Assembly (NCBI GenBank): GCA_028826165.1
Contig: JAPDFW010000088.1
Location: forward strand, 186,001 to 250,000
Reading direction: 5' to 3'
Source of the DNA: Anaeramoeba ignava BMAN
Taxonomy: Eukaryota; Protista; Anaeramoebae
DNA: 64,000 bases
Both the position numbers and the translations under genes were made by a program. The notes under the pieces are model-generated. The model saw only the letters and a list, made by a program, of their open reading frames with translations, ran no database searches and was not told the origin of the DNA. How positions within the stretch are numbered: the first letter of the stretch is position 1; every line of letters starts with the position of its first letter. Positions 1-64,000 of the stretch are shown in pieces.

Positions 1-3000
1 AACAGCGGACGTGAAACCCATTGTTTAAACAATCTCTTTCCAACACCAGTTACACACTGGTTGAGTATATTGAAAAGGGTTCCATCTTCTCCGCCGTCGG
101 TTGTGTTTTGAAACACTTCCAAATTGATTAAAGTTTGTGCATCCATTACCAAAAATTTTGCATTTTCAACAATACTGTCATAACTAATTTTGCCAAGTGA
201 TAAAATGTGTTCATCCAATTTCAAAGTTTTTAAATATGACATACAAGCTCCGAATGCTGATAAAAGTAATTTTTCAGAGCGTTGGATTGCTAATTTCAAG
301 CAAGAAGGAAAAGATTTTTTGTTTCCATTTAAATTTTCATTTTCATTTTCATTTTCATTTAAATTTTCGTCTTCAATCAAATTTTCATTTGAATCAAAAT
401 TTTCATTTTCTGAAAACTGATCTTGTAAATAATCCACAGTCTTTCCTGCAGACCAAAAATGTGTTGGTTTTAAATAATTGATTAAAGGATGAGCAATTGC
501 TCTCTTTATCATTGTGATCAATTGGGAACTACAAACACCTTTTTCAACCAAAAATTCTTGAGGTTTAATTTGATACAAAAGAGTTTCAAATTTGCTTCTG
601 TAAATATCATCATCAAACTCAGCAACATTGAAACTGGATGTTGATGTATCCACAAAACAAATACCAAAACGAATCCTCATTGTTTTTGGATCAATTGATT
701 CCTTCACTGAAAGTAAATAAGTTGAATTTTGAGTCGAAATCAATCCTTCATCGACAAGTGTTCCAATTGTTAAAACTTGCTTCAATTCTCTTTTCAAAAT
801 ATTTCTTTTTTTCCCACTTTGTTTTTTGGGTGTGTTTTTCTTCTCCATTTGTCTTGCAATGTCTGTTTCTGTCTGTTCAACTCTTCCAACTTTGAATCCG
901 CTTGCAACAAATTTCGAAATCCAAAAATCAACAGTTGCTTCAGGAACTCCTGCCATTTTCATTCCTCTTCCTCGAGTGAGTTTTAAATCAAATAAATCAT
1001 GTCCAATTTGAGCATCTCTTAAAAAATATCAATATTAAAAATGAAATCAATAATAAATTAAAATAAATATTAAATTAAACTAAATATTAAATTAAAATCA
1101 ATATTAAATTAAAATAAATATTAAATTAAACTAAATATTAAATTAAAATCAATATTAAATTAAAATAAATATTAAATTAAAATCAATATTAAATTAAAAT
1201 CAATATTAAATTAAAATAAATATTAAATTAAAATCAATATTAAATTAAAATAAATATTAAATTAAAATCAATATTAAATTAAAATCAATATTAAATTAAA
1301 ATAAATATTAAATTAAAATCAATAATAAATTAAAATCAATATTAAATTAAAACTCAATATTAAATTAAACTAAATATTAAATTAAAATCAATATTAAATT
1401 AAAATAAATATTAAATTAAAATCAATATTAAATTGAAACCAATATTAAAAATGAAATAAATATTAAATTAAAATCAATATTAAATTAAAATAAATATTAA
1501 ATTAAAATCAATATTAAATTAAAATCAATATTAAATTAAAATAAATATTAAATTGAAATAAATATTAAATTAAAATAAATATTAAATTAAAATCAATATT
1601 AAAATAAAATAAATATTAAATTAAAATAAATATTAAATTAAAAATCAATATTAAATTAAAATCAATAATAAATTAAAATCAATATTAAATTGAAATCAAT
1701 ATTAAATTAAAATAAATATTAAATTGAAATCAATAATAAATTAAAATAAATATTAAATTAAAATCAATATTAAATTAAAATAAATATTAAATTAAAATAA
1801 ATATTAAATTAAAAATTAAAATTAAAATCAATATTAAATTAAAATAAATATTAAATTGAAATCAATAATAAATTAAAATAAATATTAAATTAAAATCAAT
1901 ATTAAATTAAAATCAATATTAAATTAAAATAAATATTAAATTAAAATAAATATTAAATTAAAATCAATATTAAATTAAAATAAATATTAAATTAAAATCA
2001 ATATTAAATTGAAATAAATATTAAATTAAAATCAATATTAAATTAAAATAAATATTAAATTAAAATAAATATTAAATTAAAATAAATATTAAATTAAAAT
2101 AAATATTAAATTAAAATAAATATTAAATTAAAATAAATATTAAATTAAAATCAATATTAAATTAAAACAAATATTAAATTAAACCCAATGATTACATTTC
2201 ATATAATTCCTAATTTAAAAATGAAATAAAAAGTGTAAAATGTGAATAAATTTTTTTTTTTCTTGTTTTGATTTGAAAAATTTGATTTTTTTTACATAAA
2301 ATTTTCCCTTTTTAAAGAAAATCAAAGTATCAAAATGATCTCTTTTGATTTCCCAATATTGCTGTTCAAAAGATGTCATTTTTTGAAAAGATTCAGTTGG
2401 AATGTAAATCGTTGATGAATCATAACCTTCTTCATGAGGTCTTTTTCCATTTTTGTCTTTGATATCCTTTAAAAAATCATAAATTTCTGATTCAGAATTG
2501 TGAATGTTTGATTCAATTTTTTCTTTTTCTTTTTGTTGAACAATTTGGCGTTTAATTTTGAATTTTTTAAGTTTTTTATTATCCAAATTTTGATTTGAAT
2601 ATTTATTTGAATTTTGATTTAAATTTTGAGTTAAATTTTGATTTGAATATTTATTTAAATTTTGAGTTAAATTTTGATTTGAATTTTGATTTGAATTTTG
2701 AGTTAAATTTTGAGTTAAATTTTGATTTGAATTTTGAGTTAAATTTTGAGTTAAATTTTGATTTGAATTTTGATTTGAATTTTGAGTTAAATTTTGATTT
2801 GAATTTTGAGTTAAATTTTGATTTGAATTTGCAAATGAATTGATATGATTTTGGCTTTCTGATGAAATATTAAATCCGAAAGAATAAGGATAAGAAATTA
2901 TATTTGAATTAAATCCATATAATTTTTTTGGAGATTCTTGATTTGCAATTTTGGTATTTTCTGAATTTTGATCAAATTGGGAAGATTTTTGAGGGTTAGA

Positions 3001-3372
3001 AATAGTTGCTTGAGAAATTTTAAATTGAGAATTTTGAGTATTTTGAGTATTAGATAAATTTTGTAAATTTTGAGTATTAGATAAATTTTGTAAATTTTGA
3101 ATATTTTGAGTATTAGATAAATTTTGTAAATTTTGAATATTTTGAGTATTTGATAAATTTTGAGTATTTGATAAATTTTGAGTATTTGATAAAATTTGTA
3201 AATTTTGAGTATTTTGAGTATTAGATAAATTTTGTAAATTTTGTAAATTTTGAGTATTTGATAAATTTTGTTGTGTTTTTCGTGGTGAAATTGATATATA
3301 TTCAGAAATAGATTTTTGTGTTCCTTTTTGTGATGATTTTTGTCCTGAACCATAAATGTGTCGGTTAAACAT
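1..3372 (-). CDS. MSH6: DNA mismatch repair protein MSH6 (5' part; runs off the left edge)
   Basis: Exon 3372-2296 gives an NQ-rich N-terminus, then IKDKNGKRPHEEGYDSSTIYIP...FEQQYWEIKRDHFDTLIFFKKGKFY. A 14-nt micro-exon at 2209-2196 and exon 1017-1 continue ELYEIDAQIGH...MAGVPE...GFKVGRVEQTET...FGICFVDTS...MDAQTLINLEVF...GKRLFKQWVSRPL, typical of MutS domains I-III of MSH6. The frame stays open upstream of 3372, so the true ATG may be at 3514 given a 1-nt indel. Confidence 0.93.
1021..2183. repeat. Intronic ~19-nt AT-rich tandem repeat (TATTAAATTAAAATCAA/TAAA) filling MSH6 intron 2
   Basis: Visible degenerate tandem array between the predicted splice sites. Confidence 0.9.
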
Positions 3373-3599
3373 TGGAAAAAAATTATTGCGATTTTGTTGT
3401 GTTTTTGGCGAATTTAATAAATATGTTGAATTTTGTTGGCTTTGATTTGGTTGTGTTGGTTGGGTTGGTTGTGTATTTTGTGTATTTATTAATGGATTAT
3501 TTGGATCTTTGCATTTTTATTTTTTATGAATGAAAAAATGAAAAAAATGAAAAAAAAATTTTCATCTTTTATACTTTCTTTTTTCACTCTTTTTTTCTT

Positions 3600-4230
3600 A
3601 ATTAAAATTTAATCAAAAAATTAAATTAAAACAAATAAGATAATTAAATAGAATATTTATAAAATAATAAATATAAATTAAAATAAATATAAATTTAAAT
3701 AAATATAAATTAATTTTTAAGTTAAAATTTTAATTAAAAAAAAGTGGAATAAAATGTAAATTAATATAAAATTTAATCAAAAAATTAAATTAAAACAAAT
3801 AAGATAATTAAATAGAATATTTATAAAATAATGTAAATTAAAATCAATATAAATTAAAATAAATATAAATTAATTATTAAGTTAAAATTTTAATTAAAAA
3901 GTGGAATAAAATATAAATTAATATAAAATTTAATCAAAAATTAAATTAAAACAAATAAGATAATTAAATAGAATATTTATAAAATAATAAATATAAATTA
4001 AAATAAATATAAATTTAAAATAAATATAAATTAATTATTAAGTTAAAATTTTAATTAAAAAAAGTGGAATAAAATGTAAATTAATATAAAATTTAATCAA
4101 AAAATTAAATTAAAACAAATAAAATAATTAAATAGAATATTTATAAAATAATAAATATAAATTAAAATAAATATAAATTAAAATAAATATAAATTAATTA
4201 TTAAGTTAAAATTTTAATTAAAAAAAAAAG
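3600..4230. repeat. ~180-bp tandem units containing AAAAGTGGAATAAAA upstream of tRNA-Phe
   Basis: The unit AATTAAATTAAAACAAATAAGATAATTAAATAGAATATTTATAAAATAAT...AAGTGGAATAAAA repeats 3-4 times. The same units occur at about 9040-9320 and, inverted, at about 28350-29380. Confidence 0.8.
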
Positions 4231-4322
4231 AAAAAAAAAATTTATTTTAAATAATAAATATAAAAGATATAAATTTTAAAAAAAAAAAATAAGAAGAAAA
4301 AAAAAAATAATTAAATATATAA

Positions 4323-4397
4323 GGGGGTGTGGCGCAGTCTTGGGAGCGCATTACACTGAAGATGTAAGGGTCGTGTGTTCAATCCACACCACTCCCA
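4323..4397 (+). tRNA. trnF-GAA: tRNA-Phe (GAA), copy 1
   Basis: Cloverleaf: acceptor GGGGGTG/CACTCCC, D stem GCGC/GCGC, anticodon stem TTACA/TGTAA with loop CTGAAGA, T stem GTGTG/CACAC with loop TTCAATC, discriminator A, then a T-run (Pol III terminator). Confidence 0.96.
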
Positions 4398-4749
4398 TTT
4401 ATTTTTTTTTTATTCTTTTTTTCTTTTTTTAATTTATTTTTTTCTTTTTGATTTAAATTGGAATAAAATAAATAAATATAAATTAAATAATAAAAAGTGG
4501 AATAAAATTAATAAATAAAATTAATAATAAAAAGTGGAATAAAATTAATAAATATTTTTTAAATAAAATAAATAATAAAATTAATTAATAAAATATAATA
4601 AAAAAGTGGAATGAAATTAATAAATATTTTCTAAATAAATTAAATATGAAATTAATAAATAAAATAAATAATAAAAAAGTGGAATAAAATTAATAAATAT
4701 TTTTTAAATAAATTAAAAATAAAATTAATAAATAAAAAGAAGGAAATTC

Positions 4750-7700
4750 AATTTAAACAAAGTTTTTTTTGAGATAGAATTTTTAGAAAGAAAAAGATTA
4801 AAGATTTTTCTTTCGAATTTTAGTTTTGGATTTTTATTTATTCTGTTAGAAATTGTGATCTTTAATAGAATTTGAATTTGAAATTGAAATTGAATTTGAA
4901 TTTGAAATTGAAATTGAATTTGAATTTGATTTTGAATTTGAATTTGAATTTGATTTTGATTTAGATTTTGATTTTGAATTTGATTTTGATTTTGATTTTG
5001 ATTTTGAAATTGAATTTGAAATTGAATTTGATTTTGAATTTGAATTTGAATTTGATTTTGATTTTGATTTTGATTTTGAATTTGAATTTGATTTTGATTT
5101 TGAATTTGATTTTGAATTTGAATTTGATTTTGATTTTGATTTTGAATTTGAATTTGATTTTGATTTTGAATTTGATTTTGATTTTGAATTTGAATTTGAA
5201 ATTGAATTTGAATTTGAATTTGAATTTGATTTAGATTTTGATTTTGAATTTGATTTTGATTTTGAATTTGAATTTGATTTTGATTTTAATTTTAATTTTG
5301 ATTTTGATTTTGATTTTGAATTTGATTTTGATTTTTAATTTGATTTTGGTTTTTAATTTGATTTATATTTTGATTTTGATTTTGAATTAAATTTATATTT
5401 TGATTTTGATTTAGAATTTGATTTTGATTTTGATTTTGATTTTGATTTTGGTTTTGAATTTGATTTTGATTTTGATTTTGATTTTGATTTTGATTTTGAT
5501 TTTGATTTTGATTTTGATTTTGATTTTGATTTTGATTTTGATTTTGATTTTGATTTTGATTTTGATTTTGATTTTGATTTTGATTTTGATTTTGAATTTG
5601 ATTTTGATTTTGATTTTGATTTTGATTTTGAATTTGAATTTGATTTTGATTTTGATTTTGATTTTGATTTTGAATTTGATTTTGATTTTGATTTTGATTT
5701 TGATTTTGATTTTGATTTTGATTTTGATTTTGATTTTGATTTTGATTTTGATTTTGAATTTGAATTTGATTTTGATTTTGATTTTGATTTTGAATTTGAT
5801 TTTGAATTTGAATTTGAATTTGAATTTGAATTTGAATTTGATTTTGATTTTGATTTTGAATTTGATTTTGATTTTGAATTAAATTTATATTTTGATTTTG
5901 ATTTTGATTTATATTTTGATTTTGATTTTGAATTAAATTTATATTTTGATTTTGATTTAGAATTTGATTTTGAATTTGATTTTGATTTTGAATTTGATTT
6001 TGATTTTGAATTTGATTTTGAATTTGAATTTGATTTTGATTTTGATTTTGATTTTGATTTTGATTTTGATTTTGATTTTGGATTTTGAATTTGATTTTGA
6101 TTTTGAATTTGAATTTGAATTTGAATTTGATTTTGAATTTGATTTTGAATTTGATTTTGAATTTGATTTTGATTTTGATTTTGATTTTGATTTTGATTTT
6201 GATTTTGATTTTGATTTTGATTTTGAATTTGATTTTGATTTTGATTTTGATTTTGATTTTGAATTTGATTTTGATTTTGAATTTGAATTTGATTTTGAAT
6301 TTGAATTTGATTTTGATTTTGATTTTGATTTTGATTTTGATTTTGATTTTGATTTTGGTTTTGATTTTAATTTTAAATTTGATTTTGATTTTGATTTTGA
6401 ATTTGAATTTGAATTTGAATTTGATTTTGAATTTGAATTTGAATTTGATTTTGAATTTGAATTTGATTTTGATTTTGATTTTAATTTTGATTTTGATTTT
6501 TAATTTGATTTTGATTTTTAATTTGAATTTGAATTTGATTTTGAATTTGATTTTGATTTTGATTTTGAATTTGATTTTGATTTTGAATTTGATTTTGAAT
6601 TTGATTTTGATTTTGATTTTGAATTTGATTTTGATTTTGAATTTGATTTTGAATTTGATTTTGAATTTGATTTTGATTTTGATTTTGATTTTGATTTTGA
6701 TTTTGATTTTGATTTTGATTTTGATTTTGAATTTGATTTTGATTTTGAATTTGATTTTGATTTTGAATTTGAATTTGTATCTTCAAAAAGAAAATCATTT
6801 TGAGATTTAAAGCATTCAAAGAAAGTATTTTCAAAATCTCCAAAATATTTCAAAATTTCATTTTTTGGATAAGAAATAAAATAATTTTTGAAATCTTCAA
6901 GTTTCACACCTTCTTCTTGTTCTTTTTTAGTTATTGGTAATTCTTGAAATATTTCATGAACTTTAGATATTATATTTTGTTCATAAATTAATTCTTTGAT
7001 TTGAAATTCAATGCTATTCATTTCATGTTTAGATAAATTGCTTATATCTTTTTCTTGTTTTTTGTAAGAAAGCCAAAATTGTAAAAAAAATGTAACATTT
7101 AAAATTTGTTCGAAAGCTTCATATAATTCATTTCGATCAAGAAATTCATTATCATCTCTTTTAAATTTGTATTTTTAAAATTTTTGGATTTTAAATTAAT
7201 TTTTTTTTAATTTTTTTTTGGATTTTTGAAATAATAATTTACGTATCATAAATCTTAAAAAATTTTACTGCTTTTTCTCTAATTGATGTTTTTTTAAAGT
7301 TATTCAAAGCTTCAATTAAAGTTATTGATTTATTTTCATATTGTTTATCATTTCTAATTTTTAATTTGAAAAATATAAATATAAATATAAATATAAATAT
7401 AATTATAATTATAAATATAAATATAAATATAATTATAATTATAAATATAAATATAAATATAAATATAAATATAAATATAAATATAAATATAAATATAAAT
7501 ATAAATATTTGAAATATAATTATAAATATAAATATAAATATAAATATAAATATAAATATAAATATAAATATAAATATAAATATAAATATAAATATAAATA
7601 TAAATATAAATATAAATATAAATATAAATATAAATATAAATATAAATATAAATATAAATATAAATATAAATATTTGAAATATAAATAACAAACAATCCAA

Positions 7701-8967
7701 ATATATCTGAAACTGTTGTGAGTCTTTTATCATTCAAACAAAACATTTTTTGGATAGTATTAATAATTGATGATTGATATTTTGGTTTCTAATTTAAGAA
7801 ATATTTTCATTTTTTAAAAAATGAAATAAATTTAGATAAATAAATAAATAGATGAATTTTAAATTGATATTTCTAATTTTACTTCATTATCTTTTGAATT
7901 TTTATCTTTTGGAATAATATTTTGTGAAATTGGTTGAATAATTTGATTTGGAGATTGAGTAGAGCTGATTGTTTTTTTGAATTCTTGTAATTCTGCCCTG
8001 TGTTTAATAGTAACTTCTAAATTAAGATCTTGTTCTAATTGATCTAATAAGTTGTTTTGTTCTTCAATATCTTCAAGAAACTCAGAAGAAGATGTTAATC
8101 TTGCAAATACTCCTTTTTTAGCATATTTACTTACAGTTAAAAATAATTCTTTCAATATTTCCAAAAAATTTGTTAAATTTATAAATTTTTTGCTTTGATT
8201 TTGATTTTGATTTTGATTTTGATTTTGATTTTGATTTTGATTTTGAATTTGATTTTGATTTTGATTTTGAATTTGATTTTGATTTTGATTTTGATTTTGA
8301 TTTTGATTTTCATTTTGATTTTGAATTTGATTTTGAATTTGATTTTGATTTTGATCATTTTCAAATTTTGTAATTTGATTTTGAATTTGATCTTCAATTA
8401 AAAATTGATAAAAAACACTTATAATAATTTGATAGTAATTTTTTTGTTTTTCTTTTTGTTTTTCTTGTTTTTTTGATAAGTTTTGATTTAAATTTATTTG
8501 TTGTTCCTGCTTTTGATTTTGAATTAATATATCAAGATAAGCTTTTTTAAAACTTATTTGGAAAAATTTGAATTTTGTTTGAACTAATTCTCTTTTTTTA
8601 TTATTTAAACTGGTTTTATTCATTTCTTCTTTTAACCTATCGCAATTTATTTTAAAACGATCTTTTTGGTTTTCACTTAATTCTGCTTGTGGAATTATTT
8701 GCATTTGAGGAAATACTATTATTTTTTTTTTAATAAACAAAATTAATTAAAATAAAAACAAAAAAAAAATTAAATAAAAAAATTTTTTTTCCTTTTTTTT
8801 CCTTTTTTTTTTTGCTTTTTTTTTTTACAGAATTGTATTGTTTTTGTTAATCTATCTATTCTTCCAAGAAATTGAATAACTATTTTTCCTGCTTTTGTTT
8901 TGTTATCAAATTGTTCTTTAAACCATTTTATTGCATCAATAATAAGTTCAATTAAATCTGTTTCCAT
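4750..8967 (-). CDS. Short paralog A1: MLKL-like four-helix bundle, NCS/calcineurin-B-like EF-hand domain, Ser/Lys/Asn microsatellite tail
   Basis: Predicted exons 8967-8829, 8715-7883, 7788-7694, 7353-7243 and 7157 onward, with consistent phases. [23 protein letters not shown]...LGRIDRL and [50 protein letters not shown]; EF-hand loop [12 protein letters not shown] forms across a splice junction. The 3' end is uncertain because it runs into repeat. Confidence 0.6.
4870..6775. repeat. (GATTTT/GAATTT)n hexamer microsatellite, about 1.9 kb
   Basis: Directly visible; the inverted counterpart (AAAATC/AAATTC)n is at about 31840-32930. Confidence 0.95.
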
Positions 8968-9417
8968 TTTTATTTTTGTAAATAAAAAAATGAAAAAAAA
9001 AATGTGGATTTGTTTTGCTTTTTTTCTATTTAGGAAAAATTAAATTAAAACAAATAAAATAATTAAATAGAATATTTATAAAATAATAAATATAAATTAA
9101 AATAAATATAATTTAAATAAATATAAATTAATTATTAAGTTAAAATTTTAATTAAAAAAAGTGGAATAAAATATAAATTAATATAAAATTTAATCAAAAA
9201 ATTAAATTAAAACAAATAAAATAATTAAATAGAATATTTATAAAATAATAAATATAAATTAAAATCAATATAAATTAAAATAAATATAAATTAATTTTTA
9301 AGTTAAAATTTTAATTAAAAAAAAAAGAAAAAAAAAATTTATTTTAAATAATAAATATAAAAGATATAAATTTTAAAAAAAAAATAAGAAGAAAAAAAAA
9401 AATAATTAAATATATAA

Positions 9418-9492
9418 GGGGGTGTGGCGCAGTCTTGGGAGCGCATTACACTGAAGATGTAAGGGTCGTGTGTTCAATCCACACCACTCCCA
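9418..9492 (+). tRNA. trnF-GAA: tRNA-Phe (GAA), copy 2
   Basis: Same sequence as 4323-4397, with the same flanks. Confidence 0.96.
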
Positions 9493-9872
9493 TTTATTTT
9501 TTTTTTATTCTTTTTTTCTTTTTTTAATTTATTTTTTTCTTTTTGATTTAAATTGGAATAAAATTAATAAATATAAAATAAATAATAAAAAAGTGGAATA
9601 AAATTAATAAATATTTTTTAAATAAATTAAAAATGAAATTAATAAATAAAATAAATAATAAAAAAGTGGAATGAAATTAATAAATATTTTTTAAATAAAT
9701 TAAAAATAAATTAATAAAAAAATTTGTTTTGTTTTTTTTTTGAATTATTGAAAAGAATTGAAAAAAAAGAATTGAAAAGAATTGAAAAAAAAAGAATTGA
9801 AAAGAATTGAAAAGAAAAGAAAGAAAAGAAAAGAAAAGAATTGAAAAAAAAGAAAGAAAGAATTGAAAAAAA

Positions 9873-12800
9873 TTATCTGATGTTATGTAATCGATATTTA
9901 ATTTCATATTCTGGATAATATGAAAATTGTTCAAAAACGAAATATTGTGTGTATCTTGATTTCATTTCTTTGTTAGAAACTTCAATAATAATTGAATTAT
10001 AGTTTTTCATTTTTTCATAATCAAATTTCTCGTTTTGATTCATTCGATAAAATCTTCCTAAACAAACTCGATAAATATAAATAGTATGAAGTCCACTTTC
10101 AATATCAACTGTTGAATATTCATGAGCAATAGGGAAATTTTCAAAAAAATGTTTAGAATTGGGAATGTTGAAATTTTTAAATTCTGGTAATTGTTCATTT
10201 AAAATTCCTTCAATTACTGAACATGAATCAAATCTTTTTCCTGAAAATAAGTAACATTCATTAATACTGTTTAAATCTAATTTATCTGTTGTTTTTAATT
10301 GAATAATTTCATCTTTTTGTATTATATCTCTTGTTGAAAATACTTGTTTTTTATATCTTGAATAAAGTGAATAAAGTGTAATATCTTTGTTTTGTTTAAC
10401 TTCAATAATATCAATATTTGGTGTAATAAATGTTTCTGTTGAACAATATGATAAATCTATTAATTTGCTGATTTTATCATAAGAATAATCATAATTGTGA
10501 ACATTTTGTCCATAACAAATTCGTTTAAAACGTGGAAGTATGGATTTGATTCTTAATTCGAAACTTTTTGGGATTGGAGAATATTCATGAAAAAATGAAA
10601 ATTCTAATAATCTTAAAGGTGTTAAAGAATATTCTTTTTTTTGTTGTATAAATTTTTTATATTCTTCTTCAGGAAATAATATTTCTCTTAATTCATTTAA
10701 TTTTGTATCTTGGAAAATTTTGAGAAATTTGTTCATATCTTGATTAACTAATCCTTGGGTTTCTTTAATAGCATCACCAATATAAACAAATTTTTCTTCT
10801 TTGAAAAAAAGTTGTGTGAAAATTGCATTATTTCTTTTTGTTGAAATGAGAATTGAAGAAAGTGGTATTGTTTGTAAATTATCTGAGAAAAATAAATTTT
10901 TGGAATGAAGATAATGAATTCCAAGAAGTAATTGTTTAATAAATTCAATAAATTGTAAATATGAAAAATTTGGTGATGAAATGTAATCTTTGAGTGTTCC
11001 TTCATATTTATTTTTGAATTGAATGATATAACTTTTATGTTGTTTATCTTCTTCTACTTCATAATAACATTTCAATTTTCCGATTGAGGATTGATTTAAT
11101 TCAATATAAGGTAACATTTTGTTTTTGTTAATTTTCATATAAAAATATTTTTCAATTTTATTATAATAAGGAATTGGTGAATATGCTTTATCTTCTTTTA
11201 ATATTTTAGTATTAATTATTTCTTTGATTGATTCATTCATTTTAAATTTCTTCATTATATTTTGTATATTCGATTTTTAATTTCTTTTTGATTTGTTTCA
11301 TAAAAAGTTGATAATTCTCATTTCCTAATTCTTTGATTCTGGTTGATAATTTGGTTTCTTGATTTTTTTCATTTTCGGTTAATTCTTTATATTTATAGAA
11401 TAAACTAAATAGAATAAAATCTTCCCAATCTGAATATTTATTGATTTGATTCATTTCAGAAATATGATCTCGAATAATTTTATGAAATTTTTTATTTGAA
11501 AGAAATTTCTTAAGTTGATCTGGATCTTCGGAATTTAATTTTTCGAGTTTTTTAAGTAAATTAATTGAATTGATAAATCTTCGAATTATTTGAATTTGTA
11601 TGAATTGTCTTTTTGAATTTTTTTGTTCGTTATATTCTATTAAATTAGTTGGTTTTGAAATTTGATGAAATTGTTTGAATTTAATTGAAATTTCTCCAAT
11701 TTCTTGATAAATAAAATTAACTAATTCTCTTATTTGTTCTATTTTAAGATTTTTTTTTGGATCTTTTAAATATAAATATAATTTTTCTAATTTATTTAAT
11801 TTTGTGTGAATTTCTTCAAGATTTGTAACATATCTAAGTGTTGTGAAATTTTTATGAAGTTCGTCATATTGAGCTGTATCTTCCATTTTTTTCCAAAATT
11901 TTTGTATTTCTTTTTTGAATATTTTGGTTTCTCTTTCTCTTTTGGATAATAATGATTTTGAAAATGATAATGATAATAATAATGATTTTGATAATGATTT
12001 CGATAATAATGATGATTTTGATAATGATGATTTTGGTTTTTCAAATTGAATAATTTCATCAAAATGAATTTGAGAACTATTATATAAATTTTCAAGATTA
12101 TTTTTGGGTGATAAAATTTGTGGAATTTTATCAAAAAATTCAATAAGTTTTAGTTGAGATGAATTTACTGAGTTTGAATATATTTTGGGTGTAATTTCAA
12201 TTTTTTGAATTTTAGTTTCTAAAAATCTTAAATTTTTGGATATTTTGATTTTTTGTTGTGATGGTTTTGGTTTTGGGTTTAAATCTTGATATTTAGCTGG
12301 ATAATTAATACGACACCATTCATTAAGTTTGATAAATGATTCTTTTGAAGTTTTTTCATCTTCATAACTTTTATTATAATTACGTAATAAAATAAGATAT
12401 TGATATCTTAAATCTTTTTTAATATTTTCATCTTCTTCAAATTTAGGATTGTTTTCATCTCCTTTAAATATTGGATGTTGTAATGATTCTTTGGATTTTT
12501 GAGGTTGAGTATCAAAATAAAGATGAATTAATGATAAAAGATATGTGGCTTTTTGTTCTTTATCATTGGTTATTTCAATCATATTTTCCAATGCTTCAAT
12601 TTTTTCATTTAAAGATTCAACATTTTCAAAAGCATATTTGAATAAATTAAATACTTTAAAAGATTTTTTTTCATCTTTATCAATTTTTTTTTCATCTTTA
12701 TCAGTTTTTTTTTCATCTTTATCAGTTTTTTTTTCATCTTTATATAATTTTGCAAGTAATAATTTATGTCTAGATTCTTCGATTTTATCATTTTGTGATT

Positions 12801-15800
12801 TGAAATTTTCACAAAGTTGTTTTAAAATTTGTTTACGTTTTAAAATAAGTTGAGAATCATTAGATTTGTCTTCTGGTTTTGGATCATAAAGATCAGTAGT
12901 TAATCCAAGTGCAAATTTGAGAATTTCAATTTTTTTTAATGAAGGAATCTTTTCTTCTTTTTCTTTTAAAAAGTCAAAACATTCTTTAATTCGTTTTAAT
13001 GCCCATTTTAATGTTTTATTATAGAAATCTGTATCTATTTTAGTATCTGAAGTGTTTTCTATTTCAGATTTTTCATAGAATTGACCATCAATTTTTATAG
13101 GTTGTTTAATTAAATGAGTTATATTTTTAGTATTTTGGTATTCGCGCTTTATAAAAGTGAGTTTTTGAGCCACTTCTTCAGTTTCATCTTTCTTTGTGAG
13201 ATCCATACTAATTGATAAAAGGTTTAAATTTTTACGTTGATGAGATTTTCTCGGTTCTTTTTTTACATCCAAAAATCTTCGAATATTTGTATTGTGTCGT
13301 TTTAGTTTTGAGGGTTTTGGTAATTTTGTGAGATCCATACTAATTGAAAAATGGTTTAAATTTTTACGTTTGTGATATTTTGTCGGTTCTTTTTTTACAT
13401 CAAAAAACCTTGGAATAGTTGGATTGTTTGATTTTATTTCTGATTCTTTTTTTTTTGATTTTGGTTTTATTTCTGGTTCTTTTGATCCTAATATTTTTTG
13501 ATTTGTTGTTTTTGGTTGTGCTGATTTTGGTTCTTTTGATATTTTTGATTCTATATCCGAGTCTGATTCTGTTGTTATTGTTAATTCTTCTTTTGATTCT
13601 TCTTTTGATTCTTCTTGTGTATCTTCAAAAAGAAAACTATATTGAAATTTAAAGCATCCAAAGAAAGTATTTTCAAAATCTCCAAAGCATTTCAAAATTT
13701 CATTTTTGGATAAAAGACAAAATGATTTTGAAATCTTCAAGTTTCACACCTTCTTCTTGTTCTTTTTAGTTATTGGTAATTCTTGAAATATTTCATGAAC
13801 TTTAGATATTATATTTTTCATTAATTAATTCTTTGATTTGAAATTCAATTTTATTTATTTCATTTGAAGATAAATTGCTTATATCTTTTCTTGTTTTTGT
13901 AAGAAAGCCAAAATTGTAAAAATGTAACATTTAAAATTTGTTCGAAAGCTTCATATAATTCATTTTCTTCAAGAAGTTCATTATGATTACTTTTTTTTAT
14001 TTTAAATTTTTAATTATTAATTAATTTTATTTTAATTTTTTTTGGATTTTTGAAATAATAATTTACGTATCATAAATCTCAAAAAATTTTACTGCTTTTT
14101 CTCTAATTGATGTTTTTTTAAAGTTATTCAAAGCTTCAATTAAAGTTATTGATTTATTTTCATATTGTTTATCATTTCTAATTTTTAATTTGAAAAATAT
14201 AAAAATAAATATAAATATAAATATAAATATAAATATAAATATAAATATAAATATAAATATAAATATAAATATAAATATAAATATAATTATAAATATAATT
14301 ATAAACATAAATATAAATATAAAAATAAAAATAAAAATAAAAATATAAATATAAATATAAATATAAATATAAATATAAATATAAATATAAATATAAATAT
14401 AAAAATAAAAATAAAAATAAAAATATAAATATAAATATAAATATAAATATAAATATAAATATAAATATAATTATAAATATAAATATAAAATATAAATATA
14501 AATATAAATATAAATATAAATATAAATATATAAATATAAATATAAATATAAATATAAATATAAATATAAATATAAATATAAATATAAATATAAATATAAT
14601 TATAAACATTTTTGAAATATAAATATAAATATAAATATAAATATAAATATAAATATAAATATAAATATAATTATAAATATAAATATAAATATAAATATAA
14701 ATATAATTATAATTATTTGAAATATAAATATAAATATAATTATAATTATAATTATTTGAAATATAAATATAAATATAAATATAATTATTTGAAATATAAA
14801 TAACAAACAATCCAAATATATCTGAAACTGTTGTGAGTCTTTTATCATTCAAACAAAACATTTTTTGGATATTATTAATAATTGATGATTGATATTTTGG
14901 TTTCTAATTTAAGAAATATTTTCATTTTTTAAAAAATATAAAAAATAAAATAAAAGAAATAAATTTAGATAAATAAATGAATGAATGAATTTTAAATTGA
15001 TAATTCTAATTTTACTGAATATATTATATTTTTGGAATCTAGGATATTAGGTTGATTATTCTTTTGATCTTCATTTTCATTTTGATTCTCATTTTGATTC
15101 TCATTTTGATTCTCATTTTCATTTTCATTTTTATTTTCATTTTTATTTTCATTTTGATTTTGATTTTCATTTTCATTTTCATTTTCATTTTTATTTTCAT
15201 TTTTAATTTGATTTTTAATTTGATTTTCATTTTCATTTTCATTTTCATTTTCATTTTTATTTTCATTTTGATTTTCATTTTCATTTTCATTTTCATTTTC
15301 ATTTTCATTTTGATTTTCATTTTCATTTTTATTTTGATTTTCATTTTCATTTTTATTTTCATTTTTATTTTTATTTTTATTTTCATTTTCATTTTCATTT
15401 TCATTTTCATTTTCATTTTCATTTTCATTTTCATTTTCATTTTCATTTTCATTTTGATTTTCATTTTTATTTTCATTTTCATTTTCATTTTCATTTTCAT
15501 TTTCATTTTCATTTTCATTTTCATTTTCATTTTCATTTTCATTTTCATTTTCATTTTGATTTTGCATTAAATTTTGAATTTGATTTTGAATTTGATTTTC
15601 ATTTTGATTTTGAGTTTGTATTAAATTTTGATTTTGCATTAAATTTTGAATTTGATTTTGATTTTGAGTTTGAGTTTGTATATTTATTATAATATTTTGT
15701 GAAATTGGTTGAATAATTTGATTTGGAGATTGAGTAGAGCTGATTGTTTTTTTGAATTCTTGAAATTCTACCCTGTGTTTAATAGTAAATTCTAAATTAA

Positions 15801-16709
15801 GATCTTGTTCTGATTGATCTAATAAGTTGTTTTGTTCTTCAATATCATCAAGAAACCCAGAAGAGTATGTTAATCTTGCAAATACTCCTTTTTTAGCATA
15901 TTTACTTACAGTTAAAAATAATCCTTTCAATATTTCCAAAAAATTTTTTAAATTAATAAATTTTTGATTTTGATTTTGAATTTGATTTTGATTTTGATTT
16001 TGATTTTGATTTTGGTTTTGATTTTGAATTTGATTTTGATTTTGAATTTGATTTTGATTATTTTCAAGTTTTTCATTTTCATTTTCAAGTTTTGTAATTT
16101 GATCTCCAATTAAAAATTCATAAAAAACACTTATAATAATTTGATAGTAATTTTTTTGTTTTTCTTTTTGTTTTTCTTGTTCTTTTTCTTGTTTTTTTTT
16201 TTGTTTTTTTGTTAAGTTTTGATTTAAATTCATTTCTTTTTCTTCTTCTTTTTTTTGATTTTGAATTAATATATCAAGATAAGCTTTTTTAAAACTTATT
16301 TGGAAAAATTTGAATTTTGTTTGAACTAATTCTCTTTTTTTATTATTTGAACTGGTTTTATTCATTTCTTCTTGTAAGTTATTGCAATTTATTTTAAAAC
16401 GATATTTTTGGAGTTCACTTAATTCTGCTTGTGGAATTATTTGCATTTGAGGAAATACTATTATTTTTTTTTTAATAAACAAAATTAATTAAAATAAAAA
16501 CAAAAAAAAAATTAAATAAAAAAATTTTTTTTCCTTTTTTTTCCTTTTTTTTTTTGCTTTTTTTTTTTACAGAATTGTATTGTTTTTGTTAATCTATCTA
16601 TTCTTCCAAGAACTTGAATAACTATTTTTCCTGCTTTTGCTTTGTTATCAAATTGTTCTTTAAACCATTTTATTCCATCGATAACAAATCCAATTAAATC
16701 TGTTGCCAT
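9873..16709 (-). CDS. Long paralog B1: MLKL-like four-helix bundle, Q/N/E linker, EF-hand domain, U-box-like motif, helical region, pseudokinase, PARP-like domain
   Basis: Predicted exons 16709-16571, 16457-15016, 14903-14809, 14177-14067 and 13989-9873; the last has homopolymer frameshifts near 13750-13920 and 11260-11290. Motifs: EF-hand [21 protein letters not shown]; [22 protein letters not shown]...NKTLK; GTLKDYI...[14 protein letters not shown] without HRD or DFG; NECYLFSG...AHEYS...IYRVCLG...QYFVF...YPEYEIKY. Confidence 0.7.
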
Positions 16710-17926
16710 TTTTATTCAACTTTTTTATTTTTATTTTGTTTTTTTTTTGTGTGTTTGTGTTTTTCTTCAAATTAACCAATAAAAAAAAAATAAAATAAAC
16801 AACAAAAAAAAAATAAAAATAAAAAGAAAAAAATGAAAAAGAAAAGTGGATCTTTAAAATAAATTTTATTTTATTTTTCCTCTTTTTTTCCTTTTTTTCC
16901 TCTTTCAATAAAAGGGATAAAACCTCAATTCCAATTTTAATTTCACTTAAAAATAAAAAATTAAAATAAATATTAAAATAAATAATAAAATAAATATTAA
17001 AATAAATATTAAAATAAATATTAAAACAAATAATAAATTAAATATTAAAATAAATATTAAAATAAATATTAAAATAAATATTAAAAATAAAATAAATATT
17101 ATATATTAAATATTAAAATAAATATTAAAATAAATATTCAATTTAATATTAAAAATAAATATTAAAATAAATATTCAATTTAATATTAAAATAAATATTA
17201 AAATAAATATTAAAATAAATATTAAAATAAATATTGAATCAAAATATTTAAAATAAATATTAAAATAAATATTAAATTAAATATTAAATTAAATATTAAA
17301 ATAAATATTAAAATAAATATTGAAATAAATATTAAAATAAATATTATAATAAAAATATTAAAATAAATAAATTTAAATATTAAATTAAATATTAAAATAA
17401 ATATTAATTTAAATATTAAAATAAATATTAAAATAAATATTAAAATAAATATTAAATTAAATATTAAAAATAAATATTAAATTAAATATTAAAATAAATA
17501 TTAATTTAAATATTAAAAATAAATATTAAAATAAATATTAAAATAAAAATTAAATTAAATATTAAAATAAATATTAAAATAAATATCAAAAATAAATATT
17601 AAAATTAAATATTAAATTAAATATTAAAATAAATATTAAAATAAAATATTAAAATAAATATTAAAATAAATATTAAAATAAATATTATAATAAATATTAA
17701 AATAAATATTAAAATAAATATTAAATTAAATAATAAAATAAATATTAAGTTGTTTTTCCAATTTGGTATGTAAAAGGATTGTTTAAAGGAAATAAAAGAA
17801 ATAATAGGTTGTTTCTGTATTTGTTTTTAATGAAATAAAACTTAAATTTTCATAAAACAATCAATTAAAAAAAAAGAAAGAAAATAAGAAAAGGGTTTTG
17901 TTTGTTTGTTTGTTTGTTTGTTTTTC

Positions 17927-20346
17927 TTAAACATTTCTTCTTGATTGAAAACAAGACTATTGATTAAAAATTAAAAATAAAATCAAAATAACAAAATTAA
18001 ATTAATAAAATATTAAAGAATTTGTTTTTTTGAAATGAAAAAAAAATATTGAAACTTACTTTATCAGAATTAAATATAAATTCGAAAAAATCTTCAATTT
18101 CTTTCATACACATTTCAGGTTTTTCTTTTTGAATAAAACAATCAAACATATTTTGTTGCAGTTCAGAATATTTTTGAGGAAATTTTTCTCTTTAAATTAA
18201 ATAATTTTAAATTAAATAATGTTAAATTAAATAATTTTAAATTAAATAATTTTGAAATTAAATAATTTTGAATAAATTTTAAATTAAATAAATTTTAAAT
18301 TAAATAAATTTTAAATTAAATAATTTTGAAATTAAATAATTTTGAATTAAATAATTGTGAATTAAATAATTTTAAATTAAATAATGTTAAATTAAATAAT
18401 TTTAAATTAAATAATGTTAAATTAAATAATTTTAAATTAAATAATTTTAAATTAAATAAATTTTAAATTAAATAAATTTTAAATTAAATAAATTTTAAAT
18501 TAAATAAATTTTAAATTAAATAATTTTAAATTAAATAAATTTTAAATTAAATAATTTTAAATTAAATAATTTTAAATTAAATAATTGTAAAATTAAATAA
18601 TTTTTAAATTAAATAATTTTTAAATTAAATAATTTTTAAATTAAATAAATTTGAATTAAATAATTTTTAAATTAAATAATTTTAAAATTAAATAATTTTG
18701 AATTAAATAATTGTGAATTAAATTAATTTTAAATTAAATAAATTTGAATTAAATAATTTTTAAATTAAATAATTTTGAATTAAATAATTGTAAATTAAAT
18801 AATTTTAAATTAAATAATTTTTGAATTAAATAATTTTTGAATTAAATAATTGTAAATTAAATAATTGTGAATTAAATAATTGTAAATTAAATAATTGTGA
18901 ATTAATGTTAAATTAAATAATTGTGAATTAATTTTAAATTAAATAATTTTGAATTAATTTTAAATTAAATAATTTTGAATTAAATAATTGTGAATTAATT
19001 TTAAATTAAATAATTTTTAAATTAAATAAATTTAAATTAAATAATTTTAAATTAAATAATTTTGAAATTAAATAATTTTGAATTAAATAATTTTTGAATT
19101 AAATAATTGTGAATAAATTTGAATTAAATAATTTTGAAATTAAATAATTTTTAAATTAAATAGTTTTGAATTAAATAATTTTAAATTAAATAATTTGAAA
19201 TTAAATAATTTTTGAAATTAAATAATTGTGAATTAAATAAATTTGAATTAAATAATTTTTAAATTAAATAATTTTAAATTAAATAATTTTGAATTAATTT
19301 TAAATTAAATAATTGTGAATTAAATTAATTTTTAAATTAAATAATTTTGAATAAATTTTTAAATTAAATAATTTTAAATTAAATAATTTTTAAATTAAAT
19401 AAATTTGAATTAAAATAATTTTGAATTAATTTTTAAATTAAATAATTTTAAATTAAATAATTTTGAAATTAAATAATTGTGAATTAAATTAATTTTTAAA
19501 TTAAATAATTTTGAATTAAATAGTTTTGATTTAAATAATTTTAAATTAAATAAATTTAAAATTAAATAAATTTAAATTAAATAATTTTAAAATTAAATAA
19601 TTTTAAATTAAATAATTTTGAATAAATTTTAAAATTAAATAATTTTAAATTAAATAATTTTAAATTAAATAATTTTAAATTAAATAATTTTGAATTAAAT
19701 TAATTGTAAATTAAATAAATTTAAATTAAATTAATTTTAAATTAAATAATTTTAAATTAAATAATTTTGAATTAAATAGTTTTTGAATTAAATAATTTTT
19801 AAATTAAATAATTTTTGAATTAAATAGTTTTGATTTAAATAATTTTGAATTAATTTTAAATTAAATAATTTTGAATTAAATAATTGTAAATTAAATAATT
19901 TTAAATTAAATAGTTTTGATTTAAATAATTTTAAATTAAATAGTTTTAAATTAAATAATTTTAAATTAAATAATTTTAAATTAAATAAATTTAAATTAAA
20001 TAATTTTAAATTAAATAAATTTAAATTAAATAATTTTAAATTAAATAATTTTAAATTAAATAATTTTGAATTAATTTTAAATTAAATAATTGTTTTTTAC
20101 CGAAAAATTTTTTCAATGGATATTTTTGGAATTTTGTTATAATCAACTTCTTGTATGTTATTAAAATTATTTGTAATCATTTCAACAAATTCTTTTGTCA
20201 TCTTAAATTTAAAAATAAATGGTAAATAAACGAATAATTAGATAAAAATTAGATAGATTTAAAATAGAAAATTAAAATACAGAAATTTGAAAAGGGTTTT
20301 CTTGAATATTTTCATAAGAAAATAATGATGATTGATTTGCTCCCAT
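17927..20346 (-). CDS. Small protein with an N-myristoylation motif and Cx9C; Mic19/CHCHD3-like (~108 aa)
   Basis: Exons 20346-20281, 20201-20101, 18189-18060 and probably 17956-17927 splice in frame to MGANQSSLFSYENIQENPFQISMTKEFVEMI...KYSELQQNMFDCFIQKEKPEMCMKEIEDFFEFIFNSDK. Absent from the ORF track because the exons are short. Confidence 0.6.
18191..20095. repeat. Intronic ~17-nt tandem repeat (AAATTAAATAATTTT), about 1.9 kb
   Basis: Visible degenerate tandem array inside intron 2 of the Mic19-like gene. Confidence 0.9.
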
Positions 20347-20553
20347 TCAAATTAAAAAAAAAAAATGAAAAAAAAAAAAATGAAAAAAAAAAATGAAAAA
20401 TAAAATTTAAATAAAAAAGAGGAAAAATAAAAATAAAAATTTAAATAAAAAAGAGGAAAAATAAATTTATTTAAAAATCCACTTTTCTTTTTTAATTCTT
20501 TTTTTTAATTCTTTTTAATTTTTTTTTTCATTTTTCTTTTTTTAAAATTAAAA

Positions 20554-23500
20554 ATGGCAACAGATTTAATTGGATTTGTTGTCGATGGAATAAAATGGTT
20601 TAAAGAACAATTTGATAATAAAGCAAAAGCAGGAAAAATAGTTATTCAAGTTCTTGGAAGAATAGATAGATTAACAAAAACAATACAATTCTGTAAAAAA
20701 AAAAGCAAAAAAAAAAAGGAAAAAAAAGGAAAAAAAATTTTTTTATTTAATTTTTTTTTTTGTTTTTATTTTAATTAATTTTGTTTATTAAAAAAAAATA
20801 ATAGTATTTCCTCAAATGAAAATAATTCCACAAGCGAAATCAATCGATAAAGATGATTTTAAAACAAATTGCGATAACTTACAAAAAGAAATGAATAAAA
20901 CCAGTTTAAATAATAAAAAAAGAGAATTAGTTCAAGAAAAATTCAAAGATATCGAAATAAGTTCGAAAAAAGCTTATCTTGATATATTAATTCAAAATCA
21001 AAAGCAAGAACAACAAATAAATTTAAATCAAAACTTATCAAAAAAACAAGAAAAAGAACAAGAAAAACAAAAAAATTACTATCAAATTATTATAAGTGTT
21101 TTTTATGAATTTTTAATTGAAGATCAAATTAAAAAACTTGAAAATGAAAATGAAAAACTTGAAAATAATGAAAATCAAAACAAAAAATTTATTAATTTAA
21201 CAACTTTCTTGGAAATATTGAAAGGATTATTTTTAACTGTAAGTAAATATGCTAAAAAAGGTGTATTTGCAAGATTAACATCCTCTTCTGGGTTTCTTGA
21301 AGATATTGAAGAACAAAACAACTTATTAGATCAATCAGAACATGATCTTAATTTAGAAGTTACTATTAAACAGAGGGTAGAATTACAAGAATTCAAAAAA
21401 ATACTCGAATCTACTCAATATTCAAACCAAAACATTCAACCAATTTCACAAAATATTATAATAAATATACAAAATCAAAATCAAAATCAAAATCAAAATC
21501 AAAATCAAAATCAAAATCAAAATCAAAATCAAAATCAAAATCAAAATCAAAATCAAAATCAAAATCAAAATCAAAATCAAAATCAAAATCAAAATCAAAA
21601 TCAAAATCAAATTAAAAATCAAAATCAAATTAAAAATCAAATTAAAAATCAAAATCAAATTAAAAATAAAAATAAAAATAAAAATAAAATTAAAAATGAA
21701 AATCAAAATAAAAATCAAAATAAAAATGAAAATGAAAATAAAATTAAAAATGAAAATGAAAATCAAAATGAAAATGAAAATGAAAATAAAAATGAAAATC
21801 AAAATGAAAATAAAAATGAAAATAAAATTAAAAACGAGAATCAAAATGAAAATGAAAATCAAAAGAATAATCAACCTAATATCCTAGATTCCGAAAAAAC
21901 ATATTCAGTAAAATTAGAATTATCAATTTAAAATTCATTCATTCATTTATTTATCTAAATTTATTTCTTTTATTTTATTTTATTTTATTTTTTAAAAAAT
22001 GAAAATATTTCTTAAATTAGAAACCAAAATATCAATCATCAATTATTAATACTATCCAAAAAATGTTTTGTTTGAATGATAAAAGACTCACAACAGTTTC
22101 AGATATATTTGGATTGTTTGTTATTTATATTTCAAATAATTATATTTATATTTATATTTATATTTATATTTATATTTATATTTATATTTATATTTATATT
22201 TATATTTTTATTTAAATATTGATATTTATATTTATATTTATAATTATATTTATATTTATATTTATATTTATATTAATATTTATATTTATATTTTTATATT
22301 TATATTTATATTTATATTTATATTTATATTTATATTTATATTTATATTTTATATTTATATTTATATTTATATTTATATTTATATTTATATTTATTTATAT
22401 TTATATTTATATTTATATTTATATTTATATTTATATTTATATTTATATTTATGTTATATTTATATTTTTATATTTATATTTATATTTATATTTATATTTA
22501 TATTTATATATTTATATTTATATTTATATTTATATTTATATTTATTTATATTTATATTTATATTTATATTTATATTTATATTTATATTTATATTTTATAT
22601 TTATATTTATATTTATATTTTATATTTTTGATTTATATTTATATTTATATTTATATTTTATTTTTCAAATTAAAAATTAGAAATGATAAACAATATGAAA
22701 ATAAATCAATAACTTTAATTGAAGCTTTGAATAACTTTAAAAAAACATCAATTAGAGAAAAAGCAGTAAAATTTTTAAGATTTTTTTGATACGTAAATTA
22801 TTATTTCAGAAATCCAAAAATTAAAATAAAATTAATTAATAATTAAAAATTTAAAATAAAAAGTAATGATAATGAACTTCTTGAAGAAAATGAATTATAT
22901 GAAGCTTTCGAACAAATTTTAAATGTTGCATTTTTTTACAATTTTGGCTTTCTTACAAAAACAAGAAAAAGATATAAGCAATTTATCTTCAAATGAAATA
23001 AATAACATTGAATTTCAAATCAAAGAATTAATTAATGAACAAAATATAATATCTAAAGTTCATGAAATATTTCAAGGATTACCAATAACTAAAAAAGAAC
23101 AAGAAGGTGTGAAACTTGAAGATTTCAAAATCATTTTATCTTTTATCCAAAAATGAAATTTTGAAATATTTTGAGAATTTTGAAAAGTTTTTTTTTGAAC
23201 ACTTTAATCAAAAGAAGAATCAAGAATCAAAAGAAGTTTCTTTTGAAGAATCAAAATCAAAAAAAAAGAATCAAATAAAATCAAACAATCATTCAAATCT
23301 AAATTAACAACACAAAATATTCAACTTTCAACTTTTCAATTAGAATCAAAATCCTCAAAATTACCAAAACGAAACCAAAACAACAAAATTCAAATATTCC
23401 AAGGTTTTCTGACGGAAAAAAGAACCAAGAAAACCTTATCAACGTAAAAATTTAAACCTTTTATCAATTAGTATGGATCTCACAAAGAAAGATGAAACTG

Positions 23501-26500
23501 AAGAAGTGGTTCAAAAACTCACTTTTATAAAGCGCAAATACCAAAATACTACAAATATAACTCATTTAATTAAACAACCTATAAAAATTGATGGTCAATT
23601 CTATGAAAAATCTGAAATAGAAAACACTTCAGATACTAAAATAGATACTAAAATAGATACAGATTTCTATAATAAAACATTAAAATGGGCATTAAAACGA
23701 ATTGAAAAATGTTTTGAATTTTTAAAAGAAAAAGAAGAAAAGATTCCTTCATTAAAAAAAATTGAAATTCTCAAATTTGCACTTGGATTAACTACTGATC
23801 TTTATGATCCAAAACCAGAAGACAAATCTAATGATTCTCAACTTATTTTTAAAACGTAAACAAATTTTAAAACAACTTTGTGAAAATTTCAAATCAAAAT
23901 GATAAAATCGAAGAATCTAGACATAAATTATTACTTGCAAAATTATATAAAGATGAAAAAAAAATTGATAAAGATGAAAAAAATCTTTTAAAGTATTTAA
24001 TTTATTCAAATATGCTTTTGAAAATGTTGAATCTTTAAATGAAAAATTGAAGCATTGGAAAATATGATTGAAATAACCAATGATAAAGAACAAAAAGCCA
24101 CATATCTTTTATCATTAATTCATCTTTATTTTGATACTCAACCTCAAAAATCCAAAGAATTATTACAACATCCAATATTTAAAGGAGATGAAAACAATCC
24201 TAAATTTGGAAGAAGATGAAAATATTAAAAAGATTTAAGATATCAATATCTTATTTTATTACGTAATTATAATAAAAGTTATGAAGATGAAAAAACTTCA
24301 AAAGAATCATTTATCAAACTTAATGAATGGTGTCGTATTAATTATCCAGCTAAATATCAAGATTTAAACCCAAAACCAAAACCATCACAACAAAAATCAA
24401 AATATCCAAAAATTTAAGATTTTTAGAAACTAAAATTCAAAAATTGAAATTACACCCAAAAATATATTCAAACTCAGTAAATTCATCTCAACTAAAACTT
24501 ATTGAATTTTTTGATAAAATTCCACAAATTTTATCACCCAAAAATAATCTTGAAAATTTATATAATAGTTCTCAAATTCATTTTGATGAAATTATTCAAT
24601 TTGAAAAACCAAAATCATCATTATCAAAATCATCATTACCAAAATCATTATTATCCAAAAGAGAAAAGAAACCAAAATATTCAAAAAAGAAATACAAAAA
24701 TTTTGGAAAAAAATGGAAGATACAGCTCAATATGACGAACTTCATAAAAATTTCACAACACTTAGATATGCTACAAATCTTGAAGAAATTCACACAAAAT
24801 TAAATAAATTAGAAAAATTATATTTATATTTAAAAGATCCAAAAAAAAATCTTAAAATAGAACAAATAAGAGAATTAGTTAATTTTATTTATCAAGAAAT
24901 TGGAGAAATTTCAATTAAATTCAAACAATTTCATCAAATTTCAAAACCAACTAATTTAATAGAATATAACGAACAAACAAATCCAAAAAGACAATTCATA
25001 CAAATTCAAATAATTCGAAGATTTATCAATTCAATTAATTTACTTAAAAAACTCGAAATATTAAATTCCGAAGATCCAGATCAACTTAAGAAATTTCTTT
25101 CAAATAAAAAATTTCATAAAATTATTCGAGATCATATTTCTGAAATGAATCAAATCAATAAATATTCAGATTGGGAAGATTTTATTCTATTTAGTTTATT
25201 CTATAAATATAAAGAATTAACCGAAAATGAAAAAAATCAAGAAACGAAATTATCAACCAGAATCAAAGAATTAGGAAATGAAATTATCAACTTTTTTTAT
25301 GAAACAAATCAAAAAAAAGAAATTAAAAAATCAAATATACAAAATATAATGAAGAAATTTAAAATGAATGAATCAATCAAAGAAATAATTAATACTAAAA
25401 TATTAAAAGAAGATAAAGCATATTCACCAATTCCTTATTATAATAAAATTGAAAAATATTTTTATATGAAAATTAACAAAAACAAAATGTTACCTTATAT
25501 TGAATTAAATCAATCCTCAATCGGAAAATTGAAATGTTATTATGAAGTAGAAGAAGATAAACAACATAAAAGTTATATCATTCGATTCAAAAATAAATAT
25601 GAAGGAACACTCAAAGATTACATTTCATCACCAAATTTTTCATATTTACAATTTATTGAATTTATTAAACAATTACTTCTTGGAATTCATTATCTTCATT
25701 CCAAAAATTTATTTTTCTCAGATAATTTACAAACAATACCACTTTCTTCAATTCTCATTTCAACAAAAAGAAATAATGCAATTTTCACACAACTTTTTTT
25801 CAAAGAAGAAAAATTTGTTTATATTGGTGATGCTATTAAAGAAACCCAAGGATTAGTTAATCAAGATATGAACAAATTTCTCAAAATTTTCCAAGATACA
25901 AAATTAAATGAATTGAGAGAAATATTATTTCCTGAAGAAGAATATAACAAACTTAAAAAACAAAAAAAAGAATATTCTTTAACACCTTTAAGATTATTAG
26001 AATTTTCATTTTTTCATGAATATTCTCCAATCCCAAAAAGTTTCGAATTAAGAATCGAATCCATACTTCCACGTTTTAAACGAATTTGTTATGGACAAAA
26101 TGTTTACATTTATGATGATACTTATGATAAAATCAGGAAATTAATAGATTTATCATATTGTTCAACAGAAACATTTATTACACCAAATATTGATATTATT
26201 GAAGTTAAACAAAACAAAGATATTACACTTTATTCACTTTATTCAAGATATAAAAAACAAGTATTTTCAACAAGAGATATAATACAAAAAGATGAAATTA
26301 TTCAATTAAAAACAACAGATAAATTAGATTTAAACAGTATTAATGAATGTTACTTATTTTCAGGAAAAAGATTTGATTCATGTTCAGTAATTGAAGGAAT
26401 TTTAAATGAACAATTACCAGAATTTAAAAATTTCAATATTCCCAATTCTAAACATTTTTTTGAAAATTTCCCTATTGCTCATGAATATTCAACAGTTGAT

Positions 26501-26731
26501 ATTGAAAGTGGACTTCATACTATTTATATTTATCGAGTTTGTTTAGGAAGATTTTATCGAATGAATCAAAACGAAAAATTTGATTATGAAAAAATGAAAA
26601 ACTATAATTCAATTATTATTGAAGTTTCTAACAAAGAAATGAAATCAAGATACACACAATATTTCGTTTTTGAACAATTTTCATATTATCCAGAATATGA
26701 AATTAAATATCGATTACATAACATCAGATAA
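20554..26731 (+). CDS. Long paralog B2, same architecture as B1; several homopolymer frameshifts
   Basis: Predicted exons 20554-20692, 20805-21907, 22021-22115, 22681-22792 and 22864-26731. ORF 24713-26731 joins the helical region to the pseudokinase and PARP-like domains in one frame. Confidence 0.68.
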
Positions 26732-26899
26732 TTTTTTTCAATTCTTTTTTTTTCAATTCTTTTCTTTTTTTTTTCAATTCTTTTCAATTCAATTCTTTTT
26801 TTTTCAATTCAATTCTTTTTTTTCAATTCTTTTTTTTCAATTCTTTTCAATAATTCAAAAAAAAAAACAAAACAAATTTTTTTATTAATTTATTTATTA

Positions 26900-28090
26900 A
26901 TTTTTTTAAAAAATATTTATTAATTTCATTCCACTTTTTTATTATTATATTTATTTATTAATTTTATATTTAATTTATTTAAAAAATATTTATTAATTTT
27001 ATTCCACTTTTTTATTATTTAATTTATTTATTAATTTTATATTTAATTTATTTAAAAAATATTTATTTATTTTATATTTAATTTATTTAAAAATATTTAT
27101 TAATTTTATATATTTTATTCCACTTTTTTATTATTTATTTTATTTATTAATTTTATATTTATTTTATTTAAAAATATTTATTAATTTTTATTCCACTTTT
27201 TATTATTTATTTTATTTATTTATTAATTTTATATTAATTTTTTTTAAAAAATATTTATTAATTTCATTCCACTTTTTTTTATTATTAATTTTATTTATTA
27301 ATTTTATATTTATTTTATTTAAAAATATTTATTAATTTTATTTATTAATTTATTTAGAAAATATTTATTAATTTTATATTTAATTTATTTAAAAATATTT
27401 ATTAATTTTTTATTCCACTTTTTTTATTATTTAAAATATTTATTAATTTCATTCCACTTTTTTTATTATTATATTTATTTATTAATTTTATATTTAATTT
27501 ATTTAAAAATATTTTATTAATTTTTATTCCACTTTTTATTATTTATTAATTTTATTCATTTTATTTTATTTATTAATTTTATTTTATTAATTTTATTCAT
27601 TTTATTTTTATTTAAAAATATTTATTAATTTTATTTATTAATTTATTTAGAAAATATTTATTTATTTTATTTATTAATTTCATTCCACTTTTTTTATTAT
27701 TTATTTTATATTTATTAATTTCATATTTAATTTATTTAAAAATATTTTATTAATTTTATTCCACTTTTTTTTATTATTTTATTTATTAATTTTATATTTA
27801 TTTTTTTTATTAATTTTATTTATTAATTTCATATTTAATTTTTTTAAAAAATATTTATTAATTTTATTCCACTTTTTATTATTATATTTATTTATTAATT
27901 TTATATTTAATTTATTTAAAAAATATTTATTAATTTTATTCCACTTTTTTATTATTTTATTTATTAATTTTATTTAGAAAATATTTATTAATTTTATTTA
28001 ATTTTTTTAAAAAATATTTATTAATTTTATTTTTAATTTATTTAAAAAATATTTATTAATTTCATTCCACTTTTTTATTATTTATTTTAT
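26900..28090. repeat. Expanded array of ATTCCACTTTTTT-containing AT-rich units downstream of tRNA-Phe copy 3
   Basis: More than a dozen TTCCACTTTT motifs; shorter versions of the array follow the other two tRNA copies at 4490-4700 and 9580-9680. Confidence 0.8.
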
Positions 28091-28169
28091 ATTTATTAAT
28101 TTTATTCCAATTTAAATCAAAAAGAAAAAAATAAATTAAAAAAGAAAAAAAGAATAAAAAAAAAATAAA

Positions 28170-28244
28170 TGGGAGTGGTGTGGATTGAACACACGACCCT
28201 TACATCTTCAGTGTAATGCGCTCCCAAGACTGCGCCACACCCCC
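28170..28244 (-). tRNA. trnF-GAA: tRNA-Phe (GAA), copy 3
   Basis: Reverse complement of 4323-4397. Confidence 0.96.
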
Positions 28245-29450
28245 TTATATATTTAATTATTTTTTTTTTTCTCTTCTTATTTTTTTTTTTTTAAAATTTA
28301 TATCTTTTATATTTATTATTTAAAATAAATTTTTTTTTTCTTTTTTTTTTAATTAAAATTTTAACTTAATAATTAATTTATATTTATTTTAATTTAATAT
28401 TTATTTTAATTTATATTTATTATTTTATAAATATTCTATTTAATTATCTTATTTGTTTTAATTTAATTTTTTGATTAAATTTTATATTAATTTATATTTT
28501 ATTCCACTTTTTTTAATTAAAATTTTAACTTAAAAATTAATTTATATTTATTTTAATTTAATATTTATTTTAATTTATATTGATTATTTTATAAATATTC
28601 TATTTAATTATCTTATTTGTTTTAATTTAATTTTTGATTAAATTTTATATTAATTTATATTTTATTCCACTTTTTTTTAATTAAAATTTTAACTTAATAA
28701 TTAATTTATATTTATTTTAATTTAATATTTATTTTTAATTTATATTTATTATTCTATAAATATTCTATTTAATTATCTTATTTGTTTTAATTTAATTTTT
28801 GATTAAATTTTATATTAATTTATATTTTATTCCACTTTTTAATTAAAATTTTAACTTAATAATTAATTTATATTTATTTTAATTTATATTTATTTTTAAT
28901 TTATATTTATTATTTTATAAATATTCTATTTAATTATCTTATTTGTTTTAATTTAATTTTTGATTAAATTTTATATTAATTTATATTTTTATTCCACTTT
29001 TTAATTAAAATTTTTTAACTTAATAATTAATTTATATTTATTTTAATTTATATTTATTTTAATTTATATTTATTTTTAATTTATATTTATTTTAATTTAT
29101 ATTTATTTTAATTTATATTTATTATTTTATAAATATTCTATTTAATTATTTTATTTGTTTTAATTTAATTTTTGATTAAATTTTATATTAATTTATATTT
29201 TATTCCACTTTTTTTAATTAAAATTTTAACTTAATAATTAATTTATATTTATTTTAATTTATATTTATTTTAATTTATATTTATTTTAATTTATATTTAT
29301 TTTAATTTATATTTATTTTAATTTATATTTATTATTTTATAAATATTCTATTTAATTATCTTATTTGTTTTAATTTAATTTTTCCTAAATAGAAAAAAAG
29401 CAAAACAAATCCACATTTTTTTTTTCATTTTTTTATTTACAAAAATAAAA

Positions 29451-32040
29451 ATGGCAACAGATTTAATTGAACTTATTATTGATGCAATAAAATGGTTTAA
29501 AGAACAATTTGATAACAAAGCAAAAGCAGGAAAAATAGTTATTCAAGTTCTTGGAAGAATAGATAGATTAACAAAAAACAATACAATTCTGTAAAAAGCA
29601 AAAAGGAAAAAAGAAAAAAAATTTTTTTATTTAATTTTTTTTTTGTTGTTATTTTAATTAATTTTGTTTATTAAAAAAAAAATAATAGCATTTCCTCAAA
29701 TGCAAATAATTCCACAAACAGAATTAAGTGAAAACCAAAAATATCGTTTTAAAATAAGTTGCGATAACTTACAAAAAGAAATGAATAAAACCAGTTTAAA
29801 TAATAAAAAAAGAGAATTAGTTCAAACAAAATTCAAATTTTTCCAAATAAGTTTTAAAAAAGCTTATCTTGATATATTAATTCAAAATCAAAAAAAAGAA
29901 GAAGAAAAAGAAATGAATTTAAATCAAAACTTAACAAAAAATCAAAAAAAAAAAAGAACAAGAAAAACAAAAAGAAAAACAAAAAAATTACTATCAAATT
30001 ATTATAAGTGTTTTTTATCAATTTTTAATTGAAGATCAAATTCAAAATCAAATTCAAAATCAAAATCAAAATCAAAATGAAAATCAAAATCAAATTGAAA
30101 ATCAAAGCAAAATCAGATTCAAAATCAAAATCAAAATCAAAATCAAAGCAAAAAATTTATTAATTTAACAAATTTGTTGGAAATATTGAAAGGATTATTT
30201 TTAACTGTAAGTAAATATGCTAAAAAAGGAGTATTTGCAAGATTAACATCTTCTTCTGGGTTTCTTGAAGATATTGAAGAACAAAACAACTTATTAGATC
30301 AATTAGAACATGATCTTAATTTAGAAGTTACTATTAAACAGAGGGTAGAATTACAAGAATTCAAAAAAACAATCAGCTCTACTCAATCTCCAAATCAAAT
30401 TATTCAACCAATTTCACAAAATATTATTCCAAAAGATAAAAATTCAAAAGATAATGAAGTAAAATTAGAAATATCAATTTAAAATTCATCTATTTATTTA
30501 TCTAAATTTATTTCATTTTTTAAAAAATGAAAATATTTCTTAAATTAGAAACCAAAATATCAATCATCAATTATTAATACTATCCAAAAAATGTTTTGTT
30601 TGAATGATAAAAGATTCACAACAGTTTCAGATATATTTGGGTTGTTTTTTATTTATATTTCAAATATTTATATTTATATTTATATTTATATTTATATTTA
30701 TATTTATATTTATATTTATATTTCAAATATTGATATTTATATTTATATTTATATTTATATTTATATTTATATTTATATTTATATTTATATTTATATTTAT
30801 ATTTCAAATATTTATATTTATATTTATATTTATATTTATATTTAGATTGATATTTATATTTATATTTTTATATTTTATATTTATATTTATATTTATATTT
30901 ATATTTATATTTATATTTTATATTTATATTTATAATTATATTTCAAATATTTATATTTATATTTATATTTCAAATATTTATATTTATATTTATATTTATA
31001 TTTTATATTTTATATTTATATTTATAATTATATTTATATTTATATTTATATTTATATTTATATTTATATTTTTGATTTATATTTATATTTATATTTATAT
31101 TTATATTTTTGATTTATATTTATATTGATATTTTTATATTTATATTTTATATTTTATATTTATAATTATATTTATATTTATATTTATATTTATATTTATA
31201 TTTATATTTATATTTATATTTCAAATATTTATATTTATATTTTTATTTTTCAAATTAAAAATTAGAAATGATAAACAATATGAAAATAAATCAATAACTT
31301 TAATTGAAGCTTTTGAATAACTTTAAAAACATCAATTAGAGAAAAAGCAGTAAAATTTTTTGAGATTTATGATACGTAATTTATTATTTCAAAAATCCAA
31401 AAATTAAAAATAAAATTAAATTAAAATCCAAAAATTTTAAAAATACAAATTTAAAAGAGATGATAATGAATTTCTTGATCGAAATGAATTATATGAAGCT
31501 TTCAAACAAATTTTAAATGTTACATTTTTTTTACAATTTTGGCTTTCTTACAAAAAACAAGAAAAAGATATAAGCAATTTATCTAAACATGAAATGAATA
31601 ACATTGAATTTCAAATCAAAGAATTAATTAATGAACAAAATATAATATCTAAAGTTCATGAAATATTTCAAGAATTACCAATAACTAAAAAAGAACAAGA
31701 AGGTGTGAAACTTGAAGATTTCAAAAATTATTTTATTTCTTATCCAAAAAATGAAATTTTGAAATATTTTGGAGATTTTGAAAATACTTTCTTTGAATGC
31801 TTTAAATCTCAATATGATTTTCTTTTTGAAGATACAAATTCAAATTCAAAATCAAAATCAAAATCAAAATCAAAATCAAAATCAAAATCAAAATCAAAAT
31901 CAAAATCAAAATCAAAATCAAATTCAAAATCAAAATCAAAATCAAAATCAAAATCAAAATCAAAATCAAAATCAAAATCAAAATCAAATTCAAAATCAAA
32001 ATCAAAATCAAAATCAAAATCAAAACCAAATTCAAATTAA
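29451..32040 (+). CDS. Short paralog A2: MLKL-like four-helix bundle, EF-hand domain, SK-repeat tail (frameshifts; 3' end uncertain)
   Basis: ATG at 29451 gives [28 protein letters not shown]; same exon series as A1; ends in (TCAAAA)n. Confidence 0.55.
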
Positions 32041-32944
32041 TCAAATTCAAAATCAAAATCAAAATCAAAATCAAAATCAAATTCAAAATCAAAATCAAAA
32101 TCAAATTCAAAATCAAATTCAAAATCAAATTCAAATTCAAAATTAAAATCAAAATCAAATTCAAAATCAAAATCAAAATCAAAATCAAAATCAAAATCAA
32201 AATCAAAATCAAATTCAAAATCAAAATCAAAATCAAATTCAAATTCAAAATCAAATTCAAATTCAAAATCAAAATCAAAATCAAAATCAAATTCAAAATC
32301 AAATTCAAAATCAAATTCAAATTCAAATCCAAAATCAAAATCAAAATTAAATTAAATTTAAATTCAAAATCAAATTCAAAATCAAAATCAAAATCAAATT
32401 CAAAATCAAAATCAAATTCAAAATCAAAATCAAAATCAAATTCAAAATCAAAATCAAAATCAAATTCAAATTCAAATTCAAAATCAAATTCAAAATCAAA
32501 TTAAAATTCAAATTCAAAATCAAAATCAAATTTAAAATTAAAATCAAAACCAAATTCAAATTAATCAAATTCAAAATCAAAATCAAAATCAAAATCTAAA
32601 TCAAAATCTAATTCAAATTCAAATTCAAATTAAAATTAAAATTAAATTCAAAATCAAAATTAAAATTAAAATTAAAATTAAAATTCAAATTCAAAATCAA
32701 ATTCAAATTCAAATTCAAATTCAAAATCAAAATTAAAATTCAAATTCAAAATCAAATTAAAAATCAAATTCAAAATCAAAATCAAAATCAAAATCAAAAT
32801 CAAAATCAAATTCAAAATTAAAATCAAAATCAAAATTAAAATCAAATTCAAATTCAAAATCAAATTCAAAATCAAAATCAAATTCAAATTCAAATTCAAA
32901 TTCTAAATCAAAATCAAAATCAAAATCAAATAAAAGAAATAAAT

Positions 32945-32999
32945 TTTTTTTCATTTTTTCATTTTTTCATTTTTCATTTTTTCATTTTTTTTCTCATAA
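32945..32999 (+). promoter_or_regulatory. Tandem TTTTTCATTTTT initiator-like elements upstream of the RPC2 ATG
   Basis: Five TCATTT copies within 55 nt of the ATG; the same sense-strand motif precedes most genes in the window. Confidence 0.6.
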
Positions 33000-35900
33000 A
33001 TGGATCAAGAAGTTAAATTGAAAAACACACATAATATTCTTAATGAATTAAGTCAACCAATTCAAACAGTTGAAGAAAAATGGAAATTATTACCTCTTTT
33101 TTTTAGAACAAGAGGATTATTAAAACAACATATCGATTCTTTTAATCATTTAGTTAATATCGATTTAAAAAAAATTCTTCAAGCAAATCAAAAAATTACT
33201 TGTAAATCTGATCCAACATTTTATATGAAATACTTGGATATTTTTGTTGGAAAACCCGAAATTCAAGATGAAGTAATAACTAGAGAAATAACACCTCAAG
33301 TAACCAATCTTAAAATTAAAATTAAAATTAAAATTCAAATCAAAATTAAAATTAAAATTAAAATCAAAATTAAAAATAAAATTAAAATTAAAATCAAAAT
33401 TGATATTAAAATCAAAATTAAAATTAAAATTAAAAATAAAATTAAAATTAAAATTAAAATTCAAATCAATATTAAAATTAAAATTAAAATTAAAATTAAA
33501 AATAAAATTAAAATTCAAATCAAAATTAAAATTAAAATTAAAATTAAAATTAAAATTAAAATTAAAATTAAAATTCATTTATAAAATTAAAATTAAAAAT
33601 TAAAATTCAAATTAAAATTAAAATTCAAATTATAATTAAAATTAAAATTCAAATTAAAATTAAAATTAAAATTAAAATTAAAATTAAAAATTCAAATTAT
33701 AATTAAAATTAAAATCAAAATCAAAATTAAAATTAAAATTAAAATTAAAATTAAAATTAAAATTAAAATTAAAATTAAAATTCATTTATAAAATTAAAAT
33801 TAAAATTAAAATTAAAATCAAAATTAAATTTAAAATTAAAATTAAAATTAAAATTAATATTAAAATTAAAATTAAAATTAAAATTAAAATCAAAAATTAA
33901 AAATAAAATTAAAATTCAAAATCAAAATTAAAATTAAAATTAAAATTAAAATTAAAATTAAAATTAAAATTAAAATTCATTTATAAAATTAAAATCAAAA
34001 ATTAAAATTAAAATTAAAATTAAAATTAAAATTAAAATTAAAATTAAAATTCATTTATAAAATTAAAAATTAAAATCAAAAATTAAAATTAAAATTAAAA
34101 TTAATAATTAAAATTCATTTATAAAATTAAAAATTAAAATTAAAAATTAAAATTAAAATTAAAATTAAAATTAAAATTAAAATTATAATTAAAATTAAAA
34201 TTAAAATTAAAATTAAAATTAAAATTAAAAATAAAATTAAAATTAAAATTAATAATCAAAATTAAAATTATAATTAATATTAAAATTAAAATTAAAATTC
34301 AAATTAAAATTAAAATTAAAATTAAAATCAAAATTAAAATTAAAATCAATATTAAAATTAAAATTAAAATTAAAATTAAAATTAAAATTAAAATTAAAAT
34401 TAAAATCAATATTAAAATTAAAATTAAAATTAAAATTAAAATTTAGCAATGCAGATTAAGAGATATTACTTATAGTGCACCTATATTAGTTAATGTTGAA
34501 TTTATCAGAGATAAAAAAGCATATATTAAAAAAAATGTGATAATTGGAAGATTACCAATTATGCTTCGAAGTGAAAAATGTATTCTTTATGGAAAAAGTG
34601 ATACTGAAATATCAAATCTTGGAGAATGTACACTTGATCCTGGTGGTTATTTTATTATTAATGGAGTAGAAAAAATTTGTTTAATTCAAGAACAATTATC
34701 AAGAAATAGAATTATTGTTGATCAAGATGGAAAAGGAATTATTAGTGCAAATGTTATTAGGTTGGGTTATATTTATTAAAATAATATTAAAATATTAAAA
34801 TAATTATTAAAATATTTATTAAAATATTTATTAAAATATTTATTAAAATATTTATTAAAATATTTATTAAAATATTTATTAAAATATTTATTAAAATATT
34901 TATTAAAATATTTATTAAAATAATATTAAAATAATATTAAAATAATATTAAAATATTTATTAAAATATTTATTAAAATATTTATTAAAAATAATATTAAA
35001 ATATTTATTAAAATATTTATTAAAATAATATTAAAATAATATTAAAATAATATTAAAATAATATTAAAATAATATTAAAATAATATTAAAATAATATTAA
35101 AAAATATTTATTAAAATATTTATTAAAATATTTATTAAAATAATATTAAAATATTTATTAAAAATATTTATTAAAATATTTATTAAAATATTTTATTAAA
35201 ATATTTATTAAAATATTTATTAAAATATTTATTAAAATATTTATTAAAATATTTATTAAAAATATTTATTAAAATAATATTAAAATAATATTAAAATAAT
35301 ATTAAAAATAATATTAAAATATTTATTAAAATAATATTAAAATAATATTAAAATAATATTAAAATAATATTAAAATAATATTAAAATATTTATTAAAATA
35401 ATATTAAAATATTTATTAAAATAATATTAAAATATTTATTAAAATATTTATTAAAATAATTATTAAAATAATATTAAAATAATTATTAAAATAATACTAA
35501 AATATTAAAATATTATTAAAATATTTATTAAAATATTTATTAAAATATTATTAAAATTTATTTAATAGTACAACACACGAAAGAATCAGTAGAACAAGTG
35601 TAATCCTCAAAAAATCTAAGTTATATCTCAAACATAATACATTTTCAGAAGCAATACCAATTGTAATAGCATTTAAAGCATTAGGAATACAAAGCGATCA
35701 ACAAATCATTCAATTAATTGGAACAGATAGTTTTATTTTAACCTCATTAAGTGCATCATTTCAAGAATCAATGAAACTTCAAATATTCACACAAAAACAG
35801 AGTTTAATGTACATTTACAAACGAACAAAAGGTTCAAAACCTGGAAGAAAACAAGTTCCAATATCATATGCACTTGATGTAGTAACAGGAGTTATTCTAT

Positions 35901-38900
35901 CACATATAAAGGCTGAAAACGGAGATTTGCGCATGAAAAGCATCACTTTAGCATTAATGGTTCGTCGTGTTTTAAAGGCAAATAAAGACATCAATTTTCT
36001 TGATGATAGAGACTATTATGGAAATAAACGGTTGGAACTTACTGGTCCTTTACTTGCCATTCTGTTTGATGATTTGTTCAAGAAATTCAATACTGAGTTG
36101 TCTCGTATTGCTGATGCTTCTTTATCCAAAAGAAACTTGGCTGCTCAGTTTGATATTGTTAAGTCTATTCGTATTGATACAATTACTAATGGTTTGGTTA
36201 GAGCTATTGCAACCGGTAATTGGACTCTGAAAAGATTTAAAATGGCAAGAGCTGGGATTACTCAAGTTTTATCTCGTTTATCTTACATTTCTTGTTTGGG
36301 TAAAAAAATTTCCAAAAAAAAAAAAATTTCAAATCATTTCAAATTAAATTCAAATTTAAATTAAAAAAAAAAGGAATGGTAACTAGAATCTCTTCACAAT
36401 TTGAAAAAACAAGAAAAATAAGTGGTCCAAGATCTCTACAAACAAGTCAGTTCGGGATTTTGTGTTGCTCCAAAGATACATCAATTTTAATGGATGATAA
36501 AATAAACACATGCTTTATAGATGATCTTTATTACAATCAAAAAAAAGACATTTCAATAATCACAGTAAACCCAAAATCCCTTGAAGAAAAAACATCCAAA
36601 ATCACGGAAAAGCAGCATTTTTATATCCATTCGTTAAAACAAAAACTATTCACAGTTAAAACGGTTACTGATAGAGAAATTTGTGTAACAGAAGATCATC
36701 CATTTCTCACAAAAAGGGGATTTGTCCAAGCCCAGCATTTAACTCACAATGATTGTGTTTGTATTAGACACACTTTGGAAAATCTTTCGAAAACTCAAAA
36801 CAAAACACATTTCGCTATCACTTCTGAAAAACAAATGCAAATCCAATTTCCAAATATTAACTTGAATTTGATAATCCAAAAACTTGATCAAATTAAATTG
36901 CTTCCTTTGGATAGTCAAAATGAAAAATTATCCATTTTAACAAGATTATTGGGAACTTTAATCTCCCGCGGAAATATCATATCGAAACAATTTAACCTAA
37001 AAATAAACCAACAAGTCGATCAAAATGATATCCATTTCATTTTTTGCATGGATTCAAGTCAAGATGCCTCTCAATTAATATCCGATTGCAAATCAATTGG
37101 ATTTTCAGATTCAATTTGGATCAAAGAAAAGGAAAAATCGAAAAATTTTCAACGAAGTTCCAACATCATTTGCAAAAATAACGCCTTGATTTATCTTTTA
37201 TTATCTCTTTTACATCCATTGGATATTATAAATATTCAGCAGAAAAATTCGCAATTTGCACAAATACCGAAATGGATTTTAGAATCAAGCAAGTTAATTA
37301 AAAGAGAATGGCTTTCGAGCGTTCATGGCTATTTTGTGGAAAGTGATCTGGTTCAAAATGGGATATTCAAAAGAAATTGTGCAAGCCAAAGTTTTGCGAA
37401 AAATTTCATCTTACAACAAATACTTCTTTTCAGAGAATTTGGGATTGAAACAACAGAAGAAATGTATTCATCAAATTTATTATTTCTTCCAAAAGATTCT
37501 TTCTTAAATTACTGGAAAAAAATTGGTTTCCGTTATTGCTTCTTTGCAGAACAGAATGCGAGAATAACGGGAGAGTTTTTGCTTTATTATAGACATTTAA
37601 AAAGCAAGAGTGAAGTCACAGAAGAAAAAGCAATTGAAAAATTCCGTTTAAATTTTAAATTTGAAAACGGGATGATTTTTGTCCCCGTTGACAGCATATC
37701 TCCTGAAACAAAGGTGAAGGAGGTTTATGATCTAACAACACAAAGCATCAATCACACATTTGTTGCAAATGGGTTTGTGACGCATAATTGCCCTTCTGAC
37801 ACTCCTGAGGGCGAGAGTTGCGGACTTGTGAAAAATCTTGCGCTTCTTTCTCACATCACAACAGACTCTGAAGAAGAGCCTGTGTTTAGAGCAGCCCTTA
37901 TGCTAGGCATTGAAGAAGTTGATTTTCTTTCGGGAGAAGAATTATCATCAGGAGAAGCAACTGTAATCTTTCTTAATGGGCGTATAATTGGGATACATCG
38001 AAAACCGCTTATTTTTATATCGCAATTTCGCATTTTGAGAAGATGGGCTCAAATTGCCGAATTTGTTTCAATTTTCTTCAACGAGAAGAAGAACTTTATC
38101 GAGATATCATGTGATGGAGGAAGATTATGCCGTCCTCTTATCATAGTTGATAAAAACGGAAAGCCAAGAATCACAAAGGAGCATATTCAACAGTTGTCAC
38201 AACCACTTGAAAATATTGAAGATCGCCAGAACTTTTTTGGCAAAGTGAAATATTCGAAATCAATATTCAAATATTTTCTTTCGAATGGGATACTTGAATA
38301 TTTGGATGTGAATGAAGAAAGTAATTGCAATATTGCTCTTTATGAAAACTTAATAATTCCTGGTGTAACAACTCATCTTGAAATTGAACCATTGACTATT
38401 CTTGGGATTTGTGCAGGAATCATCCCTTTTCCTCATCATAATCAATCTCCTAGAAACACTTATCAATGCGCTATGGGCAAGCAAGCTATGAGTATTTTGG
38501 CGGAAAATGAATTGACTCGTGTTGATTCCGCTCTTTATTATTTGTGTTATCCTCAAAAGCCTTTAGTAAGAACTAAGGCTTCCGATTTATTTAGATTTGA
38601 TCGTTTACCTGCTGGTCAGAATGCGATGATTGCTGTTATGAGTTATTCTGGTAGAAAATCAAAAATTTAATTTAGAATCTTAATCAAAAATTTAAATCAA
38701 AAATTTAATTTAAAATCAAAAATTAATTTAAAATCAAAAATTTAAATTAAAATCAAAAATTAAATTAAAAATTTAATTTAAAATCAAAAATTTAAAATCA
38801 AAAATTTAATTTAAAATTTAATTTAAAATTTAATTTAAAATCAAAAATTAAGGTTATGATATCGAAGATGCAGTCATTTTAAATAAATCTTCTTTGGATC

Positions 38901-41412
38901 TCGGTTACGGTCGTTGTATGATTTATAGAAGATATAGTGCACAAATATCACAATATCCAAATCAATCATTCGATAAATTGGTTTCACCATCAGAACTAGA
39001 GCTACAAAGAGGAATCAAATTTAAATTACTTGATGAAGATGGAATTTGTCAACCAGGATTGAAAATATCAAATGGACAAGTAATGTTCAACAAACAAGTC
39101 CCAAAAAGTACAACAGACACTATTGTAAATGTTCAAAAAATTGAACACAAATCATCTCCAGTTATTTACAAATCAACCGAAGGAGTTATTGATAGAGTCA
39201 TCTTGACAAACAATAAATCAACACAATTATTAGTTAAATCTGTAATTAGAAGCACAAGAAGACCTGAATTGGGAGATAAATTCTGTTACGATCCAAAAAC
39301 TCAAATTCTCACAGAAAAAATAATGGTTGATTCCCTTCAAAAATTAAATTATTCCCATAAAGTCGCTACTTTGGTTGATTTTGAAAACATCTTTTTATCA
39401 ACATCTATTCGCATTTTCAAATATAATCATTTCGGATTAATGTATTTTCTTCGAAATAATGCTGTCGATCAATTGGTCACTTTGAATCATAAAATATTCG
39501 CCAAAATCCCAACAAAAACACATTTTGATTTGGAAAATATTGAAGATGTTTTCGGATTGGAAAAATGTAGAGTTTAAAAACAGCTCAAAATTTAAACTCA
39601 TCTCAAATTAACTTTTAAATTAGACGGAATCATTCAATCACAAAATTTCAAAAGTTGGATCATTTTCTTTGCTTTTTGGATTCAATCTTTTGTTTCTTCT
39701 CAAAACAAAAGGATGAAAAAATTGATAATTAATTTAAATTATTCGGAATCAATCCGCAAATTATTTTTGTCAACTTGTCAAAAACTTGATTTGAAAATCA
39801 ACAACGAATTTGGAAAAAAGGAAATTATTATTGAAAATGGAAAGTTATTCAAATATTTTAAATCATTAAGAAATGAAAAATGGAAACAATTCCCAAAAAT
39901 CCCAAATTGGATTTGGAAACTAAACACTGAATATTCTCAACTTCTTTTAAAAACAATACTTAAACTTGAAGAACATAAAACTGATGATAATTATACTAAC
40001 AAATTTAGAAAAAGCAAAGAGCATTGGAGCTTCAAAACACAGAACAAAATGTTTCTAAATTTTCTTCAGCAATTATCTCTGCATTCAGAATTATCAGCAG
40101 ATATTGAAAAAAGGAAGGAAAAAAAGGAAAAAATTTACAATATCAAAATTTTCATTGGATCAAGCATTGGATTGAAATCACTTGAAAAAACGGAGAATCA
40201 AAAAGAAAGAGAAGAGGGATTAATTGAGTATTCAGGGAAAGTTTATTCATGCGAAACAACAAGCGGGGTTATTTATGTGAGAAGAAAAGGAAAATCTTTC
40301 TGGGGAGGCAACTCAAGTCGACATGGACAGAAGGGAGTTTGCGGCTTGATTGTTGAGAAGGAAGATCTGCCTTTCTCAGAAAACTGGAGTAGTTCGGATA
40401 TGATCATGAATCCCCATGGTTTTCCTAGTCGAATGACAGTTGGGAAAATGATAGAATTGTTGGGCTCAAAATGTGCACTTTGTGATGGCAATTTGAGAGA
40501 TGGAACAGTTTTTTCAGGAAATAGAAGTCTTGATTTAATGAACGTACTCATTGAATATGGATACTCGTTTTCTGGGGGAAGGATGTTCTTTATTCAGGCG
40601 TTAATGGATTGCCTCTTTCTGCTTATATTTTCTTTTGGTCCTGTTTATTATCAAAAATTAAAGCATATGGTTATGGATAAGATATTTGCACGTTCAAAGT
40701 ATTTTTAAGAACCTTTTTCAATTGGAAAAATCCTCAAAAGAAAATCCTCTTCATTTTTGATGTGGATTATTTATTGGTTTTGATTTTTGAAATATTTATT
40801 TTTGTTATTTTTTCTTTCTTGATTTTAGTATGGGACCTCGAACAGCCTTAACTAGACAACCAACAGAGGGGAGAGCAAGAGGTGGTGGTTTGCGATTAGG
40901 TGAGATGGAGAGAGATTGTTTAGTTGGATATGGATCAAGTTTACTTTTGCAAGAACGATTAATGTATTCTTCTGATTTATTTATTGTTACTGTTTGTGGA
41001 GTAAGTAATAAATTTTTATCCGATTTTCAAATCAATAATTTTAATTTTAATTTTAATTTTAATTTTAATTTTAATTTTAATTTTAATTTTAATTTTAATT
41101 TTAATTTTTGAATTAAATTTTAATTTTAATTTTAATATTAATTTTAATTTTAATTTTAATTTTTGAATTAAATTTTAATTTTAATTTTAATTTTAATTTT
41201 AATTTTAATTTTAATTTAAGAAATGTGGATCTTTGGGTTATGATGGTTGGTGTCCATATTGTAAATCTTATGAAAATTGTACCAAACTTGAAATGCCTTA
41301 TGCTTGCAAATTATTATTTCAAGAACTTCAATCAATGAATATTGCTCCAAAATTAAAATTAACTGATTTAAATGACGTATTTGATTTAAATCAACCAAAT
41401 GAAGTTAAATAG
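33000..41412 (+). CDS. RPC2: RNA polymerase III second-largest subunit, containing two inteins
   Basis: Exons 33000-33299, 34447-34760, 35569-36299, 36374-38650, 38853-~40698, 40829-41000 and 41221-41412. VEEKWKLLP...[11 protein letters not shown] is RPC2-type. Also [83 protein letters not shown] and [16 protein letters not shown]. Confidence 0.97.
36463..37788 (+). mobile_element. Intein 1 in RPC2 (442 aa, degenerate LAGLIDADG region)
   Basis: In-frame insertion splitting QFGIL|CPSDTPEG. Starts CCSKDTSIL; block B TEDHPFLT; ends [22 protein letters not shown] followed by Cys+1. Endonuclease remnants [27 protein letters not shown] and KIGFRYC. Confidence 0.96.
39284..40312 (+). mobile_element. 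Intein 2 in RPC2 (~343 aa, ends Gly-Asn, Ser+1; internal indels in this assembly)
   Basis: Insertion splitting ELGDKF|SSRHGQKG. Starts [10 protein letters not shown]; block B VTLNHKIF; ends [28 protein letters not shown]. The length of 1029 nt keeps the frame overall, but there is a stop at 39575 among compensating indels. Confidence 0.93.
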
Positions 41413-42103
41413 AAAACAATTTCAAAATCAATTTAGAAAACAAATTCAAAATCAATTTAGAAAACAATTTCAAAATCAATTTAGAAAACAAATTCAAAAT
41501 CAATTTAGAAAACAAATTCAAAATCAATTTAGAAAACAAATTCAATTTCAATTTAGAAAACAAAATCAATTTAGAAAACAATTTCAAATTCAATTTAGAA
41601 AACAAAATCAATTTCAATTTAGAAAACAAAATCAATTTCAATTTAGAAAACAAAATCAATTTAGAAAACAAAATCAATTTCAATTTAGAAAACAAATTCA
41701 ATTTCAATTTAGAAAACAATTTCAAAATCAATTCCAAAATCAAAATCAAATTCAATTTCAATTTAGAAAACAAATTCAAAATCAATTTAGAAAACAAATT
41801 CAAAATCAATTTAGAAAACAAAATCAATTTCAATTTAGAAAACAATTTCAAAATCAATTTAGAAAACAATTTCTAAATCAATTTAGAAAACAATTTCAAA
41901 ATCAATTTAGAAAACAAATTCAGTTTCAATTTAGAAAACAATTTCAATTTCAATTTAGAAAACAAAATCAATTTCAATTTAGAAAACAAATTCAAATTCA
42001 ATTTAGAAAACAAATTCAATTTCAATTTAGAAATCAATTCCAAAATCAAAATCAAAATCAAATTCAATTTAGAAAATAAATTCAATTTCAATTTAGAAAA
42101 CAA
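41413..42103. repeat. Intergenic 18-24-nt tandem repeat (CAATTTAGAAAACAAATTCAAAAT)
   Basis: Visible array starting at the RPC2 stop codon. Confidence 0.9.
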
Positions 42104-42163
42104 TAAAAAAACATTTTTTCATTTTTCATTTTTTCATTTTTTTCATTTTATTTAAATTTTTTA

Positions 42164-44808
42164 ATGACAAATATTCACGAAGCTGTCCAAAATTCTGATT
42201 CTAAATTAGTTCTTCAATTACTTGATAAAGGAGAAGATATTAATAAAAAAACTGAAGTAAAAAAAAAAAAAAAAAACTTATTTTTATCAAAATTTTGTTT
42301 TCTTAAATTAAATTTTTTAAAAAATAAATTTATTTAGAATGTAAAATAAAAAATTTAAATAAAATTCCCAAAAAAAAATTTCATTAAAAATTCTAAATAA
42401 AATTTTACTTCAAAAAGCGAGTAATTTTTAAATAAAATTTTATTTTCATTAATAAATTTTATTTAAAAAAAAATTCATTTCAAAATAATTTGATGTTTCT
42501 ATTTTATTTTATAAAGCAACTTACACCTTTACATCTTGCCTGTTCATTAGGAAATACTAAAATGGCAAAATTATTAATTGAACATGGAGCTGAAGTTAAT
42601 TCAAAAAATGTAAAAAATCAAAATGAATCAAAATCATTTAAAACAAAAATTTCTTTTTAAATTATTTTCCATTTTAGAAAGTAAAAAAATAATAAAATTT
42701 AATTTGATTTTATTTGATTTTTATTTAATTTAATTCAATTTAATTCAATTCAAAAAGCATGTAAATTTTTTAATCATTTTTCCAAATAAATTTTTCAACT
42801 GTAAATATTAATAAATAATAACTTACAGAATAGAACACCGTTACATTATGCTTGTCAAGCAAATGCTGTTGCATCACTTATTCAATTATTACTTGATTCA
42901 GGAGCTGATATTAATTCCCGAGATGTTAATATTCAAATATAAAAAAAATTTGGCAATTAAAAATATTGAAAAGAAAGAAAAATATTTTTTTTTTTAGAAT
43001 GTAAACTTTAATCTTTCATTTTTAAAAGATAGAAATTAAATTCAAAATGATAATTTCAATCCAAATATTTAGAAAGTAAAACAATTTTTTCTTGATTTGG
43101 AAATTATTTGATATTTAATCCAAAAAAAAATATCAAATAATTTTTTTTATTAGGATGATACTCCTCTTCATTTTGCTTGTTTTAATAAATTAAATGAAGA
43201 AAGTATGAAGGCTTTATTGAGTTGCAAACCTTCTCTTAATATTACAAATGTAGAAACATTTTAAAAAAAAAAAAAGAAAAATTTGAAATTTTAATAAAAT
43301 TTAAAAATTAACAAAAAAAAATTCAAAGAAAGTAAAATTAAAAATAAATTCAATTTGTAAAACAGATGTTAAAAATAATTTACTGGTAATGAAATAGAAA
43401 GTAAAATATAAATTTAATTTTAAAAATCAATCATTTTCATCATATATTCATTTTGGAAACAAAAATATATTTTTGATAAATATAATAGAATTATACTCCT
43501 TTAGATTGTGCAATTAAAAAAATAGCGCAAAAAGAAGTAATAGAAATGCTAAAATTGGCTGGAGCAAAAACAAAAGTAAAATGAATATTTTTATTTTTAT
43601 TTTTATTTTTAAGTTTAAGTTTAAATTTAAATTTAAATTTTTAGAATGTAGCAAATTCCGATTTCCAAAGTTTATTTAATGAAATTACGCAAGCAATGAA
43701 AAAGAAGCAATTATTAGTAACTTATATTGATACAATTAATGTATTGATTGATATTCCAAAAAAAAATTAGAATAATTGAAACAATTTATAGACATTTTGA
43801 AAAATTTTCAATTTTGAATTTTGAAAAAAAAAACAATTTAAAAAATCAAGAATTTCAAAGAGCAAATTGTGGATTCTCTTGTTGAAAATGAAGGATTTAC
43901 AAATAATTTGGTTCATCATTCACTGTTAAGGAAATCATATGAGGATTGCCAAGCAATTTGTCATTGGTTTTATGATTGGTATCAAAGTGGAACATCAAAA
44001 TTACAAATATTTACAATTAAATACTTCCCGATTTTAGTGTGGAAATTCTTATATTTTTATACGCATTCATCAATCCCACAAGCAAAGCAAAAACAACAAA
44101 TTACTGAAGGAGATCTTCAGAAATTAGCATCAATACAAGCGTTTCTTTTGTCAGTTTTTTATTCCGAAATTGAATCAAAGGAAAAAAGAGTTTTTCATCC
44201 AGTTTCTCTTGAAATTCCTTCTGTTTTCCATAAGCCTTTTGCTCAAAAAGTACAAAAATTAACTGAATCAAGTTTGCAAAAGCATGATTTCCAAGAGCAA
44301 CAAAGAAAATTAGTTTATATTGAAAATATTCCAATGATAAAAAGTTTTTCCACTTTGAATTCTGCACTTTTGCAAAAAGTTTTACTTTCAAAAATTTAAT
44401 CAATATCATTCCGAAATGCCAATTAATTCTCTCCAAAATTATTGCGCAATTTGTGCAAGAATTGCAACAATTGGTTCGGAAAAAGCATTTGATATTGATC
44501 AAGAAACTGTCACAAAGCAAATCCATCAAATTTCACAAGAAAAATGGGTTGAATATATGCTTTATTATCCAGAATATCATGAAAAAGAAAAAAAGATTAA
44601 AATTGAAAATGAAATTAAATTCTATCTTTCAAATGAATTGTTTCAAGAAATGTTATCAGGAATTATGCTTTGTTTTAGTCGTTCTCAAGATTTAATTAAT
44701 TCAGCAAAATTATCACTTTCTTTAATACATTATCGAGCTGTTTATGATTTAATTCCTGAAGTTTTATTAACAACAAATAGCATGATGAAAATTTCTGAAA
44801 ATATTTAA
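42164..44808 (+). CDS. Ankyrin-repeat protein (5 repeats, with 3-nt micro-exons), probably fused to a hyccin/FAM126 domain
   Basis: Ankyrin exons 42164-42256, 42517-42609, 42829-42924, 43154-43249 and 43489-43575 (TPLH motifs); linker exon 43645-43740; last exon 43851-44808 with one indel near 44392. That exon has AICHWFYDWYQSG...KYFPILVW...SLEIPSVFHKP...SLQNYCAICARIATIG...IHYRAVYDLIPEVLLTTNSM, matching hyccin family motifs. Confidence 0.8.
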
Positions 44809-44910
44809 TCAAAATTTTAAATCAAAATTCAATTCAAAATTTAATTCAAAAATTCAATTCAAAATTTAATAAAAAAATATTTTTTCATTTTTTCATTTTT
44901 TCATTTTAAA

Positions 44911-46793
44911 ATGTCATTGCAAAATGCTTTAAAATCAGTTCAACTCAAAAAACAAACTCAACAAAATTCAACAGAAAATAATTTAAATGGATTTTTTACA
45001 GAACAAGAATTAAGAGATGGACAAAAACAAGTTTTAGAAGTTAATATTGAAAATTGGATTGAATTATTAGAAAGCAAAAATTTAACTTTTCCAACTAAAT
45101 TTGTTTCCATTTCAATTCAAGAAGCAAAATCATTAAAAGAATGTTGTGAACAACAAAAAAAATATGGAAAAATTGAAGAAAATAAATTAAGTGAATTGAA
45201 TGATTTGAAAAAAAAACTTAATCAAGAAATCAAAGATTTGCTTTCGAATTCCAAATTTAATCAAGATGGTATTTTTATGAAAATGTCTTCAAGAAGTGCT
45301 AAAGATGCTATTGAATTTCATCCTAATTTTCCAATATTTTACAAAAATCAACTTCTTGATTTGAAAAAACCTTTTAAAGATATTTCAGAAAATGAAAAGC
45401 TATTTGCTTTAATTGAAGCTAGTAAAAATTGTTTGAAAGTTAAAAATGCTGATGATATTATTTTCTTAGTTACTCATAGTGATAGAATTTGGATGGATAT
45501 GAGTATTGCATTAGAAAATATTGATATTTTTAACGAAAGTTTTGTTTTGAGAACTTGGTTTGATATTGATGCTGATCTTGAGGTTGATTTATTTCAAAAA
45601 TATTTCAAAAATATTTCAAAAATATTTTAATAATATTTCAATAATATTTCAATAATATTTTAATAATATTTATTTCAATATTTATTTTCAATATTTATTT
45701 TAATAATATTTATTTCAATACTTATTTCAATAATATTTATTTTAATAATATTTATTTCATTATTATTTATTTCAATAATATTTCAATAATATTTATTTTA
45801 ATAATATTTATTTTAATAATATTTATTTCAAAAATATTTATTTCATTATTTATTTCAATAAAATTTATTTCAATAATATTTCAAAAATATTTCAAAAATA
45901 TTTCAAAAATATTTCAATAATATTTCAATAATATTTCAATAATATTTATTTCAATATTTATTTTAATAATATTTATTTTAATAATATTTATTTCAATACT
46001 TATTTCAATAATATTTATTTTTAATAATATTTCAAAAATATTTCAAAAATATTTCAATAATATTTATTTCAATATTTATTTTCAATATTTATTTCTCATT
46101 ATTATTTTAATAATATTTCAATAATATTTATTTCAATATTTATTTTAATAATATTTCTTTCAATAATATTTATTTTAATAATATTTATTTCATTATTATT
46201 TATTTCAATAATATTTCAAAAATATTTATTTCAATAATATTTATTTCAATAATATTTCAATAATATTTTAATAATATTTCAATAATATTTTAATAATATT
46301 TCAATAATATTTTAATAATATTTCAATAATATTTATTTTAATATTTATTTCAATAATATCTATTTTAATAATATTTATTTTATTATTTTAATATTATTTA
46401 AAAATAGTTTAGAGGTTATGTTTTTAATAATAATCTTAATGCTCTTTCTCAATATTTTCAATACTTCTCTTCTCCAAGACTTGTTGAACAAAAAGAAGAA
46501 ATCCAAAAAATTATTTTAAATTTTTTCGAAAATGAAGTCAAACCTTGTTTATCAACAAAATTTACCAATTATGTTATTGATTTTTGTATTGCAAAAGAAC
46601 CAAAAATCAACCTTTTGTTATTGAATTAAATGCATTCCATTTTTCTGATACTTGTTTATTTAATTGGGCAAAAGATCAAGAACTTTTTAAAAATGGACCT
46701 TTTGAATTTAGAATAACAGAAAAACCAAGATCTGAGCAAAAAGCTGAATTAGAAAAATCTTGGAAAGAAATTAATTGAAACAGTTAAAATTTA
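44911..46793 (+). CDS. CDC123-like / R2K-clade ATP-grasp protein
   Basis: Exons 44911-45582 and 46408-~46793: IENWIELL...TFPTKF...FMKMSSRSAKDA...SDRIWMDM...VLRTW...EFRGYVFNNNLNALSQY...VIDF...VIELNAF...CLFNW. One indel near 46585. Confidence 0.8.
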
Positions 46794-46899
46794 AAAACAA
46801 AAATAAGAATAATTTTTGCTTTTTACAAAAACAAAATAATAATTTTTGCCAGTTCAAATTTTTATTTTTAAAATTTAATTTTTATTTTTAATCTGATTG

Positions 46900-48413
46900 A
46901 GAAGAATCTGAATGCCATTCATTTGATTCATATTTATGTTCGTGATTTTGGACAATTATCTTTTAAAGTTTAGATAATTTTTAAATGGGACAAGTATTTT
47001 GCAAAACTCCATTATTTTTGAACAAGTTGTTTGTTTTTAAATGACATTATTTGCAAATGAAAAACAAGCTATTTTTTATTTCAAATATTTTTTTGAAATT
47101 ATAAATATTTTGGAATTAATTTATATTTTGGAAATTATAAATATTTTACGATTAGAAATCTTTTTTATTCGAGTATCTCGATAAAATGATCTAAATTCAA
47201 CTTTGTCTAATGTTAAATTATTTGAATATGGTTGAAAATTTTGTTGTGCTTTTTCAATATCTTTTCTAATTGGATTTGGATGACGAAATGGACAATTATC
47301 ATTCTTACAATTAGATAAATTGAAGCAAATACATTCATTAACTGGATGAAGATTTGGATTTTGTGCTCTATTTTCCCAATGTTCATAATTATAACACCAA
47401 TTCATTTTTGGATTATAAAAAAATTTGCATCCATTTGGATTATAATTTTGAAATTGATTTGTTGATCCAAATTTTCTTTGATGTTCTTCTGTTGATTCTT
47501 TTGTTTTCTTTAAAATATCTTCATATTCTTTTTCTGTTAATTTTTTTGATTTTTTTATCAATTTTGGAATATTTTCTTTTCCAACTATTGATTCAATATT
47601 AATTAATTTTTGATCACATTGGCATTTATATTCAGTTCCATATTTTTTTAATAAATCAATAACACAATTAAAACAATAAAATTTTCCACAATTATCACAA
47701 ATTATTAAATATTGTGGTTCTAGTCTTTTATGACAATATTTGCATTCATAAAATGGATTTCTTCTAACAAAAAGCTATTTTTGGATTTTGATTTTGATTT
47801 TGATTTTAATTTTGATTTTGATTTTAATTTTAAATTTGAATTTGATTTTGATTTTTAATTTGATTTTAATTTTGATTTTAATTTTAATTTTAATTTTGAT
47901 TTTAATAATTTTAATTTTAAATTTTGATTTTTAATTTTAATTTTGATTTTGATTTTGATTTTGATTTTGATTTTGATTTTGATTTTGATTTTGATTTTGA
48001 TTTTGATTTTGATTTTAATTTTAATTTTGATTTTGATTTTAAATTTAATTTTAATTTTAATTTTGATTTTGATTTTGATTTTAATTTTGATTTTGATTTT
48101 GATTTTGATTTTAATTTTGATTTTGATTTTGATTTTGAATTAATTTTTTACATCAATAGAATCATCACTTTCAAATGATTTTTTAATTTTAGAAAATTTA
48201 ACCCATCCCCAAATTTTTGGACTTTTATCATAACTAAGAATTCCATATTTTTCAATTTTCCCAAATTTTTTAAGCATTTCAATTATATTTTGATTTGACT
48301 AAAATAAAAATAATAAATTTAAATTTAATAATTTAATTTATAATAAATTTAATAATAAATTTTACTTTTTTAATTTCAAAAACATAATAATTCCTTTGCT
48401 TTTGTGCTTCCAT
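46900..48413 (-). CDS. Putative RRM-like, RING-type and CCCH zinc-finger protein
   Basis: Exons from ATG 48413 give MLKKFGKIEKYGIL...IWGWVKF (RNP1-like), then CKYCHK...ICDNCGKFYCFNCV...YKCQCD and CICFNLSNCKNDNCPFRHP. The 3' end is unclear. Confidence 0.55.
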
Positions 48414-49038
48414 TATTAATTTTTAATTGTTATTTATTGTTATTTTGTTTTTTAAAATGAAGATTAAATTAAATTGATAAAATTTGATTGATTTTTTGTT
48501 TTATAAAAATTTTAATCAAAAAAATTTAAATAAAATAAATTTAATTTAATTTAATTTAATTTTTTTAATGTTTTGTGATTCTTTTTTTATTATTAATTAA
48601 ATTAAATTATTATTAATAATAAAGAAAAAAAATGAATGAAAAAAAAAATGAAAAAAAAAATGAAAAAATTTTTTTTAATTTTTTAATTTTGAAATTTAAT
48701 TTTTTAATTTTAATTTAAATTGAAATTGATTTTAAAAAATTAAAATTAGATTATTTTAATGTCTCTTTATTTATAAATTTTATTAATTTTATTAATTTTA
48801 TTTTTTATTTAAAAAGTTCACATTTTTTATTTTTTCAAATTTTTATTTTTAATTTAAAAAAAATAAAAATTAAAAAATAAAAAATGAAAAGGAATTAATT
48901 TTTGATTTTTAATTTTAATTCTTTGATTTAAATTTAATTTAAAATTTTTGATTAAATTTTTTTTTTTATTATTATTAAAAATTAAAATTAAAAATCGGAA
49001 AAAAAAATTTAAAAAAAAAAAAAAAGGAAAAAGAAAAA

Positions 49039-51521
49039 TTATTTTTTAAAATTAATTTTATCAAGAATTTCACTTAATTTAATACCTGGTTTATCAAATA
49101 ATGATTCCTAATTAAAAATTTAAAATTAAAATTTAAAATTAAAAATTAAAATTTAAAATTAAAAATTAAATTAAAAATTACTTTTAAAAAAGGAGATAAT
49201 TCAAAATTTGTTTCTTTTAAATGAATTGATGAATATTCATTTGGATAATCTTGTTCAATAATTAATTTTAAAATCATTTCTCCAATTTTAACTTGTAAAA
49301 TTTGTTGTTGATCTTGATTTTCATTTTGAATTAATTGAATATCATATTTTTGATTTAATTCTTCAATTTCTTGTTTTGTTTTTTGATAATTTATAATTCT
49401 ATTTCTAATTTCTCGAATTAAAAAATTTAAATCATTTTTTTCTTTAGAATATTCAATAATATCTTGATTTGGAAAATTATTTGGTTCAATTTCAATTCTT
49501 ATAATTTTATCTTTAATAAATTCTAAATCTATTAAATAATCAATATCTATTTTATACATATATATAAGAAAAAAACCAAAATAAAATTATTTTAATTCAA
49601 AGAAAAGAAAAGAAATAAATTTTTTCAATTTAAATTTTACATTCATTTTTTTCATTATAAACTTTAATTTTCAATTTCAGAATTTGATTTTGATTTTGAT
49701 TTTGATTTTGATTTTGATCAATAATAGTTTCTAAAATATAAATACCAGAAATATTTGAAAATGTTTGATTCATTTGTTTATACCATTCATTAATATATTT
49801 TATTTGTTTAACTTTTTCTGAAATATTATCAAGTGTTTTTTGATTTGGTGCAAATTTTCTTTGTAAATCAATTAAATCATTTTGAATTAATTCAATTTCT
49901 TCTTGAATTCTTTCAATTTCTTGTTTTTGTTTTGTAATTTCTTCATTTTTCTTTTCAATTATTTCTTTCATTTTATTAATTTCTTTTTGATTTTTAAATA
50001 TTTGTTTGATTTCTTTTATTTTTTCCATACTTTCTTCTCTAATTTGATTTACTCTTTCATAACCTATTTAAAATATTTCAAATATTTATATTTAGATTTA
50101 TATTTATATTTATATTTATATTTATATTTATATTTATATTTATATTTATATTTATATTTATATTTATATTTATATTTATATTTATATTTATATTTATATT
50201 TTATATTTATATTTATATTTATATTTTATTTATATTTTTTTTATTTATATTTATATTTTATATTTATATTTTATATTTATATTTTTTATTTATATTTATA
50301 TTTATATTTATATTTATATATTTATATTTATATTTATATTTATATTTTATATTTATATTTATATTTTATATTTATATTTATATTATATTGATATTTATAT
50401 TTTATATATTTTATTTTATATTTTTATATTTATATTTATATTTTTTAGTTTATATTTATATTTATATTTATATTTATATTTTTTTTTGTTTATATTTTTT
50501 TATATTTATTTTATATTTCATTTTATTTATAATTTATATTTATATTTATATTTATTTATTTTTATTTTTTTATATTTTTATTTTATATTTTTATTTATAT
50601 TTTTATTTTATATTTATTTTTTTTTATATTTATATTTTATATTTTATTTATATTTATAATATATATTTAATATTTATATTTATATTTATATTTATATTTT
50701 ATTTATATTTATATATTTATATTTATATTTATATTTATATTTATATTTTATATTTAGATTTATATTTAGATTTATATTTATATTTATATTTATATTTATT
50801 TATATTTTATATTTTATTTATTTTATATTTTATATTTATATTTATATTTTATATTTATATTTATATTTATATTTTTATATTTATATTTTATATTTTATAT
50901 TTATATTTATATTTATATTTATATTTATATTTATTTTATATTTATATTTATATTTATATTTATATTTTATATTTATATTTATATTTATATTTTATATTTT
51001 ATATTTATATTTATATTTATATTTATATTTATATTTATATTTATATTTATATTTATATTTATATTTATATTTATATTTTTAAATAATATTATTAATAAAT
51101 TTAATTTGAAAAAAATACTTGAAGCAAATTTATCCATTAATTCTTCTAAATTCTTTTTATTTATTTCTTTTTTCTGTTTTGATTTTTCTTTTTTTTCTTT
51201 TAAATCTTCATTTTCTTGTAAATTTTCTTTTAAATTTTGTTTTTCAATTTCTTTTTCAATTTCTGAAATATTTTTAAAAGAAATGAGTTTTTCAAAAAAT
51301 TCTTTTTTTGTTGCAAGTTCTAAAAATGTAAATTTAAGTTTTGAAAATTGATTTTTAATTCTTTCAAGTTCTGTAAAATAATTAATCATTCCTGTTGTAT
51401 TTTCATTCATTTGTTTTATCATTTCTGTAAATTTAAGTGAATTAATTTCAATTTCTTCAATTCCTTTTTGAAATTGTTTTATCCATTCTTTTTTATTTTT
51501 TATTATTTTTTTTTCATTCAT
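49039..51521 (-). CDS. Kinetochore protein of the Zwint-1/Kre28/Sos7 family (coiled coil plus RWD-like C-terminus)
   Basis: IKNQFSKLKFTFLELATKKEFF resembles the Sos7/Kre28 FSKL.F.YLE..TK..F motif. A long coiled coil follows, then WYKQMNQTFSNISGI and beta-rich segments. Four exons. Confidence 0.6.
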
Positions 51522-52035
51522 TTTTTATTTTAAATTTTTAAAATTTTTTTGAAAAGAAAAAAAAAATGAAAATAAAAAAATGAAAATAAAAAAATGAAAA
51601 TAAATATTTTTTAATTTAAAAAATTATCCGATTTTAATTTTAATTTTAATTTTAAATTTTAATTTTAAATTTTAATTTTAATTTTAATTTTAATTTTAAT
51701 TTTATAAATGAATTTTAATTTTAATTTTAATTTTAATTTTAATTTTAATTTTAATTTTAATTTTAATTTTAATTTTAATTTTAATTTTAATTTTAATTTT
51801 AATTTTAATTTTAATTTTAATTTTAATTTTAATTTTAATTTTAATTTTAATTTTAATTTTAATTTTAATTTTAAATTTTAATTTGAATTTTAATTTTAAT
51901 TTGAATTTTAATTTTAATTTTAATTTTAATTTTAATTTTAATTTTAATTTTAATTTTAATTTTAATTTTAATTTTAATTTTAATTTTAATTTTAATTTTA
52001 ATTTTAATTTTTAATTTTAATTTTAATTTTTAATT

Positions 52036-54154
52036 TTAATTTTGTTTTTGTTTTTGTTTTTGTTTTTGAATAAATTTTTGAAATTTTTCTCTAAATTGAT
52101 TTGTATTATCTTCTTGTTCTTTTTTTGATTCTTCACATTCTTTCCAATTTAATCTTTCTGGTTTATTAATTAAATCACAAACAAATTCTCTTGAAAAATT
52201 CATAATAATTTTTTTTTGTTCTTGATTTTGAATTTTTGTAATTAAATTCTTTTGATTTGGTAATTGAATCCACAAATATTCATCTTCACTTTTAAATTTT
52301 ATTAAAAAATCTTTCATTTTTATTTCTTCAAATTGAATTGGATATTTTTTTCTGTTTATGAATTCTTGAATTTTAGTTTCAATAATATTTGTTTCTGTTT
52401 CTTTATTTTTTGGAATTGGAAATATTTGAATTAATCCATGTTGAAATTTCTTGCTTTTAAATTGAATTGATCTTTCGAAAATTAAAATATTTTGATTTTG
52501 ATTTTGATTTTGAAAAAGAACGAAGTGATTCAATTAATTTTAATGTTTCTTTTTGTGCTTTTTCATTGAATGAAACAAAATTTGGAATATGATTAATTGG
52601 AAGAATTAAACAATCTTCTTTGCTAATTCCTCCTTTTGGTAATGCAAGATAAATATCTTCTCCAATATTTACAATTAAATGTGTTTCACAAGAAGATGAT
52701 GATAAACAAAACCAACATTCTTGATTTGTATCTTCTTTTGTTTTTTTGTTTTCATTTGTTTGTTTTGGATATTTGTTTCTTTTTTTATTTTCATTTCTTG
52801 GATTTCTTAATTGATTTGAATTTCTTAATTGATTTTGATTTCTTAATTGATTTGGATTTCTTAATTGATTTGAATTTTGATTTCCTTTTTTTAATTTGGA
52901 AATTGAATTTGTTTGTTGAAATTTCCAATTTGGATTATTTGAATTATTAAAAAGAAATGGAAAATTTTCTCGATAAATTTGTTCTTCAATTCCAATTTTT
53001 TTTTGATTTTGATTTTGATTTTTATTTTGATTTTGATTTTGATTTTGATTTTGATTTTGATTTTGATTTTGATTTTGATTCATTTCATTTTCAATTTTTT
53101 TAAAAGGAGAAATTGTTGAATTTTGAGGATGTTGATAAAGTTTTTCTTTTTCAATTTGATTTAATGGTAATAAATTAAGAGCATATAAATATTTTTGTTT
53201 TTTTGTATTTTGAAATTCAGCTAATGAAATGAATCTTGAAATATGTGATTTGCTTGAATAAAAATATGGATTTCTATTTATATTTTTTTTTATAAAAAAA
53301 TTAAAAACTTAAAATTTAAAAATTAAAAAAATTAAAATAAAAAATTAAAAAAACCTTTCAAAATAGAAATCTTTTGATGAAGTAAAATGATATCTTGGTT
53401 TTGATTTAATTGAAATATTTTGAATTAATAAAGATCCATTTTCACTAAATTCATGAACTTTTGTTGTTATCATTGGATTTTCATCATCAAATTCAATAAT
53501 ATTCATTGGCCATTTATAACTTAAAAGAATATCTATCATTCCCCATGATTTAATAAATGTTTCAAATTTCTTTTTGATTTTTTCTTCATCAAAATAATTT
53601 GAAAATGAAATGAATCCGATTGAAATATCTTTATCAATAATTATTCCTGTTTCTTTCAAAAAATGTATTATTTTTTCATTTTGATTTTGATTTTGAATTT
53701 GATTTTGATTTTGATTTTGATTTTGATTTTGATTTTGATTTTGATTTTGATTTTGATTTTGATTTTGATTTTGATTTTGATTTTGATTTTGATTTTGATT
53801 TTGATTTTGATTTTGATTTTTGATTTTTGATTTTTGATTTTGATTTTTGATTTTTGATTTTTGATTTTGATTTTCATTTTCATTTTGATTTTGATTTTGA
53901 TAATCATTTATTGCTTTTAAATCATATTCATTTGAAATAATTGAATAAGTTTTAATTGATAATTCATTTTGAAAAGAAATAAAAGATTGGAATTGAGATT
54001 GATAATTATTTTTTGATTTATTATTAAATAAATTTCCAACAATTAAAAGTAAATCAAATTGACCTTTATTTTTATTTAAATTATTAATTAATTTATTAAA
54101 TTTTTCAAATTCTCCATTAATATCTCCTGAAATAAGTATTTTTTTATTTATCAT
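52036..54154 (-). CDS. CWF19L1: CWF19-like protein 1 (Drn1/CwfJ family)
   Basis: N-terminal metallophosphoesterase-like KILISGDING...FDLLLIVGNLF...IDILLSYKWP...KPRYHF...YFERNPY; CwfJ region CWFCLSS...HLIVNIGEDIYLALPKGG...LILPINH...FSREFVCDL...NWKEC. One intron (53354-53274) and one indel near 52520. Confidence 0.9.
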
Positions 54155-54260
54155 TTCTTTTTATATTATTAAAAAAAAAATAAAAAAATGATAAAAAATG
54201 ATTAAAAATTTTTTTCATTTTTTTTTTTCATTTTTTTTTAAAAAACAAAAATTTATAATA

Positions 54261-54830
54261 ATGGAAATAAAACAAGAAAATTTACCATTAAATAATGGAG
54301 AAAGATATTTTAAAGAAAATTCAATACAAAATAAACCAAAAAATAATATAATTGTTCATCCAGTTCAAATTATTGAAAAAAATGTATTTTTAATTTAATT
54401 TAATTTTATTTTTTATTTTAATTTTATTTTATTTAAATTTTAATAATAAAAAAGAATGAAATTTTTGAAAAAAGAGCTAATTATCAAATTGCTAAAAATA
54501 CATTTGGAGAACATATGATAATGAGATTTATGATTGAAGAACAATTTTTTTCAGAACCAATGAGACTTCCAGGTCTTTCTTCTTCATTTATTGGATTAGA
54601 AACAATACTTGGAAAAGATGATTCTATTTCTCTTAATGATTATTTGAATTGTATTTTATTTCTATTTTTTTAAATTTTAATTTTTAAATTTTTAAATTGA
54701 GAACCAAAAACAATTTTAATTTTTAATTTTAAATTTTTAATTATAAATAAAAATAGCTGGATTTGAATCACCAGAAGAATCTTTAGATTTACATCAAACA
54801 ATGGAAAAAAAATTGGGACTTTTTAATTAA
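54261..54830 (+). CDS. UMP1: Proteasome maturation factor UMP1/POMP
   Basis: Three exons: HPVQIIEKN...NTFGEHMIMRFMIEEQFF...RLPGLSSSFIGLETILGKDDSISLNDYLN...DLHQTMEKKLGL. Confidence 0.9.
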
Positions 54831-55914
54831 ATTCAATCTTTAAATCCAATTTTAAATTCAATTTTAAATCCAAATTTTAAATCCAAATTTTAAATCCAAA
54901 TTTTAAATTCAATTTTAAATTCAATTTTAAATCAAATTTTAAATTCAAATTTTAAATCCAATTTTAAATTCAATTTTAAATCCAAATTTTAAATCCAAAT
55001 TTTAAATCCAAATTTTAAATCCAATTTTTAAATCAAATTTTAAATCAAATTTTAAATTCAATTTTTAAATTCAATCTTTTTCTTTTCTTTTTTCTTTTTT
55101 GAAAACAAAAAATCAATAAAACAAAATGATCCAAAAAAATTTTTTAAAAAATAAGAATAGATTTAATTTAATATTTAATTTATAAATTAATTTAAAAATA
55201 TAATTTAATATTTAATTTTATGTTTAAAATAATAATTTAATGTTTTAGATTTAAATATTTTATTATTTAAATATTTAACATATAAAAATATAAAAATAAG
55301 AATAGATTTAATTTAATATTTAATTTATAAATTAATTTAAAAAAATATAATTTAATATTTAGTTTTATTATTAAAATAATAATTTATTGTTTTAGATTTA
55401 AATATTTTATTATTTAAAAATATTTTGAAAATTGATTTTTTTGAAATTAAAATTTTATCTTTTTTTTTTGAATTAAATTGAATTAATATTAATTTGGAAA
55501 TTTGTTTTTAATTTAAATAATCTTTAAATTCCAAAAATTAAATTTAATTTCCTTTTTTTTAATTATTTTCATTTTTTTTCATTTTTTTTTCAAAATAAAA
55601 ATAAAAACAATTTTAATTAAGTAAATATTTTTTAAAAAAAATTAAATATAAAAATATTAAATTAAGCATAAATTATTTATTAAAAACATTTAAATAATCA
55701 AATTAATTATAAATTAATAATTAAAATTAAATTTATTTAATAAAAAATAAAAATAAAAAACAATTTTAATTAAGTAAATATTTTTTAAAAAAAATTAAAT
55801 ATAAAAATATTAAATTAAACATAAATTATTTATTAAAAACATTTAAATAATCGAATTAATTATAAATTAATTATTTTTTCCTTTTTTAAAAATTAAGAAA
55901 AAAAAGACAAGTTA

Positions 55915-58900
55915 ATGAATTCAAATCAAAATCAAAAAGAATCTGTTGAAGAAACAATAAGAACTATGAAAGAATTTCCAAATAATCAAGTTATTCAATT
56001 TAATGGATGTAGAGCTTTAACTAATATTTCTGTTAATGAAGGTAAATATAAAATATAAAATTAATTAAATAAAATTAATTTAATCATTTATTTATTTATT
56101 TATTTATTATCAATCATTAATTAATTAAAAATATTTAATCAATTTATTTCCAAAAAATCAAAAATAATAAAATAGAAAACCAAATTGAAATTAGAAATTT
56201 AAAAGGAATTGAATCTATTATTAAATCAATGAATAATTTCCCAAATAATCAAGATATTCAAAGAAATGGATGTAGAGCTTTATTGAATATTGCTGTTAAT
56301 AATAATGGTAAATATAAAAAATAAAATTAATTTAATTTAAATTAATTTATTATTAATTATTAATTAACCAAAAATATTTAATCAATTTATTTCCAAAAAA
56401 TCCAAAAAAATTAATTTCAATTTCAATTTCAAATTTATTTCTTCAAAAATAACAAAATCAAAAATATCAAAATAGAAAACCGAATTGAAATTAGAAATTT
56501 AAAAGGAATTGAATCTATTATTAAAGCAATGAATAATTTCCCAAATAATCAAGATATTCAAGAAAAAGGATGTGGAGCTTTATGGGATATTGCTATTAAT
56601 GAAGGTAAATAAATAATATAAAATAAAAAATCAAATAAAATAAAATTAATTTAATCAATTATTTATTATTAATTATTAATTAATCAAAAATATTTAATCA
56701 ATTTATTTCCAAAAAATCCAAAAAAATTAATTTCAATTTCAATTTCAAATTTATTTCTTCAAAAATAACAAAATCAAAAATATCAAAATAGAAAATCAAA
56801 TTGAAATTAGAAATTTAAAAGGAATTGAATATATTATTAAAGCAATGAATAATTTCCCAAATAATCAATTTATTCGAGAATATGGATGTGGAGCTTTAGG
56901 GAATATTGCTGCTGATAATAATGGTAAATAAAAAATATAAAATAAAATTAATTCAATCAATTATTTATTATTAATCATTAATTAAAAATATTTAATCAAT
57001 TTATTTCTTCAAAAATAACAAAATCAAAAATATCAAAATAGAAAATCAAATTGAAATTAGAAATTTAAAAGGAGTTGAATATATTATTAAAGCAATAAAT
57101 AATTTCCCAAATAATCAAAATATTCAAAGAAATGGATGTGGAGCTTTAAGGAATATTGCTTATAACGAAGGTAAATAAAAATATAAATTTAAATAAAATT
57201 AATTTAATTAATTATTTATTATTAATTAATCAAAAAATATTTAATCAATTTATTTCCAAATCAAAAATCCAAAAAAATTCATTTCAATTTCAATTTATTT
57301 CTTCAAAAATAACAAAATAACAAAATAGGAAATCAAATTGAAATTAGAAATTTAAAAGGAATTGAATATATTATTAAAGCAATGAATAATTTCCCAAATA
57401 ATCAAGATATTCAAGAAAAAGGATGTGGAGCTTTATGGGATATTGCTGTTAATAATAATGGTAAATAAAAAATAAAAATATAAAATCAATTTAATAAATT
57501 AATTTATTATTAATTATTAATCAAAAAATATTTAATTAATTTATTTCCAAATCAAAAATCCAAAAAAATTCATTTCAATTTCAATTTATTTCTTCAAAAA
57601 TAACAAAATAGAAAATCAAATTGAAATTAGAAATTTAAAAGGAATTGAATATATTATTAAAGCAATGAATAATTTCCCAAATAATCAATATATTCAAGAA
57701 AATGGATGTGGAGCTTTATCGAGTATTGCTGTTAATAATGGTAAATAAAAATATAAAATGAATAAAATTAATTTAATCAATTATTTATTATTAATTATTA
57801 ATCAAAAAATATTTAATCAATTTATTTCCAAATCAAAAATCCAAAAAAATTAATTTCAATTTTAATTTATTTCTTCAAAAATATCAAAATAATAAAATAG
57901 AAAACAAAATTGAAATTAGAAATTTAAAAGGAATTGAATATATTATTAAAGCAATGAATAATTTCCCAAATGATCAATTTATTCAAGAATATGGATGTGG
58001 AGCTTTATGGAATATTGCTGCTGATAATAATGGTAAATAAAAAATATAAAATAAAATTAATTTAATCAATTATTTATTATCAATTATTAATCAAAAAATA
58101 TTTAATCAATTTATTTCCAAAAAATCCAAAAAAATTAATTTCAATTTTAATTTATTTCTTCAAAAATAAAAAATATCAAAAATAACAAAATAGAAAATCA
58201 AATTGAAATTAGAAATTTAAAAGGAATTGAACTTATTATTAAATCAATAAATAATTTCCCAAATAATCAAAATATTCAAGAAAATGGATGCGGAGCTTTA
58301 TGGAATATTGTTGCTGATAATAATGGTAAATAAAATAATATAAAATAAAATTAATTTAATCAATTATTTATTATCAATTATTAATCAAAAAATATTCATT
58401 TCAATTTTAATTCCAATTTCAATTTTAATTTATTTCTTCAAAATAAAAAATATCAAAAATAACAAAATAGAAAATCAAATTGAAATTAGAAATTTAAAAG
58501 GAATTGAATATATTATTAAAGCAATGAATAATTTCCCAAATAATCAAAATATTCAAGAATATGGATGTGGAGCTTTAGGGAGTATTGCTGTTAATAATGG
58601 TAAATAAAAAATATAAAATAAAATTAATTTAATCAATTATTTATTATTAATTATTAATCAAAAAATATTTAATCAATTTATTTCCAAAAAATCCAAAAAA
58701 ATTAATTCCAATTTCAATTTTAATTTATTTCTATAAAAATAAAAAATATCAAAAATAACAAAATAGAAAATCAAATTGAAATTAGAAATTTAAAAGGAAT
58801 TGAATATATTATTAAATCAATGAATAATTTCCCAAATAATCAATTTATTCAAGAATATGGATGTGAAGCTTTAGGGAATATTTCTCTTAATGAAGGTAAA

Positions 58901-59173
58901 TAAAAAAAAATCCAAATCATTTTTTTTCATTTCTTTTTTGAAATCAAAATCAAAAATCAAAAATGGAAAAAATGATTATTTATTTATTAATTTAATTTAT
59001 TTTCCTTTTCAAAAAATAAATAAATAGAAAATCAAATTGAAATTAGAAATTTAAAAGGAATTGAACTTATCCAAAAAGCAATGAATAATTTCCCAAATAA
59101 TCAATATATTCAAAGAAATGGAAAATTAATTTTAGAAAGATTTGAAAAAAAATCAAATTTTTTTAACTTTTAA
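55915..59173 (+). CDS. Armadillo-repeat protein, 12 exons, one repeat per exon
   Basis: Exons 55915-56041, 56176-56307, 56476-56604, 56792-56923, 57042-57170, 57329-57460, 57612-57740, 57901-58032, 58194-58325, 58471-58599, 58767-58895 and 59028-59173. Repeat consensus ENQIEIRNLKGIEYIIKAMNNFPNNQxIQExGCGALxNIA. Confidence 0.92.
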
Positions 59174-59300
59174 TTTTTAATTTTCAATTTCTTTCTTTAT
59201 TCAAAATTAAAAACAAAATTAAATTCTTTTTAAATTCTTTTATTATTAAAAAAAAAGAGGATTTTGAAAAAAAAAATTTAGTTTTGGAATTTAAAAATTA

Positions 59301-62300
59301 TTAAAAATTTAAATCATTAATTTCTTGAGAATATTTTTCACGAACTTGAGAAGTTAAAGATTGAAAAGCGTCAAATAAAGAAGGGAATTTTTGGATATCA
59401 TTTTCATAAATATCTTGATTTGGAATTGTTTTTTCATTCTCACCCATTTTTGGGATTTTTTTGAAATTATTTGAGATCTGGAATAATTGATTTGAAACTT
59501 CTTCATTAAATAAGTTGTTTTTTTGAAGATTTTCAGAAATTTGATCCAAATTATTTTCAAATTGTTTTTCGAGCTTACTAATAAAAGGATCAATTCCTCT
59601 TGCAAGAGAAAAAGTGGAAAGCCCAACTTTTAAATAAAACATTGATAATTCAATTAATAGGCTTGAATTAATAAGGAAAGTTAATAATTGATCAATATTA
59701 TTAAATGTTGATAAATCTTGAGTAAATAAAATATTAAAGTGGAGTTGTAAAGATAATCGGATATAAATGAATGCGATTTTATCATCAATCCTTTTTCTTG
59801 ACTTCTGTTTATGAAATAAAAAGATGCAAGATTCATAATAATTTCCATTAAGTAAAGCAACAAGTCCTGAAAGAAACTAAAAGAATTTTAAATTTTAAAT
59901 TTTAAATTTTAAATTTTAAATTTTAATGAATTTACATATTTTATGCTTTGTTTATAATCTTCCCATTCAAACTCATCTTCATCTTTAATTCTACGAAAAT
60001 TAAAATGCTTAAATTCACTAATTAAAGAAAGTAATTTCGAAGCTGCATAAACACCAGTTTCGTAATCAGTAATCAATTTTGAACCATTAAATTTCTCTGA
60101 ATAAAGTTGGGAAATATAAAGAAATTTAGCTTGAATATATCGGTCATTTCCAATTTCAAATGAAATGAGATCAAAAAGAAGAGGATCTTTTGTTGGATCT
60201 TCTTTCATTGTTGAAAAATCTTTAATTTGGGATTCAAAACCCTCATCAAATTTCCTTTTCAATTCATGGATCTCTCCATCAACTTCGTGGTTTCTTTTTC
60301 TTTTATCCCATGAATCCAATTTTTCTTGGAATTGGGCATTTTCCTCTTCGATTTGAGGGATTAACTCATCAGGAATCGTATTTTTGAAGATGAATTCTCC
60401 TTTGTTTGAAACTAAAGATTCACTAAGATAAATCAAACCGAGAACTCCTTCTTCCAAATTTTTTTGGACATTCCTAAATGTCATTTGAAGGGATCCGTTT
60501 TGATTAAACATCCACCATTTATCTTGTTGCAAATAGTTAATAAAAACGCTTGTGTAATCATTCCCGTAATATCTATTCTTTGCGAAAACTGCATGAAGAT
60601 GATATACTTCTGATTTGTATTTGTCAAACAATTTTTCCTTTTCTGATGTTATTTTTTCCAAATCTGCGTCAATTTTCTTGACGTATTTGGAAATTCTTTG
60701 CGATTCATAATTCAATGTTGATAGCAGAAGTTTTTTTTCATCCACTCCATATTTTTGTGTAAAATAATTAATTGTTGTTGAAATGAAAAAATCAGCAGTT
60801 TTATCAGTTTTGTTGAAGTTTGTGATTTTCTCCTTTTCTTCATTTAATTTATTGATTTTGTTCATTAAATTTTGATCTTCTTCTCTTTTATTTTCAAATT
60901 CATTTAAATTCTCGATTAAATAGCGTTCAAGATATATTTTTTCATCAAGATTAAATTTGGGGATTTTGTGTGAATTTGAATTCTTGTCTGATTCTTCATT
61001 TTTTAGGTTTAAGATAAGAATTGAGGGAAATTTATCGATTCGATTTGATCTAAATTTGTCATCTTCATCCGTTTTTCTTAAAGATGTGTAATTGTTAAGT
61101 ATTTGATAAGAATTTATTGAATTTTCCAATAAAACTTCTAATTGATTTGCTTCTATTGGATTTGATTCATTAACGAGGAACTCATCAGTTCCATTTTCAT
61201 GATTAATTATTAGATCAGAAATTTCTATCTGGAAAAATTCTTTTAATTTTTTGAAAATTTGAGAATTTTGTGTGTTTTTTTCAATTTCTATTTGATTTTC
61301 AATTTCCATTTTTTTTGGATCATTTTTCAATTCTTCGTTCATTATTTCAAGAAATGTTTCAAAGATATTTGATAAACTATTTTGATCCAATTTTTCTTTT
61401 TTTCTTATTTTCATTTGTTTGTAAATTTCTTTTCCTTCAACAATATTTTTTTTGGACTGAATTAATTTAGAGAATATCAAGCGAATTTGATTGAAGACTT
61501 TTGAGGAAAAAAAAATATTAATTTTTAAATTTTAATTTTTAAAATTTTAATTTTTACTTGAATTTTCTGAATTTTCTAATTTATTTTGGAGGAATATATT
61601 TTGGATTTGTGGAATAAAGAAAAGAGATAATAAAAGAGAATTTAAGCTTTGATTTCCATTAACTAAACCAGAAAGAAAATCTTTTTTTTTCAACATTTGA
61701 TAAGGATCTACTGGTTCACGAAAAATATTTTCCATATTTAAATTGTGAGTGATTTCCATATCTTTATCATTAAAATCAGATGATCTATCAATTATTCCTC
61801 CATGAGACTAAATAATATTTAATTTAATAAATATTTAATTTATATTTAATTTATATTTAATTTATATTTAATTTATATTTAATTTATATTTAATTTATAT
61901 ATAATTTGTATTTATATTTATATTTATATTTATATTTATATTTATATTTAATTTATATTTAATTTATATTTAATTTATATTTAATTTATATTTAATTTAT
62001 ATTTAATTTATATTTAATTTATATATAATTTATATTTAATTTATAATTTTATATTTATTTATATTTAATTTATATTTAATTTATATTTAATTTGATTTTT
62101 AATTTGATTTTTATATTTAATTTATATTTAATTTATATTTAATTCATAAATATTTAATTTATATTTAATTCATAAATATTTAATTTATATTTAATTTATA
62201 TTTAATTTTATTTATTTAAATATTTAATTTATATTTAATTTATAAATATTTAATTTTATTTTAATTTATATTTAATTTATATTTAATTTATATTTAATTT

Positions 62301-63583
62301 ATATTTAATTTATATTTAATTTATATTTTATTTTATATTTAATTTATATTTAATTTATATTTATATTTAATTTATATTTAATTTATATTTATATTTGTAT
62401 TTAATTTATATTTAATTTATATTTAATATTCAACTTGCACTAACCATATCTTGAAGTGTATCTGGAAAATTAATAACACTTTGTCCCATTACTTTCTCGA
62501 AAACTTCCAATGGTTGTTGATTTGATTCAATAATTTCTTTAGGAGCTAAATTTATGACATTTTATTAGATAAACATTTTTAATGGAAAAAAATCAAAAAA
62601 TAACAAACTCATTTTTGTTTTCAAATAATTAATTATATCAATTGAACCAATTCCTACATATCTAATTGCATCAATAATTTTATCATAATCATATCCTAAT
62701 GTCATTACTTTTTGTATTTCTTTTTGTGCATAACCACTAGCTATATCAACATCTGTAAAAAGAGGTTTTTCTTCTTTATTTGGTTTATCTTTTATAATGT
62801 GAGTTTTTGAATCATTTTTATTTTGTCCTGAATCTTTATTTGTTTGAGGTAAATCTGGTTCTTCTTTATTTACATCCATTGTATTTTCTTTTTTAATTTC
62901 AAATATAATTATAATAATTTTATTTTTAATTTTAATTTTAATTTTAATTTTAATTATTTTAATTTTAATTATAATTTTAATTATAATTTTAATTTTAATT
63001 TTAATTTTAATTTTATTTTTATAAATGAATTTTAATTTTAATTTTAATTTTTGATTTTAATTTTAATTTTAATTTTATTTTTATAAATGAATTTTAATTT
63101 TAATTTTGATTTTAATTTTAATTTTGATTTTGATTTTAATTTTAATTTTAATTTTAATTTTAATTTTGATTTTAATTTTAATTATAATTTTAATTATAAT
63201 TTTAATTTTAATTTTAATTTTAATTTTGATTTTAATTTTAATTTTAATTTTAATTTTAATTTTAATTTTAATTTTAATTTTAATTTAATTTTAATATTAA
63301 TTTTAATTTTAATTTTAATTTTAATTTTAAATTTGATTTTGATTTTGATTTGAATTTTAATATTAATTTTAATTTTAATTTTATTTTTAATTTGTAAATT
63401 GTAAATGAATTTAAACAAACCTCCAAATAAAAAATGAATTACTGCTTCTGGAAAATTTCCAACTTTTCTTATTCCAAATTTTATTTTATCTTCTAAAAAT
63501 CCCATTTCTTTTAATTGTGAAATAGTTTTTTGACATTCTTCACTTTCTAAATTTAAATGACTAAAAGGAAACTCTCCACTCAT
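59301..63583 (-). CDS. Tandem UBA plus USP25/28-like ubiquitin-specific protease fold, probably inactive
   Basis: UBA motifs QLKEMGF...EAVIHFLF and KVMTLGYD...IINYL; DPYQMLKKKDFLSGLVNGNQSLNSLLLSLF at the Cys-box position; KFPSILILNL; IYLERYL; coiled-coil insertion; YHLHAVF...KWWMFNQ at the His-box position. Confidence 0.75.
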
Positions 63584-63713
63584 TTAAAAATACTTTTGTT
63601 TTTATAATTAAAGAAAAAGATAAAAAAAAAGGGAAAAATGAAAAATGAAAAATGAAAAAAACGGAAAAAATTTTAAATATTTTTTTTTCATTTTTTTTTC
63701 ATTTTTTTTTAAT

Positions 63714-63870
63714 ATGGAAAAAAAACAAGAAATAAGAAAAAAACAATTTAAACAAAAAATTAATTTTCAAAATCAACAAGAAAAAAGAACAAATTCACTT
63801 GAATCACTTCGTAAAGCAAAAAGAGATTTAATAATTTCAAAAAGAAGAAAAGTTTCAGAAATTAAAAATG
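63714..63870 (+). CDS. Importin-alpha, first exon (IBB domain); gene continues past the window
   Basis: RKKQFKQKINFQNQQEKRTNSLESLRKAKRDLIISKRR matches the IBB pattern (LRKxKR...KRR); a GT donor follows at 63871. Confidence 0.75.
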
Positions 63871-64000
63871 GTATTCAATCTAAATTAAAATTAAAATTAC
63901 AATTAAAAATTACAAAATTAAAAATTAAATATAAAATTTAACGAAAAAATAAAATTTAAAGAAAATTTTAATTGGAAAAATGCTCAAATTTCAAAAGAAT

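Follow-up and report, generated by a model that had tools for sequence, protein, structure and literature searches.

Does a locus of the metamonad Anaeramoeba ignava BMAN encode a cell-death or immune protein related to the animal necroptosis executioner MLKL? An earlier note, made from the letters alone, had proposed this, and we followed it up in the window, the whole stretch of 64,000 nucleotides that was analysed (contig JAPDFW010000088.1, positions 186,001 to 250,000). The window holds an inverted duplication with two long copies, B1 (9873..16709, minus strand) and B2 (20554..26731, plus strand), and two 5'-truncated copies, A1 (6518..8967, minus strand) and A2 (29451..32040, plus strand). 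The duplicated unit includes tRNA-Phe(GAA) genes at 9418..9492 (plus strand), 4323-4397 (plus strand) and 28170-28244 (minus strand). The four copies claimed are all present in the assembly, B1 and B2 alone at full length; behind the EF-hand-like region, A1 and A2 run into an S/K repeat tail and end. A1 (putative bundle, EF-hand-like region and tail) is open over 605 aa with no correction needed, and A2 is frameshifted in the assembly. B2 has the five-exon layout of B1, with many homopolymer frameshifts in the assembly and its last 708 codons open, and the differences among the copies form a patchwork.

B1 consists of five exons (16709-16571, 16457-15016, 14903-14809, 14177-14067 and 13989-9873, minus strand), and all four introns were seen spliced in sequencing contigs. 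Intron 1 (16570-16458) and introns 2 and 3 were joined in X2 and X4 contigs, which come from two studies and were treated as cDNA on the grounds of their spliced joints; intron 4 was absent from X2 contigs (CT..AC ends) and retained in X3 contigs. The B2-type joint between exons 2 and 3 was present in X2 and X4 contigs, and no A-type spliced joint occurred among the X2 and X4 matches listed, which says nothing on the silence of the short copies. As assembled, B1 has its first stop at aa 639. With 11 indels found in the contigs, its 59 stops were reduced to one and a single frame of 1,972 aa was obtained, in a read comparison that lay outside the N/Q repeat and B2 itself and in which no single contig covers the whole transcript. 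The B1 frameshifts are assembly errors, both long copies are genes that are spliced and transcribed, and B1 can be read as a single protein; the idea in the earlier note of one spliced gene, not separate genes, is supported. Against corrected B1, B2 has 19 frame-changing gaps outside the repeat linkers, some belonging to in-frame repeat changes. In the NCBI annotation B1 is broken into pieces. A separate short gene, suggested by EukProt P0005, which is labelled 'complete' and starts inside the kinase, was rejected on two grounds: 431 residues are stated on its label but 414 are in the sequence, as expected from trimming a 5'-partial frame to a start codon, and a cDNA contig (X2 record 10) extends upstream through the P0005 start.

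The two N-terminal peptides quoted in the earlier note were exact in B1 once intron 1 was removed, but B2 differs from them at a few residues. Exon 1 (16571..16709, minus strand; aa 1-47) encodes two predicted amphipathic helices, the putative first half of the bundle, and the hydrophobic moment of helix 1 (0.44) lies at the 91st percentile among the 18-mers of the protein. The reported insertion follows (15964..16457, minus strand; aa 48-211), helical and low-complexity and also found in cDNA (X4 record 16), but it measures about 165 aa and not about 150; we found no precedent for such an insert inside a bundle of this type. The putative second half (15757..15963, minus strand; aa 212-280) comprises helix 3, a short helix and helix 4, which gives a low-confidence helix order of two long, then long-short-long. 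For the second half of three of the four copies, Pfam MLKL_N was the best of 24,736 families (E 0.28 in B1, 0.004 in A1 and 0.059 in A2; none in B2), the three being near-identical and not independent; the B2 counterpart of exon 1 alone had no Pfam match. The best score, 17.1 bits, was under the 27-bit cut-off and covered positions 52-122 of the 142 in the profile, its second half only, and the remainder is exactly what exon 1 would fill. MLKL_N matched 0/30 control tiles; in 2/30, other, unrelated families had matches at least as strong as E 0.004, true Hyccin matches excepted. ESMFold2 packed the two halves at 0.40 compared to 0.03 for the best control, a weak pass, with at least 72% of contacts in agreement between runs and a partner pLDDT of at least 68. 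Of 78 solved complexes 51 came up to the pass mark, as did 2 of 108 mismatched pairs; however, only 5 of the 78 passed with 0.60 or less, a range that held all 4 passing mismatches out of 180, and the two halves of a single domain may pass through resemblance to solved bundles. AlphaFold2, run without deep alignments (pLDDT 37 and 40 in two models), gave a pLDDT of 40 and a pTM of 0.19 for the N-terminus, and the fold search with this model, uninformative at that pLDDT, listed coiled coils of the insert only and not MLKL; the bundle was not reproduced in this way, and that MLKL is missing there counts as no evidence. No MLKL sequence was among the PDB matches to the N-terminus. The bundle claim has weak support (MLKL_N at E 0.004, ESMFold2 at 0.40) but stays below every curated threshold, and we regard an MLKL/HeLo-type fold of the N-terminus as reasonably probable.

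Behind the bundle lie an in-frame N/Q/E-rich repeat linker (15075..15672, minus strand; aa 309-508) and an EF-hand-like region in exons 3-5 (13690..14903, minus strand; aa 528-700), recognised by motif only. It holds one near-canonical loop (aa 595-606), interrupted by intron 4, which fits 12 of 13 pattern positions, a fit equalled in 44 of 300 shuffles; an extended pattern, composed after the sequence was seen, was found in 5 of 5000. A U-box-like half motif (13053..13131, minus strand; aa 886-912), whose second loop is not recognisable, was matched by 0/5000 shuffles with a pattern that was likewise post hoc. For the EF-hands and U-box proposed earlier, what was seen are motifs only: no EF-hand family was matched in Pfam or PDB and no U-box in Pfam, PDB or Atlas; the chances that one EF-hand binds calcium seem about even. 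A helical solenoid follows (12309..13026, minus strand; aa 921-1160), TPR-like as a lead only with all rows below the bar of the tool, and then an all-helical region (11241..11886, minus strand; aa 1301-1517) that matches no known family. Pfam searches found no NACHT/NB-ARC domain and no MCAfunc, PLAC8, U-box or ARM match.

The C-terminal kinase-like lobe (10590..11240, minus strand; aa 1518-1735) was correctly described as lacking HRD and DFG: it has FSD for HRD, with the Asp retained, and has lost KxxN as well as DFG. Pfam Pkinase matched at E 0.00096, all 59 PDB matches at E up to 10 were kinases, with CDPK and DAPK first (best E 0.027), and its Atlas features were closest to kinase and pseudokinase clusters (0.82-0.84, lead level). 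MLKL was absent from the 59, whose scores are too weak for family placement. The final part (9873..10589, minus strand; aa 1736-1972) resembles a PARP12-like ADP-ribosyltransferase fold: PARP12 was named in 3/3 PDB matches (E 0.0021-0.0048) and 9 of 10 Atlas structure rows were Pfam-PARP clusters, the tenth being named a PARP fragment and all lying below the naming bar, while Pfam PARP itself, WWE, zinc finger and macro domains were not found. In the PDB alignment His replaces the conserved Tyr of the NAD-binding triad (H-Y-E or H-Y-hydrophobic) and the third position is Gln; the first is Ser, where we take the catalytic His to be expected. Because these residues are changed, the PARP-like domain is likely inactive. 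Three tools support the kinase-like and PARP12-like domains, both of which have lost catalytic motifs and are likely dead, in line with the pseudokinase and pseudo-PARP first described. The claim that the architecture is that of MLKL itself is not supported: in MLKL a short brace links bundle and pseudokinase, whereas here the bundle ends near aa 280 and the kinase starts near aa 1518, about 1,240 residues away, and MLKL is not among the kinases matched in PDB.

Searched with a HMMER profile of the N-terminus, 1.84 billion representatives gave no match at E 0.001. Word-based searches found no long-form homologue of the C-terminal part, which is weak evidence, only A. ignava's own fragments as its near-length forms, and no homologue of exon 2. 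The public databases hold fragments only of this gene, and its N-terminal half was absent from all protein collections searched; a survey of annotated proteomes would therefore miss genes of this kind. No description of the gene or its architecture was found in the literature (bioRxiv supplements were outside the scope), which agrees with the earlier remark that the combination was not recognised in any described protein, and in the 11 of 15 supplementary files of PMC11550330 that were searched, the words 'MLKL', 'U-box' and 'PARP' do not occur.

Tentatively, B1 may unite sensor and effector in a single protein for cell-intrinsic defence, with a membrane-acting N-terminal bundle; membrane action together with a defence role is, overall, possible at a similarly guarded level. 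On release, a likely MLKL/HeLo-type bundle would work on membranes; the likely dead kinase and PARP domains would bind signals or be decoys for them, without catalysis; and what holds the bundle back would most likely be the EF-hand region and the insert that parts helix 2 from helix 3. In the short A copies there would then be a bundle and calcium sensor, with the downstream modules missing. Viral pressure on Anaeramoeba has been argued from inteins in the available part of PMC10710043. A stronger form, which we consider improbable, is a calcium-gated MLKL-type executioner that ruptures membranes in a metamonad, independent of animal MLKL and equipped with the 165-aa insert, the EF-hand and kinase/PARP12-like decoys. 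Its bundle would be kept split by the insert in one chain with the EF-hand sensor, the decoys would be tripped by a virus or a bacterium inside the cell that targets host kinases or ADP-ribosylation, and the short copies would be partners.

The same bundle evidence (MLKL_N matches, ESMFold2 and control tiles) also serves a rather doubtful reading in which the MLKL/HeLo-type bundle is no killer but a membrane anchor, ion channel or protein-docking module with a part in membrane traffic, such as at the symbiosome, or in signalling linked to calcium. Plant MCA channels and the N-terminal domains of plant U-box proteins have related bundles but are not known as executioners, and both long copies occur in cDNA contigs of ordinary runs. 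In the portions available, several fungal MLKL-like classes are stated to be of open function (10.1101/2022.03.16.484565) and trafficking regulators to be expanded in Anaeramoeba (PMC11550330). However, copy-number growth, patchwork differences and a PARP12/ZAP-type domain fit immune genes, none of these being diagnostic. It is rather unlikely that the N-terminus is instead a generic amphipathic helical domain without MLKL kinship, in a lineage-specific scaffold of decayed kinase, PARP and EF-hand domains. The sub-threshold MLKL_N score, the chance matches of like strength to other families and the lack of a PDB, representative or fold match for the N-terminus would fit such a scaffold, but the MLKL family was named before any search and then ranked top, no control tile matched it, and the profile match leaves room for exon 1, with which the second half packs in ESMFold2.

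That the copies are decaying pseudogenes or assembler-stacked haplotypes making no full-length protein appears very improbable. Three of the four assembled copies are frameshifted, and B1 and B2 have single-base losses in common at aa 628, 686 and 693; however, contigs otherwise letter-identical to B1 supply the missing bases at breaks 13702-13917 (X1 record 6; X3 records 21 and 23). The last B1 break (11273-11317) was corrected by contigs with B2-like letters, but the X2 record 10 cDNA contig crosses that break with frame-restoring gaps. Nanopore and Pilon assembly leaves homopolymer errors in near-identical repeats, and this assembly is described as Nanopore-based with Pilon polishing in the accessible part of PMC11550330. 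Synonymous counts are compatible with neutral drift, yet 0/118 distinct substitutions among the copies create a stop, where 8.6 are expected. The pN/pS of 3.4-3.8 between copies suggested a surplus of amino-acid changes, but this disappeared in a composition-aware neutral simulation (P 0.09-0.86); positive (diversifying) selection was rejected as unproven, and of the proposed recent amplification as a defence locus the four assembled copies remain.

A true MLKL/HeLo-type effector in a metamonad would extend the family beyond animals, plants and fungi, and would offer a testable candidate for defence in an amoeba with resident bacterial symbionts. Where human sequences were used to query 67 protists, no homologues of mammalian necroptosis regulators were reported in the part available (PMC7539657), and B1 would be a candidate protein for defence or cell death in a lineage for which we found none described. 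A calcium-gated executioner would mean that an anaerobic protist with symbionts has altruistic death of a necroptosis-like kind; even without a death role, the annotation is corrected.

Animal MLKL, in the available text of PMC12881547, is a four-helix bundle with a pseudokinase, and the amoeba protein likewise starts with a likely four-helix bundle and has, towards its C-terminus, a kinase fold that lacks the catalytic motifs. In contrast to MLKL, the 165-aa insert splits the bundle, the kinase matches are led by CDPK and DAPK and look CAMK-like, and EF-hand-like, U-box-like, solenoid and PARP-like parts are added. With 1,240 residues between its bundle and a pseudokinase of CAMK-like appearance, the protein is probably not an MLKL orthologue. 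The same partial source presents four-helix-bundle/HeLo domains as death effectors that target membranes in animals as well as plants and fungi, with certain fungal ones fused to a kinase or pseudokinase or part of all-in-one receptors (PMC12881547). As far as these sources go, fungal HeLo, HeLo-like and BaMLKL proteins, all-in-one NLRs and HELL-kinase fusions, and plant RPW8 and MLKLs, place the bundle at the extreme N-terminus of a long multidomain protein, as would hold for the putative bundle of B1; B1 differs in that no NACHT/NB-ARC was found, and no described fungal or plant bundle protein with a PARP-like C-terminus was found in the literature. PARP12, PARP11 and ZAP-type domains share the PARP12-like fold, but here it comes without detected WWE, zinc finger or macro domain and with a changed triad. 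Plant MCA1/2 combine an MCAfunc bundle with an EF-hand-like region and some plant U-box proteins carry an N-terminal bundle, so that an EF-hand-like or U-box part follows a bundle, as proposed here; the Pfam matches that would tie B1 to them (MCAfunc, PLAC8, U-box, ARM) are missing, and nothing was found in the literature linking it to these proteins. Taken together, the architecture is probably new, and the protein is probably a variant of the MLKL/HeLo-bundle proteins.

Self-BLAST of the window, whose base composition is that of very AT-rich eukaryotic DNA, revealed an inverted duplication with the short copy A1 (6518-8967) and the long copy B1 (9873-16709) on the minus strand, and the long copy B2 (20554-26731) and the short copy A2 (29451-32040) on the plus strand. 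Identity among the duplicated blocks was 85-99%, and the start and splice sites were common to all four copies. A1 and A2 end in an S/K repeat after the EF-hand-like region, with no B-type 3′ part found downstream of either, and the A1 frame (605 aa) needed no corrections. The duplicated flanks contain three tRNA-Phe(GAA) genes (4323-4397, 9418-9492 and 28170-28244), and the rearrangements may have started from these genes and from simple repeats. When the C-terminal frame was used as a query, two Anaeramoeba ignava proteins were recovered (99% and 94% identity); their cluster comprises the window's own 414-aa and 672-aa fragments, KAJ5071485.1 and one transcript-derived EukProt entry. KAJ5071485.1 (455 aa) is a further copy distinct from B1 and from B2, and a third long copy probably lies beyond the window. 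M0811_10298 (NCBI, 822 aa) is the middle part of B1, so the NCBI annotation breaks the gene into pieces. Differences between B1 (10060-10660) and B2 concentrate in two short patches where the kinase and PARP parts meet. P0005, a transcript-derived sequence, alternates between patches of B2 type and of B1 type, which may reflect gene conversion, a chimeric assembly or the existence of another copy.

The divergent copies B1 and B2 flank a small intron-rich gene (20346 to about 17900, minus strand) in the middle of the duplication; it starts with the myristoylation-like MGANQS and contains a stretch resembling, by eye, an NCS-type EF-hand protein. An RNA polymerase second-largest subunit gene (33000-41100, plus strand) contains an intein recognised by Pfam (E 3e-15) as well as a further long insert within domain 6; PMC10710043 describes Anaeramoeba inteins, with RPC2 among the carriers. 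The housekeeping neighbours encode MutS domain I (1-3516, minus), Hyccin (43842-44808, plus), CwfJ/metallophosphoesterase (52457-54160, minus) and a ubiquitin hydrolase (59909-61531, minus), and no further immune-type gene was recognised among the neighbours in the window. At 55966-59122, AT-rich sequence with internal repeats forms an array of 3 kb whose units are 80-88% alike.

Contigs from the sequencing runs X2 and X4, taken as cDNA, and X3 were aligned to the copies. Over B1 (9800-14205), X2 skipped intron 4 with CT..AC ends, its record 15 extending from this joint into exon 3, and X3 record 23 ran straight through the intron. Over A2 (29400-30655), exons 1-2 were joined in X2 and X4, from two studies, and these two runs also contained the exon 3-4 joint, an exon 2-3 joint of B2 type and a 5′ leader of B1 type. 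X4 record 16 spans exon 1, the insert and helices 3-4. Correcting B1 with the 11 indels at its two broken zones, out of at least 12 indel rows, reduced the stops in the spliced frame from 59 to one, at codon 1973; an indel at 13446, found only in a minority of X2 contigs, was excluded. At the first zone, the missing bases were present in contigs with no other letter different from B1; at the second (11273-11317), the correcting contigs bear B2-like letters, and that correction is therefore not B1-specific. Contigs left 11932-12007 and the N/Q repeat unbridged, both within open frames of the assembly, and none of those aligned covered the entire transcript. With one reservation, this is one expressed gene, and the gene family is real, mis-annotated and expressed.

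The kinase-like part matched Pfam Pkinase below the cut-off (E 0.00096, 19 bits), all 59 of its PDB matches were kinases, headed by CDPK and DAPK, and its Atlas features pointed, as a lead only, to kinase and pseudokinase clusters. Since KxxN and DFG are gone from the alignment and HRD is reduced to FSD, retaining the Asp, pseudokinase is a fair label. For the PARP-like domain, all three PDB matches were PARP12 and the neighbours of its Atlas model were PARP clusters; the triad positions are altered. What is demonstrated is confined to the gene structure, its expression and these two dead-enzyme folds. One near-canonical EF-hand loop, split across intron 4, occurs in B1 and A1; the short pattern is weak (reached by 44 of 300 shuffles), the extended, post hoc pattern is stronger (5 of 5000), and the libraries gave no EF-hand family match. 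The U-box-like region is half a motif, with no U-box match in the libraries. Regions between the recognised parts are helical, TPR-like being a lead only.

The earlier note had named an MLKL-type N-terminus without tools. In three copies, the second half of the putative bundle matched Pfam MLKL_N better than any other of the 24,736 families (E 0.004 in A1, 0.059 in A2 and 0.28 in B1; profile positions 52-130 of 142); the best score was 17 bits against a cut-off of 27, and B2 gave no match. MLKL_N was absent from all 30 equal-length control tiles from this gene and its neighbours, 2 of which gave chance E-values of like strength for other families. The predicted helices agree with the expected order. 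Folded as two chains, exon 1 and helices 3-4 scored 0.40 versus 0.03 for the best control, with at least 72% of contacts shared and partner pLDDT of at least 68. The tool grades this pass as weak, its mark being reached by 51 of 78 solved pairs and by 2 of 108 mismatched ones. Passes at 0.60 or lower comprised only 5 of the 78 solved pairs and every one of the 4 mismatches, out of 180, that passed; the result here may also stem from likeness to solved bundles. Taken together, an MLKL-like bundle fold at the N-terminus is probable. The reading that the N-terminus is no MLKL-type bundle, with which an AlphaFold2 model of pLDDT 40 matching coiled-coil only and the lack of matches to the PDB and sequence representatives are consistent, is rather unlikely given the profile and two-chain results.

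By simple counts, pN/pS was 1.5 for B1-B2 and 3.4-3.8 for B1-A. GC3 is 9%, and a simulation with the observed spectrum accounts for the synonymous counts (P 0.09-0.86); thus, the copies show neither purifying nor proven positive amino-acid selection, and the frames are nonetheless open. Substitutions among the copies (118 distinct) created no stop versus 8.6-13.7 expected, a contrast somewhat inflated by using B1 as the reference. That the copies are a pseudogene or an artefact is very improbable. The fastest B1-B2 change is in the insert (22 non-synonymous and 1 synonymous among 103 codons). As our leading, still tentative proposal, the protein would be an all-in-one defence sensor and effector, in which the freed bundle would act on membranes and the dead enzyme domains would bind or serve as decoys. 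A close rival, itself doubtful, takes the same evidence for a bundle and has it serve as an anchor, channel or docking module.

The MLKL architecture claimed from the sequence was not supported: the pseudokinase is not tied to the bundle as it is in MLKL, and the kinase matches gave no sign of MLKL affinity, so the protein appears to fall outside the MLKL family. PARP does not occur in the main text of the genome paper (PMC11550330), PMC10583209 concerns viral MLKL copies only, and in the sole paper found with both 'Anaeramoeba' and 'MLKL' (10.64898/2026.04.11.717937) the latter word belongs to the legend of a figure about candidate effectors of a symbiont. Our literature search, with most subscription papers outside its scope, found no published description of this architecture, which is new as far as that literature goes. 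In animals, plants and fungi, MLKL/HeLo proteins have membranes as their target, and fungi also have them as parts of all-in-one receptors and fused to kinases (PMC12881547; 10.1101/2022.03.16.484565; PMC10951266; 10.64898/2026.08.07.743466); the Anaeramoeba protein may act as they do.

Follow-up and report, generated by a model that had tools for sequence, protein, structure and literature searches.

Single-codon exons as the very probable source of loop-tip residues in an ankyrin–hyccin gene of Anaeramoeba ignava

Are the triplets enclosed by paired splice-site dinucleotides between the ankyrin exons of a gene of the anaerobic amoeba Anaeramoeba ignava BMAN themselves exons, each a single codon long, or are they incidental to the removal of larger introns? 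The question arises from a gene on contig C89, which carries the 64,000-nt stretch of DNA analyzed here (the window, C89:186001–250000). Each gap between ankyrin exons was originally predicted to hold two AG/NNN/GT cassettes, read as single-codon exons for the residues at the tip of the β-hairpin. All eight cassettes lie at the predicted positions (8/8; Table 1), dividing each gap into three introns of 66–96 nt as proposed, and the resulting twelve introns over four gaps (81, 77, 96, 68, 77, 68, 73, 72, 78, 79, 66, and 88 nt) are all in phase 0, again as predicted. Residue register, genome-wide distribution and the layout of other genes point to the loop-tip residues between the ankyrin repeats being very probably encoded by separate 3-nt exons.

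Table 1. Exons and putative microexons of the ankyrin–hyccin gene, in window coordinates.
Feature	Position	Strand	Basis or remark
Exon 1, ATG, N-cap ankyrin repeat, 31 codons	42164..42256	+	Weak Pfam Ank match; NCBI model
Putative microexon 1, 3 nt, Asn	42338..42340	+	Splice-site anatomy
Putative microexon 2, 3 nt, Arg	42418..42420	+	Splice-site anatomy
Large exon 2, ankyrin repeat, 31 codons	42517..42609	+	Matches PF00023 positions 3-32
Putative microexon 3, 3 nt, Lys	42678..42680	+	Splice-site anatomy
Putative microexon 4, 3 nt, His	42758..42760	+	Splice-site anatomy
Large exon 3, ankyrin repeat, 32 codons	42829..42924	+	Pfam Ank match
Putative microexon 5, 3 nt, Asn	42998..43000	+	Also kept in second gene copy
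Putative microexon 6, 3 nt, Lys	43073..43075	+	Cassette also kept in second gene copy
Large exon 4, ankyrin repeat, 32 codons	43154..43249	+	Pfam Ank match
Putative microexon 7, 3 nt, Lys	43329..43331	+	Splice-site anatomy
Putative microexon 8, 3 nt, Lys	43398..43400	+	Splice-site anatomy
Large exon 5, C-cap ankyrin repeat, 29 codons	43489..43575	+	Donor at 43576; NCBI model
Exon 6, linker, 32 codons	43645..43740	+	NCBI model
Last exon, hyccin/FAM126 domain (PF09790)	43851..44808	+	Pfam match; NCBI model

The gene was first thought to end at its fifth ankyrin repeat, which is wrong: the donor that closes this repeat leads, as in the NCBI models, to the linker exon and to a last exon that matches the Pfam Hyccin profile (66.8 and 43.9 bits, cut-off 25) and the structure chains of human FAM126A (E 4e-9). 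The interval 43741–43850, considered as a stretch of frameshift errors, was rejected as such and is an intron in the NCBI model. Large exons 2, 3, and 4 match PF00023 with 41.2, 34.8, and 21.6 bits (cut-off 21.1), and between exons 2 and 3 precisely two positions of the profile are left without a match. The predicted product is a fusion of five ankyrin repeats to a hyccin/FAM126 domain. Hyccin/FAM126 is a subunit of the PI4KIII-alpha complex and binds TTC7. The domain resembles its known counterparts in profile and structure matches and differs from them in its placement behind five ankyrin repeats, an architecture that was found nowhere else in searches not built to prove absence. The NCBI models (KAJ5071463.1, 369 aa, and KAJ5071482.1, 505 aa) join the five ankyrin exons directly and omit all eight codons, much as gene finders had been expected to do; with these codons the protein would measure 513 aa instead of 505. 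Relative to the 505-aa model, the reading frame of the window copy slips at homopolymer runs around 44370–44392. This slip is probably an assembly error and splits the NCBI model into 369 + 130 aa, while the 505-aa model is intact.

The second copy of the gene lies inverted on the same contig (C89:284938–286208, minus strand), 57 kb away and 97% identical in DNA, and the neighbors of the ankyrin–hyccin gene also seem to be duplicated there. Elsewhere in the window, positions 36376–38670 (plus strand) hold a gene for an RNA polymerase second-largest subunit with an intein (PF14890), and a motif pattern near 38894–40708 suggests a second one; inteins are abundant in Anaeramoeba (PMC10710043). 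Downstream, a CDC123/D123-like gene (44911–46793, plus strand) contains a long, repetitive AT-rich intron of ~820 nt.

All eight cassettes are preceded by HAG and followed by GTAA, and cassettes 2–8 combine GTAA donors with TAG or AAG acceptors that equal or surpass the splice sites of the large exons. At 3 nt, they fall within the 27–30 nt limit set for microexons, have a canonical acceptor and donor on both sides, and are flanked by introns of spliceable size (66–96 nt, against a published mode of 76 nt). The genome paper, in which microexons are unmentioned, reports 32,108 introns with a modal length of 76 nt and 8% GC (PMC11550330); the GC content of the twelve introns here is 7–17%. In gaps 1 and 2, nearly every AG and GT is used by a cassette or by a flanking splice site. 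With the AG and GT counts of each gap kept, the probability of at least two AG-N3-GT matches is 5.5e-4, 3.5e-4, 8.9e-4, and 5.3e-3 for the four gaps, and their product gives a joint chance of ~1e-12, before any correction for the choice of this locus. A coding signature is likewise present, with the domain restored and stops avoided, and similar cassettes recur elsewhere: a sister Ank-BTB gene has them at the same positions, and the second gene copy keeps cassette pair 3, which is weak as conservation between copies only 3% diverged.

The ankyrin register was reported to depend on the cassettes, and recounting gives the same figures: junctions 2–4 have seven residues with the cassettes and five without them, and junction 1 has six, seven, or eight. 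The last result leaves the choice between one and both codons undecided at junction 1, where inclusion of both would produce a loop of eight residues, a rarer length (7%). In the intronless ankyrin paralogs of the same genome, the Asn-to-TPLH distance is 7 in 154 of 167 repeats, 8 in 12, and 11 in one, and none of the 167 has a distance of 5 or 6. Among public ankyrin repeats, the distance is 7 in 548/607 and 5 in 0/607, and a five-residue loop is hence absent from all 774 control repeats (167 paralogous and 607 public). The residues contributed by the cassettes occupy loop positions 4–5, where variation among the paralogs is greatest (2.75 and 3.49 bits) and which correspond to positions 2–3 of the ankyrin D-x-x-G β-turn. 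These turn positions are the ones randomized in designed ankyrin (DARPin) libraries (PMC4308713). The likeness to the ankyrin repeat/DARPin consensus DxxGxTPLH (PMC4308713) lies in the microexon codons falling on the library-randomized positions 2 and 3, and the comparison holds no evidence that the loops of this gene vary within a cell or a population.

The pattern extends well beyond this locus. A scan of the genome (42,843,398 bp, 147 contigs) with a loose pair pattern returned 1327 matches at a spacer of 3 nt and 172 at 4 nt, some of the loose-pattern matches being minisatellites. For loose patterns the reversed-pattern control carries no information, and other spacer lengths were therefore taken as controls. 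Under a strict pattern, 394 paired cassettes with a 3-nt spacer are spread over many contigs (reversed-pattern control, 47), against 20 pairs with a 2-nt spacer, all within one 27-bp minisatellite, and none genome-wide with a spacer of 0 or 6 nt. Furthermore, TAA or TAG is the first triplet in 0 of the 394 strict pairs. A pair spacer confined to 3 nt, together with the avoidance of TAA and TAG, makes sense only if the spacer is translated.

Individual genes illustrate the range of these arrangements. The Ank-BTB gene (C1:697131–700204, minus strand) has one exon per repeat. At two of its junctions the same two loop residues lie on 3+3-nt exons, while three further junctions place both on a single 6-nt exon. 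In the interval C1:409318–413129 (minus strand), 32 single-codon cassettes occur in runs, with stop codons in 0/32, separated by introns of ~73 nt that are 84% identical to one another; the cassettes spell a low-complexity stretch rich in R/N/Y/D/P/Q, and two longer AT-rich gaps break the runs. Many 3-nt cassettes are also seen at C1:942 kb and 1058–1073 kb (minus strand), with triplets such as ATT, ATG, ATA, TGG, GGG, and TTG, which may represent phase-1 exons of an Asp-rich (FG-GAP-like) repeat or phase-0 hydrophobic codons. Besides its microexon-rich ankyrin genes, the same genome has numerous long ones that lack introns (245 Ank_2 matches), and two very different architectures thus coexist within one family.

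Several other readings of the cassettes have to be weighed against this evidence. Practically no credence can be given to an origin by chance in AT-rich DNA, from satellite repeats, or through an assembly artifact: although some loose-pattern matches are minisatellites and the assembly does have homopolymer errors, the joint chance of ~1e-12, the spread of 394 strict pairs over many contigs against clean controls, and the same layout in the second copy and in an unrelated sister gene all speak against it. The cassettes might instead act as stepping stones for the recursive or nested removal of a ~230-nt intron, with the triplets lost and the loops as short as annotated. The public models do skip the cassettes, and these are spaced at the preferred intron length, which stepwise removal would require. 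However, the zero-length AG/GT ratchet pairs by which recursive splicing is recognized occur nowhere in the genome under the strict pattern, the paired spacer is exclusively 3 nt and avoids TAA and TAG, and the five-residue loop that would result has no counterpart among the 774 control repeats, making this explanation very improbable.

Skipping of real microexons deserves closer attention, given that the original prediction invoked it as a means of diversifying the binding surface. In that scenario, the microexons would often be left out, singly or together, yielding ankyrin surfaces with varied hairpin lengths in the manner of schistosome micro-exon genes. Several features are compatible with it: with all introns in phase 0 and all cassettes 3 nt long, skipping keeps the frame, the cassettes sit at positions randomized in DARPin libraries (PMC4308713), and junction 1 attains the canonical seven residues if just one codon of its pair is used. 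Skipping, however, deletes residues without substituting them, and loops of five or six residues are found in 0/167 paralogous repeats; all cassette donors are GTAA and match the large-exon donors in strength, and the host is a near-identical two-copy hyccin fusion and not a hypervariable family. Diversification by skipping is hence left unsupported, and frequent skipping is rated as quite unlikely. A broader proposal, in which single-codon exons form a system whose ligand-contact loop codons may be skipped, used alternatively, or exchanged singly by recombination in the flanking introns to generate diverse binding surfaces in repeat proteins, possibly with splicing tuned to 3 nt, is also regarded as unlikely.

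The reading preferred here is that the cassettes are normally included 3-nt exons, and that the short introns are each removed in turn to leave an mRNA encoding a normal ankyrin array fused to hyccin; on sequence evidence, this is the likely explanation. Of the original prediction, the part that assigns the β-hairpin tip residues to single-codon exons is strongly supported by register, 3-nt exclusivity, lack of TAA and TAG, and the 6-nt equivalents, and the part concerning diversification is not. Counting against inclusion is the direct joining of the large exons in the NCBI models, which come from a project with RNA-seq; read aligners are known to miss such tiny exons (PMC8831610). Each microexon would supply one of the two residues at positions 2–3 of the β-turn. 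Through intron definition, the major spliceosome would recognize the two ends of each AT-rich GT-AG intron of ~75 nt as a pair, a step suggested by intron size and by general knowledge of short-intron genomes, and the introns would be removed one after another. With introns defined across themselves, exon size should hardly matter, and a 3-nt exon would pose no steric problem. This would amount to an extreme form of gene architecture and not to a regulated switch.

As to origin, introns may have piled up at adjacent codon boundaries of a tolerant loop, probably through duplication of an intron or intron-plus-codon unit. The 84% identity among the introns at C1:409–413 kb suggests tandem duplication of an intron-plus-codon unit and would provide a young example of this process. 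The introns of the ankyrin–hyccin gene are mutually 56% identical in AT-rich DNA (best z 2.6), with no clear copies of one another, and a duplication origin is here either old or unproven. Tolerance of intron-gain intermediates by the loop is our guess as to why the cassette pairs are exclusively 3 nt and cluster at repeat loops.

A single-exon phmmer search and a search of the ESM Atlas returned generic ankyrins only (long ones in the former case), the ankyrin–hyccin protein is not among the matches of profile searches with exons 3 and 5 as queries, owing to ranking and to a greater length than was first assumed, and no relatives of the gene were found in metagenomes. The AlphaFold model of the annotated form, from which the eight codons are absent, shows helix-loop-helix units (pLDDT 76) and, as the only form modeled, does not discriminate between inclusion and skipping. 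None of the A. ignava transcript proteins from EukProt, which are present in the protein collection, clusters with the models of this gene. Read run X1, the only run that contains the stretch, has 0.24 of its words, close to the exonic fraction of 0.21–0.28, which fits a transcriptome and is silent on cassette inclusion.

If confirmed, these observations would describe a eukaryote in which parts of the proteins are encoded by exons of a single codon each, with hundreds to more than 1000 such exons, a situation unreported in the literature searched, which likewise yielded no paper linking microexons to Anaeramoeba. Many public A. ignava protein models would then lack binding-loop residues, and the published count of 32,108 introns would be too low. 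The genome would also offer a test bed for the minimum exon size under intron definition, for intron gain, and for the reasons why introns gather at the variable loops of repeat proteins.

Known systems share some of these features. The 90-bp exon arrays of Tetrahymena leucine-rich repeat (LRR) genes (Xiong et al., 2019, PMC6564038) also show one exon per repeat, uniform phase, and duplication of an exon–intron unit in an AT-rich protist, but they lack single-codon exons, are in phase 2 instead of 0, and encode LRR and not ankyrin repeats. The micro-exon genes of Schistosoma mansoni (MEG; bioRxiv 10.1101/2023.06.21.545858) resemble the A. ignava gene in having many consecutive, frame-keeping tiny exons, which are symmetric here as well (all 3 nt, phase 0). 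In MEG, however, exons are mostly of 15 nt, introns span 0.1–5 kb, and the products are secreted and alternatively spliced, whereas the A. ignava exons are of 3 nt, separated by introns of ~75 nt, and placed inside a folded repeat domain in a protein whose model has no N-terminal signal. MEG coding sequences consist mostly of micro-exons; here, microexons would provide 8 of ~513 codons, all the introns around them are shorter than 100 nt, and the protein starts with an ankyrin cap. Lastly, microexons of 1–15 nt occur in plants and animals, where they are missed by annotation and often in frame (Yu et al., 2022, PMC8831610), and single 3-bp exons are documented in MAP4K5 (PMC8632122) and Drosophila homothorax (PMC7392893). 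The likeness to these lies in tiny, unannotated coding exons flanked by GT-AG introns, adjacent ones being known. Plant and animal microexons, however, are scattered, one or two per gene and of mixed sizes (9 nt being the commonest in flowering plants), while the putative microexons of A. ignava are almost exclusively tandem 3-nt exons, found once in each protein repeat at constant positions of the structure, with up to 32 in a gene.

Follow-up and report, generated by a model that had tools for sequence, protein, structure and literature searches.

Tandem one-repeat exon cassettes in an armadillo-only gene of Anaeramoeba ignava, with variation on the predicted groove

Introduction

Towards one end of the 64,000-nucleotide stretch of Anaeramoeba ignava BMAN DNA analysed here (contig JAPDFW010000088.1; hereafter the window), a run of short, closely similar exons encodes armadillo (ARM) repeats. 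The locus raises the question of how such an array came about, what drives the differences among its repeats, and whether those differences are deployed at the level of DNA or of splicing. A sequence-only reading had proposed a diversifying recognition protein whose specificity could be changed by exon skipping, shuffling or unequal crossover.

An armadillo-only gene with one repeat per exon

Parsing of donor and acceptor sites gives an armadillo-only gene with LRRK2/aardvark-type repeats on the plus strand at 55915..59173, in 12 exons whose joined frame is open over 525 codons. All 22 splice ends are intact, and each of the 11 introns (all phase 1, 118-187 nt) contains exactly one GT and one AG, which makes the gene model unambiguous. 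Exon 1 (55915..56041) encodes an N-cap repeat with a diverged 5′ half and a putative start codon, and exon 12 (59028..59173) a C-cap repeat plus the stop. Between them, on the same strand, lie ten internal repeats: exon 2 (56176..56307, 132 nt), exon 3 (56476..56604, 129 nt), exon 4 (56792..56923, 132 nt), exon 5 (57042..57170, 129 nt), exon 6 (57329..57460, 132 nt), exon 7 (57612..57740, 129 nt), exon 8 (57901..58032, 132 nt), exon 9 (58194..58325, 132 nt), exon 10 (58471..58599, 129 nt) and exon 11 (58767..58895, 129 nt). In agreement with the earlier count of ten 129/132-nt internal exons flanked by phase-1 introns, these are all symmetric (phase 1-1) and of near-fixed length, each encoding a whole H1-H2-H3 repeat of 43-44 amino acids. 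The ten helix-3 strings read off previously (RN-GCRALLN, EK-GCGALWD, EY-GCGALGN, RN-GCGALRN, EK-GCGALWD, EN-GCGALSS, EY-GCGALWN, EN-GCGALWN, EY-GCGALGS and EY-GCEALGN) likewise all match our translations.

No signal or membrane segment is evident in the sequence of the product. The gene contains no effector domain, and there is no room for one between its unrelated neighbours. A phase-1 AG at 55896-55897, just before the exon 1 ATG, could be an upstream acceptor. By eye, a direct repeat of ~130-150 nt lies at 55590-55870, just upstream of the start codon. The neighbour at 59301-61531 (minus strand) encodes a ubiquitin hydrolase (PF00443); on the other side are a CwfJ-domain gene at 52-54 kb and a small gene at 54262-54830 (plus strand) that by eye resembles the proteasome maturation factor UMP1.

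Repeat class, paralogs and predicted fold

All 12 exons match PF23744 (LRRK2-type ARM) weakly (E 3e-4 to 0.08), each singly below the curated cut-off. In searches with an exon profile, A. ignava proteins rank first, and 13 of them appear among the matches listed. The closest among these matches, P0001 and P0002 (81 and 79% to the query repeat), have a RING-kinase-SH3-ARM architecture, and their caps resemble those of the present gene (the N-cap both, the C-cap P0002). Further A. ignava paralogs carry BTB with or without RCC1. The gene's own product is absent among the matches listed in two profile searches (20 and 26). We found no Roc-COR or NB-ARC domain in the ARM-only gene or in the 8 A. 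ignava paralogs scanned.

The fold that we use is that of paralog P0001 rather than of the 525-codon product itself. Folded with 30 sequences, which superseded a single-sequence model with a mean pLDDT of 38, P0001 reaches a pLDDT of 95-99 over its ARM part and has three helices per repeat, with H2 at repeat positions 11-20 and H3 at 25-38. In this model the exon border coincides with the beginning of H1, and therefore one exon corresponds to one repeat. The top Foldseek matches are the engineered protein 4rv1, designed armadillo-peptide complexes and beta-catenin. Repeats of 43-44 residues, the P0001 fold and these matches together place the array among armadillo proteins, that is, solenoids of three-helix, ~42-residue repeats. 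PDB sequence matches had also brought up designed TPRs, an identity that we rejected: the similarity covers only a 16-18-residue stretch, and the fold is armadillo instead.

In repeat sequence and three-helix fold the array resembles LRRK2/aardvark/ZER1-type repeats (PF23744, PF22964, PF00514), including A. ignava paralogs annotated "aardvark". The present gene, which is not an orthologue of LRRK2, Aardvark or beta-catenin, consists of ARM repeats only, at ~91% DNA identity to one another. Another A. ignava protein, P0042, has the RING-kinase front of P0001 and P0002 but a different, nearly homogeneous array of ~34-residue repeats, so that the RING-kinase chassis appears, from this comparison, to take exchangeable repeat arrays. 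A metagenome scan confirmed none of its 288 pattern matches.

The repeats are recombinant mosaics

The internal exons are on average 91% identical in DNA (86.5-96.8%), and mismatches are concentrated: 27.9% inside eight codons that we assign to the groove (defined below) versus 4.4% outside them, in line with the nearly identical scaffold DNA described before. The flanking introns had also been called homologous. This is so for introns 1-10 (56042..58766), which differ by 6.0% in ungapped columns, but not for intron 11 (58896..59027), whose body is 20% mismatched; 10 of the 11 introns are thus copies of one another, and with exons this similar, recent duplication of exon plus intron as a unit is borne out.

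Duplication has been accompanied by sequence exchange among repeats, as the sequence-only reading supposed: 38 of 78 pairs of biallelic informative sites fail the four-gamete test, and the repeats are recombinant mosaics. Some repeats that are not neighbours share groove alleles (exons 3 and 6, 4 and 8, 2 and 5), and the nearest relatives among introns tend to adjacency (5-7; 8-10), with low tree support. The combination would fit block duplication plus conversion. The groove signatures of the ten repeats are all distinct.

Helix-3 variation lies on one face

The groove set comprises codons 26, 29, 30, 33, 36, 37, 40 and 41. It was chosen after the alignment had been inspected, and its positions follow in part those of designed-armadillo libraries. 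The repeat register was fixed with the primer given in the part of PMC11228518 available to us. In the accessible part of PMC4756613, positions 27, 32 and 34 of designed armadillos form the inter-repeat interface and positions 30 and 33 the peptide-binding surface. The natural array behaves alike: across the ten repeats, 27, 32 and 34 are invariant, and 30 and 33 vary. Variability along helix 3 is periodic (p 0.007) and centred ~187 degrees from the hydrophobic face. Mapped on the predicted structure of the paralog, the variable sites line the side of helix 3 that points away from its buried face. On the P0001 fold and the designed-armadillo numbering, this face is predicted to be the concave peptide-binding groove.

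Most of the variation, as had been claimed, is in helix 3, with 21 of 35 amino-acid changes on groove codons; the claim does not extend to the other 14, notably those at codon 13 (helix 2) and codon 42 (a loop). Designed armadillo repeat proteins, as far as described in the portions of PMC4756613 and PMC11228518 consulted, similarly combine a constant, stackable scaffold with a variable helix-3 surface, with 27, 32 and 34 fixed and 30 and 33 exposed. The present array differs in being natural, in having mostly Gly at position 33 and Trp at 36, and in replacing Asn37 in 4 of 10 repeats (Asn in six, Asp in two, Ser in two). Armadillo proteins typically have a conserved ladder of Asn residues on helix 3 that binds an extended peptide.

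Probable selection on the groove codons

The minimum number of changes among the ten repeats is 35 nonsynonymous and 3 synonymous, with 21 of the 35 on the eight groove codons. The ratio of groove nonsynonymous to all synonymous change is 5.9-8.7 under all five mutation weightings (p 2e-5 to 6e-4). Codon models give a groove omega of 5.1-8.7 and 0.8-1.0 outside in all four tree/frequency settings, and M2a is preferred over M1a in the same four (p 3e-3 to 7e-10). The elevated dN/dS expected at the groove from a per-site test among repeats is thus found (omega 5-9), with dS calibrated by only 3 synonymous changes in an extremely A+T-rich genome and with recombination inflating the site-model tests. 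By site scores, codons 13 and 42, both outside the groove, also appear as selected (0.91-1.0), and groove codon 33 never does.

Neutral repeat turnover, in which replication or crossover errors expand and homogenise an array and less constrained surface positions drift, with no selection for new specificity needed, would explain the overall amount of change, since the total at codon positions 1+2 (32) matches the intron expectation of 26-33. The scarcity of silent changes, a genome full of tandem repeats, the homogenised array of another kind in P0042 with its little visible variation, and the mostly purifying selection on Tetrahymena 90-bp-exon LRR genes (in the part of PMC6564038 seen) are all compatible with it. 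What it does not explain is where the changes fall. Groove codons change about three times as often as intron columns matched for base class (A/T or G/C), faster than drift, bounded by the neutral rate, would allow (20 changes observed against 6.5 expected, p 2e-5), and non-groove codons fall below the same reference (12 observed, 26.5 expected). Equally polar codons outside the groove stay fixed: 16 of them together have 8 changes, compared with 20 for the groove's 8 (p 4e-5). Variable and invariant codons also alternate with the helical period, a pattern that conversion tracts would not yield, and if the groove pattern is shifted by -4 to +1, it covers 4-14 changes against the 20 in register. 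The base-matched intron rates and the helical periodicity also rule out a mutational hot spot or G/C hypermutability.

A hindsight-proof version of the test, in which the top-scoring 8 of the 42 codons are compared with intron rates, yields p values of 0.002, 0.027 and 0.090 for three column filters. This outcome is borderline and counts on the side of neutral turnover; with it kept in view, we score the ligand-face residues as diversifying. Taken together, the substitution patterns make positive selection on the groove of the array quite likely, and neutral turnover unlikely.

Family copies and splicing in public contigs

We searched four public runs with exon 10 and short flanks at 80% likeness; the searches covered assembled contigs only, and none of the runs is on record as RNA. 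Exon 10 recruited 1221, 899, 622 and 563 contigs. Rough copy floors for X1-X3 are 115, 87 and 38 (peak summed depth divided by 31 times that of the deepest of the 8 pieces listed per run; depth is not copy number), which would put the family, as a rough estimate, well beyond the 12 repeats of the present gene. Among the 40 variant rows listed, the largest non-silent shares are at codons 13, 17, 25, 26, 29, 30, 36 and 37, so that the family-wide contigs vary at groove codons 26, 29, 30 and 36, as do the ten repeats. Codon 13 is Pro in most family copies versus Tyr, Ser or Leu in the present gene.

In X5, another sample whose kind is not recorded, depth reaches 1,525-61,584 within the exon bins, compared with 38-61 over the 5′ intron flank and 13 beyond the exon. 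A joint from the exon end back to an exon start occurs in four X5 contigs and in none from X1-X3: members of the ARM family are spliced at an exon-to-exon junction, head to tail. X5 holds only 0.05 of the present gene's words, so these joints speak for the family and little for the present copy, and the junction does not tell which exon follows because the 5′ 75 nt are nearly identical across exons. X1 and X5 have a few joints in common, a hint that some diverged paralogs may lack the introns.

Could the repertoire be produced by splicing itself, with cells skipping or choosing cassettes to make many isoforms from one ARM gene? Every internal exon is symmetric, so any skip keeps the frame, and each cassette has a distinct groove; in brown-algal ROCO genes, LRR exons are reportedly spliced in alternative ways (available part of PMC11378527). 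Exon symmetry follows from duplication alone, though, and the introns, which are short, share the same canonical ends and offer no other GT or AG, give no sign of regulated skipping. Exon skipping is moreover reported as infrequent outside bilaterians, the only group among the 65 eukaryotes compared in PMC6142364 in which it is raised, as far as the accessible part of that paper goes. We regard such a splicing-based repertoire as improbable.

The gene might alternatively derive from a RING-kinase-SH3-ARM paralog whose ARM part was copied and became detached, either non-functional or kept as a reservoir, its groove diversity having been selected in the parents. The likeness of its caps to those of P0001 and P0002, the lack of an effector domain and of space for one, the absence of its product among the matches listed and the acceptor-like AG before the ATG would all follow. 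A decayed copy would sit poorly with the open 525-codon frame, the full set of splice ends and scaffold changes at less than half the intron expectation. Codon 13, with Tyr, Ser or Leu where most family copies have Pro, suggests that the present gene evolved as its own array, and we consider a detached copy very unlikely.

The same repeat subtype in other proteins

The exon-profile search returned 2144 representatives at E up to 0.001. Groove identity is lower than scaffold identity in all 140 related proteins with at least 4 ungapped repeats (of 173 stored), and the pattern therefore seems generic for this ARM subtype, although it is partly built in by the profile; 24 of these proteins have a scaffold identity of at least 0.70. 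Partner domains in 50 scanned proteins of the top 150 matches include kinase (7), U-box (5), caspase (1) and ADP-ribosyltransferase (1), and a scan of 22 chosen proteins adds BTB, RING and one MLKL-N-kinase-ARM protein. In other organisms, the partners of the subtype in P0142, P0062, P0016, P0021 and P0024 are MLKL-N together with a kinase, a caspase, an ADP-ribosyltransferase or a TIR-like domain, the last by eye at the N-terminus of P0024. These architectures suggest that the ARM subtype may be a swappable sensor module across protists. In the literature searched, we found no paper on such fusions.

Other features of the window

The array had been linked to two other loci in the window. An "MLKL-like locus" is not upheld: none of the 9 ORFs scanned at 2-32 kb has an MLKL Pfam match. 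At 6500-32000, paralogous ORFs form a block that has been duplicated and in part inverted; they have one weak kinase-like match (E 0.002), and by eye the C-terminal part appears PARP-like. Candidate ankyrin micro-exons are indeed present in the DNA but have no link to the ARM gene. They are 3-nt candidates (AG, three bases, GT) in an ankyrin-repeat gene at 42166-43600 (plus strand); the pattern has 9 matches in the 1.4 kb of this gene, one of them inside an exon, versus 10 in the other 62.6 kb. By eye each repeat has roughly two, which would encode the variable residues of the hairpin that precedes the TPLH motif. They are possibly more surprising than the ARM array.

An inverted-repeat scan gave 174 pairs, of which the 25 longest are 71-82% complementary; as A+T-rich pairs without a control, they were set aside. 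At 33000-41400 (plus strand) lies a gene for the second-largest subunit of an RNA polymerase with an intein (PF14890); a second intein is apparent by eye. The available part of PMC10710043 describes inteins in RPC2 of Anaeramoeba, and both this gene and the A+T content of the window fit the genus as known from that paper and the genome preprint.

Discussion

We favour the view that this gene consists of tandem ARM cassettes, each one repeat encoded by an exon plus its intron, whose predicted groove has probably diversified through changes in the DNA itself, yielding a cytosolic binder with shifting specificity, a reading that we hold to be somewhat likely as a whole. Unequal crossover and conversion among cassettes, together with probable positive selection, would diversify the groove. 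The phase-1 symmetry of the layout would allow repeats to be gained, lost or swapped in frame; conversion and homogenisation would keep the scaffold stackable, with selection keeping groove alleles distinct. The concave face may read an extended peptide ligand. Because paralogs join the array to RING-kinase-SH3 or BTB, it likely picks targets for ubiquitin or kinase signalling: the paralogs would pass targets to those outputs, and the ARM-only copy would probably serve as a free adaptor, decoy or repeat reservoir. Defence or symbiont recognition would be a plausible role. A bolder scenario, a genome-wide recombining library of ARM cassettes that move between genes, are wired to RING, kinase and BTB effectors and recognise symbiont, prey or virus proteins, with some isoforms made by skipping, strikes us as doubtful.

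Known exon-cassette systems offer close parallels. Brown-algal ROCO (LRR) and NB-ARC-TPR genes, in the parts of PMC3341825 and PMC11378527 consulted, likewise place each repeat on a symmetric exon of its own, shuffle these exons, show diversifying selection on the repeats and have a candidate recognition role; the present gene differs in its armadillo repeat, its lack of Roc-COR or NB-ARC, its Anaeramoebae lineage and the absence of inverted or inactivated intronic exon copies. In Tetrahymena, a bacterivorous protist, the LRR genes with 90-bp exons form a large family that numbers in the thousands; their exon-intron units are young, tandem, constant in length and of a single intron phase, and unequal crossover has been proposed for them (PMC6564038, in part). 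Our exons differ in length (129/132 nt), in phase (1) and in encoding armadillo repeats, and show a groove nonsynonymous excess in contrast to the selection regime of the ciliate genes. By analogy, the ARM gene would work like the brown-algal and Tetrahymena arrays while belonging to none of them. The literature searched, mostly outside subscription journals, yielded no armadillo exon-cassette precedent; the main text of the Anaeramoeba genome preprint, as available, has 0 occurrences of "armadillo", "aardvark" or "BTB", and its supplements may list the family.

A diversifying armadillo cassette array, that is, a known strategy in a new repeat class and a new lineage, is well supported. It would carry diversification by exon cassettes, known from LRR and TPR repeats, over to armadillo repeats and to an anaerobic lineage that branches deeply and has an elaborate bacterial symbiosis. 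If the wider library were real, it would be a natural counterpart of engineered armadillo binder libraries. Because natural variation falls where engineers vary armadillo binders, a peptide code read repeat by repeat could readily be tested on the array, and its ligand, once found, would address intracellular non-self recognition in single-celled eukaryotes.
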